Positions 1 through 64,000 of a stretch of DNA of 64,000 nt are shown here, piece by piece. Source of the stretch: Neodothiora populina (taxonomy: Eukaryota); the NCBI RefSeq assembly GCF_041146345.1, contig NW_027191413.1, forward strand, positions 2,914,001 to 2,978,000, read 5' to 3'. The notes under the pieces were generated by a model that saw only the letters and a list, made by a program, of their open reading frames with translations, ran no database searches and was not told the origin of the DNA. The position numbers and the translations under genes were made by a program. The first letter of the stretch is position 1; every line of letters begins with the position of its first letter.

Positions 1-871
1 TGACCCCCTTCTTTGCCAAAACAGCCATATCGGCGTTCAGAGGCGTCAGACGGGGATCACTCGCATCCCACTTCCCAGCCCACGTCGCCGCCGCGGAGTT
101 GGTAAACGGTATCGAGAGGATCGGGTCGTATTTACTCGCTGTGTGTAGCGCTGGCTCCTCGGACGCGGAAGGCGAGGGGTTTTGAGGCGTGAGATCTGCG
201 GTTGGTGAGATTACTAGTAGCGAGTCTGGGATGCGCAGGGGGGCGTATTGCGGTTGTGAGAGCATGTGCAGGACTAGGGACAGGACTATGTTGCCGCCGG
301 CGGAGTCGCCTGCGAAAGTGATGATCTCTTGGCTTGCTTTTTTTGTTGGTGTTGTGTCCTTTTCTATGCTGTCGCTGCTGGTCGATCCGGGGGTCATTAG
401 CGCGATGTAGAGCTCGACGAGAGCGGGAAACGACTCCGCTGCGGGAGAGTTGGGCGCTAATGGGTAGCTGACCATTGTGACGATGCATTCTTCTTCTGCT
501 GTCGATAGCGAGTTGCATACCTCGGCGCATAGTTTCCAGTGCTCGGGAGAAGGAGGCATTTGCCAGGCTCCACCGGCGAAGTAATAGATTCGTTTCCTTT
601 TTCTTTTCAATGTATTTGATCGAGCAGGCTGCTTGGGTCTCATGTCATACACCCAGATCCCGTTCTCCATTCTTCCTTCGGTGGACAAACTAACATGTCG
701 TTCGGAGACATCACATCTCTTCTGCGCATAATTGTGCGGAGTGAGTTTCTGTGATCCAGCAGGTAATTGCTTTCGGGGTGTGATTATCTTCGTCCCTAGA
801 CTTCTTTGCCGTAGGATGAACTGTAGGATAGACGTGGGCAGGGATTTATCTTCTTTTGTGATTGTCTTCAT
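1..871 (-). CDS. Alpha/beta hydrolase, HSL-family esterase/lipase (3' end runs off the window)
   Basis: Manual translation of the minus strand from ATG 871 stays open to the window edge: MKTITKEDKS...KRIYYFAGGAWQMPP (oxyanion-hole motif)...VSYPLAP...FAGDSAGGNIVL (nucleophile elbow)...LVISPTADL...DPILS. It is missing from the ORF track because no stop codon lies inside the window. Confidence 0.85.
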   Translation of the reverse strand, partial: MKTITKEDKSLPTSILQFILRQRSLGTKIITPRKQLPAGSQKLTPHNYAQKRCDVSERHVSLSTEGRMENGIWVYDMRPKQPARSNTLKRKRKRIYYFAGGAWQMPPSPEHWKLCAEVCNSLSTAEEECIVTMVSYPLAPNSPAAESFPALVELYIALMTPGSTSSDSIEKDTTPTKKASQEIITFAGDSAGGNIVLSLVLHMLSQPQYAPLRIPDSLLVISPTADLTPQNPSPSASEEPALHTASKYDPILSIPFTNSAAATWAGKWDASDPRLTPLNADMAVLAKKGV

Positions 872-1493
872 GGTTGAAGTTCTTTTCGTGGGGGGGGGCG
901 GGGGGGTTTCACTGCTTGTGATGGTTGTACTGCTTGAGACACGCGATCATGTGGAACCGTGATATTTGACGGATTGGAAAAGAGAATAGGATTTCGAGTG
1001 ATAAGATCACCAGTATGTGTTTGATGAAAGAGAAGCGTTAGTGGTGGCGAGAATAGACTCATGAGTTCCCAGCACTAGAAAGCAGGTTGATATTAGGGTA
1101 CATTACGTGCATGTACCCAGGATAAAATGGGAAATATCAACGACTCGATTATTCTTCTACCTGGGATCTAGAGCCTATTATCGGAATTGTCTTCATGACG
1201 TGGATATGTGAAATATTGAGACCGTGGGAAGGTTGATGTTGTGGTTGGTGACGTCATATATATATCTTGCTCCTTTTGCTGTTCTACCTCAATGGCTATC
1301 AGTGGTATTATTTCCGTAACTTCAGGAGGAACCAAGGACCAGAGTCCACGTATTGCATACGTATTCTCCATCCGTGATTGAGATTGTAGTGCACAGAGGA
1401 AGACTCGACCGTCATAGATGCAGACCCCCCGTGACTAGATCAGAAGAATATCTGAAGATTGACCCCGATCATGCGTTGGCATTGAGACTCAGG

Positions 1494-2972
1494 CTACAGA
1501 GGGCTTCCTTCATCCACAGTAATTGGAGCGCTGATATCGGTGCCTTTGTTCTTCGCAGCTCTAACTCTGGCTCTTTCGAGTTCCCTGACTTCTTGCCAGT
1601 GTACAGCTATCCATTCTTTAGCTCTTTCATCAAGTCCATCGCCTTCCGAGTCCGGACCTAGAAATCCGCCAAGGTTGAGTTGATGATCTCCGGGAGATAT
1701 TGTTACCGTGCTTCTGAACTGCGCTGTCACAGTCGAGTCGCGGATGATGAGTTTCTTGTTTGCCGTGAACCCCAAGTCTCCTAGCTGAGTCGTGTAGAGG
1801 GGGTCGGGTTCAGAGACTGGCACGATTGTCGCCCACCTCCGAATGGCTCGGATAATCTCGTTGACTTTATACTTGCTCAACTTAGTCATCTCACTCAACC
1901 AATCCGCGAGAAGGACCCTCGCTTTCTCGTCCTTGTTGGCGGCGAGCACTTCTACAATGCGGGTTGCATACTCCTCCTCCTTCCCAAAGGCCTCTAGAGC
2001 ATCTGCCAGGAAGCTTCTGCGTGCCTCTCTGACGGGTATAAGGACAAGTGGAAAAGTTGGTAGAATTCCATCGATGAAGCGGGTAAAGAGACGTCGTGTC
2101 TGGAGACGTCGCTTGTGGTCGCCGCTATCGTCTTTTGCATTTCTGGATTCTTTCGCATTTTCCGCATCTCTTTCGCTGCGAGACGCCTCTCTTTGGTACC
2201 GTCTTGCAAATCTAGCTTCGCGGATCCATTCGAAAAATTCTAGCTCCGTGTCGAACCCTTCGTTGTACTTGCTGGTATCAAGACCAAGGAATCCCATCAC
2301 ATGCTCGGGAGACCTGGAAAGAAAGATCATGGACTTTTGCCAGTTACGAGCTTCTTGCTCCTCTATGCGCACGAAGAACCCTCTGTCATTTGACGTCAGA
2401 CCCATATCGTAGGAGAGATAACCGATGATCTGGCCTAAATCGCCGTAAGAGTGCAGGTATTGATTCCAGGCTAGAGAGAGATTCGCCGGGCAAACATGGA
2501 TATCGATCTGAGCGTAGTTCGTAGTACTCCCTTCTTGTGACAACACAGGAGCCTCAAGGTCATCGTGGTCAGAGGCAGATGCCTTTGTCACATTCCCACT
2601 AACGGATCTGATGCCTGGTCGTCCTGTCTCTGTATGCTCCTCATTCTCACCCTCTGTTACAATATGATCTAGATCTGGCCAAGGTATCGCGAAGGTGAAG
2701 TCGAAACCATTCGCTAGAGTCCGATTGGCGTTGAGAGCTCTCGCAATTTTATCGTTAGCTTCCTCAGTACGAGGATCTTGAACTAGGAAATCAATATCGC
2801 CAAAGTCTTCTTTCTCTGGCGCGTCCCTGAGTGTCGAAACAACAGTATAGTAGTCGCATATTACATTCTCGCATTTGTCACGAAGAGTCGAGTAAATCGC
2901 TCGAGACATACGCGGCGTGATGAGTGCCGGTTCACCATTTGGGCCTGGTAGGATGAAAGCACGTCCACCCAT
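1494..2972 (-). CDS. Uncharacterised Pol-beta-superfamily (PolX-like) nucleotidyltransferase, 492 aa, intronless
   Basis: Long single ORF with MGGRAF...TPRM, PEKEDFGDIDFLV (G-D-x-D metal motif), QIDIHV (candidate third catalytic Asp), and HSYGDLGQIIG..GLTSNDRG and VMGFLGLD, which resemble a PolX thumb. Confidence 0.75.
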   Translation of the reverse strand: MGGRAFILPGPNGEPALITPRMSRAIYSTLRDKCENVICDYYTVVSTLRDAPEKEDFGDIDFLVQDPRTEEANDKIARALNANRTLANGFDFTFAIPWPDLDHIVTEGENEEHTETGRPGIRSVSGNVTKASASDHDDLEAPVLSQEGSTTNYAQIDIHVCPANLSLAWNQYLHSYGDLGQIIGYLSYDMGLTSNDRGFFVRIEEQEARNWQKSMIFLSRSPEHVMGFLGLDTSKYNEGFDTELEFFEWIREARFARRYQREASRSERDAENAKESRNAKDDSGDHKRRLQTRRLFTRFIDGILPTFPLVLIPVREARRSFLADALEAFGKEEEYATRIVEVLAANKDEKARVLLADWLSEMTKLSKYKVNEIIRAIRRWATIVPVSEPDPLYTTQLGDLGFTANKKLIIRDSTVTAQFRSTVTISPGDHQLNLGGFLGPDSEGDGLDERAKEWIAVHWQEVRELERARVRAAKNKGTDISAPITVDEGSPL

Positions 2973-3084
2973 GATGCAGGATATCCTAATTTCAGTTCAA
3001 AGCACACTCGAATTGGTTATCTTGACTATGGGTGCCGGTGGATAGCTCGTTGATGCAACTCGGAATGACAATTCCAGTTGCCCA

Positions 3085-3108
3085 ATGATGATGATGATGA
3101 TGATGATG
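3085..3108. repeat. (ATG)8 trinucleotide microsatellite
   Basis: atgatgatgatgatgatgatgatg lies just upstream of the nucleotidyltransferase start. Confidence 0.9.
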
Positions 3109-4521
3109 AGATAGCCACAGTGAAAGGAAGGCAGGGAATTATATCTGGTAAAAGTGTTATTAAGCTGCTCTGCTTAAGCTCTCATTTACATTGGAACAAG
3201 TGCTAGCTCCATAAGGTGCATGAATCAAAGACGTGTGGGCTAATATTCGCTGATTATCACTGATGTTAGCAACAGTGAGGATGGGCTGGAATGTATCGGC
3301 AGTGTGAACGATGAGTCCGGCCATGAGAGCGACACCACGTGCTTCAATATTCTCATCGTAAGAAGGTATAATGGAGAGGCGGAAAGGCTTGGCCGTCCTT
3401 CGTCTCGAAGGTCGCTACTGCAGTCAGTGCCGAGTCACTCAGACACGTGGGATGACTTTATCTCTAGCACTGCTGTCCTTGAACGTTGACGACTCAAAGT
3501 ATGCTTATACATGGTGTCAAGGCTCGTAAAGAAGACATTGTCATCCCAAGCAAGATGCGGTAGTTACTGTGCTTAAGAATCAGCACATGATCAGCCCACC
3601 TTAGCAATGAGAACATGATAGCTAAAGCACAACATTTAGCAGCAAGATAGAAGGAGTTCAAAAGTTTTGTGCACCAAGATAGACCTCGGAATGTGCTGAA
3701 TTATAAATCGAAACAAGATTTCACGTAGGTTTTCCCACTTATCAAACAAACAAGTACTGCACATCACAGTAGCTGGTGACAAGAGCTCACAGCACGAATT
3801 GTTCTTGGAGCATGGACCTACCAGATCATCAACACTAAGATACATACGGGATTAGATGTTTGCAGATTATATGCGCATACTCTGTAGTCGCATCACTCGA
3901 TTGTGGTTCATGAAGATGCTCGGATGACAGCTTCCTTTCACGTGCAGCATGAATATTTTGACATGGCAACAATACAGCTCGATAATTGCAGCTCGCTTGA
4001 AGTACAGTGATAATTACCAGGTAATTACTAAGTATCGTGGTTGTACTGTACGGCAGAGAGTCCGACACCTCTTTATTAAGGCGGACGGCAACTACCTATA
4101 CCGCAATCATCCCACCATCAAGTCCGAGTCTACCTTAACCCCAGCAAATGCCATAACTGTAATGGAGCGAGACAGAACAACGTCAGAGCTTGGCATTCTT
4201 TTGCCTTGCAGGTGGCCTACCTGGTAGGAACTTCGTAATGCGCTACGCTACGCTACACTGCTCAGGAACCTTGAATGTGATCGTGTCGTTCAAGCTGCAT
4301 ACTCACACATAATTTCTGTATCATCAACGCGGCTCCCTATTCCCTTGAGACTTTGAATTGCGCAGGCGCGTTTTCTGTTTGCTCTTCTGTAACACCAGGC
4401 CGCCAACGCACCTTTCCATCCAGCAGCAGACACAGCGACACAACCGCGCCTTCCGCCGCTGCCTGCACAGGCTCTACCACCTTCCCTAGCTAGGCAATCT
4501 TGCTACACCTCACACTTGTCC

Positions 4522-7500
4522 ATGATGGATGTACGTATTCTCTTGCATACTTCACTCTGTTCAATTTCACTTGCTTCTTTCATGTGCTGCATGCTGTAGA
4601 GACAAACACGGGAATGCTTCTTTGACTTGCATCTTCCCCAATTTCTGTTTCTGCATTCCAGCCAACCCCCCCTAAGATTGTCATCATCATCACAAGATCC
4701 AGCAATGGCAGACTCTCTCACTCTTGATCATCTCTCGCTGAGCCAGCAACAGATGAACAGCGACATGCTTGTCGACTCAGATTATGACGACAAGGCGCAA
4801 GACGTCACGATTATAACCCCAGATGACGAATCAATGGACGATCAAAGCCAGGATCCCCTGGCGGACGATTTTGAGGCAATGCGCGAACGATGGATGCCTT
4901 ATGACCCTGACCTGGAGGTAGAAGCCGAAGCAATTGACACATGGGATGTCAAGGACTGGCGAACATTGCCTAAGAGAACACATGGACCTACCTTCGAGTG
5001 TGGCAACGACCCTTGGAGGATCCTGTTTTTTCCTGCTGGCAACAACGCGTCCGACTCTGTCAGCTTCTATCTTGAGCATGGATATACCGAAGACATCAAA
5101 GCACCCGAGAACTGGTACTCCTGTGTCAGGTTTATGCTGGTGCTCTGGAATCCAAAGGATCCCTCAATCTACATACATCACGAGGCTAACCACCGGTTCA
5201 CTTTGGATGAGGGTGACTGGGGCTTCACTCGCTTTGCAGAAAAGAACAAAGTATTTGCTGTGCCATATGAGGATAAGGCCAGACCACTGGTTGAAAATGA
5301 CTGTGCAAAGGTGACAGCATACGTGAGAGTGCTCAAAGACCCTACCGGAGTGCTATGGCACAACTTTGTAAAGTGAGCTGACTCGTGCTGTCGTCCCCGA
5401 GTTGACTGAGCTGACATGGGTTGCGCAGCTACGATTCGAAGAAAGAAACTGGGATGGTCGGTCTCCGTAACCAGGGTGCGACCTGCTATCTCAACTCATT
5501 GCTGCAATCTTTGTATTTCACGAACTCATTCAGAAAGGTATGCGATTGCGCTGATCTCCGTTCCTGGGAACATGTCGAACTGACAATGCAGGCTGTCTAC
5601 CAAATACCAACGGAAAACGAGCAAGACGCTGCAAGCAGTAGCGCATGGGCTCTGCAACGCTTATTCTACAAACTCCAGACCGACCCCGTGGCTGTATCGA
5701 CTATGGAACTTACTCGATCTTTTGGCTGGGAATCTCGCCAAGTCTTTGAGCAGCAGGATGTGCAAGAGTTGTCGAGAATCTTAATGGATAAAATGGAGGA
5801 GAAGATGAAGGGCACAGCAGCGGAGAATGCTCTCGCCGACATGTTTGTGGGCAAAATGAAGACTTACATTCGATGCATCAACGTCGATTTCGAGTCTTCG
5901 CGCGTTGAAGACTTCTGGGACCTGCAACTCAATGTCAGCGGGTGCAAGAGTCTGAAAGACAGTCTGGAGAACTACATTGAGGTTGAGACCCTCGAAGGCG
6001 ACAACAAATATCAGGCTGAAGGATTCGGTCTTCAGGACGCCAAGAAGGGTGTCATTTTCGAGTCATTCCCTCAGGTTCTGCATCTACAGCTCAAACGCTT
6101 CGAATACGACTTTGTACGGGACATGATGGTCAAGGTCAATGATCGCTACGAGTTTCCGGAGACCTTTGATGCCTCTCCCTATCTCTCTGATACTGCTGAC
6201 AAGTCAGAACCATACATATACCACCTCCACGGTGTACTAGTCCACTCTGGCGATATGAATGCTGGTCACTACTATGCGTTCCTCAAGCCTTCCAAGGATA
6301 GTCCCTTCTACAAATTCGACGACGACCGAGTCACACGAGCGACCAAGAAAGAAGCCATGGACGAGAACTTTGGTGGCGAGTACAGCGTCAATGGTGTCAA
6401 TGGCATGAAGGTCCAGAACCCCTTCACTAGGCAATGGTCAACTAAGCGTTCCATGAGCGCATACATGTTGGTTTATATCAGAGAGAGCCGTCTGGATCAA
6501 ATCTTGCCACCGAGCGACTCGGTCCAACCTCCGGAGCACCTACCCAAGCGACTCAACGAAGAACGCGCCATCCAGGAAAAGCGACGGAAGGAGCGCGAGG
6601 AAGCACACCTCTACATGAATGTCCAGGTCGCCACAAAGGAACATTTCAAGAATTACCAGGGCTTCGACATTGTAGAGTGGAAGCCTGACGAAGAAAACGA
6701 CCCGGCTGCGCCCAAGACATTGAAATGCCGCAAAGCTGCGACCTTGACCGATTTCGTCAAACAGGCTGCCGAAGCCTTCTCAATTGAACCTGATATGATT
6801 CGTCCTTGGATTATGGTTAATCGTCAGAATGGCACAGTCCGTCCAGATCACCCTCTATTGATGCCAGGCATGACTCTTGAAGAGGCGAATCAGAAGTTCA
6901 GTACGCGACAAGCCCATTTTAGGATCTTCTTGGAGCAAGCCGAAAGCCGCGACGAAGCGGGTCTTCCCGTGTTCGAACCCAAGCAGCCCGCGGCCGCTCC
7001 TGCAGAGTCAGAGAAAGACAAGCCTATCATTATCTTCCTTAAATACTTTGACATGGAGAAGCAGGAGCTCAAGGGCGTGGGTCATACCTATATGTTCCAG
7101 TCTAACAAGGTCTCCGATCTTGCTCAGCCTATCCTGAAGAAGATGGGCTGGGGAACTGGTGTGCATTTGAAGCTCTACGAGGTATGTCATAAGATGGCCG
7201 CAACGTTCACATGTGATTTCACTGACTCTTTCAAGGAAATCAAGCACAACTATATCGATGTGATGAAGCCGGTGCAGTCCCTTCTCCAGTCTGAGCTACA
7301 GGATGGAGACATCGTCTGCTTCCAGACCATTCTTCCGGAAGCCGAGTAAGTCGATGACTTGTGATCATATTAGTATCAAAGCTCTCTAACAGCCCCACAG
7401 ACTCTCTGCTTTCAAAGAGAAGCATCCGTCCTTTTACACGGAACCTCCAGCGTTCTATGACTACCTCCTCAATCGCCAAGAAGTCACATTCATACCGAAA

Positions 7501-8572
7501 CCTGGTTCGTCACAAGCACTCAAGCTGGATGAGGACAAGGGGACCTTCCCGCTCTACTTGTCGAAGAAGGATAGCTACGATGCGTTTACCAGCCGTGTTG
7601 CAGCACATCTCTCACAGCTTAGTGGAACCCCGGTCGATCCTACCCATATCCGCTTCAGTACGATGAACGCCAACAACTGGAAGGCTCGGGCTGTTGTGAA
7701 GCGTGTACCGAATGCAACATTGAATAACATCCTTGCTGGCATGGCAGGTTATGGAAGCTATGGCTACAGTAGCCAGGCCAATGATGCACTATACTACGAA
7801 GTTATGGAGATGAGCTTGGCTGAGCTCGAGCAACGCAAGAACATCAGGATATCCTGGTTGACCGAAGGCATCCAGAAAGAGGTAAAATTTCCGTCCTTTG
7901 ACATCACTCATAGTCCGCTGCTAACATGTAATACAGGAAATCTTCGACATCCTTGCACCCAAAGCTGGTCGTCTTGGTGATGCTCTAGCCGCTTTCCAGC
8001 AGCGTGCACGCCTTCCAGATGAGGTCATGGAGCAGATCCGATTCTACGAGACTCATTCTAGCCGCATCTTCAAAAAGATCGACAGCACGCACCCCATTTC
8101 CGAGATCAACGAGTTCATGTTCATCTACGGCGAGCGAATACCCGAGGAAGAACTCAGCATGAATCCTGAGGCTGGTGACAAGCTTATCTCATGCTTCCAC
8201 TTTGACAAGGAGCCCAGCAAAGCCCACAATATTCCCTTCTTCTTTGTAATGAAGGAAGGTGAGATATTCAAGGAGACCAAGGAGCGTCTGAGCAAACGTA
8301 CAGGCATCAAGGGCAAGCAATTCGAGAAGATCAAGTTTGCGATCGTGAGAGGAGGTCAAAGCTACAGCAGACCTGTCTACGTCGAAGAAGGTGAGTCCGA
8401 ATGCGCTGCACTCGAATATCATGAGACTGGAAATTTATTGACCGACGCCGCAGTCCTCGGTGAAGACGACATTCTTTCGGACAAGCTTGGACCAGACGAC
8501 TTGCTGGGACTTGACCACGTCAATAAGACTAGAGCCTACGTTGGCAAGTACGAGAGCTTGAACATTCGCTGA
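4522..8572 (+). CDS. UBP15: Ubiquitin C-terminal hydrolase UBP15/USP7 ortholog (MATH + USP + UBL domains), multi-exon
   Basis: MATH domain (WRILFFPAGN...DWGFTRF), Cys box GLRNQGATCYLNSLLQ, QQDVQE, His box LVHSGDMNAGHYY and FDD. Inferred introns include 4531-4746/4752 (after the micro-exon ATGATGGAT), 5373-5428, 5538-5591, 7182-7235, ~7345-7400, ~7882-7937 and 8391-8453. The start codon is uncertain (alternatives near 4705 and 4753). Confidence 0.93.
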
Positions 8573-9297
8573 GTCTGAAGCATAGAGGGATCGGGTGGCA
8601 GGATAGACCTTGCGGGATGGCATGATCGACATTGAGCGTACTTGATTTTTATGATGCTTGGACTGGGTATGATTTGCCGGATTCGTGCGCGTGTTCGTAC
8701 AGTGGTAGGACGATGAGACTTTCATAAGTCAGGGTCTGAAGAGTAAGGAAGAGGACAGGGGATGCGATAGCATGACCACATCCTATCTCCAGACTTTGTC
8801 TCTCTTACTTTCCCTTTTTATCACTAATCAGCAGGACTTGTAAGTTCAAAAGGAGAAAATGGGAGTCAATCGGAGTCTTTTTGTAGTGTCGTTATGCATT
8901 ACCAGAAGAGTCTGTCGAAGACGAAGAAACGAATAAATAAAGAAGAGATTGCTCATCACATGTAGTAATTTGTGCACCAAGTCAGTGATCAGACAGCAGA
9001 CTACCCAAGGTGATAAGGCAAAGAACCTCTGGAGACTGGATTGCAAAGTCAGGATGGACCAGTCGGAAAAGAATGAAGATACACATCCACACAGAACGCA
9101 CATACCACGCCAGAACGCGAAGAAGCAAATTGTATAGGAGAGGTCGGGAAAGGATAGAGATATAAATACACTCTCACGCGAAACGCACATGATACCCAGA
9201 TAACTAGGTGTTCAAGATTATGTGTGATCTGCAAAGTCAAGATAAATACCAGTAGAAGTGCGAGAAAAGGTTTTCTGATAAAACATTATTATCATCG

Positions 9298-12200
9298 CTA
9301 TGGGATGTTGAAATCTGCCCCATCGAAGCCCTTGAGAAGATCTACATCCCCGAGGTCAAACCTGAAAGATGAGTCATAAAAGCATGAAGTGACATCAAAG
9401 CTCGGTTGATCTGGCCATGAGACGTTGTTCTGTTCGGTCAATGCATTCATGCCAGATACAAAGGCGCTATCGTGGCCCATTGGGCGCTTGTCGTTGCTGA
9501 GCGGCGTACGCTTAGCGTATGAGAATGATGGTGGTGGCATAAGGCCTGAATTAGTTGAAATACTTCCTCTCCACGTTGAGTCGTTGTCGACGGGGCATTC
9601 CAGTACAGAGGGTGCTGGCAAGTCTTTAGAGATCGCAGATTGAGAGGACCCAGACTGCGGTGTGAAAAGAAAAGGAGGTGAGTCATCGGACTTTGGCAAG
9701 CTCGAACTGGCAGAGTGATCATGACTTCTTCGAGGTGGCTGTACGCAGGACGATGCCGTGGACTCGACCCTCGCGGCGGCCTGGGGCTGGCATTGTTGCG
9801 TCGTCGATGCTCTAGGCAACCCGGTCATCTCATCTAGAACGGTATTTACAAGATATCGTAGTAAGCTCTGGCTCCAATCTACTATCTGACCTTCACTAGG
9901 ACCACCGTGCTCGATGATATAGGATCGAGCTAGGTCTACTGCAAGTCTTCCTCCCTGAGCATTGACGAAATTATTGAGCAAATCAAGGTGTACACATATC
10001 GAAGGATCAACATCTGATGCTTGTTAGTACTTGAGCCAGGCCTTGTTCCCGTAGACTTGAGCAGTCTTACATGGTGACGAGGGTCTCCCAGATTCGGGAA
10101 AGAGGATATCAAAGACCAGAAACCAATTTTCCTCGATACTGTTCTTCGCTGATCCCCTTATCTTGAGCCTGTGCCGTTTGTCAGGGCTAATGCCCTCCAC
10201 TTGCCTCCATGGCAATCGATCACAGATCCTTAGCTTTTCATGCTGAGTTAGATCCTCTTCGTTCTCGAAGTTCTGGTAACAACTCCGGCAGTGGAGAGGT
10301 TGGAGGTGACAGCGCCATAAGTGCTGCCTGATCCATACATGTTAGAGTTCTACGAACGAGTTCAGGTGCGTTGGAAAGGAGACTTACTTCACATAATTGA
10401 CCGCTGTCATCTTCAGAACACGGCAGTTCGCATACTTCTTCGGGTCGATCTTGTAGAATGGACAGGCGAGTCTCGGGTGATTCTCCTCTTGGTCGACCTT
10501 TCGAGGCGTCTTGCGGCGTCGAGGAGAGCCGTCTTCGTCCTCATCTTGGTTTCCATCATCTCTTTCTCTGGCAGGGCGATTTACTTTCCTCTTACGGTCT
10601 CCTAAAGAGCTGCTCGATGAGCCCACTATATTTGCACTTCCTGCGGATGTAGCACCAACGTCATGTCTTCCAGTACCTGTCCCTTCATCGCACTCAGGTG
10701 GGCTTACACCTTGCTGGGAATTTCGTGAACGTGCATACCACATAAGCTGTGTATCTGCACATGTCGAATGTGGTTGAAGTAGAACTGCTTCTGGGAAGGT
10801 GAAGGACATATGAGGCCTCCATGCATACTCTGACGATACATCAGCCGGGATCTCGGTCGTCGTGTAAAAAGCTACATATGCTTTGCGTAAATTGGGAACA
10901 ACACTTCTACAAAACTGCATCTCTGGTAGCTCATTTTGAAGCTCACAAAAAGTCTGAAACAACGCACTGAGACAATCTACTGGAAGACTATCCTCCTCGT
11001 CCTGAGAGCTGTCATCCCATACAGTCGTGACAGAATTCGCAGAATCAGGCGACATGCGAGGAGATGTGTGCTTGTTGACCTGCACATTCAATTTATCGGT
11101 CCGTTCGTAATCCGAATGATCTACACAGGCGGCGTCCCCTATGGGTGTTCTATCTCTAGTCGCCGATGGCTCGCTCAGACCTTGTTGTTGGTGGCATATT
11201 GTTGCATATTGCGCCGCACTGTCAATAGTATCAGGGTGCTTTTCGCCAAGTAATCTTCTCCGTAGCCGTAGTACTTCAAACATAAGCTCTCCAGCAAGTC
11301 TCGATAGACCCAGTTGATGTGATTCTGCTGCTACGATCGTCATACTTTTGATCTTGTCGAAGCATTCCACACCTAGTGTCTCTGGCTGTGATTGCATCAC
11401 CTTTTCCAAAATCGACTCGACTTCTTCCAATCGATCTTGATGGTAATATCTCGCGATAATAGCGATTAGACTGCCGATCGTTTCGGAATGTTGTTTTCCG
11501 AGTGCTTCCCGTTGCAGTTGCAGGACTCTTATGTGAAGCTCTCCAGCCTCTTTCCATCGACCTCGCTGGTGATACGTTGCTGCAAGATTCGACATGGCTT
11601 TGATAGTATTAGGGTGTTCTTTACCCCAGATGTCTATCGACGCCTCGAGTTGTTGTTCATACTCCTCAGGATCATTCGATTGATCTTGCATATGGTATTT
11701 CCCGAAACCGGAATTTGGAGAGCCATTGGTGGTAGCCTCTGAGCTGAGTCCTTGTCTCCACCCTTCTGACGCAGTTGCATATGCTCTTCCAGTAGCTTTT
11801 GGTTTCCGATATTTTCGACATTCAAGACGGTCATGAGGTATCGAGACACCACAATGAGGGCAGAATGGAACCGGCAGACCATTGCTAGGGTCGACAGCAG
11901 ATTTCTTGGCTGTTCTGAGGTCTTCTACTGATTTTGCGTGGTTTCCCTGCTGTTCTGTTTTTCCGTAACGATCAAGCATTTCACTTTGCCTGAAGGAGCG
12001 AGATAGCTCTGTGAAAGGCTCTTCGTATATAGCGGCAGACAAGGTTTGAAAGTATTCTGGTATTTGGTACGGACTTTGAGATGCCGGGTTTGCCCTTTCA
12101 AAACCGGGGTACTCAATTATGTTGATGTTACAAGACGACGAATCCATTTGACCTGAATAGCAAGTTGCCGCCGAACCGTACGCAGAGTCAACCTCGGTCT

Positions 12201-12732
12201 GTTGAGTCCTCTGTTCTAATACTTCCGACGCGTGAGCTATAGCTTCAGCTTCAGTCATGCTGTGGTAGACCGATAGATGCGCGATAAGTTGTTGGGGAGT
12301 TTCGTATGACTCTTTGCAGCCGGATGAGCATGTGCACGGATGTTCTGAATTGTTAAGTAGGATATGCAACGATCTAGTAGATGTGTCAGAAGGCGATGAC
12401 AGGTAGGGCCTGTTCTCGAAGGCAGCTTTCGCGCGGTGTGTTCCAGATTCCACCGAATAATGATGTTTGACAATGAGGTGCCCTCTCAAAGCTCTCTGTC
12501 GTTTATAAAATCGATTATTGCAACCCTCGACACAACACTGAATAGCCGATGAGGTCTGACGCGCTCCTTGAGATCGAGGATTGCTTCGCCGAATGTGCAC
12601 TACCTGTGGAGGAGCTTTAAGGCCATCGTCGGTAGCGTGTGATGTCGCCCAACGACCAACATTATCCACCTCATCACTCTCGATGCTTGGGTTCTTGAAG
12701 TATAAGATATCATCTTGTATCACACGCTGCAT
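9298..12732 (-). CDS. Multi-domain protein: N-terminal C2H2 zinc fingers, 42-aa TPR repeats, and a C-terminal fungal C2H2-type domain
   Basis: The 813-aa ORF joins via introns 10328-10387 and 10014-10070 to give ...LACPFYKIDPKKYANC..NYVKQHLWRCHLQPLHCRSCYQNF..LTQH..C...WFLVFDILFP..RPSSPY, then the 9298-9981 ORF. N-terminal fingers: CVEGCNNRF..LRGHLIVKH and CSSGCKESY..LIAHLSVYH. TPR: GKEHPNTIKAMSNLAATY. The first in-frame ATG is 12732; the true start is uncertain. Confidence 0.8.
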
Positions 12733-13286
12733 CTTGTAGAATAACTTATGGCATGAAATATCCCTTTGGAGAATCTCTGCGCAGTATGTGAAGGACGTCG
12801 AGTATACTGGGAGAGCGTGATCCAAAAAATATTACTGACTAGAATGATCACAAACGATCATCACACAAAGCGATGGCTCTGTTCTGCACAGAGAGCGGAG
12901 TGCACCACTGTGCGTTCATGAATGCGCCATCGTTTTGCTATGTTCTAGCAAATATGCGGCATGATGTAACAATGCATTCCATTGATGAAATGTCGGATGC
13001 GCAGCATGCTGACCAGGCTGAAAAAAACTGACGCGCCTGGACGAACTCACACTGGTGCAGACTCGAATTACCACTGTAGATTGTGTTCTCAATTCTGTGC
13101 AGATAGCTATATCTGCTTCGAGGTGTGGTCACTTCTGAAATCGATAATGGCGATTATTCAGGAGAATGTTTATAACCCTCCCTGTATGGCATTGAGGTAT
13201 ATTTTGCCCTAGCCAGCGGAGTACGTAGACAATCCATCAGATTTTGACCGATTGAACACGGTATCATCGCATCATATTGATCAGAA

Positions 13287-13784
13287 ATGTCCTACTCGGA
13301 TGTCTTGTCGATTGTGTTCGGGAGCATTGCCTCGTTACAAGCCCTTATCCTATTCATCCCAGCTGTAATACACCTTTCAGAGAGGTGTCTTCGAGTCCGT
13401 CGAGAGTCGACGCTAGAGCTTGGTCCCGAGAACGGCTCTTTGCATGAGGGTGCAGATACATCTTTGTCGCCTACCATGAGGCCAAACTCGGTTGGAGAGG
13501 AGGCCCGCAATCGTACGCGTACCAATGACTCGTGGCCTATCCCGACAGACCTCGGAGCGGCACGCAATCGGCCCAATCATCGGGGAGGGAATCATCATAC
13601 GTCCACAGTAAGGCCCACCCCCATTCCATAATTGTTCTAGAGCATAATCTGATCATGTGAATAGGAACCCGTATTGGTGTATGAGGAGCCGACGACTTCT
13701 GTAGAAATGGGCGCTCCTGGTCTGAGTGCGCAGCGCGAAGGAGATGTGACGAGTTCGAATGCAAACGTGGATAGTGATGAGTGA
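13287..13784 (+). CDS. Small orphan protein with an N-terminal transmembrane helix
   Basis: MSYSDVLSIVFGSIASLQALILFIPAVIHL followed by a hydrophilic tail. A plausible phase-0 intron 13608-13664 (GTAAGG...CTGAT...TAG) extends it to TGA 13784. Confidence 0.5.
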
Positions 13785-14161
13785 ATGAGTGTAATAAGGT
13801 TGCATTGCTGGGAAAGTGCGACTTTGGATACATGAGATATCGTCAATGCAGGCTCTCACGGCAGGAGACACTCAGTGATACCTAGCTTTGAGGTATATAA
13901 ATTTCCTAGATTAGTACTTAGTCATCAATTAGCACCATTGGGTTAGTGGTAAACTTGGTCGTTGCCAGCTTCCGCAGCAAGTTCGACCAGCCCCGTGTTC
14001 GATTCACGGATGGTGCAACGAATTTTTACTTGTTGGCCTCTATATTCACCACTCATGTATCGAGTACGAGTGTTGTCGGAACTACTACAGCAGACCCATC
14101 TCTACAAAATTCAAAATCATATAGATGCCCATACTGTCGGTCTACAAAGGAGCTCGTTTTT

Positions 14162-14381
14162 AGTCATTGACTCTTCTCTAGGCAGTCCTTGACAGTTTAC
14201 TGGACAGTCATCGACCATTCACTGAGTAGCCATTCACCATTCATCGAGGGTTCATTGACACTTCATGCGCGAGTCACTCACTACTCGTTGAGAAGTCATT
14301 ACCCAATTATCGAGGAGTCACTAAGAAATCGAAGACCGTTCATAGAGGAGTTACTGCATATTCATTGTTAAGTCATCGGCC
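14162..14381. repeat. Degenerate tandem array of 20 x 11-bp units (consensus ~A[G/T]TCAYYGASN)
   Basis: The sequence parses without indels into agtcattgact|cttctctaggc|agtccttgaca|gtttactggac|agtcatcgacc|attcactgagt|agccattcacc|attcatcgagg|gttcattgaca|...|attcattgtta|agtcatcggcc. Confidence 0.8.
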
Positions 14382-14561
14382 AGATACGAGCTCCTTTGTA
14401 CATAGCGCAATTGTTGAAATTTGTTTTGTCCATCGACTCTTTCAATGCCCTGTCCAGGCCGCAGATCACATCCCCGAAGTCCGAAGCATTGCGGCTCTGT
14501 TCTACCATATTTAGGGTCTAAGTATATGTAGATATGTAGAGCCGCGTGCTCATTCCCACAG

Positions 14562-15129
14562 ATGTCAACTATACATGAAGCTCTCTTCTACAAAGATAAG
14601 GAACAATCGATCATGGTGCTCGAAGCCGGCTACCCAGGCACGAATGGCTTCCGAAAAGTAACCAAAGTAACAGTCCTGGTCAAGAAGAAGCCTGGCATGA
14701 GTGATGAGGACTTTGTGACACACTATAACCACGCTCATGCTGCGATGGCGGCGCCGGTGCTACTTCGTCATAACGTCCTTACTTATTCTCTCGTGAGTCT
14801 TGCCTCACTCAAGGTTTATACGTCGGGTCGCAGGGCCATAAGCTGATTCAACATGTTCTTAACTGCGACATTAGACATACCATCTGCAACGCGACAGGAC
14901 GATAATGTCAGATATGCTGCATGGGCGTGCACAGCTATTACCATACGACGCCATCTGCACGTTTGTGTTCAACGACTACAAAGATTTTGCAAGGTTCATG
15001 TACGATCCAGAGAGCAAGGGGCTGACGGGAGATCATGACAATTTCATGGTCGAGGACGAGATGAGAATGATGGTTGGCGACGAGTACATGGTAATCGAGG
15101 ACGGGGAGATGGTCAAAAAAAAGCAATGA
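14562..15129 (+). CDS. EthD-domain protein (dimeric alpha-beta barrel)
   Basis: VTVLVKKKPGMSDEDFVTHYNHAHA...YDAICTFVFNDY...DHDNF..MMVGDEY. Intron 14793-14874 joins the two ORFs in frame. Confidence 0.85.
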
Positions 15130-15391
15130 CAGTAGAGTGTGATGAGCGACTGAAAGTGCTTCGAGGGACAGGCGACGATCTGCCAGGTGGTGGAGCACTC
15201 TTGCAGTGCAGTAAGTCACAAGTTCCGAGGAGGAGCATTGGCTGGACGGGGAATCATGGACTCATATTGAGAAGGTGTATATCCGCAGCTCATTGCAGTG
15301 CCGTGTACCAAAATTGATGTGTACCAGTGCAACCTCCTCCCTCTGCCGCCCAGTCCATGCAGCACAAAGGCGTCGTCGTAAAAGCATTCAT

Positions 15392-16284
15392 TTACACGTA
15401 ACCTGCAACAAAGGCCGTATTAATCAAAACATGCTCCTTTTTCCTTTTTGTGTATAGTCCCAGCCTGACACGGCCAACCCGAAAGAAAGAGTGAGTCTCA
15501 TCAACCCAACATACCTTTTCGGCCACCCTGGAAGAACATTTTGACAACAAAGACCTGCAGACAGGCCATTGAAACAATCATCGCACTCTCCATGAGCGAG
15601 AAATTAAAGATACGGCTCTCGGTACTCCTGACAGTGCTGAAGTTCCTGTTCTCGCGAGTGCGGAAGTACTTTTGCTGGCGCGTGACGGTGCTGAGTTGGC
15701 CAGACAACTTGAGAATGCTCTCCTCGAGCTTCGACACTTGTTCGGGGGCTGAGCCTTGCTTTGAGGGAATGGCGGCATTGCGAACTTCGTTCTCAATAGC
15801 GATTTCGAAATCGATCATCTTGTCGGCGAAAGTGCTAATGCTGTTGTCGAAGCAGAAGCGGTACTCGCCCACCTCTTGCGCAGTGAAGACATAGTCGCCC
15901 TGTCGTTCCTTGGATCCATCCAGAATCGTCTTCTCCTTGTTGGGCTCAGAGCTGGGGCCATAGACTGCGTAGTCAACTGAAGCGAAGGGAGCGCATGGTT
16001 AGAGATGGGATATTTATGGTGTTGACTGATTGATATCATGTATGCTTACCATCAAATGAACCACCACTTTGTACCTAAAGATAATCTGATCAGTATGATT
16101 TTCACATTCGCAAAGACTCGATGATACATACTGCGAAATAGAAAGCTATCTTCGCTCCCTTCTGATCTACATAGGAGAAGAAGCACTCCTTTCCGTTCGG
16201 GGGCAGCTTATACGTCAAGGCTGTGGCGGACGTGAAAGCCGTGATGAAGCCCAGGAGACTCAGCAGCGTGAAAAGCGGCGTCAT
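15392..16284 (-). CDS. p24/emp24/gp25L GOLD-domain cargo receptor (p24-gamma, Erp2/3/4-like)
   Basis: Signal peptide, KECFF..FYFAVQSGGSFDVDY..GEYRFCFDN, coiled coil YFRTRENRNFSTVRSTE, a TM helix and tail FFQGGRKGYV. It has three introns, a 25-nt internal exon and an 11-nt terminal exon. Confidence 0.92.
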
Positions 16285-18014
16285 ATTGTGCGATTACAGT
16301 GCAAGACTGACAATTGGCGAGGACACTGAAGGGGTTGGATATGTCGTCGCTATTGCTGCTCTTTCTTTTTGGAGCTCCTGCACTATTGTTGTCGCGTGGC
16401 TCCTACTCTTTCGGGGGAGCCATAACCCCGTGTCTTGGCAAACATACCCACCTTGTGCTGAGCACAGACTATATTCAAGAGAACAACCATAAATGGGTAT
16501 GGTCGGCAAGATTACTGATATAGTTATACCTACCTACTGTGTCTCAATCTACCGCTGTTTTCAAAGAAACGTGTGCGATCAGCTGCTCTTCTCCTTCAAG
16601 CTGAACACATCGTTGGAATGAAGCGTGTAAAAAATCAGTTCTAGTGCATGAATCCACCCGATGATCCCACTTGACACTACAGCTCTTACACTCTAGTAAT
16701 GCATCGTTACTAGCCTGCCCAAATGTGAACACGGTATGGACGCGGGGCTTCGCAGCATGGATACATGCTGAGATTGTACAAACTAATCCCTCACTTGCCA
16801 TCTCATTGGAACGCGGAACCACGGGAGTATCGTATTATGCCTCGGTGCAGGTAGACAGCAGGTCAATAGGGATCCAGACCGAACAGACTATGATCAGATC
16901 AAGGCAAAGCATCTTGCACTTATGACGAACCTCAGTTCTTCCTTCCTTGCGAAGCATCGAAATGATTTGACGTGGTCGTTTGGTCATTACTCGCTCGTCG
17001 CATTCTGCCAGTGTTGAACGTCTACAGGTAGTTTGGGCATGCATCACGAGGCCTCTGACCCAGTGCCTCAGACTAGATCCTAGCATCTATTCACGATAGC
17101 AGTGCCCTACTGATGACATCGAGATTCCCCCTCAGCAGCATCATACCCTACCAGATCGAGTTTGGTGTTGGTCCGAATTCCGGCCAGCGGCCAACATGAG
17201 CGTCAGAAGTCGCGAACGCACCCAGAGTTCTGGACCGGTTCCCTGGTTCGATGATGCCTGCACTGGTCCAGCGATCGCATGTGATTCTCTCCAGGTGGTT
17301 GCCTCTACACCGGTTCTGGTTGTCATTGCAGTTGCTTGTCTTTCTGCCATCATCCAATTGCTTCACTTAACAACAATGATGGTACCATCAATATGAAGCA
17401 GCTGGTGGCTAATCGCTAAGTCGTCTTAGGTGTCGAAAATCAGGTCTCAAAGAACTCAACTAATCATGCACGTAGAGCAACTTGGGCACTGTTCTGTCAC
17501 GAGCGCTACTGCACTTTCCCTTCTAGGCGGACCCTAGCACGACCATCATCAACAAGTTTCTGGGGCCACCGTTCTTTAGCATGATTCGCCTGTTGCCAGT
17601 TGACTTTGTAATTACTGCAAACTTCTACTGCTTCCAGAAGATATTCTACCCACTGTCAGCTTGATATGGGATGGTGCTTGTGGGGTTGCGCTATGCGCTG
17701 TACCGCCCTTGTTAAACGGCCTCTCACGCCATCCTTACCCGGGATGACCCCAGATCTGGGATCCCACACTCTCCGCGGCCAATGCTCCGACGTGTCTACT
17801 GTGTCCAGCGAGTCTATATGACATCGGCCATGCATAACAATGCGATTGACAAACACTCCTATAAGACTATAATAGGCTTACCAGTGCATGAGTCCATACC
17901 TGCTGAGCAGCGCCACTTTGGCAATGTTTCGCTGAGCCTGTAAGAATTGTAGTATCTGCCGGACGCCTTGGGTACAGCCTGGTTTGCTGGTACAATTCGA
18001 GCACTTGGTGACTG

Positions 18015-19525
18015 ATGGGATACAACTTCTCTTCCCACGTACAAGATAAGAACACTAGGCAGTCACGTCCAGAGCAGATTCCAGGCACCGTCTTCGGTTA
18101 CTCTCAACTCCTTCCGTCACTATCGTCGTCACTCGAAACCTCTCTTTATGGTATGGCTGCGTTAGAAGATCTTCAAGATTCGGCTCAGGTCGACGGATCA
18201 GACTCTGGATCTGACGATGGTTCATCAACGCCATTAGCAGAAATCCCTACTTTGCTGTCGCCTCCAAGCATGACGAGAGCGCTGAGCACAGGTCCGTCCC
18301 TAGAGGGCTTGTTATGCAGTCATCATGCTCGCAGCTCCGGGTCAATTCCATCTATCGACACTGTCCTCCGTGAAGGAGGTGCTTCACGCTGGTCTGGTGA
18401 GTTACAGACCAGCTGCGTGTCATCCGCACGAGTCATGACTTCATCTGAGTACGACGTGGATCTCGCCTGTTTTGCCGAACACGAGAAACTCATCGAGGCT
18501 TACGAGTATGCTTGCGAGAACAACAACCTCGAGGATCTATTGACGCTCCCACTTCCTTGCGATCCAGACGATATCTGGACCGAGATCGAAGATGTCGTGG
18601 TTCGGGGACGACACTGGGAGTATTTGGTCAGACTTATGATTAGATTTGGCAAACGCTTTGATAGTGACTTTGTTGCTAGTGTCATATCCTCTAATTATGA
18701 AGACTACTCCAAGGTCAGCATAATTGAGCTGGCGCTGTTGCATCAGTGGAATATCAACTCTGTCAAAGCTTCAGATGAGGGCCATATCCTCAAGCAAGTC
18801 GACCTCATGACTCGTCATTCCGTGATCTCCTGCTGACTGATCGTCACAGTGAGGCCCTCGACAACGACACGTTGGTTCCTTTGGATTGTTTGCTACACTA
18901 CCATGCCGATCCAAACATTGCGTTTGCCTCACTCGAGCTAGATAGAGAAGACCCGATACGTACATCGACAGGTCTACCGCTTCAAGATGCTCTGGAATTT
19001 GGCACCACCGAGCAAATTGCCGCCCTACTGCACTACGGCGCTTCGCCTAATCTTGCGAATGGTATACACGTTGCGATCCGATCCGAAAGCGACGAGGCTC
19101 TGAAGATCAAGATCCTGCTTCACTATGGAGCAGACAAGGACGCTGTTGAGTGGGCTGGCAATGCGACCATGTCGGCACTGCTCCATCAGCTTGGTGTTAC
19201 ATGCTTGTCGCCTCTAGCGCTTGCGTACTTACTCGGAAAGTCGCACGTGGTGCAGTTCTTACTTGATACCACGCTCGACCCGGCAAGTCTCTTGTCAAAC
19301 AAGTCGTACATTCCATCACGCAACCGCAGTGACAGAAGGGTCTTGCGGCTCAAGGGAAGGAAGGTCAAAAGCAGAGGTAAAGTTGAGTTGCTTGGGTGTA
19401 GAAAAAGTGGAGGACAGGAGAAGTCAGCAATTACACTATCGAGCAAGAGTCGTGTCAGCAACAGCAGACATGTAGCCCGGTCCATCAGATTGAGGAAGGG
19501 TATGCGAATGCAAGTGATGACTTAG
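18015..19525 (+). CDS. Ankyrin-repeat protein
   Basis: Repeats LDCLLHYHADPN, GLPLQDALEFG..IAALLHYGASPN, IKILLHYGADKD and SPLALAYLLGKSHVVQFLLD. The two ORFs join in frame through a GC-AG intron 18794-18849. The start could be 18015 or 18153. Confidence 0.7.
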
Positions 19526-22500
19526 ACGAAGGGTGGAAGTCATATGATAGTGCTTCTATCTTGCCCGTCAAGGTTGTGGATTTGATTGACATCGTAGCTT
19601 CCATTTAAATCCCATATCTGCATTGCTAATTTGAACTTTGATCTTCAGTCTGCGCTCCGTACTTACTTATGCATGTGAGGGGCCATGCAAACTTTACGAT
19701 TGCATCCTCGAGACTATAACACTATACCAGCAAGCACGCATATAATCGCACAACATACCAGTTGCATCAGTGAAATCCTATTGTCCTCAACCAGCCATCC
19801 ACACAACGTTCATCCCCTCATCGACTCCAGCATATACCAAGGTAGGCAAAAGAACAACTCATACCTTACCTCCTCTATCCATGGGTCAGGTATCTCCGGT
19901 CCTCTCCGTAGTACCTCCTCGCGCGAAGTTTGTGCTTCTCGTGGACTCACATGTGCATAAGGGCAGCATGTGTGAGCTACTGCATGTACGTGCCCGAATT
20001 CAGGTGCGATAATGTGACTGCTCACGTGAACGGCACAGAGACGTCATGTTGCGGGCGAGTGAGTTACGGGAGCTTATGAGTGGTGCACGAGGGATGTCTG
20101 CAGATGGATAGGTTGCTTCTACGGTATCTTAGTGAGTTCATTGGTTGGAGTCTACCTGCTTGCTTGCTCGCTTGGATGCCTCTTGCACACGGAGAGATGG
20201 GTACTTGTGTGGAGTATCGTTAACTTTTTTAATCTCTATACTGATTTGTGCGCTCTTGTCCAGTAGTGTTCCGAGGACGAACTTGTGGTGCTCGAAAAAG
20301 GTGCCCGCCGTGGTTGCTGCCTCGAAGAACGGACATGATTGCAATGGTAGACCCAAGGTGGCGAAATGGGTGGTTCAAGCAGGACCCGCCGTGTTAGAGC
20401 ATAATGTCATCGACTTTTATGCATGGCAGAGCGGTGCTACAACCACTCATTGACAGACAGCTACCGTATATGACACAACTCAGCAGAATCGGGCCACAAA
20501 CAGTACTTGCATAAGAGTTATTTTTGGCAGACCGGACTGCTGGAAATGACAACACCTAGGTTAGCAGTGTGAAATGCATACGGCACAACACAGCCACTCA
20601 GCGATGAATGATTTCACATCGCCATCACCATCATTAGATCGAGTCCGACTCTCGAGCCTCGGCTGATACGCATGCATATCTCTAAATAGAAACCATTGAC
20701 CTACCCACCGAGCAATGTAATGTAAACGACGCACAACTCAACCATGGAACGACGCACTCAGCGCTCAGCACAGCACGTAGATATATCAAAGCACAAAATG
20801 TACGCAAAGCGAAGTCGCCAGTGGCAAGCTTGCAAATCAATGCATTTTGGCTGATCAGCTGGTTTGAACCCTTTGATCGACAGGTACAATTCAGCGCACC
20901 GTTCATGCGCTGGACGATCGTGAGCCATATGGAAACAAATGCAGTGCGGTGTAATGTCGTGGTTACAGTAATTGTAACGTAGCTTTCACCTTGCAATAGT
21001 GGTCGTATTTGATTGGACTCCTTGGACAATGCTCTTTCTTTCGTCTCGAAATCAATAGTCGCCATTTCCACAATCATCTACTTACAGTAGCATCACATGT
21101 TACCTTATCAGCTTTTCCATGTGTGGGGGAGGAGGGGGCAAAGCTCAGAGCTCGAGAAATAACAAGGACTCACACATCCCCCTATCCATCCAGCATACGA
21201 TCTCCAGCGATTCGACGAGTTTCACTCCTTTTAGTGTAAAGTAACCTTACTTGCTCAAGAGAGTGTTCTAGAGGGTAATCATATCTGTCGTGGAACAAAA
21301 ATGCGAGCGATCAGCTTTACTTTGGCGCGGCTCGATCAATCGTACAGTACGTATCCGACAGCTCTTCCCCTGAGAGGCAACGTGCAAGGTAGGTGTGTTT
21401 GGGAGCTGTTGACGGCAACCATAAGTCGAGAGGAGTAAAAGTGATGTAATTGATGGAAGACACATCGTGGCTCAGCAGCAGTAGCCGCCAGAAGCGCGCA
21501 ACTTAACGGGGAACGAACGGGGTGGAAGAGCAGTCAGGAACGCTCGGTGCGGTCGGAGATTACGTACATGCATCCGAATCGATCGTTGATTGTTTGCGCG
21601 TCGTTAGGAGTGTAAAACCCGAGTTGGATTATAATAAACATCTGTGCTAAATAGCACTAGGAAGAGAGACAGCTTTGCATTCGACCCATCACGGTATCGT
21701 CGTCATCATCATCATTGCTTATTGTCTCCGGGCCGACGAGGGAAGTCAGTATGGTTACTGTATGTGGAGTTTAGTACGAGACTTCCTATTGTAGCTACTG
21801 TGAGGAGTACTCGTATCCCCTGCCCTCGATACGCTCGCGAGTACGAAAGAACGAAAGAAGATTTGGGGTGAGATAGTGTCTCATCATACTTCTATGCAGG
21901 GAAAAGGGGATTCGAGTACAATAATCAGACTTTGTATTGTGTTTCACATAGTACTGATTGTAAGGATCAGTACTATCGTACAGTCTAAAGTACTACGGAG
22001 AACGGAGTTTCTACCGTGGTGTGGTAGGAACATCAACCTGTGTATTTTACATACCACCTCACAAGCTCATCGTGTTAAGTCAACGCTACATCGTAAACGG
22101 ACAATGGCGGGCCAGAAAAGCAAAGATCACAGACAGACTTGCACGCGACAACGGCACTGCCGACTCAACGGCTCGTCAACAAAACAAAAGTGCACTGTGA
22201 AGTTGCGAGGGTTAATTTCCCTTGGAAAATCCGATGTCAAATCATAAACTCGCAACGACTTAGCAGCGGTCAAATTTCACAACTGCAAAATACTCATTTC
22301 ACTTCATATAATTTCAAATGGTAGCAACAACAGTGGCAACTACGATTATACGTGGAAATTTGCAAAATTGAACAGGTTTGATGGGGGGCGGAAAAAAAGG
22401 TAGAATGTAAGATTTTCGTCGACCTTGGTGCGATGTAAACTTGAACATGATGTGGTTATTGAATCTCTCATGTGAACCTCTAACTGCAGCAGATAGGATT

Positions 22501-22873
22501 GGATATAAAAATTTGATATGCTTCGTGATATCGTTGCGTTGCCTGAAAGCTCTGGTATGTGCTTTATAAACATTTGAAAAAATTGTTGTGAAAAGAGGAG
22601 AACATGTCTTCTTCTAATCCGCCAAATGGAAAACAAATACTGCCCGGTATAAACAACGGGGGGTCCTGTACCCTTGGGAGAAGGAAACATGTCCACAAGA
22701 ATCGAAAAAAGGTGTGAGAAAAGATGTTTTGGTCGCGCAGAACGCTCAGCGCGCAGCTCTTCAAAACAATGCTAACCATACACTGGCAAAGGGTGAGTTG
22801 GCTGGGCCGATGTGTATGAGCTTATGTTCTGTTGCTTTCAACATGTTAATTTTTGTCGAGGAGATCAATCGAT

Positions 22874-23551
22874 CTATAGGAGAGTGGTCTTGACGCGCTT
22901 GTCGTCACCGACACGGCAGCCACCGGAGGCAGCCCCGTCATATGTGCCCTTCATGGCGCCGGTCTGGGAGCCGTTGTCGCAGTTGAAGAGGTCATATTCC
23001 TGCCAGCAGGAGTCGCCAGACAGGCACTTAAAGACGCAGGTGTCCATGTCGGAGGTGCAGCCATCAGTCTCGATGGTCATGGAGTGACCGCCCATGTTGA
23101 CTTCGCGGGAGACATCGAAGGTGGAGAATTGGCCGTCGAAAGTGTACTCGCCCCAGGTCTCGGAGATCTGGCCGTTTGCCATAGTGGTGTTCTCGTAAAT
23201 GGCAGCCCAAGCACCGGAAGCACCGCTGGAGAAGGAGACGTTGAGGCTGGTTCCGTTGGACATTTCGTAGGTGATGAGAGGCTTCTTGACGTTGACCCAG
23301 CTGCCCTCGGTACCCCAGACGACAAGGGTGACGTTCTCGCCGGAGACGTTTTCGAACTCGGAGATGTACTCGCCGTCAGTGCCGATCCAGGCTTCGCAGT
23401 CACTGGTGAAGGAGTTGGTGCCAGTAAGAACACCGAGGATGTTGAGGATAGTGCCCTCGATATCTTCGATAAGGCCGCGCTTCTGGATGGCAGCAGCGTT
23501 GCTGAAGGCCAAGTTGGCCACAAGGCAGAGGAGAGGGATGAATGAAAGCAT
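22874..23551 (-). CDS. Secreted cysteine-rich protein, allergen Asp f4-like / effector-like
   Basis: Signal peptide, Kex2 site QKR, TWGEYTF..STFDVSREVNMGG..CTSDMDTCVFKC..C..L.NC..GGC, and strong codon bias. Confidence 0.8.
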   Translation of the reverse strand: MLSFIPLLCLVANLAFSNAAAIQKRGLIEDIEGTILNILGVLTGTNSFTSDCEAWIGTDGEYISEFENVSGENVTLVVWGTEGSWVNVKKPLITYEMSNGTSLNVSFSSGASGAWAAIYENTTMANGQISETWGEYTFDGQFSTFDVSREVNMGGHSMTIETDGCTSDMDTCVFKCLSGDSCWQEYDLFNCDNGSQTGAMKGTYDGAASGGCRVGDDKRVKTTLL

Positions 23552-26392
23552 CTTTGTTAGATTGTTGTTTGTTGGCTGAAAAGCTGTCGGTCGTGAATTT
23601 GGTTGGTCGAAAGGGTATAGTTGGTGAGTTTCGATTTGCGAGGATCAGGTAATGCCTAAAAGAATGGAGGCAAGTAACGCGACGACAAAAGTGAGTGACG
23701 AAAGAGTGTGTGGTTCCAAAAGAGTGTATAACCGTGACTTTGGGGAAAAGAAAGAGGCAGGAAAACGGAGGAAACAGTCTACCTTATTATACACGTCCTG
23801 CACGAAATTGGCAGATACGTACATCGTTGAAACGGCGAATTTACCAACAGCCTTTCGGGCGCCACAACATCGGTCCCTGAGTTGGGCGACGCGTATGCAG
23901 ATCAACCATTTACGGTGGTTTGAGGCCATTGATGGCTTTACCGCATCGGCCGGATCCTTTAGCCCTGGGGGCTTGCGCTGTTCAGAAAACTCCATATTAC
24001 AAGGCTTTTCGGTTGAATACTCTGGTAAAGCGAGCCAAGTCTGTCGCTAGACCCAGCGATGCGACTGTTGACTCCCCCCTAGAGAAGTAACAACATGAGC
24101 GGATCTGCAGCCAAAATTTGGACAGACAGAGCGGCGCAAACCTTAGACGCTTTGGGTTCCAGACCAGGGCTACCCTAGGCCACGGGCCCCGACCAATGTC
24201 AGAGCCTGATTCCTCCGCACACGGCTGAACGTCCATAAGCTTCCTTACCACACAGACGCTCACCTTATGTACAATCTTGTCGCACTTCCCCGACTAATTG
24301 CTAGGCGCTTGTATCCACATGAGCCAGCAGTGCGGCGACACATGCGGGTGAGATTCTGATCAAGATCTGCCAAGCTATAGTTTCAGTCGAAGCAGCAGGC
24401 AGCATAACTTACGTGTTGTTGAATGGTTGGAGATCGTGAAACAGGTGCTGCTTCGCTGTGATTATGCCTTCACATGCCCGTTGCTCTCGATTGACGCGCA
24501 CAATCACTTCAACCAGAGTAGTCGAATGTTCGCGAAAACCGTTCCATCGAACGTGTATTGAAGATCATGGTTTCTTCCCCAGCTTACTACTCGCAAGTGG
24601 TTGAGACATTCTGTATCCTTCTGGACTGCCAACATCCTTTGGCTGTTGTGGTTCGGCATCCACACCTTATGCGGGTGCGGAAGCTCGAGACGGCACGGCA
24701 TAATCTCTTTATGAAAAAGCCTTCGGGTGACTCAGGGCAGAGATGGGATAGCGTGCGCTAAACGCAAAAATTTCCGCGCGTTCCTGAGCGTTCCTGAGCT
24801 TACACGGGTGTACCTGACGATACCCTACCGGTCAAGCAAAACCGTAGATCTGCCGAATGTCCGGCCTCGTTGACGCGTCCCGATCGTGTGGGCAACGGAT
24901 CCCCTTCGGTGTCTTCGATATTGCGACCAGGCTGAGGTCTTGTCTGGATCCACGTACCACATGCTCGTAGTTTCTAATGACTAAAACTACAGTGAACGTA
25001 GACAACAACCTAGGTCAGCATGCAGCAATGTAGCGCAAAATGTTCGAATTGAGTTCTTGTTCCTTTTGTGGTTGGATGTCAGCAGCCGGATTCGCAGCGC
25101 TTGCATGCGCCTCGTCGCTAGCAGAAGATTGATCTGCTGATGATTTGTCTGTAAAGTGCGAGAGCATGGACGGCGCTTCCAATGAGGATCACAGGTTCGA
25201 TGTGACTGATGTTAACGTCGAGAGATGCACCGATGCATGGTCACAATCATACCTGACCATTTGTCGCGAATAAGCCACCCCACTCTGCTTCTCGTGGTGG
25301 CTTATGAAGATCCGCGGTAACCATGCATGGCGGTGGATTCTATACAAGTGGAGTCCTACCGGTAAATGTCGACATGGGATGTCATCCCGCATGTAGCAAT
25401 CGATTGGCGATCGCTTCCGTTGTCCGAGCATTTTTCATCGCTACAGCTGCATGTGTTCGTGGGAACATTGTACAGCAACAACGGAATTGAGCCTCAACCA
25501 GCTCCATGTCTAAGAGGCGCGTAAGCGAAGCCGAGAAAAGCCAGCAGAAGCCGCCGCGCCTTGTGGTTTCTCAACGTCCTTGACTGACTGTGTGAACGAT
25601 AGCGAGTAAGAAACCAAAAGGCTTGGTCTTTTCGCATGTATTTCTCAAGTCAATCCTTGTCGGGAGTGGCATATGAAGGAAAAACGCCACGGCATTCCGT
25701 TACTCTTCTCTTTTCTTGACGGACGGTAAAGTGTTGAATGGACTGGAGAAACTCCGAAATTTCGGACACTATGAATCTTGTCGCATACCGTTCGGCAATT
25801 CTTTGGACGCCGTCTCATGAAATCTCTAGCGTTCCAATTTTCATGCACAATCGGGTCTTGTGCTGAACGGCGAATAAAAAAGTCTTCTTGTACAAAACCA
25901 AACGTTGGGCAAGCGTACATCACTGTGGTAAGCACTGGGGATAAGATAAGGTAAGGTAAGTAGGTGAAGTACCTCGAAAATGTCAAAGTTCAGCATCCTC
26001 ATTCCTCGGCAAAGTCATGGCACAGCAGCTTCGTGCGGGCATCCCATAATATAGCATGTACAGACAGCGATTTCATAGGATGCAAGAGGACAGGAATGGA
26101 CAACAAACAATATCAGCATTTCTGTGACATGTAAACATGTAACACGGATGGTTTCACAAGTGAAGACTGGATGATTGGCTCAACAAACAATAGTATTTGA
26201 ATCCAGTGTGGACAATGTGTGCGACGACCAATCCGTGATACAAACAATCCGAACCAAGCCCAAGTCAGGAAACACCATGTTTCCCCCATTAACCCCCAAG
26301 TCCCACCCATCCTTTGTTGCCTCAAAATACGCCTTCCCTCGTATGCTCATAAAATCATGGTCCGTTCAATTAAGGTGATATCGTAAAGGGTG

Positions 26393-27834
26393 TCATGCAC
26401 CCACAAGACCGGTATCACTATGATCTTCCCAGATGAGAATCTCTCCCTCGCTGTCGCCTTCTTGATTGGCGACTGAAGTGAGAGTTAAGCTAGTCGCTTT
26501 GACGGTCTTAGGAGTGGAAGCATTCTCCATGATAGGCACATTTTCTTCGCTTTCATCTCTGGATCCAATTACGAGATCGTCTTCGTCTCCTGTAGCAGGG
26601 GAGGCGGTGCTGACGGTGTCATTGCCTGCAATCACCTCTGCGACTGAGATTTTGTCATTCTTCGCTGGGCTTCCAGGCACCACGAAGAAGTCGTCTTTGC
26701 CGACGCCACTGCCGAAGAAGTCCTCCGTCTCCAGGTCTGACAGCGGTGATCGCTCACCGTCATCCATTTCGTCCGGTTTAATGATCTTCCGTCTGGTGAC
26801 AGCGTGCTTGCCAGAACGAGTTACGGATGAAGTTTCACTCAATGCTCTACTGCCTCCCGAGGAAATTGAAGGGGATTCGTAGTCAGGAGGTGCGACATTT
26901 TCTTTTCCTATGTCGTTGCGCTTGAGCTTCGCACTCTCGTCATCCGAGGAGAGATCCAAAGTCAAAGTGCTGTGTTCCATCAAGTTCGCAGCCTCCTCCT
27001 CTGGAGAATCTTCGTAGATGTCGAAGAACCAATCCTGGGGCATGGACTCCTCGATCGTCTTGACTGCTGGTTTGGGCGCACTAGGCTTACTCAAAGAGCC
27101 AGCGAGAGCAGCGTCCAGACTGAAGGGAAGTGCAGAAGACGAAGATGAGGCACGAGCAATGGACTTGGGTTCAGTGCGAGAGCAAGGCACAGACACGCGT
27201 CGACCTCTAGAGTCACGCTTTGCCTTGGGAGACCTGCCTGCAGGTGCAGTCAAGGGCACTCGTGGCGACGACATGTTTGCGCGCAGACGTTGACTTGGCG
27301 TCTGTCGGCGAGACGGAGCTGAAGATGGAGGTGGCATTGATGTCGATGAGTTCGACTTAAATGAGAAATTAGGTGTCGAGATTAAACTGAATGCTGGCGA
27401 TAATGATGATGATGCTGCTTTCAGAGGATTGCCGTCGTTGGTTTTGCTCCGCTTGCTGGACGATAGAAGGGACGAAGGGTCAATGTTTTCCGCGTCAAAT
27501 TCATCTTCCATATCAGAAGGCGAAACCCTTCGTTTAGTGGGTGGATTGAAAGACGATATTTCGGCAGGCACAGAAACACTAGGCTTGTTGTCTGAACAGA
27601 GCGGGCTTCGCGGAAGTCCTATAGCAGGTTCCCAATTAGTATGTTTACTTGTTTACTTATCAAGTCACGCTTCGTTATCGAGGGTGGAACCTAGTCCACC
27701 ATTCATATGACCAACGCATAGCACAGCAACTCACCATTTTGACGATTTTTGCTGCTTTGCAGATGTTGCAGTCTTGGGCTCGCAAGGGCAGAAAATGGCT
27801 GCCTTGGGACTGCCATAGCGGCGACTGTAGTCAT
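26393..27834 (-). CDS. ACM1: Probable Acm1-like APC/C-Cdh1 pseudosubstrate inhibitor
   Basis: Exon 1 (27735-27834, MTTVAAMAVPRQPFSALASPRLQHLQSSKNRQN) and intron 27619-27734 join the 392-aa ORF. The protein is disordered and carries ordered motifs FDIYED (ABBA), GKENVAP (KEN box) and RSPLSDL (D-box), plus many S/T-P sites. The CDS is solid; the orthology is inferred from motifs. Confidence 0.7.
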
Positions 27835-27944
27835 ATTCTGTATGCTTCGAGGACACGCAGCGGATCAAGAGACACCTCAGGTATCTAGGAGGCTCTGGTC
27901 ACGCCTATCGCCAAGATAGTGTATATTGATCGCGATTTGTTTAC
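27642..27944. promoter_or_regulatory. Three forkhead-type sites (TGTTTAC/GTAAACA)
   Basis: TGTTTAC occurs at 27642 and 27650 (tandem, in intron 1) and at 27938 (about 100 bp upstream of the ATG) of the Acm1-like gene. Confidence 0.45.
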
Positions 27945-29979
27945 ACTGCTTTCCAGCTGTAACCTCACTGCTGTGCACCTTGCAATTGGTGAACTGCACA
28001 ATGACTAAAGTAATGATTCGAATATAGCAGTATATGGCAATGAATGATATGGTTGGGAGGGAATGAGCGGCGCTTGGGAAGAGGGTGGGTCAAAGGGGGG
28101 ATATTAGGCGGCGAACACACGAGTCTCAATCACGTACGCCTCGCGCTCGAGGACGTGAAGCGTGAAGCGTGATGGGTGAAGCGTGAAAGCCCGAGAGCGC
28201 GACTTGCGGGCGCCAAGCACTCTTTGGAGTATCTGCACGTCCCCTTCCTAACAACGTCTGAGCAATTTACTGGCTCTCAGCTCTCGAGAACGCGCCGACG
28301 GAGCTGCAGCTCACCCGTCGAAACTTGACTTTGAATGCAATTCACGCCTCGATTCTCTTATTTGCTCCTGGCAGAGACAAAGCTGTGTCAGCCTGTCACA
28401 GAATTCTTTCCTGCCAATTCATCAGCACTAGAGTTCTAATCTCGTTCAACACAGCATTGGTCTGCTTCATCTTAGATCGTGATTAATTTCGCATTCCCTG
28501 TGTAAAAGTAGTATGCGGCTCCGACTGACAACCCGCTTCGACCCCTCGCTGCGCGTAATTTTAGAGTTAGGTACTTTGACCCCTTTAGGAATGACCATCT
28601 CCAAGCCTCAGTTTGCTCCTGCACCAACAGTGGGTTTTTATACTCGAGAGTCATCCCGTGTCGTTGGATGAAACGTACTTTGTCCAGGGTACCCTTACAT
28701 ATCGATCCATGGATCCTCTGTTAAAGTACTGTACTTGAACAAGTGATCAACCCGATCGATCTACTTGTGAAAAGTACGCGTAGCTATCAATGCCTCAGGC
28801 CGTATTCGTATAGACTACCCCACGGGGCCGAATACGCAGTGTAATCTCGAAGGTAGATAGGGTAGACAAGACAAGGAAAAGTGGACCACCCGCAGGGCTC
28901 TATTGATAATTGTGTCTCAGTATAGTATACCGGGGAGAAGTGGGTCTGTATTGATTTCTCTTGGAGGTCTGGATCATGGATCAGCCGTGATCTGAACTCA
29001 CCATTTCTGTGCGTATTGGAGGTACGGTCGATCGAGTGCTCATCTTCACCTTGATGCCACTTGCTGCTCATGGACCGTGTGATGCAGTGAAATCGTCAAT
29101 GCCAGTGCGTAAGAAAACCAGATCACGCATAGCATGTGCTACTGATCTCCAATTGCTGGCAGTAGCTCGATGCACTGCGCATCAATTTTCGTGACGTGCT
29201 TGAAGGTGATGAAACTTCCGTGCTTTTTGTACTTGCATGCTAAACTGATCTCTGTACATGACATGCAACACATACCTACCTTATGCACGTACCTGGATAC
29301 TTGTTGCGCTATCGAGGTTCGCGAATGATGCAGTAATATATAGTATGTGTGCTACATTATCTGTTACAGCCTGATATACCATTGAGATTGGCGTGTATGC
29401 TTGTTGAGCAAGTGAGTGTACACCCGTTTTGAGGTATGCGCCGAACACTACCTTAGTGATTCGAGGGCGACCCTGGCCATCACAGCAGGATCCAACAGAA
29501 TCATGAATAATTCCAAGAGAGCTCGGGCTATGTGCTCTTTTACATGACTTCTATGTTTCTCCATATACAGAAGTATGATTCAACATATGATCGTATCGTC
29601 TACAGGTCCGACGACTTGGAAATTTGGAGGTAGTGCGCTGTTACTCGCTTCTAGTTAGGTACTTCTGCTGGAAACGCTGCAGCGGTACACAGCACGAGCA
29701 TTGTGTGAACGTCAAGTCGCGCTTCCGTGTAGAAATGAAGACTCAGTTTTCGCAAAGCATCACCACACTACCTTATGAATCATGTACGCATGATTACGAA
29801 ACATGTAATTGAGTATCAACAGAGGGACCGTACAACGAGGAGAAGCGAAAGAGAAAGAAATCATTATTCATCTGAAGCACCGACTTTTATCCGACGCCGA
29901 CCAATCTACCTTACGCCAAACCACAACCATCTACATAATTCATAAAGCCTTCGAATCGCATCCCCGATAAACACGCAAT

Positions 29980-31863
29980 CTACACTGCCTTGCTGATACT
30001 GGCCATGGTCTTCTTGAAGAAGCCGCGCTGCTCCTCAACATCATAATCAGGGTGCTTGAGCGAGTCGTCGCCCTCTCTGCCCTCGACGACACTGGTGTCG
30101 TGCTCGATGACATCGTGAACCTCAAACCAGGATCCAGTGGGGCTGAGTGCAGGTACAGGCCAAAGCGTGCATAGGATCCAGTACATGCCTGCTGACACGA
30201 TGAAACCAGCAAAAAAGTTGATGTTATAGATGTAGGTTGCACCAATGGGCACGGTAACACCGCAAGCGCCAGCGAAACCGACAATGTTGATCAGAACACC
30301 GCTGATGTAAGCCACATAGCCACGCCATTGCACACCACCAGTGCTATAGTACGGACCGCGCTTGTCGGCGCTGTAGAGGTTGTTGATTTCGTAGTAACCC
30401 TTGCGTACAAAGTAGTAATCCGCAATCATGGGTCCAGCAATGGACGACAAGAAGACCGAATATGCGCTGAGGTAGGTAGTGAAGTTACTTGCATTGGTAA
30501 GGAACTGCCATGGGCAGATGCACAGACCAATGAGAGCACAAATGTATCCACCACGACGGATGTTAATGTAGCGGGGGAGCAAGGCTGTCATGTCGGTTCC
30601 AGCACTAATCGAGTTGGCAGCAATGTTGGTTCCAAGTTGAGCAACAACGAATGCGGCGGCGATGAAGAATACTCCCGCGCGGGTGCCGGAACTGCCAACA
30701 CCAGATTCTCCATCAGTGATAAACTCCTTGAGAAGGTCCAGAGGGTTCCAGGTAGCACCGAGCTTAGGATAAATGACAGCCGAGGATGATCCAACAATGA
30801 TACCGATGAACGAAGTCAGACCAAAGCCCATTGGGATAGTGATGAACTGGGGAAGGAAAGCATCGCTAGGCTTGGAGGCGAATCTCGAGAAGTCAGGGTC
30901 ATTGACCTACAAAAGTTAGTGAGTGTCAGATCAAAACGTGCCATTCTGAGGATTAACTTACAACAAGAGTAGCAAAGTTGCTAACAGCACTCATGATTCC
31001 CGCAATCACTCCCCATGCCAATTTGGATCCAGAAGCTGTCGAACCTTGGTGGATGACCGGCCCAACACCACCAGCCTTCACGATGGCCCAGATGAACAAA
31101 GCAATACCAGCAGTGGGTGCAACGATGGCCTTGAACGTGAACAGATGACGAATCTTGTGGACAGGAAACCATATGAAAGGCAATGAGCCGAGCCAGAAGA
31201 GAAGGAACGAGATGAAGTAGTTGACGGTTCCACCCATGGCGATCGACTTGACCAATGATGGACGGGTTCCGAAAGAGGGCCAAATCGATGCAATCATGAG
31301 AAATACACATTCACCTCCAATCCATCCTTGAACACCATACCAGATACAAGCCATTACCACTCGGTTGAGAACGGGCCTAAAAGCAGATTAGACGATGAAC
31401 AACCAAGAACCACCTGTCACACTAGGTACATACCATAAGGAACCCCAGATACCAAAGGAGGCTCTGTTGACAACGGGGAAACTGATGTGATACGTCGCAC
31501 CGATGCGACCAGTGAGACAGACGAAGAAAGCCGAGATAGTATAGCCCACCCAGACACAGATCCAGGCCTGCCACCAAGACAGGCCAACGCTAGGATCCAA
31601 AGAAGACGCCGCTATCATCCAGGTATTAATATTGAAACTGTCCGCGATCCAAAAGCCGACGAAGTTGAACGCCTTCCACTGTCGTCGCTCTGGCTCGACC
31701 GGCTTCAAGTCATGGTTGGTGAGAAAGAGCTCCTTGCTGCTGAGACCAGGTTCGGACTCGACTTCCTGAAATGGAGCGTCAGCCACCTAGACTTGGATGC
31801 TGATACCGGGGATAACCTTACCAGCTTCTCCGCGACGGACTTGAGGCCCCGAAACCTCGACAT
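29980..31863 (-). CDS. NCS1 (Fur-type) uracil/uridine/allantoin permease
   Basis: [72 protein letters not shown] and YINIRRG. There are three introns, and exon 1 ([14 protein letters not shown]) starts at 31863. Confidence 0.93.
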
Positions 31864-32745
31864 GATGCAAGTCGATCCTTAGCGCGAGCACGACACTTGA
31901 CAGGAAGTGACCAGAAGAAAGACTTCCAGATGTGGGGTAGGAGTATGCTCCGTGAACTTAGAAGTGATGCAATATATAAGGTATGTATATAGGGATATGA
32001 GGTGGATATATGCTTCAAATGATCATATGTGGAAGCAAGAAAGTGTCAGACACTAATCGATGCAAAAAACAACACCTACTGAAGGGGATCATGAGCATCT
32101 TATATTTCATGGTGTAAGGCGATGGGTCTACGATAGCTTACGAAAAGACCATATCTATGATTTTTTTTCGAGTGATGTTACCTCAAAACTTTAGATTAGA
32201 GGATGAAGACCCTGTTGACTCGATGTGATCGAGTAAAAGGCACAAATACGCCCCGCGCCTTTCCCCGTAGTTCGCGAGGGTGGGCGGGCCGTCGGAACTG
32301 CTATCCAAATCCATACTAGCGCATAGGCGTGCCCAGGATGCCCTACACAATCTCAATGCGGACGAGGAAAAGCATCCTTTCTCGCCCAGACTTGGCGTGA
32401 GTACATGGCAATACTATTCGCATGCCCTTATCTGAGGAAAAGAAACAAAGATGGCGAGATGCACGAATTGGATGCACCTTGAGTGTCGCGTGCCTCGAAA
32501 TCCAAGACGCATGTGAATAACTCGGCACGTCGCCGAGATACGGTACCGTACCAGAGGTAGCATTGGATAAGGTACTGTATGGCTGGCAGCGTGCAGCTTT
32601 ACCTACCTTAGGTCTCTTGCAGTTCGGTAGACATCTCGGGGCGTCGGCGACGGCGTCAGAATGCTGCTTTGGCCGCCGAGTGGCGTCAGTGCCGCAGATC
32701 GAGTCCACGGAGATATGCTGATACGATGCGAAAGGTACAGTATGG

Positions 32746-32780
32746 ATGGCATGGCACGGCATGGCATAGCATGGCATGTC
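32746..32780. repeat. Imperfect (ATGGC)7 pentanucleotide repeat
   Basis: atggc atggc acggc atggc atagc atggc atgtc lies just downstream of the second permease stop. Confidence 0.75.
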
Positions 32781-32818
32781 GCATGATTTGACTTTACATC
32801 AAATTTATACGCGCCTAG

Positions 32819-34784
32819 CTAGCACTTGCTCTCTACGTCCACAACAAAATCAACATGTCGATCTTGTTCTGGACCAAAGTCTGAATCGTCACCGAGATCC
32901 CTACCTTCCAGCATTCGCACGTGATCTTGCAAGACGAAAGGACCGCTCGCTTTCTGCTTCTTTGCCGGGAATGCCGTGTGGAGACCCCAGTGCACAAGCA
33001 TGGCGACACAAAAGCCGTAGAAGTAACTGATCTGGTATAAATGGTCCCATCCATTGGCAGAAGATGCAGTGCCCTTTATAGCCCTGATGAAGCCAGCTAT
33101 GATTGGGGCTTGTGTCAGTTGTACAGCCTCTTTGCAGCGCTCAGCAGGTGCCTATCGGGAACTTACGTAGCAATGGCCAGAGTCCCATCGCCCAGGCCGT
33201 GAATCCTCTTAAATTGAAGCCACTGATATACCAGTATGCACTCTCGGAATTGCCAGTGTAGAGATCGCCAACGCAATACTTCCCTTGTCTGACAAGGAAA
33301 TAGTCACTTACGACTATACCAGTCATTGGACTAAGAAACACACTCCACCCGCTGAGCACAGTTATGAAGGTGCTCGGCTTGGTCACATAGTTCCAAGGGC
33401 AGATAGCCATACTGACGACGCTGAGGAGGTAACCGCCTCGACGGATATTGATCCACTTGGGACACAGCGCCGCCAGATCCATACCTGAGGATATACAATT
33501 CAGCATCTGACAAAGAGCGAGCTGAGAGGCTAGGAATCCGAGTGCTGCGAAGAATGTGCCCGCTCTTGCTGCCGCCGATAGCGAATGCTGCTGAATCGTG
33601 AGAAGAAGCTCGAACGGATTCCATACATAAGCGCCGTAGATTGTCTCCGTGGCACTGGTGATGAGGATCCCGCAGACGGAAGTTGTCACTATAAGAACTG
33701 GAGCTGCAATCGCCTGGCCGAATAGGGCAGCATTAGGAGTTTTCGCATATCGCGTCCAGTCGGATTGCCCGAGGCAGCCCGAGGCTTGACTGCCGACGAT
33801 GGATTGCAGGCCGTAAACAGCGTTCCAGGCAAGGAGAGAGCCTTGTTTTGTACTTGGGGTGTAGAAAAGGGTACCCGGTCCTCCCGCTGTACCAATCGCC
33901 CAACCAAGCAAGCCAAACATGGAACAAGTTATCATGATGAACGTGATCTGATATCAATCAGTACACACCGTCACGGCAGCGTTACACGAAAGCATATACT
34001 CTGAAGGGCATCTGCAAGTTCTCGGGAGGAATCATCAAGGTAGGCAAGAATATTACGGCAAAGATGAAAAAGCATATGAGACTTGCTGTGTCAACGTTGG
34101 TGGATTCGGGCAAAGTATTCTTGAGATCTCGGAAGGAATGCCCGATGATGGCATTCAAGATGATCTTGACCGATTGTCCGCCCTACAAGGTCAATCAGTC
34201 AGTGATCTTGTACGGTAAGCCATCTGTTGTATCTAACCCACCCAATACATCTGGATGCCGAGCCAGATAATCGATGTCATGATGCGGTTAAGGACTGGCC
34301 AGAAACCACCGCGCATACCCCAGGAGCTGTCTTTGTGAGTACAAGTGAACAGGGGCGAAGCGCTATCCAGACAGACCTACGAGCGCGAGAGTACTGTGAA
34401 GCCCAGATACAAGCGACTGCCGGGCCATCCAGCAAGCACAGCGATCAACGCAGAGATCAACGCAACGCCGACGACACAACCAATGGCTTGTGGGACACTG
34501 AGTCCCAGAGAGAGCAGCGTCGAGCCAGCGGTCCATGCCGTCGTGTTGACGCCAGAGATGACCCAGTATCCTGCATATCCTTGCCACGTCCAGGTCCGTC
34601 GATTTTCTGGTATCGGGATGAGATCACGATTGCACCACTTCGGGGACGAATTAGCTACACACAATGTACCATTTCGGTCTCTGATACTCACAAATGTGTT
34701 GTGATAGCCAGCATCTTCGTCAATTGGACACTCGAGACGCTTCGCCCAATACTCGACCTTAGGCTTGGTCTTCTCGGTAAGCAT
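32819..34784 (-). CDS. Second NCS1-family nucleobase/nucleoside permease
   Basis: WCNRDLIPIPENRRTWTWQGYAGYW, LGFTVLSRSSWGMRG, GQSDWTRYA, WNPFELL and WINIRRGGY. Multi-exon; the last exon (PGFIRAIKG...ESKC) ends at TAG 32819. Confidence 0.9.
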
Positions 34785-35482
34785 TGCAACGACTGCCAGA
34801 TGTGAAGCTACTCGTGAGTACTACGTGGACAAACATGTCAGGTATATAGCATGCTTCAACCAAGATGGCTTTGGATCTCCCAGATAACATTGACTGCCTA
34901 TCTCTGGCGGGAATATCTGTGTCGATCTTGCCTGACTATGCCTATCGTGCAACGTGATGTGCGAATCATCCTGCAATCCTGCAGGCGGCTTGCCTTGTAA
35001 GCTTATCAGGACGACTACATGGTCCTTGGACTCTGGCACATTACGAGGCACACACGAAGTGTGTGTTCAGGACTTGTGAGAGTCGATCAGACATCGCTAT
35101 ACACCTATCACGAATTCGCTGCTTAAAAGTAGATCATAGTAACCCACTGCATGGCTTGTAGATTTCGAATCTCACTCTTCTGGACGTGTCGTTATGCAGA
35201 TCTCGAAGTACACAGTAGATATAAACTCGGCCGAGCTCTGGTGAGCACAAAAGGCAAAGTAGACTTGGGGTAGGAGCGAAAGTATATTCGTTCCTCATTG
35301 GGCTTCCCACCCCGCAGGCTAGCCCCGCGTCTGGTGGTACGCCTATCTCCCTTACTGTATCTTACCTAGGTACTGTGCGCACCAAGTGCGACTCACAGTG
35401 GTTTCTGACGGGCTATAAGAAATCAATGTCATCGTTTAGAATCCGAATGTAACCCCATCTTACAATATCTTCTCGCTATAGC

Positions 35483-36682
35483 ATGATTGCCAAAAACGAA
35501 CAAGAATCGTCCTCTATACCCGTAGTTGATTTCTCCGAATGGCAAGACGATGCACCTGCCGAAGTGCGAGGGAAGATCGCCTCTGATCTTATCAAGGCAT
35601 GCCGTGAAGTAGGCTTCGTGTATATCATCAATCATGGCGTGGGGAAAGCACTGCTCGATGAAGCATTCGCCATGTCTAAGAAACTATTCGACCTCAGTCA
35701 CGAGCAGAAAATGCTCGCTCCACATCCTCCCAATCCAGAATGGCATCGAGGCTATTCGTCTCCAGGGCTGGAGAAGGTGTCTCAGGTCTATGGCATGGAT
35801 GCGGACCCTCAGACTGTAGGCGAGCAGCTGAGGGAAGTCAAAGACTGCAAAGTAAGACTACAATAGGGGACAGTAGGTAGTGTTCCATATTCAACCACTA
35901 ATATCAATATCAGGAGAGCTATGAAGTTGGCAGCGAGGGAAACAAGGAACAGCCGCCCATCTGGCTGCCGGAAGATGTGCTTCCTGGCTTCCGCGACTTC
36001 GAGACATCCTTCTACTGGAAGTGCAATGAGGTGGCCCGGAAGTTATTGGCGGCTATGGCAATAGGACTCGGACTAAACGACGCGAACTTCATATTGAAAT
36101 ACCACTCCGGTCATAACAATCAACTCCGCCTCCTGCACTACCCACCGGTTCCTGCGATAGAACTAGAAAGCAACAAATCGGCGAGGATGCCGGCGCACAC
36201 GGACTGGGGTAGCATCACCATGCTGTTCCAGGACAAGTGTGGCGGATTACAGGTCGAAGACCCCCACAAAAGAGGGCGCTTTATTGATGCGACACCGATG
36301 CAAGGCGCGTTGATCATGAATGTGGGGGATCTGTTGATGAGATGGAGCAATGGTGAGCACTACACAGTCAATGTAGATGCGTTAGGACATGTCATACTGA
36401 CAAGGCCATGCAGACCAGCTGAAGTCGACGATGCACCGCGTGACGCTGCCACCACTATCGGATCGCTTCGAAGGCGAACAGAGGCTGACGCGGGCGAGAT
36501 ATTCGATTCCATATTTTGTCAGTCCCGATGAGAACTCAGTAGTCGAGTGCCTACCAGCGTGTACCAGTGCGGCAGAACCGGTCAAGTATGAAGCGACCAA
36601 TTGGGGAGAATATCGTAGGATGAGGGCGGCGCTGCAGTACAGAAGGAGCGACGAGGCGGCGCCTAGTGCAATCACAATTTGA
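35483..36682 (+). CDS. 2OG-Fe(II) dioxygenase (IPNS/DIOX family, thymine-7-hydroxylase-like)
   Basis: IPVVDF..GFVYIINHG..HRGYS.PG.EKVSQ..KESYE..NQLRLLHYPP..HTDWGSITMLFQD..RWSND.LKSTMHRV..RYSIPYF, giving the HxD...H triad and RxS. Introns ~35852-35913 and ~36353-36412. Confidence 0.92.
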
Positions 36683-37132
36683 CGCGCTCACGACCACCGG
36701 TCAGCGGTCATCACACATGCCTGCCCTGAGTATCAACACCGCATCTCATTATCACACATCAAACCTGATCTCATTCGTTTGATGTCGAAGATGAACAATA
36801 AGCGACCCGCGGGCTTGGCGCGCCAAGGCGGACATCAAGGTGGACTCGAGGAAGGCGCAGATGATGACACATGCAATGCTTTCTAAACGCGGGAAGGTGT
36901 GGGCGAGGTCTACTTTTGCCTCGAGGTAATTACTTGCCCAAACATGTTCACATAAAGTGCAATATTATCAAAAGGATACCGACTCTTCACTGCTTATACG
37001 CCAACGTGCTGTCTATCTCGCCGTGTCATCTGACATAAATAGGCTTGCTGTCTCGCAAAAGGTAAAAGACGACAGGCACATCACATCGTTGGTATTGTCT
37101 TATATTTACCAAGAGCGTGCATCCCTTGCTTG

Positions 37133-40100
37133 ATGCCCCTCTATCTCGCTAGGCAACTACGAGTAGCTCATTCTCATGCTATCGGGCTTGTTCCAAAACA
37201 TCAGCACGTGGACACTGCTCTTCTCTCCGCAAGGGTAAGGAAGTTTTCACAAGCCCGTTCATTTGAATCTTTCCTCTGCTGCCAAAAGCATACCGCCTCA
37301 TTCGCCCCCGGTGGTCAATCTCTGCTTCCCTCTCGACTCCCACGTTTCTTCTCCTCTTCAAGTGCTAGATATCTACGGCAAAGCAGCGGCCTACTTTCTG
37401 ACGACATGGTTGGAAGTGCAATGCAGATGCCCGTCGTCAACAACTCGATGGCTCCGGTCAACCGGCTGGCAGACCACCTGGAGAAGCCTGATCTAGACAC
37501 GAGAACATACAGAGTGGTGCAGCTGCCGAACAAGCTCGAGGCTCTTCTGATCCACGATGCCGACACGGACAAGGCTAGCGCAGCCATGGACGTCAACGTG
37601 GGCAGCTTCAGCGACGAGGAGGACATGCCGGGCATCGCCCACGCTGTAGAGCATTTGCTGTTTATGGGAACCGAAAAGGTATGTTGATAATGATACGCGG
37701 ATGATTTCGGGCGAAACTGACGTCAGACCTCGTAGTTTCCTGGCGAGAACGACTACAACCAATACCTCCAGTCGTACGGAGGCTACTCCAACGCTTACAC
37801 GGCAGCTTGTGACACCAACTACTATTTCGAACTGTCTGCCACTTCTGCTCCGAGCAACAGCCAAGAATCTCTCGACAGCGCCAAAAAGGGGCCTCTCCAC
37901 GGCGCCCTGGATCTCTTCGCACAATTCTTCATCAAGCCGCTCTTTCTCGAGGACACGCTGGATCGTGAGTTGCGCGCAGTGGATTCAGAGAACAAGAAGA
38001 ACCTGCAGTCCGACACATGGAGGCTGCACCAGCTGAACAAGAGCTTGTCAAACAAGGCCCATCCTTTCCACAAATTCTCTACTGGAAACTACAAGGTGTT
38101 ACACGATGAGCCGCTCGAGAGAGGAGTCAAGATCAGGGACAAGTTCATTGAATTCTACAAGAAGCACTACTCGGCGAACCGCATGAAGTTGGTGGTGCTC
38201 GGGAGGGAGGGGCTAGACGAGCTCGAGGCTTGGGTCACCGAACTCTTCTCCGACGTGCCCAACTTTGACCTGCCCAAGTTGCGATGGGACGACGTTCCTG
38301 CGTTGTCCGAGAAGGAACTTGGAATGCAGATTTTCGTGAAGCCCGTCATGGACATGCGCATGCTTGACGTCCACTTTGACTTCATCGACGAGGACGAGCT
38401 ATGGGAGTCGCAGCCCTCAAAGTATATCAGCCATCTGATCGGCCACGAGGGCCCTGGCAGTATTCTTGCATACATCAAGGCCAAGGGCTGGGCGAATGGT
38501 CTCGGTGCTGGGCCGATGAGTCTTTGCCCTGGAACTGCTCACTTTTCCATATCTATTCGCTTGACCGAGGATGGTCTGAAAAATTACCAGGAGGTGGTCA
38601 AGACTGTCTTCCAATACATTGCTATGATCAAAGAGCAACCGCCTCAAGAGTGGATTGTCACAGAGATGGCTCAGCTCGCCGAAGTCGACTTCAAGTTCAA
38701 GCAAAAGATCCCAGCCAGCAGGACCACCAGCTCTTACAGCGGTGTCATGCAAAAGCCATACCCGCGTGAGAAGCTCTTGAGTGCTGGAAGCAAGATCTGG
38801 AAGTTCGATTCGGATGCCATCAAAAGAGGCCTTGATTGCCTGCGTGCCGACAACTTCCGCTTACAGGTCGTCTCCCAGGAGTTTCCGGGCGACTGGGATC
38901 AAAAGGAGCAGTGGTATGGCACCGAGTACAAGTACGAGCCGATTCCTTCCGACTTCCTCAAGGAGCTCGAAGTTGCGAGCAAAGCGTCTGCCGCTCAGAG
39001 GCCGGCCGAGCTGCATCTGCCCCACAAGAACGAGTTTGTCCCCACTCATCTGGACGTTGAGAAGAAAGAAGTCGAGACCCCTGCCTTCAGCCCCAAGCTC
39101 ATCCGCAATGATGCTCTTGTCAGAACATGGTGGAAGAAGGACGACCAATTCTGGGCTCCTAAAGCCAACGTCAAAGTCTGCCTTCGTTCCGCTTTGGTCA
39201 ATGTCTCGGCGTTCAATGCTGTCATGACCCAACTCTTCACCGCCTTGGTGGAAGATAGCTTGACCGAGTACAGCTACGATGCCGAGCTTGCTGGTGTCAA
39301 CTATGACTTTTCTAACCATGCGCAAGGCCTTGACATTGCCGTTTCTGGGTACAATGACAAGATGTCTGTGCTTCTCGAAAAAGTGTTGCTTGCCGTTCGC
39401 GACTTGGACATCAAGGACGATCGCTTCAATATCGTCAAAGACCGTCTCCTCCGCGGCTGGCGCAACTTTGACTTCACCCAGCCTTACCAGCAGATTGGCA
39501 CCTATTCCCGCTGGCTCACGTCCGAAAAAGGATTCGTCATTCAACAACTTCTTGAAGAGCTTCCGGCGGTGACTGCGGATGACGTCCGCGCCTTCTTCCC
39601 ACAGGTGTTGAAACAGATGCACATCGAGATCCTCGCCCACGGCAACATGTGGCGTGAGGATGCGTTGAAGACGACCGATCTGGTGGAATCTATCATGAGG
39701 CCCAAGACACTACCAGCTGCGCAATGGCCTATTCGACGCTCGCTTGTGCTTCCTGGTGGCAGTAATTATGTCTACAAGAAGACACTTGCGGACCCTCAGA
39801 ACGTCAACCACTGCATCGATTATCAGCTGTACACCGGCTTGTCCAGTGATCGCGTCACGCGTGCCAAGCTGCTTCTCTTTGCGCACATGATTGACGAGCC
39901 TTGCTTCGACACTTTGCGCTCCAAGGAACAACTAGGCTACGTCGTGCAGTCTGGAGCTACCATGCTAGCAACTGTCTCAGGCTTCAGAATCATCATCCAG
40001 AGCGAACGTCATCCTGACTATTTGACGAAGCGCATTGAGGTCTTCCTTCGCAAGTTCGGCAAGCAGCTTGAGGAGATGAGCGAGACGGATTTCGAGAAGA

Positions 40101-40914
40101 ACAAGGAAGCCGTGGTTGGCAAACGCGAGGAAAAACTCAAGAATCTGAACCAGGAAAGCGGCAGGTTCTGGCACCATATCACGTCCGAGGCGTTCGATTT
40201 CGAACTTGGTAAGTCACCATTTTTATCCCCAGTCGGAATGCTATTTTCGCCCTGCTTCCAATGCGCTAACCAGTTGGCTTCACAGTGAAACGTGACGTCG
40301 AACACCTCCGGACTCTGACCAAGCCTGACATCGTGTCATTCTTCACCCAGTACATCTCTCCCGCATCGAAAGACACCCGAGCAAATCTCGCGGTGCATCT
40401 ACTTGCCCAGCATTCGGTCGTCGACATTGCCGCACAGTCAGCTGCAGATGCTTCGCAGCAGACAGCCGAGCTAGCGAATGCTCTGGCACAAGTCCTTGGC
40501 CAGATGGGTTTTGCTGGCGTCGACAAGGATGCACTGGGCAAGAAGCTTGACGGTGTGGATGTCAGTGGAGGAGACACACAAGCTATCCTTGAGGCTGCGT
40601 CAAGCTATGTTTCTGCAAATCCTTCGCTAGGTGCCGATGCCGCTCAGTTGGAAGGTCTGAAGGTGCAGGGTGCGCAACTCGTCGACTCCATCCTGCCATC
40701 CCTTGGTATCGTCCCAAAGAAGCGTGGTCTTGTCGGCGGCGAGCAGGACGACAGCATCACGAGCAGCGAGAACAGCGCTCTGCAGGGCAAGTCGACAGAA
40801 GTCGTCGAGATCACCGATGCCAGAGACTTCAAGGCTGGTGTACCGCTCAGCGAGGGACTCAAGCCTGTGCGGGAGATTCACGAATTCGAAGACTTCGGCG
40901 GTGCCAAGTTGTAG
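37133..40914 (+). CDS. STE23: Insulin-degrading-enzyme/Ste23 M16A metalloprotease
   Basis: Inverted zinc motif HAVEHLLFMGT, AVDSENKKN, SHLIGHEGPGS and LRSKEQLGY, with C-terminal AKL. Introns ~37679-37735 and ~40209-40285. The start may be 37133, 37406 or 37420. Confidence 0.95.
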
Positions 40915-41028
40915 ATCAACGGTACTAGAGAGATAGATTCTCGTCGCGCTCGTACGCTAGACATTATGGATAAAGTCATGTATGAAGAACCCGATGATGT
41001 CACTATCTGTCTACCTTTGTTCTGTCAT

Positions 41029-42134
41029 TCATTTCGAATCGTCGACCGCCATTGGCGAGTCCGTCTTGCACAGCTCTGGCATTTCATGTCCCTTTTGCAT
41101 CTTGAGCCGCCACTGAAACGCTTGAAGGATATTGTAAACGACACTCAGCGTCGGCATCTGCACACCCAGCGCCGTGCCCGCCCTCAGAGGCTCGCCCACA
41201 ATGTTTTCGAATTCGGTGTAGTTTCCCTTCTCCATATCCACAAGCATGCTAGGCTTGAACCTCATCTCAACCGGCTCAAGACCAGCTATCGTCGCCTCGA
41301 CAGTCTCATCGGACATATTCTTGGCCCCCGCCGCTCGGGCCGCCGCCACGATCTCCTTCATCGCAGGCCTCACCAGCCCATCGACCAGCGTCCCCGTCTG
41401 CTGCACACTCCCCGTGTCCAGCCCCGTCACCGCACACACGGAGTTCAAGCACGCATTGTACATCAGCTTGCGCCATCGCGAGGACAGCACGTCTTCGTCG
41501 TAAGTGCTTATCGTGCGGCCCGCGGCTCCGTAGATTTCGCAGAACTTGCGCGCCGCGGCGACGTCCTTTTCGTCGGGCTGTTGCGGGACTCGCGAGAAGG
41601 GCCCGCAGATCAGCTCGTCGTGGTCCATGTGGTCGATTTCGCCGGGCGACACCTCGTGCGAGCGGATGTAGCTTATCCCTGACAAGACCGTGTTCGAGGG
41701 GAAGGCGTCGAATAGCGCTCGTTCTAGGTTGATGCCGTTTTGGAGCAGCACGATGACCGTGTGGTTGGGCGTCACGGCTGGTGCGATGGTTTCTGATAGC
41801 GTCGGTTTGCAGTCGGGCGTGTTTTTCGTCGTGCATACTATGTAGTCGAATTTATGGTCTTGATATGATGGCACGTGGTCGACGACTGTGGATGGGTGTT
41901 GAGTATGGTGTTTTGGTTTTGGGAAAAGAAAAAAGACTTACGGTGGGATGGACGCCATTCGTGCAGTTCGCCGTGATCACATGATTGAATGTGGAAACCT
42001 CTTCTTTTGACATCTGCGTAATTCGACCGTAGCACAGCAGTCACGGTTGCGAGACCACCTCTCTCCAGATTGAGAGCCACGATCGTCCCCACACCTCCAC
42101 AGCCTAGGAGTAGCACACTGGACTTGGCAGACAT
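41029..42134 (-). CDS. 2-dehydropantoate 2-reductase (ApbA/PanE) family protein
   Basis: Rossmann motif VLLLGCGGVG, LLQNGIN, RWRKLMYNACLN and FKPSMLVD..E.ENIVGE. One intron at ~41888-41941. Confidence 0.9.
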
Positions 42135-43693
42135 TTTATTTTGCGGAGAATACTGGAGAAGAATATAGTGATGACTTTTGAAAAATAGAAATGATGAAAG
42201 AAAGTCGAGTATAAAGGGGTACTATCTGATATTATTATCGGGGGTTGGGGAGGAAGAGACTTTTTTTTGTTTTCATTCTGGCAACGACTGGGAAAGACCA
42301 CATATACATACCATCGAGTCCTAATTTACAGTTTCGTGAGACGCGACAGGACCCCAGCCTATGGTTGTTGCTCATACGTCTTCCGTCGGACAAGGCATAG
42401 AGTCCCCTGTCGGACAGCAGTAGACGACTATGCAGCGTGTGATGGGACTGCTACCACTCGATGCGGAGATTCGGCGGTCTGTCCGTCGGCCTGCGATCGG
42501 GCGGTCCGTCCAGCGACTTTTGATGGAAGGTCCGCATCTTTGCCGTGGATCAATTGATGTGAGCCTGTTTGTGAATGATCAAAGAACACGATGAAGGAAT
42601 GTTCATCTCCAGACAGTTTGATCATTAATGTGCTCAAGTCCGTATACTAAACACAAAAATCCACTGCTTCCCCGTGGTGGAGTATCGTAGCATTTTTGGC
42701 TATCGTAGCGGGCAGGCAGATGACAACAAGGATAATAGTTGTTCCGACACAATCTAAAAAGAGTCCATAGGCGATTCGCTTAGTAACCTTATTCCTCTTT
42801 TATCCGAAAGTCTATAGACAAACCTAGATCTCACAACGACATTAGACTGTCCAGTAGAGCCAGCTCTCTTTTCTCTTATTACATGACATGCGAGATCTGA
42901 AAGACTCGCTCAGTAATAGCACATTAGGCGAAGGGAGGCTCTGCAGAGGTACCATCGAAGATCTCCATCATGGCCTCAGCCAATCCGTCTAGTTGATTTC
43001 CATCATAGGACTTTGTTGATGAATCACGGATGACCTATATGATTCTATCTCACTTCGATCTTTGCCACACACGTCGATATTCTCATTCACAGTCCCTCGA
43101 ATGACTTTGTCGCGCCGTCCCAAAACAATCTGCAGAATTCGATCTTCATCGTAGGCGTGTGTCGCGAGACCTTGAGCTCTATATCGCGTTCCACTCTTGC
43201 TTTCGAAGGCCTCCGTTGCAGTACTCTAACGATCCATGTCTCTGTTGATGGCCTTTGTCGCATACTTTTACACTGATGAAGTCTTTATACAAAACTCCAA
43301 CTACCAATGTGTCTTCTCGGCATGGGTCTATGACATCGCCGCAGCCTGTTTGCACGGTTATCGAGCACAACGACTATTTTCGAGTATAGTGACCATACCG
43401 GAGACCCAAATGACATCGCCGTCGACGAACCCTTAACTTTTAGCAGTCCTCGGCATGGGGCGCAGCAAAGGAGGTGAAGTGAGTCAACAATGCCGCAGCT
43501 TGTGTTTTTATCAAACTTTTCGTTCGTCCATCCTGTAGTTCTATCAGGTAACGACTTTTTACTATCATTCAAGCGGAAGAAAAAGCCCTTCTCGAAGCGA
43601 TCACTCCTAGAAGAAAGCGCGTCAACATCGCTTTACTGTTACGCAACTCTTTTGCTCTGTTGTACTGTTGGTGTGAAGCAACGCCTGCTCGCT

Positions 43694-44746
43694 ATGTTGT
43701 CACGCCAGCTGATTACACACGAGTCCTCCAACGGCCGGGTTAAGAAGATCGTTAGTAGAGTTGTGAAGAACCCGGACGACCCAATTCTTCCGGATGCAGT
43801 TCTTCAAGAAATGGTACTATTGCCTCGCACTTTCAGAGATGACGACGTGTGTTGATATCGTTATAGACCCCCGATGAGCGTCAGCACCACGTACTAAGGC
43901 TGCTCGGCTATGATCCTGAGGAATACCTTCTAAAGACAGTAAGCCAAACCAAGCTCTTGATGGAACACACTCTAATGTTGCCAGATCGACGTAGAAACTA
44001 ATCCACATCAGCCGTGCACGACTTTTGTAGTGGAGCCAAACCCACCAAGGGTGGTCACCTTCCTCAAGCTCCCTGTGGAAATAAGGAGTGAAATCTATCG
44101 ACTGGTCTTGACTAAAGATTGCTACTATCTGTCGATCATCAGCAGGCGTATGCATCTAGGATTATGCGCCTCCGTGAGGGTGCAACTCGAGTCGCTCTGG
44201 CAACCCCACCTTGACCAAATCCCTGACGCAACAAATCACATCCCTCTCAAAGGGTTCGGCTTGCTCTCTGCTTGCAAAACCATCCAGAATGAAGCTGCAG
44301 GCATTTTGTACGGGAACAACACTTTTTCCTTCCGTACATACGATGCTGCTGTGAGCTTCCTCGAGGCTCTGCGCAAAGACAACCGGGCACAAATGCGGCG
44401 CATGATCATGCCTGTGCAGCCGGCACGACTCAAAGAAGCTGCAACAATGCTGTCAGATTGCAAGAACCTCAGACATCTCCAGCTGAATGTTGAGCCTCGT
44501 CACATAAGAGAGATCGGTGATCTCGAGCCTGCAGCAGTCGTCGTGTCTCACTTCAAGACAGTGATTGTTCAGATGTATATGCATGACCCGGAGACCTTCT
44601 GGGAACGATTTGTCTGGAAAACTTCTGGAAGATACCTGGGCAAGTCCGCGCCACGCAATGCACTGAATGATATCCAGTCTTATTCCCGTGAGATGGGAAA
44701 GAACATTCGGAAGATTATTGAACGCCACGATCAAAGGCAAAAGTGA
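43694..44746 (+). CDS. F-box-like protein (FLKLPVEIRxxIY motif), function unknown
   Basis: FLKLPVEIRSEIYRLVL..LLSACKTIQNEAAGILYGNNTFSF. Upstream exons 43694-43813 and 43867-43938 join in frame through introns 43814-43866 and 43939-44010; the 5' exons are less certain. Confidence 0.7.
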
Positions 44747-47588
44747 CTGAACTTTGAAGGACACTAGTGCAGACAAGCTTTTCGAACCCCTTGTACAACA
44801 TCATCTACCTACATAGCTTACTCACGTTGACTTCACCCCGAGATGGCGAGAAGTGACGATTGAGTCAAATCGGTCTTCGATCATAAGTGTATTTATGATG
44901 TTGCTGCTGAGATGCATTAGACAAACATGTTCTTCTCGTAAGTTCTCGCCAACGAGGACCATGTGAAAGCAATTTTGTTATGTCTGCGGTGACAACGCAA
45001 GAACACGACCTAGCTCTACATGTTGTGCATGAATTATGCCTGTACTTCGCAGTCTAACACAGCTTGCATGATTTGTGTATCAACTCCTGGATATTTGTAC
45101 ATGGAGATAGTTGCTGGCGTTGAGACTGCACAGTTCATGTATGGATGGGCCATGAGCGACCAATTCGCTATATATGCTATATATGTATTCAGCGGCAAGA
45201 ACGGTAAAGAATGTGCTGTATCGCACAATCGTGGTCGGATCGAAGTCGACCGAGACGAAGTATACGCTAGTGATTCGTGGGCGACAATGTCATGCCACCA
45301 CATTAGGCCACCCAATATCGAACGATTCCCACTTGGCCTATATCGCGTACCAGATTGTCGGGTTTTTCGTTAACAGTTTTGACAAATTAGACGAGCACAG
45401 TGAAGAAGAAACACACAACGAACATATCACAAATGTACAATCAAATCAAAAGCGAAAGCCATACCTCAAAAAAGTTCAAGGCAATAAGCGAAGCGAAGTG
45501 TTGCTCATTTCAATGTGGTCCTCTCGCATGCTTGGGCTCCGTTGGCTGTCGTCACTCTGTACTGCTGGTTCTGCACCTGCTACGCGTGTCATCCTTGTGC
45601 TTCGCTGCAGTTCCTGGTCACTTACGCCGAGAGGATTGCGTCGCACGCTCGATGGTTTCCAGATTAAGCGAGTCAGCGAATAATCGTTGTCAAACAAGTG
45701 GCTACCGTTCGTCCGGAAGAAGGTCCGGAAAAAAGGGTCGCTATTCGCTCAAACAGCTTGAACCCTTGTCATCTGCCTGGTTCCAGCTCTCGACGAAAGA
45801 TTACCTTACTGGCGAAACTGGTCATCTTCTCCAATGGTTGGTCATAGTGTCTGTACAAGTATGTATGGCTCGTATCTCGTATACTGTATCATCACGAGGA
45901 GCTTGCGCACTTGTACAGTGGGTGACAGAATTGGCGTCCCCTGACATCGGAGATTGGCTCTAGCTCTTCCTCACAACAGCCTTATCCAAGCTGTTTGGAA
46001 CGAGGATCGGAGGGCTTATCTACCTTACCTTAGTACCGTCAGGCCAATAAATACTGTCACCCACTGTTCTTCACTTCGGCAAGCAGCCCGACACCGTTTG
46101 TGGGAAGAGAAGCGGCCCACGGCAATACTTCGGCATCAGCATTTTCCAGAATGGGTCCGGCATTGCTACGCTAAGGCTTGGCTAGGTCCGGCTGTTGCAA
46201 CTATGCGGTAAACCCCCTTGTCGTTCCCCCATCTGCACCCCATGTAGTCCCCACTTATCCTGATGTGATCGTATTTATTTATCATGTTATGCTGAGCCCA
46301 CTTCAGCGACAGTCCTCTGTTGCTGTCCCACTCCTCAGTTCCTCGAGTGTGTAGCAGAGAAGATGCCGCTTCGCAGTATTGCTTTTGATCTTTCTTGCTG
46401 TCGAATCGGACATGTTAGAGGGAAGACAGACGCCTGTTCGTGTTCCATGTGTAGGGCAGCCTCATAGTCACTTTCTACACAGCTTCGAACTCAGAATACA
46501 ACCTGGACCCTTGTTGGATACCTTCTGTAAGGCGAGCTTTACGTCCGTCCGCTCCAATTACGACGATCGGTACATGAGCAATGAAAGCAAGCGGTCTGTC
46601 AATCATACATCGCATCTGGGACGTGAGCGCACACACAGCCATGATGATGGACATCCAACCCGGCGCTCCGATACAGGTCCAACTTTAATGATAGTAGAAG
46701 ATAAGGAACCGCATCCCTGCACCTGTCTCTGACAATCCATGCTTTTGAAGCTCAATTTACGTGGCTTGTGGGAGGGCGCCTGGTTGGCGTGTGGCTTAAT
46801 TCAGATCACTACCTTCACCACCAAACTTCCAAGCTGTCGGCGCTTAATACAGGTAGGTCTTTTGAAGGATGGTCGCTAGTCTGGCCAGAGATCTCGAGAT
46901 CGGTTCAGCCAGTAGGTAGGTACAGCATGGTCCGAGTTCGAGGTTTTAAGAACGACCGAGACATTTTGATTCTTTTCCAACGCTTTGCGCGCATCTTCTT
47001 GGTCTTCCATACTACGAAGGCAGTCGAAAGTTACTCGGCCACTTCACGATCCTGAAATTATGGCACCATCGACAGCGTTATCCTGAGACCTGACTGGTGC
47101 TCCTTTTTCATCCTACCGACATACATGCATGGGCATGAAGACGGCGTCTCTTCAGTCCAATCCGGATCGATCTCCTTGGTCTAGCCGACTGTCGCCTACT
47201 ACGAAGCTGCGACATTGTGGTTACTGTACAACGAAGCATGGTGGTGCCAGACTCACGATGAACCCTACGCGGGTAGTCCCCAGGTACGTCGGGAAGCGTG
47301 CGCGCCGAGATACGAGCACAATCTCTCCTGGAATACGACAAACGCTCCGAAAGCCACCTTTGCAAGATCTTGCTTTCGATCTAGGATTCAATTTCAACGA
47401 ATTGTCAATATTCAATCGGCGTTCATGAGCCAGAGTTGATGATATCTAACTTCCGGAGTATTGTTGTAGCAAGATGCCAAGTCGCCAAGGCATGCTAATG
47501 TGGGGATATCCCTTCCACAGCATAACCAATCAATCCGTCCCCTTCAACGTTATATCTGTTTGGATGAATAACAGCAATATTATCATCG

Positions 47589-47615
47589 GCTAGACTGCTA
47601 GACTGCTAGACTGCT
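47589..47615. repeat. (GCTAGACT)3 tandem repeat upstream of the transcription factor ATG
   Basis: gctagact gctagact gctagact gct. Confidence 0.8.
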
Positions 47616-47635
47616 CAAACATCCAACGCCTGCAG

Positions 47636-49887
47636 ATGCAGACCCATAGTGATGATGGCGATATCCCCATGCGGAAGAAAAAGCCTCGAAAGAGCCGTGG
47701 TAGAGGACTACGGGTCACGACAGGATGGTGAGAATGCGCGATACGCGCGCCGTTTGCAGAAAAGCTGTGCTGATGGACTCTTTAGCACCGTATGTAGACT
47801 GCGGCACATGAAATGTGACGAAAAGCGGCCGGCTTGCGGCGCGTGCCAGAGGGGTGGGCGAGAGTGCCAGTATAACGACTCAAAGGTGAGTTCCAGGTTC
47901 ACCGCAAATGAATCGCGCTTGTTTCAAGCCTTCCCCTTGCTCTTTGCCATCAACTTTGATACAGGCGATCGAGCGGCTGTCAACTCCATAACACCTTGTC
48001 TAGCTATCATGACGCTCTACATTTGCCTCACAAGAGCAAAGCCTAGCGCTGATAAGGTTTACTGAGCCCCTCAACAGCTTGCACTACTCCGTGGATAGGG
48101 CTTTGAGCGTCCTTTCGCGAGTCAAAAAGAGTGTGAAGCTTCACGCACAACTGCTTTGTTGCTTGAGACACCTTTGCAATTTACATGTGGCTAAAATCTG
48201 GTAGAGCTCTGATGACAGGCTTCTTGACCCGTCATTACAATATGACTCGGTTGATGGAACCACGACCCAGGTACCTCGGCGGGACATGTCTGCCTCAAAA
48301 CGTCCTCGACGCGATTCCGATACGAGAGCTGGAGAGTTCTTGGAGCCCGCATCAGCTTCTGCTTCTGAACATAACGCACAAAGGCATTCGTCTTCGACTG
48401 CTCTTCGAGAGAGTATCGGCCCGAGCCCTCAGTCCGACTCCAGCGCTTCTTCTCGTGATCTCACCAGTATAACTTCGAGATGGTTTGGTCTACTTGCAGC
48501 TGACGTAAGCAACGCCAATCACACCTTCGCGACACCCTTGGTTGCTTCTCGTTACCCTCGCAGTGTCGGTTCTGCACATGCCGGCGACTCCCCTGTGACG
48601 CTGGCATCACCAGCTGGAAAGAACACGCGACAAGTCATCCTCCGTGCGGGTAGTCCTGGCCCCGCTGCAGCTCGCACGACGGCTGGACAGCCCAGAGTTG
48701 GCAGTGCTGGCCAATTGAGTGAGGGCGAGTTCATCCTTATGAACCACTTTGTACACAATCTCAGCACATGGCTAGATTTGACTGATCCCAAGAGGCACTT
48801 CTCGCTCTTCGTGCCGCATCTTGCTCTGCACGATGAGGGCTTGCGGAAAGCCGTCCTTGCTCTGTCGGCGCGAGACATGACAACTAATCCCCGCCGACCG
48901 CAGGCTCCGTTCTCAACCGATTTTCAGCCTGACCGCAGCATGGGTGCCGAATACTACCATGAAACCTTGCAATATCTACAACGAGCTATGAAGGACGAGG
49001 CATATCTGCGCAGCGACGAACTACAATGCACCATCATGCTCTTGTCGACATACGAACTCATGGACGGAGACGGCGTGGCATGGGAGCGGCATCTGAGGGG
49101 GGCCTATGGTGTACAGCGATCTCTGGAAATCAATGGCGAGTCTGGAGGCCTAAAACAAGCAATCTGGTGGTCTTGGTTAAGACAGGACCTTTGGGCAGCG
49201 TACCGGGAACATCGCAAAGTCTACAGCTCCTTCGTACCGACCAAGGACTACTCCGAATTGGATGAATGGGGTATGGCTGAGCGTTCAGTCTATCTGTGCT
49301 GCCAATGCGTAAACTATGTTTCCTCGGAAGAAGTCGAGGCAGGCGTCAAAAACGAGGCAGCACGCGTACAAAGAGGCGAGAAACTCGCAGGGCAACTGGA
49401 TTCATGGCTGGATCACCTACCACCTCATTACCAGCAATATCCATCCACACCAGGTTTGAGGATAGGCCCTTTCAGGCCGATTTGGATTCACCCTCCGGTC
49501 TTCGGTAAGTGTTTCTGCATCTGCTCTCTTCATTGTACAAATGACTAACAGCGTAAAGGGAATGCATTGCAAATGCACAACTATGCACGACTGATGCTCT
49601 TATCCACGAAACCCCAGTCCGTGGCCGATCTCGACGGACCTTCTCATAGTGTCCTGGTGGAAGCAGCCGTTGATGCGATATGTGGAATTGCTGTTACGAT
49701 CGTCGACGACGCAGCAAGCGTCATTTCTTCTGGCAGTGTATTCGTCGCTGGCATGTACACATCATGTCCTGATAAAAGAGCAACGATCCTGGAAATACTG
49801 GGACGATACAAGGCGCAGACTGGCTTCCCTGCAAACGATTTTCGGGACGAATTACGTGCATCTTGGGCATCTGCTGATGCAACATGA
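47636..49887 (+). CDS. Zn(II)2Cys6 transcription factor with a Fungal_trans_2-type C-terminal domain
   Basis: Spliced sequence RKSRGRGLRVTTGC|TVCRLRHMKCDEKRPACGACQRGGREC. Introns 47728-47785, 47886-48204 and 49505-49558. C-terminal motifs WLDLTD..HF..VP, WERHLRG and W.W.RQD.WAA. Confidence 0.88.
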
Positions 49888-50071
49888 TGCTGATAATCCG
49901 GTATCTTTGCCGCGAGTGATAGACTTCCGGCTATCTACAAATTTCACTGCGGGGACCCGAGATGATATATCAGACACCCAGCATACCCAATATTGCCTTT
50001 CGAACAGGAACACGACAGCTCTTGACGTCGAAAAATTCTCCATAGTGAGCAGCGTACAAGCACGACTCACC

Positions 50072-50606
50072 ATGGCTCAAAACGCACTAGACTACGAAGC
50101 GATTCGAAACACCGTCGCTCTTTACTGTATTGCTCTGGATACGAAGGACTTTAGTCTGTTCCAGGACGTGTTCGCGTCTACTCTTGATGCTCGCTACCCA
50201 TTCGGCGGAGCATTCGACGATAGAGATGCTCTTGCCAATGCCATTCGCAAAAGGTAGTCCGGGGCATGCTTCAAAGTTGTCTCGCCCAATAATGCTGATT
50301 ATATCCAACAACAGGCTAGAGCCTGTGACCACACAGCATGCTCTGACGACGCAGTCGATTACTATTGACGAGGGTGCTTCTTCCGCATCGGCTACAACAT
50401 ACTTTACTGGTATCCACCTCGGCCAGGGTCGATGGAAAGGCCAAATCGTCACTGCGTACGGTAGGTACGATGACAGGTTGGAATGCTCACCTGGATCGTC
50501 CAAGGTTGTGCCAGGCGCAACAGGGCAGTGGCTGATCACCAAGCGAAAGGTCACTTTCATGGGACGTGTGGGAGAGGAGGGTGTGATGAAGGGGGAACGC
50601 GAATAG
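50072..50606 (+). CDS. SnoaL-like / NTF2-fold small protein
   Basis: IRNTVALYCIALDTKDF..F..TQHALTTQ..ATTYFTGIH..YGRYDDRL..WLITKR. One intron at ~50254-50315. Confidence 0.85.
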
Positions 50607-51185
50607 GATTTACGTTCTACTAGGTGCTCTGTCGAGGCTATTTGTGAGTAGCAAAGTACTTCATCGAGAGGAACCCGGGACGCTCATTTACACCCGGTCG
50701 GGCCGTGTGCACATCCATCGAACCACATTCATAGACGTAGAGCCTAGCACGAAGAAGCTTGCAGGCGGTCTGTCCTATTTGTCGTGAAAACGGGTCTTGA
50801 TCTCGTATCGCCGAAGGAAGAAAAGCTTAAGCCCCCGAACGTCCCAGGTGGGTGCCTTCAAATCGTGCCTTAGTCTAGGTATTCGCCCAAGATCAAAACA
50901 AAACGCCTTTCAGTTCCCCAATTTCCTCCGCACACACGAACGTTGGAGTTCTTCGGATCTCAATTCTTTCCCCATCGTTGTGCCGAAGGAGGAATATTAC
51001 CCCGCACAGAGCGCCCACCAAACGAGTAAGCACTGCGAACAAGCAACGAAGGCAGCACACAGACAGAGTGTGGTAACGCATCTTATCATCAGAAGCATGA
51101 CGGAATAGAAAATCTCACTACCAGTCTCGCATGGCAAGGAGCATATGATCAACGAACTGCTGATTAGAACAACCCGCCATCTACC

Positions 51186-51964
51186 TCAACCGAGGAACTT
51201 CAACTCGCCATTATCATTCGTAATCTTCTCATCAAGATGTATCGTCGTGCGATTCCACCCCCCACTCCCCCCTCTGCCCAGCTCAGCCTCCAGCACTCTC
51301 CCGTTATCCACCAGCCTGACATTCCTGGCGGACGCGCCAAAGTGTCCGCCTCTGGCCCAGGCGAACTCGCCGTTCATGTTGGCCAAGACGCTGTTCAGCG
51401 AGATGGACGAGAGCTTCCGAGAGCCGTCCATGGCAGGACACTGCGCTATCAGGTCATAGTCGCCGTCTAACGTGATGCTAGCGCAGCTCGCGGAGAAATT
51501 GCCTGCGAAGGGTGCTCCGGCCGGGCGTTGTCGGTCCCTTTTGTTTTTGTGGTCCGAGTCGGAGGATGACGAGCTACTGCTGCTGCTGCTGCTACTGCTG
51601 CTACTGCTGCTTCGGCTGTGTCGACCTTCCTTTTTCGGCTTCTTGTTCTTTTTGTCCTCTTTGAAGTGGTCTTCCAGTTTGGATCCGGCGAATGCCCCGC
51701 CCAAAGCCCCGATGACGCCGTGGTTGACTTTGTGCCCGCCGTAGGCTCCCAGTGCGCCTCCTGCGAGAGCGCCGGCCACGCCTTTGTCTTCTTCGTATGC
51801 GGGAGGGGGGCCGCCGTGCTGGTAGCCTGGTCGAAGACCAGACGAGTAGGACTCGTGGTACGTCGACTGGGTGTAAGTGTTGTTGTTGTTGTGTTGCTGT
51901 GGAGGAGGATGAGGATGAGGCGAGTGTGCGCCGCCAGCTTCTATCCTGGACTCCTGGTAGGGTG

Positions 51965-51996
<32 letters not shown>

Positions 51997-52412
51997 GGAG
52001 GATATGCATGTTGCTGTTGTTGCTGTTCTGGATATCCGCCATACTGGTGCTCTTGCTGCTGATATCCCTGACGCTGGTAGTCTGGCGATTGATATTCCTG
52101 ATGCTGATAGGATTGTTGTTGTTGTTCATGTTGAGGCGCAGTGTTGTATTGCCCATATGCCTGTGAAGGCCCACTGCTCGAGTACTGCGAGTACTGATAA
52201 CCCGATGGTTGTGATCCAGAGTGCTGTGACTCGGCATAACTGGCTGGCGGACCTTGACTCGGTGGTGGTGGAGTGTGGTGATAGTCTTGCTGATATGTTT
52301 GTTGATACGTCTGTTGATAGCGCTGCTGGTAGCCTGGCTGGCCCTGATATGATCCTTGCGGCGGCGGCGCATTGCCGCTGCCTGAGTCGTTGTAATAGTC
52401 GTCTGCAGACAT
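51186..52412 (-). CDS. Cyanovirin-N homology (CVNH) protein with a Q/Y-rich N-terminus and glycine zipper
   Basis: C-terminal GNFSASC..L.A.C..DG....S.ISLNSVLAN.NGEF..GG.FGASARNVRL..L.AEL...W....I.LDEKITNDNGEL, plus the zipper GALAGGALGAYGG..GALGGAFAG. ATG at 52412. Confidence 0.88.
51966..51996. repeat. (CAG)10 polyglutamine microsatellite in the CVNH gene
   Basis: A ctg run on the + strand encodes QQQQQQQQQQ. Confidence 0.9.
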
Positions 52413-52988
52413 GATTAAATCTCTGGATATCCTACTACCGTATCGTGCTGTCGTCAACTGTTCGCAAGATACACATATATATATATGAGAACTAGGCTCC
52501 AGTATAAATAGAGTGTCAGCACGTGTTTCGGAGGATCATGCTATTCTTGGCACTGAGGATCACCGGCCGAAGCATTCTTGGCATGTGCTTGTATTTGCCT
52601 TATTGTCTATATATAGCTACCTAAGATAGATACTTGTACCTCTATATTCCTCGGGCTGATCTGGCTTTCATGTTTACAAACACAGAAGGTGGACTGAAAG
52701 CAAGTGCAAAGGTAGGGTATTTGAGAGAATGACGTCTGGACCCCGCCTTTCCCGATGCCCGTTTAAAACAGGTACATTTGTGACATCTCCGCTCGACCTG
52801 ACAAAGGCGGTATCACAAGCCCTACCGGATGCGAGTAGGGGCACATACTATCACTGATCATAGTAGCACTCTGTGTAACAATACTTCGATGTACAGCTTG
52901 ATTCGTGCTGTATATAGGACACTATAACATCACCTCTGTCTTCTCGCTTTGCAGAACGTCTCCGTGCAATCATTGGCCATCTCTCCCC

Positions 52989-54995
52989 TCACATAGGTAC
53001 GATGCCTGCAACCGACCTCCAGAAGTCGCATCTGTACCCTCTGCCTTGCTCCCAAGTCCAGGCATTAATTAGACTGAAATCATTCACTAAACCAGGCCCG
53101 ATCGATATCGAAGAATTCTCGGTCTTCAAAACCGCCATGCTAGAAGGGACGCCACCAGTCTCATTGAGGTTGATCTGGTACGGGGCGTAGATGCTGAAGG
53201 GCGGCCAGTCTGTGATGGGATTCGAGGTAGATGGATTGGTTGCATTTGCGCCGTTCGCGACCGCAAGAGATATCGATGGATTAGATCCCGTTACGAAATT
53301 GCCCCAGATCTCTACACCTTTGTGTAAGTAACATCCTCCGGTGAGTTATACCAGCAAGGTAGAAAAGGAGGATACGTACGCATGAATGCTAGCTCGAAGT
53401 CACTGCTCTGGACCACACTGGGTGGACCAAAGTAACCTGCAACGTCCGCACCGTGCTGTGCGACTGGCACGGAGTACTGGTACTTGTACGAGCTTCGACC
53501 TTTGTCCGTGAATGATTCTGCCATCCAATAGCTTGGACAGACGAACGTGAGTTCGGCATATATGTTGTCGGCTCGTTGCTGTTGACCGCTCCCCACGGAA
53601 CTCTCATTCAATGCACTCGGACCTGTGTAACCGAGGGTCGCATAGTCGGCGGCATTAGGATCAACCGAGTCATTGCTACCGGGATAATAGAGAAGAACTT
53701 TGGCGATGTCGTCGTTGGTCATGAGAGGGAACGTCAATTCCAGCCAAGCTAGCAAATCGGCCTCTGTTGTGATAGTCTGAGGAGTGAACCCGGGCCCCTC
53801 GTTCGCGTTATTCTATAATTCGATGTCAGCACCAAATTCTATCCACCAGTCTACACTCCACTTACCCCGACCAGAAGATTCCGACCATTCAACTGCTTTT
53901 GGAGGAGTTGCTGGCTGGGTACATTCTGTATAAAGACGTTGTCTGTCACGGGCAAGAAACCCCAGGTTCCATAAGTGCCAGATGATGAAACGTTGAAACT
54001 CGCGTTCTGAAGAACCATGGTGTCCTGTACTGTCAGACACTCGAATATAGTATATGGAGAACCACCGTAAGCGGTTGTCTGAAGGCATCCGGCTTCAGCA
54101 GCAAATGCGTAGTAGGACTGAGAAGGAACCCAGTCCTTATACCCATATTGCATGGGAAGGTATGGAGATGCAGCGATGGCGTTAGTGAAAAGCATGTCGC
54201 CAAGCGAACCGCCATATGCCATAGTTTGCAACATAACGGAACCGCCTCCTGCACTTTCTCCCGAGATTGTCACCATGGAGGCATTGCCACCAAACAGCCC
54301 GATATACGATTGTACCCACTGCAGTGCAAAAGTTTGGTCCAAAATACCAGCGTTGGCGACACCGTTCCTGTACACTTCATCTCCGGCAAGGAATCCGAAA
54401 GCGCCCAGTCTGTACTGGATCGCTACACCAATGAAGCTCTTGTTATTTGCGTTGATGATGGTTGACAAGTCCTGTCGCCCGTTACCAGCTCCGTAACCGC
54501 CTCCGTGGATCCAAACAAGCACTGGCAAGTTTTCGGCATCTGGTGGGGCATACACATTGAGGAATAAGCAGTCCTCACTTCCATACCCACCGTAATGCGG
54601 CGCAGGTAATGAGGAGTCCTGACTTTGCGGACATTGTGGCCCAAGGTTAGTAGCTTGAGCCACAACACTTCGATTCAATTTGGGTGCTTGTGGTGCCTGC
54701 CATCTCAAAGAGCCAATAGGAGGCTCTGCAAAGCGTATTCTGGCCGATCTAGTTAGCATAATATGCCCACATTCCATCACTTGTTATCATACCCTTTCCA
54801 CACATTCAGATCTGAAGTGCTGTTGTGAGTACCTTCGTACACTTGGTAGCCAAGATCCACTTGAAGACTTGAATTGTTCTCGTACTGTCGCTTTTGGAGT
54901 AAATGGTCAAATGGAGAAGAAACAGGCAAAACTGAAGCATCCACTACACTGGCGATGGCAAGAGGCAGTATCAGAGTAGCAATGCGGTTCAACAT
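52989..54995 (-). CDS. Secreted type-B carboxylesterase/lipase
   Basis: Signal peptide, SEDCLFLNVYAP, WIHGGGY, QYRLGAFGFL, GESAGG (Ser), NNANEG (Glu) and QHGADV (His). Three introns; ends ...AGIVPM-TGA at 52989. Confidence 0.93.
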
Positions 54996-56280
54996 CGTAG
55001 CGATTTCAAACGGCGACGACCAGCAGAGTTTACCATCTTTCGGAACTTACTCTATACATGATATATATACGACTCTCGACACACCATTCGTGCGGGGAAC
55101 ATGAGGAGTATTTGCCTTTACAGATGTCCCGTTCTAAGTGGTCTGCGAGTACCTGGTCGATCAGGAACACGGGATGAACATGAACAACAAAAGTCACAAA
55201 GTTCGGACTCGAGACGCGGTTGCAGTATCTCAATTTGTGCGACTTGACAGCAGAACGGCAGACGTCATGCATAATGGATGACACGTGCAAGAAGATCCGT
55301 GGACGTTCGAAGAGCATTGGAATGCCTCTATTGGTGTAGACGAATATCCCGTCAGGCATGTAGAGCGGATCCTCCAAGTGGATTCATCAGGGAGCAGTCT
55401 AGCGTCCGTATTCACAAGCCTCAGAAGGAAGATTGCCGACTAAGCGGGAGATCTGACGACCTCCATGCGCGTATAGAGTATACCATACTGTATGTGGTAT
55501 TGACAGATTAAGCAGAAACAAAGTATGGTTAAGGTACTGTAAGGTAGTTGGGTGTTAAACGATTACCGTGCGGGGTTATCGCGGGATGAAGTGGGGACAT
55601 GGAAGCTTTTACCCCGAACGTGAACGATGCGCTTGACATCACTCCTCATTGTGCTTTTCGAGGACTGTGAGAGAACTGACGGGGCACGATGACGTGGCTT
55701 AATAGTTCAATGGTTCAAGGTTGGGTAAGGTAAGGTAGTATTGTGTGACCTCTTACCTCGGCAATGTTCTCGCATACCTCAGGACGAGGGGTTGTGGTCA
55801 GAGAATGAGGGTAGCACCAGCACGGCGTTGTTAACGAGTCTCGTCTTTTTGTCGGGTGCATATCCACGGATCACTGAGGTGCGCCTTTTTTAGCTAGACC
55901 ACTTTAGCATGACCACATACAGAACCACCTCATGCTAGAATATATGGCGACTCTACAACACGAGCAGTCCAAACCTATCAATACACGAGAGGATGAGATC
56001 GACACGATAAAGTCGGAGAATCGATAAGCTATGTCAAGTGACAGCTGCACAGCACAAAGCGTGTTGAGATAATTAGGTAAACATGAAACTCAGTTGCTGG
56101 TATAGATGCACGTGGCTGCCTGTTTCAATGGCTACAGTAGCTAAATCGGATCTCAAGGGGCAATGAGAAGAATTAGTTAGATTATTTATCAAGGCCAGAT
56201 GAAATGCTATACGATAACGATGCCTGGTACAAGTGACGTCCGGGAAGATCTAAAGTGTAGAACTTGTCATGAAAGAAACA

Positions 56281-58962
56281 TCATACCAGGTTCGGGCTCG
56301 CGTTAGTGCTGTTGCTCAACCTCTTATATGCCCATTTGACCGGGCTAACCGGGTTCCACGAGTCGCGATAACGTCGATTGACCATTTCGTGGCCCTCTTC
56401 GTCAGTTTTGGGCTCGATGTAAACATGACCCTCCCTAGTCATGAGACGCCATGGAACGAAGTATTTCCCCTTCGGACCCTCACAGTCGACTTTCATGAGT
56501 TCGGTTTCAGGGCTGTTCAGTGCAAGGCTGAACAGATTAAGTGGCTCACTGAAGTCGGTGATAAGTCCCCGTTTGGATATCAGATATGACAAGCAGAGGA
56601 TGTTGAGAACGAACAAAAGTGCTAGGACCAGGAAGAAAATTCCCTTCTCATTCCCTAGAGTACCTCCTGACGCGTATTGTTGAGCTTGCAGCAAAACCTT
56701 GAAGTCCTCATATTGACCAGGTTGCAGCATATTATGCGATGCGGATGTGTAGTTGAAATACTCGTTGAACTGAGCATCTTGCGTACCCATCACAATGGTG
56801 CAGCCAGCCATGACGGCCAATGCTTCGGCAGGGCTGGGAAGTTTTGTTTGTAGACTGCTAGATGTGTTGGGTAGCATAAGTTGAGTCAAGAGTCGAGCAT
56901 TACTTGCATTCCCGTTGATCAAGCCATCGTCAAGAGATATGCTATTTCCCCAGTCATGCGCACCTTCAACCCAGTCCTTACTGACCGTCGCGTTGCCACT
57001 ATTGGCATTGGGGTTTTGTCGACTGTATTGCATCTGATCTCCTGTCTCACAGTCGACCCGGAGATACGCATGGGCTGACGTAACTCTGTACGTAGTCTTG
57101 CACAGCGGCGTAATGTAGGCTTTGATGGAGCAGAGGAGATATTCGTCTTCGTCTTCTTTCCTGCCAAGAAGATAGATGGCGTTCCTTCCATAATTCCCAG
57201 TATGATTGAGAATTGTATTGTAGTTTTCAGGAAACTTTCCGAAGATTGGAGGCGTTTGGTCGTACTTCTCACCCCATCCAAATAAATCGTCAACCACTGT
57301 CTTATTCTTCATATATTCTTCACGACTAATACCGGCAAATTTGACATTCGTAGATACGTTCTGAAAATTGTCATCTCCATTAGAGAAATTTGCGTACACG
57401 ATAGGCTCCAATTCATGCTCTCGCATGTTGGCGCATAAGACGTTGATCGCAGGCGACCATATGGAGGCATTCAGTGAGTAAATCCCAAGTCCATCGAGAT
57501 CCTGCGTCACATAAGCGATCGAACAAAGGGGCTGGCTTGGAATGAAGTACCTCAGGTTGTAGTATGCCGTTCTTGACATCTCGAGCAGCAGTAGTGACCC
57601 CCGAATGCGGCATTGCCATGGACACATTATTGACCACTCTCCCATCCAGAACAGTTGCATTAGTCTCGGTAATCTCGATCCATTGGCCTGTAACGGTTGT
57701 ATTTTCGGTCAATAACGCAAAGGCTTGTGGTCGCTCTGATAGCAGACTGGAGCCATTTCCACTTTTAGCATAGCTGGCCCAATCTGTGAGATATCGCTGA
57801 TAATTGTGAAGAGCCTGGGAAACCATCTCTATCTGCACGCAAGTACTCGGGCCATCTGTCTCATCGTATGGGATATTAGGTGATTCGCATTGGTCCTGGA
57901 GATATTGGATATTCGCCCAGCTCGTCTTGACGAGACCGTGCATAGTCTTAGCTTCCCAGTCACCAAACTTCAATCGGGGCTGAACTAGTGCCACTGAGGC
58001 CGTTGTATACAGCAGGGCGACGAAAGCAGCTGCGAAAGTGACAACGCTCGGGACGGATATGACAGATAAGCGCATTTCGAAGAGGTGGGCAAATATCTTC
58101 ATTGGCTGCATAACCCATGAGCGCAGATCGACCTCAGCAAGAGTTATACCATGTCTCGGTTGGGTATGTGCTCGTCGCCAAAGGAATTGCCCAATGAATG
58201 AGACGAAGACTGTCACAAAAGAAAGCTCAATGGTTTTGGCAAAAATAGTTACGAGCAAGTTGGCATTCGCAGATGAAATCGAGCCATGGCTTCCGATCCA
58301 AGACCATCTAGGTCCCTTAATAGCGATGACGAGCCAAAGCCCAGACATTATCGTCGAGTACAAAGAGAGTGCAAGCACGACAATTGACTGCAAGGAGGCG
58401 CAGCCGCGATATAGATGCTTCTGGGCCATCCCGGTCGGGCGATCTATGCGGGACAGGTCAGAAAATTCCCGATTTTCGAGTCAGATAGGTCCGTCTCCGT
58501 ATACACACCATCGTCAGGGGGTCCTGTTCCATCACGCAACAAATCCGTGTTCGAAGCTGAGTTGTACATGCCTTCGATAGTCGACGGTAGGGAGGACGCC
58601 GACGGCTTGCTCAGTGTTGTCCATAATTTGGCGGGATCGTAAGCTGTATTTGACCGAGCCAAGTCGCTCGTACCATAAGGACTGTTGGTCGTATTTGCGA
58701 CCGTGGACCCAGATAAATTGCGCGAGTGTGTAAGTCTTGCATGGTCAGGATTAGATTCTTCAACGACTTGTGCTTCAGTAATATCTGCATCTTTCTGTCT
58801 CGCATTTTCAGACAGATGCTCGACTCCCTCAGATACTGAGTCGAGTCGCGCATATGTAGGCCTATGGCGAACCGGGGTCCGAGACGACTCTTCCAATTGA
58901 AATGAAGGTGAGTATACCGGATCAGGGCTATCTAGACTACCATTGTAGTGCGCTTGTGACAT
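56281..58962 (-). CDS. Conserved fungal multi-pass membrane protein of unknown function
   Basis: Three ORFs join in frame through introns 58444-58508 (GTGTGT..CTGAC..TAG) and ~57502-57551. It has TM segments around FAKTIELSFVTVFVSFIGQ, an N-glycosylation-rich lumenal region, and a final TM helix followed by TDFSEPLNLFSLALNSP. Confidence 0.8.
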
Positions 58963-60285
58963 GGTGATTGATCTTTTGATATCCCCTCAGACTAGTGGTG
59001 AGTATACCGTGTAGCACAGCTATTTGGTGACTCTTGGAGTTTGAGAAAAAGGACATTTTCATGAAGGGGTGGATTAAGTAGCCAGAAAAGACCACAGACA
59101 CCGCAACACGACATGAACCGTGTGATTCAGACCCATGCACCATCCGATCTGGGGCGATCACGTCGAAATGGTCAGTTCGCATGATGATGTGGCTGGCGTA
59201 TACTGAAACGTTTGATTGGGTTCGAGTTCGAGCTCATGTTGCCAAAAGGTAAGCGATAATCGTGGTGTGGTCTACAGTAGCTAATCGCAGCCGCATGGGG
59301 ATGCTCAGCTTGCAGCCTTGCTCCACAAGGCGTTCCGTTGGACAGGTAGTCACATTAACGAACCAGACCGATTATGCGGCCTTGTCTTGAGGTGGGCCTC
59401 GTTATGGAAGGCTGCAACATGGGTCAAGATCAATATAATACAATGGCGCACCTCTGAAGATCATCTCAATCTCAACAGCCTTATTCGAACCACGAGACTG
59501 GGGCAGCCAACTACGTTGCATATGCAGCGATCGCACAGCTCGCATGAACTAATCCTCGAGTGTGTTATCTGGTGCGCTGATGGATTCCGCATTAGAGGGG
59601 TTCAATGTGGATGTAACAGCTATCTCCTATACAGCACAGTATCGGCAGTCGATCCGTCGCGTTGAGGTCCCACTTTATTCAATATATAGCTGCAGCCAAT
59701 GAACAAGTTCTATTAATACTTACAGTCTTCGACTGCGACCGCAACTGCAACCCAAATAGCTACGGAAAAACGCTCTGATTCACCAAAGGCACGTTCAAGG
59801 TCCAGCCTGCTTGACATGCAGATACAGATCAGAATTGTGTATCGCATCTGCGGCAACGCGTTCTTTCTTTGCAGCGGTACGCCAAGAAGTCCAAGAACAG
59901 AATATGGGACGTCGATCATCTGCGAAGTTTAACTTGACATTTACTGCACATGGACGCTTAAGAATAACAACGATCACCCACGCAGTCCCGGTCAGGAAAA
60001 TGGCCGCGGTGGCGATGATTGAGGCTTGCAGAAAGTTCCCGATATGAAGCTCCCTTACAAACCTGAACCCAGGCTACCTCCTTGATACGTTCCACGAAGT
60101 GACCCTACAAGGGGGACAATAATAGTGCTACTATGCATTGACCTTTGACTGAGCATGGCATCGCGTATGTCTTCACATCATGAAATATTTGGCCATCCTT
60201 GAGCGCACTGCGTATTTGAAGTTCATTTGTTTCTCTCACTCAGTATAGATATGTAAGGTAATTAAGGTAGTCCACATATCTACGC

Positions 60286-60699
60286 TCAAGCGCTTGAACA
60301 CAAAAGTCCAGCGGAACCAAGCTGCGATAGTACGTCAGAACGATTCACAAACGATCACAAAAGGAGTTGCCTTACAAGGGAGAGAGTACAGCACTCGGCT
60401 GATTTTCCTTCGGCACTGCAAGTTGCCACAAATTGATCAGTGCTGGTAATGTCACTGTTGACTGATTTCACACATGCGTCAGTATTTTCTCCTATGAGGA
60501 ATTGAGACCACTTACTACTGGCGCAGTTGAGGTCGGCAATGCCCTCAACGTCGGTCTGGCAGCACATTGGTGTGTCCAGAGGTCCACACAGGTCGGCACG
60601 TCTGTCTAGAGTTGCAGTGCGACGTTCGACTCTGGCTGGGCCTGAGCTGGCAGCTGCGGCAATTGATGCCATGGCGAGGAGAACTGCTTGGATTTGCAT
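60286..60699 (-). CDS. Class II hydrophobin (cerato-ulmin type)
   Basis: After removing introns 60462-60515 and 60322-60375, the protein has a signal peptide, RR sites and the 8-Cys pattern C-X7-CC-X11-C-X16-C-X8-CC-X11-C. Confidence 0.9.
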
Positions 60700-62237
60700 C
60701 TTGAATAGTTTGTGATAAGAAGAGGAATGATAAATGGTGCTTAAAGTTCTTTATGAGATGGTTGTGATTGTGTTCTGGGTTGGAAAATGATCGATATTCT
60801 CGAGGTGACCAGAGCGATATATATACCCTACCTTGAGGGGTTCCTCAGAGCATAACCTACTGTACAGAATCAATAGCAACACTCTGCTATCTTCACACCT
60901 CATTGCCAGGTTGGTCTTACGGAGCGAGGGAAATAGACACATACCTCTGAGTAAGTGTTTCGAGGACTATCTCCAGCGACCGGTATCAAGGATCGACACG
61001 ATGTACAGACATGTCCTATCTCGACCAACACTTGGTCTTGTCAAGTGGCTTGTCAAGGTGTAGCTGTTGTTATCAGACTTTCGTAGCATCGTCTGAAAGA
61101 CCATGAATATAGAGATGGAGGTCTTCCGGTCCGCTTGGACCCATGTAGATCACATGCTCAGGCTCTGATATTCTCAGGTACAGAATAGACGGGGGCCGAC
61201 CATAAATTCGGGACCTGGAGTGACGTAGTTCTATGCCCATGAGTTCCACACGTTGACAGATACTGGTGGTGGTAAGACAAGCAAGTTTAGACGCGAGTGC
61301 TAAAGGCTACTGCGTAGGCTCTGGATTTTCCATGCATAACTCGGTACCTCGATTACTTTGTGCAATAAGCAAGGCGATGTGACGATTGAATGTTCCAGCG
61401 CGTAGGACCGGGATGGAGGTAGGAAAGTGGGTCTGGGGATGAGAAACATCGTGATGATCCCCAAGCCCGATGTGCACATCTGATTCCATCAATTTTAAGG
61501 GGCATGGTCGTGTGTCCAATCGAAGTCAGACTATCTTCCCACACGATGGAGTTCTTCCCCTATCTGTTCTGACAGTGCGACGCTGGATTTTCTCTGCCGG
61601 TAGAGCATACGGTAAGTCTATGGTCACTAAAGCATACCTACCGTATGTCCATTGCGGAGCCTCGAAACGTCTATTGCCAAGCTTCATCAAGTCGATCATC
61701 ATCTAGAAGTGCGGTGTTTTCGAGCAATATGAAGCATTACAGTCGGATAATTTTAAGGTTATTCGGATCCAACGAGTTCAGAGAGTACAGTGGAGAATGT
61801 GGAGCACCGTACTGAGCAAAGCATCGGGCAAAAGGAAACATACAGAAGTCAATTCTCATTTCAAGTATAAGATAGTTCTGGGTTGTACTGTAAGGGCGCG
61901 AAGCCCGGAGCTTTATTCCCCACGTTCGGCAGTGATGACCAGGATTTTCTGACTTGGTACCCGGCGGCGTGCTCAGATCTGCGCCAATCAAATGGGCGTG
62001 CACGGTATATCGAGATGGTGAGAGATAAATTTCGCCCCCTTAACTCATGGTCTATCTACTACGAGACGAGTCAAACCTTGAGGGTTTTTTACATGAACGC
62101 ATCTTTTGTTCTCCTCTTATCAGTAATTACATCGAGCGTTCGTGTCATTCTAATGCTGCTCGGAAGCTCGGCAGTCGAGGAGCACGACTTTGATGACTTT
62201 GAATAGACAGTATCTATCGACGTCTAATGACGCACTA

Positions 62238-63685
62238 CTAATCCACTCGCACTGATCGCACGACATCGACGTGAATGAGTTTGGCATCTGAGTCACTGCT
62301 GTCCATCGACCTCTGACGGCTCCTCGCAACAGTCTGCACATCCGCCGTGTAATCGGCGTTCTCTAGTCGCACGGGCATGATATCGTCCACCTCTGAATGC
62401 CGAGAGTGCTTGGGCTTGCCGATGATTCGCCTCATTGGGAAGCTTTCTCCATCGCTAGATTTGTGACTGCTTGTATAGCGCGAGTGCATGCTTGGTCTGC
62501 TTGAGCTCTTGGACCTTTGCCCTTTCCTCTTGTTCGTGTTGCCGGAATCGTGGTTGCTAGACGATCCGCCTTGGCCAAACATGCTGGGCAGAGCTCTTCC
62601 GTCCTCATCGCTTATGGTGACGTCGAACGACTTTCTCATCCAGAGCAGAGACGGCGCCGCAGCAGACATACCGGCCCAGGTGATTTGAGCATTCTGCCAA
62701 ACAAGAACATCTACGATAGCGATACCTTTATCGTGCGCAGAGACATACTGATGGAAGGTGATCGCACGGGCAATACTAAATGGGATGCATCTTGAAGGCT
62801 GATCAGCAGTCCGAAGCTGAGAGATTGACTCGAAGCTTACCCAAATTTGACAAAGAAAGAAGATATGACAGCGATCTTGTCACTTCTTATCATCTGCAAT
62901 GGCCATATCAGCCAGATGACAAGGCCAAGATTGAACACGTCGGTTAGAATATCGACAATACAGATTGCGAGCCATTTGGTGTACTAGACATACGATATCA
63001 GTTGAGTCTGAACGAGCAGCGCCAGGCATTTTGTTTCAGGCCTTACCAAAGCAGGACACCTTGTACCATCACTCTGGGTCCCAGACAAGTCTACGGGAGC
63101 ACAGTGTGCTGCAACACTCACGATAGACGCAAGTGTCCATGCGCTGGCTACAATGAAGCCCACAAGACAGCCTTTCCTGAAGCTGGGCATGTGCGAAGTT
63201 TCTGCCAAGCGCCATGCTATGAGAACGACCCAGCATTTGTGGATGCCTATGGCCGCAAGGTAAAGCTCCTCACTGGACAGCACATACTCCAAATGTATGT
63301 CAGCCTCCATCTTCTGCTCTGGAAATCAAAATACTGTCTTACAGTTGCTTTTCGGTGTTGATCACCAACAGGCAGTGTTGAGCTCACTCCTAGGCCATCG
63401 TTACGTCCGACGAACAGAACGACTGCTTCTGCAGCACCAAGGATCTATAATGAATCATAGGTCAGTACTTCGTGTATGTATGCTTCAGATCGAGTTGGTA
63501 AGTCTCACGAATGCGAGGGTGGTAGCAGCATCGCTCAAGCCAAGAACCTTACCCCTACGCACGATGGTAAAGGGAAGTGCAAACAGCGGGACCAGGACGG
63601 TCAGTAACGCTGAGACCAGAACCTGTCCGTCCTTGTTGGTGGATGTGTTACTGCCAAATGGTGGGTGAACGGTGAGGTTTGGCAT
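62238..63685 (-). CDS. PTH11-like rhodopsin-domain integral membrane protein
   Basis: LGLSDAATTLAF, DGLG, LYLAAIGIHK, SAWTLASIVSVAAHC.P, VDILTD..LQM...K..VI..F, and a polar cytoplasmic tail. About four introns. Confidence 0.8.
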
Positions 63686-64000
63686 TTCATCTGCAGGTGG
63701 AGCGAGCGCAGTATAAAGGCAAGTGGATAGCAGACGTTGTCATTGATGAGTCCTTTTATCAACGATGCTATCGCAACAACTTCGATCCTGCGACACAATA
63801 TCTGTGGCTTATAGTCGGCTGATGTGCAAGTCGCGAGAACCTCTCGTCTGGACGAGGGACATACCTGGGGCCATGGTTCAGCAATTTGATCGGGTCGCTA
63901 TCAAGGTAATCTCAAGATTCCTGACCCAGGGTGTGGGCAGATAAATGACTTGACGACCATGACCTGCGACTTCTGTAGTAGCGCGATCATCATGGTTACA

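Follow-up and report, generated by a model that had tools for sequence, protein, structure and literature searches.

Acm1 of Saccharomyces cerevisiae, a pseudosubstrate inhibitor of APC/C-Cdh1, is the closest described system to the locus analysed here. Its inhibitory region comprises residues 59-128 (PDB 4BH6) and contains an A-motif at residues 61-70 (with F61, Y64, E65 and E66) followed by a helix to residue 80, a KEN box (98KENxxP103, with 102SPAK) and the D-box DB3, which runs from R119 to L125 and is followed by S and V (He 2013, PMC3690534). In the same paper an NEN element was dispensable for inhibition by Acm1, and K333 of Cdh1 was a key Acm1-specificity residue. Residues C-terminal of the Acm1 D-box are reported in a citing passage to inhibit via Apc10 (PMC12401543). 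Three other systems use related elements. BubR1/Mad3 combines ABBA and KEN motifs at constrained spacing according to a pseudosubstrate logic (Di Fiore 2016, PMC5179498). Mes1 of S. pombe, a small protein, inhibits one coactivator by means of degrons and serves as a substrate of another. Cyclin A and Clb5 carry an ABBA motif plus a KEN box and/or D-box in their N-terminal degron regions and are substrates, not inhibitors. Further APC/C background was drawn from passages of PMC4824431, PMC4862756, PMC4114781, PMC5717348, PMC4195823, PMC6534075 and PMC9289945.

The passages on phylogenetic range limit the Acm1 ABBA motif to the Saccharomycetales (PMC5179498) and state that A. nidulans has no obvious homolog of Emi1, Acm1 or Rca1 (PMC6078057). 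In that species deletion of pucA is lethal unless cdhA is also deleted, from which the authors concluded that there is no other sufficient brake on CdhA and that PucA alone suffices to inactivate it (PMC6078057). No report of an Acm1 homolog in filamentous fungi was present in the literature searched, which consisted mostly of titles and the starts of abstracts. The alignments of the main Acm1 papers (Enquist-Newman 2008, Burton 2011 and Qin 2019), or orthology databases, may list such homologs.

The locus lies in a window of 64,000 nucleotides, the whole stretch of Neodothiora populina DNA that was analysed, and is one minus-strand gene of two exons spanning positions 27834-26393 (Table 1). 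The spliced product of 441 amino acids is identical, letter for letter, to database protein P0003, labelled as a hypothetical protein of Neodothiora populina by NCBI and as 'Thymidylate kinase' by UniRef. The gene is single-copy; when the core was searched against its own genome, this locus was the sole match. The original prediction described a disordered, S/P-rich protein with an N-terminal RQPF and three motif islands. Its composition (Ser 17.7%, Pro 9.3%), the lack of any Pfam family at E<=1 and a fold predicted from a 115-sequence alignment (disordered, mean pLDDT 52.7, pTM 0.23) all bear this out. Two islands of the predicted fold, at approximately 231-250 and 321-350, are confident. RQPF at residue 11 (27804), WFFDIYED at residue 230 (27031; F232 at 27025), GKENVAP at residue 271 (26908) and RSPLSDL at residue 323 (26752) were all located on the minus strand where they had been placed. 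The further claim of CDK-type sites needs correction: of the 14 S/T-P sites, S350 (SPAK) alone has the strict form S/T-P-x-K/R, and it lies in a poorly conserved region.

Table 1. Features of the gene and its 441-residue product, with positions in the window.
Feature	Position	Strand	Residues	Remarks
Exon 1	27735..27834	-	1-33 + one base	ATG at 27834; spliced product is P0003
Intron, 116 nt	27619..27734	-		GT..AG; GTGAGT...CTAAT...TAG
Exon 2	26393..27618	-	34-441	ends at TGA stop
RQPFxxL, N-terminal	27784..27804	-	11-17	D-box-like, F for L at position 4; candidate counterpart of Acm1 DB1
Basic clusters KR and KRxK	27443..27535	-	62-63 and 89-92	flank DxENxDP; putatively NLS-like
DxENxDP	27476..27496	-	75-81	KEN-like without Lys; ENxDP in 93/120, 98/132 and 109/110 listed homologues
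AGRSPxxKR	27215..27241	-	160-168	proline-directed CDK-type site S163; S163 94%, P164 93%
RRxSxP	27185..27202	-	173-178	candidate 14-3-3 or basophilic kinase site, lineage-limited
PFSxDAALxG	27098..27127	-	198-207	conserved, predicted short helix (model, 201-209); mean top-residue frequency 0.77
ABBA / A-motif FDIYED	27008..27025	-	232-237	consensus Fx[ILV][FHY]x[DE]
Predicted helix	26969..27004	-	239-250	directly after A-motif; model DSSP H239-250, block pLDDT 85-88
Acidic linker block LDLSSDD	26939..26959	-	254-260	conserved; L254 98%, D255 99%, S257 97%, D259 96%
KEN box KENVAP	26888..26905	-	272-277	KENxxP type; K, E, N and P+3 each 100% (114 sequences)
D-box RSPLSDL	26732..26752	-	323-329	in order, corresponds to Acm1 DB3
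D-box tail, family xxxDFYxEG	26678..26731	-	330-347	conserved; candidate D-box extension
ILIWED, C-terminal	26423..26440	-	427-432	putative second ABBA-like motif, W at position 4

Homologues were collected with three queries. A search with the core region picked out 159 of 1353 candidate proteins, and the best 120 of these include many named Dothideomycetes. Among clusters at 50% identity, 623 matched a 37-sequence profile (E<=0.001); the best 150 were taken, 132 of which were new. A 14-sequence profile built from two distant clades gave 401 matches, and the best 120 name Sordariomycetes (Fusarium, Colletotrichum, Podospora, Metarhizium, Xylariales) together with Onygenales (Trichophyton, Microsporum, Malbranchea). 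Aspergillus, Penicillium, Neurospora and budding yeasts are missing from the names among the matches listed (best 120 of 159 and best 120 of 401); with biased queries, and only the best matches listed, this does not show that these groups lack the family. The 362 homologues used below (sets of 120, 132 and 110, given in that order) were taken from the matches listed, include fragments and the query itself, and are related rather than independent sequences.

The ordered cassette was defined as an ABBA motif, 20-60 residues, KENxxP, 5-130 residues and RxxLxx[LMIV]. The three islands of the original prediction are conserved in the homologues listed: the cassette occurs in 119/120, 126/132 and 109/110 (354/362). 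It was present in 0 of 7240 shuffled sequences and in 1 of 893 ORFs of the window and fetched loci, and the chance expectation from local composition is approximately 0.015 per 5 million residues.

Residue frequencies were taken from a 114-sequence alignment selected by length alone (>=300 aa), with no motif as criterion. F232, K272, E273, N274, P277 and L326 are each at 100% and R323 is at 99%. The remaining ABBA positions are I (97%), H (75%) or Y (23%), E (87%) and D (95%). Position 4 is Y in Neodothiora populina and H in 75% of the wider family, and the consensus permits both; among the 362 listed homologues the strict [FY] form accounts for 93, 33 and 2 sequences of the three sets and the H form for 26, 95 and 108. 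Position 5 is E in 112/120, 113/132 and 105/110. Within the D-box, P (82%) or A (17%) at position 3 is accompanied by G at position 5 (72%), D/E at position 6 (79%) and L/M at position 7 (96%), and the form Rx[PAS]Lx[DE][LMIV] is found in 106/120, 101/132 and 108/110 listed homologues. The D-box tail is present in 113/120, 101/132 and 105/110 (319/362), and its block has a pLDDT of 79-87 in the predicted model. The A-motif lies 34 residues from the KEN box, within a family range of 30-41 (modes 33, 34 and 37); the KEN box lies 48 residues from the D-box, within a family range of 22-72. A second alignment, A3, comprised 115 sequences (6 from the core-search set and 109 of the 132 new clusters); since fragments and the majority of non-matching rows had been excluded from it, part of its invariance reflects this selection. 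Its mean top-residue frequency is 0.82 for the ABBA block and 0.87 for the KEN block, compared with 0.17-0.18 for the linkers, and the degron cassette (0.82-0.87), rather than the extra blocks, is the most conserved part of the protein. The region after the D-box tail (residues 348-426) has a mean conservation of 0.17.

Like Acm1, the protein is disordered, without a folded domain, and carries A-motif, helix, KENxxP and D-box in the identical order. The distance from A-motif to KEN box is 34 here and 31 in Acm1 (E66 to K98), and a helix follows the A-motif in both, predicted in the case of the present protein. ABBA position 5 is E, as at Acm1 E65. The D-box has a small residue at position 3, an acidic residue at position 6 and an aliphatic residue at position 7, as in Acm1, and family positions 3, 5, 6 and 7 follow preferences explained by the Acm1-Cdh1 structure (PMC3690534). 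The Acm1 strings given in the original prediction agree with that source at the residues it names, namely F61, Y64, E65, E66, K98-E-N and 102SPAK and from R119 to L125 with the following S and V. The N-terminal D-box-like element is a candidate counterpart of Acm1 DB1, which serves Cdc20-dependent destruction; it reads RxPF here and RxxL in Acm1. By analogy, the D-box tail may be the equivalent of the Apc10/Doc1-acting extension of Acm1.

The two proteins differ in length (209 residues in Acm1, 441 here) and in the distance from KEN box to D-box (18 in Acm1, 48 here). The SP within the Acm1 KEN box (S102-P) is absent here, and KENx[ST]P, a CDK site overlapping the KEN box, occurs in 0/362 listed homologues. 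The NEN upstream of the KEN box is likewise absent, with EN at 4-9 residues before KEN in only 8/362. The 14-3-3 site pT161 after the Acm1 D-box has no conserved counterpart, and the present protein has extra conserved blocks. Six PDB searches, by phmmer (with exon 2, the core and a short-linker member) and by hmmsearch (with three profiles), left Acm1 unmatched at E<=10; the matches returned were all unrelated (E 0.29-8). The target was a 70-residue Acm1 fragment, expected as 4BH6 from He 2013 and unconfirmed in the set searched, and no intermediate yeast sequences were included. Since the target is short and intermediates are lacking, these searches do not refute orthology with Acm1. Fold searches of the monomer model by Foldseek and VIA-align found no match, as expected for a disordered chain. 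The original claim of an Acm1 ortholog is upheld as to an Acm1-like layout, which the sequence supports, and not as to kinship, as no search reached yeast Acm1. That the 441-residue protein would work like Acm1 is, from its anatomy, well supported by sequence; that it belongs to the Acm1 family is unproven, and two accessory features were not found. Common descent with yeast Acm1 is slightly more likely than not.

The genome encodes both Cdc20 (contig C2) and Cdh1 (contig C14; P0124, L012:1474-2481). Yeast Cdh1 residues were mapped onto P0124 and their conservation was counted in 72 homologues. The residues of the D-box pocket are retained by 71-72 of these. Of the five A-motif specificity residues, two are kept, I311 (= I326, 71/72) and P374 (= P389, 59/72), and three are changed in Neodothiora populina (L325 to H, K333 to T and I344 to T); the K333 position is K in 4 and R in 6 of the 72 homologues. 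The Cdc20 of the same genome has S, E, E, D and A at the five A-motif-contacting positions, with S and A at the I311 and P374 equivalents. Because Cdh1 keeps these two equivalents and Cdc20 does not, Cdh1 is modestly favoured and, on residue comparison, appears the likelier partner. The missing K333 speaks against an exact copy of the yeast specificity. Compared with the Cdh1 proteins of yeast and human, P0124 also has an insertion of approximately 48 residues within its WD40 domain (residues 481-528). Contig C5 (L013:664-2103) carries a third, divergent coactivator gene of the Cdc20 family, which ends in IR and is probably Ama1-like.

Several conserved elements lie outside the cassette. RxP[FL] occurs within the first 25 residues in 63/120, 53/132 and 109/110 listed homologues (225/362, many entries lacking exon 1), and RxxL in 4/120, 6/132 and 1/110 (11/362, many entries being N-terminally incomplete). 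The basic clusters are conserved at K62 (89%), R63 (88%), K89 (93%) and K92 (82%) in the 114-sequence alignment. GRSP, with its conserved proline-directed site S163, is found in 101/120, 86/132 and 110/110 listed homologues. The full RRxSxP context is present in 92/120 of the first set but in 9/132 and 4/110 of the wider sets. [ILVF]WE[SD] occurs near the C-terminus in 79/120, 75/132 and 108/110. A further family block, PFxRxDPPxF, in which R181, P184 and P185 are each more than 90% conserved across the family, is degenerate in Neodothiora populina (VPCSRTEPKS, window 27170-27200, residues 177-187).

Identities suggested by name or by motif content were compared with the family. The only likeness to thymidylate kinase is the name shared by many of the records listed. 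The P-loop GxxxxGK[ST] occurs in 0/362 listed homologues and PF02223 in 0/115 members, the protein is disordered, and a genuine thymidylate kinase gene was found on contig C16 (E 4.6e-25). With no P-loop here and the real enzyme elsewhere, the label is wrong; its presence on many UniRef and some NCBI family records among the matches listed is a propagated misannotation. BubR1/Mad3 was rejected: PF08311 matched none of 115 members, and the genome's Bub1/Mad3 gene is a different one, on contig C3. Like BubR1/Mad3, the present protein has a second ABBA-like motif and a second KEN-like one, but the TPR (Mad3_BUB1_I) domain and kinase are absent and the cassette reads ABBA-KEN-D-box rather than ABBA-KEN-ABBA. 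Securin was rejected on PF04856 (0/115 members at E<=0.1); a genome search with PF04856 gave no match and its control was likewise undetected. Mes1 differs in that it is described as meiosis-specific, and no ABBA-helix element is mentioned for it in the passages that describe it. The cyclin A and Clb5 degron region has a weak echo in 6/115 members (PF16500), but the cyclin box is absent here.

That the protein is a ligand of some APC/C coactivator is very probable. The reading we consider probable is that, in filamentous ascomycetes, it inhibits APC/C-Cdh1 as a pseudosubstrate in the manner of Acm1. Three conserved docking signals in the order of Acm1 suggest a similar job in moulds. The chain would wind around one coactivator WD40 propeller. 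The groove between blades 2 and 3 would take the ABBA motif, with the helix running along blade 3; the KEN box would sit on the top face, and the groove between blades 1 and 7 would receive the D-box, such that all three degron sites would be blocked simultaneously. The aromatic tail after the D-box might hinder the Apc10 co-receptor, and B-type cyclins could build up between G1/S and mitosis. Localisation and timed destruction may be set by the N-terminal half, with its RQPF box, basic clusters, DxENxDP and S163 site, much as Acm1 uses DB1 and its CDK sites. The lethality of pucA deletion in A. nidulans, with no Aspergillus name among the matches listed, counts against an inhibitor. It is rather unlikely that the protein is more than an Acm1 copy, namely a multi-site APC/C inhibitor of filamentous ascomycetes. 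RQPFxxL, DxENxDP and the C-terminal IxWE[SD] would then form a second, degenerate set of coactivator motifs beside two further conserved docking blocks, engaging two coactivators, or a coactivator together with the APC/C core or cyclin-CDK, and NLS shuttling under CDK control would tune the APC/C per nucleus in multinucleate hyphae.

A multivalent APC/C substrate is an unlikely alternative. Its degrons would time early destruction as in cyclin A and Clb5, and its real job would reside in other conserved blocks such as RxDPPxF, PFSIDAALxGT and IWES. ABBA speeds destruction of Clb5, and cyclin A2, which is a true substrate, combines ABBA, KEN and D-boxes; the extra non-degron blocks, and the weak matches of 6/115 members to PF16500, the cyclin-A APC/C-binding region (best E 0.018), are consistent with such a role. 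However, no folded catalytic or cyclin domain is present, the degron cassette is more conserved than the extra blocks, and the tight A-to-KEN spacing with its helix resembles an inhibitor. Securin, a special case of the substrate reading, appears as the tenth-ranked ESM Atlas cluster (0.77, a lead only) below top rows of Ascomycota clusters, but PF04856 speaks against it.

An inhibitor of Cdc20, of meiotic Ama1 or of several coactivators, possibly arisen by convergence rather than by descent from Acm1, is quite improbable. The loss of K333 from Cdh1 is in keeping with it, Cdc20 is also bound by ABBA motifs, the genome offers three coactivator-like receptors, and Mes1 provides a precedent in inhibiting one coactivator while serving as substrate of another. 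Against this, the Cdc20 surface is more acidic and lacks both hydrophobic contacts kept by Cdh1, and the motif flanks are themselves strongly acidic. Coincidental resemblance to degrons, with an unrelated role that might include that of the thymidylate kinase label, is very improbable. The label is widespread among the UniRef and, in part, NCBI names listed, and the literature searched yielded no experimental work on a member of the family, but the enzyme's P-loop and Pfam family are missing, its genuine gene is elsewhere, and the ordered cassette is expected only about 0.015 times per proteome-sized text.

The inhibitory mechanism proposed for the Acm1-like reading is already known in kind. 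If that reading is true, at least three classes of filamentous ascomycetes would share pseudosubstrate control of APC/C-Cdh1 with the budding yeasts, whether through old descent or through convergence. The question of how Cdh1 is restrained in multinucleate hyphae gains a defined gene and defined residues, and natural variation across hundreds of clusters could define what makes a degron array an inhibitor. A widely spread 'thymidylate kinase' annotation is also corrected.

The surroundings of the gene were inspected for context. The window shows no enrichment of ACGCG sites (90 observed, 103.6 expected), and short TCACGC repeat units are present at 28150-28195, approximately 330 bases upstream of the start codon. 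The neighbours, a purine/uracil permease and an Asp f 4-like gene, provide no functional context for the 441-residue protein. Two minus-strand exon clusters of purine/uracil/allantoin permease type, described as convergent-region, occupy 29980-34820 (PF02133 at 29980-30831 and a similar-looking gene at 33141-34820), adjoined by a 2OG-Fe(II) oxygenase at 35453-36531. An 815-residue ORF at 10384-12831 has a short TPR_10/TPR_12 stretch between zinc-finger-like regions. A 500-residue ORF at 1494-2996 has no Pfam match and contains the string DFGDIDF, which we take to be suggestive of a nucleotidyltransferase. Ordinary genes of the window include a USP7/Ubp15-like deubiquitinase (4600-8572), an M16 peptidase (37043-40914), a CVNH-domain protein (51186-52535) and a class II-type hydrophobin (60355-60750). 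Family member P0070 and a fungal-type Cdh1, P0140, are both filed under Quercus suber and probably represent fungal contamination of the plant assembly.
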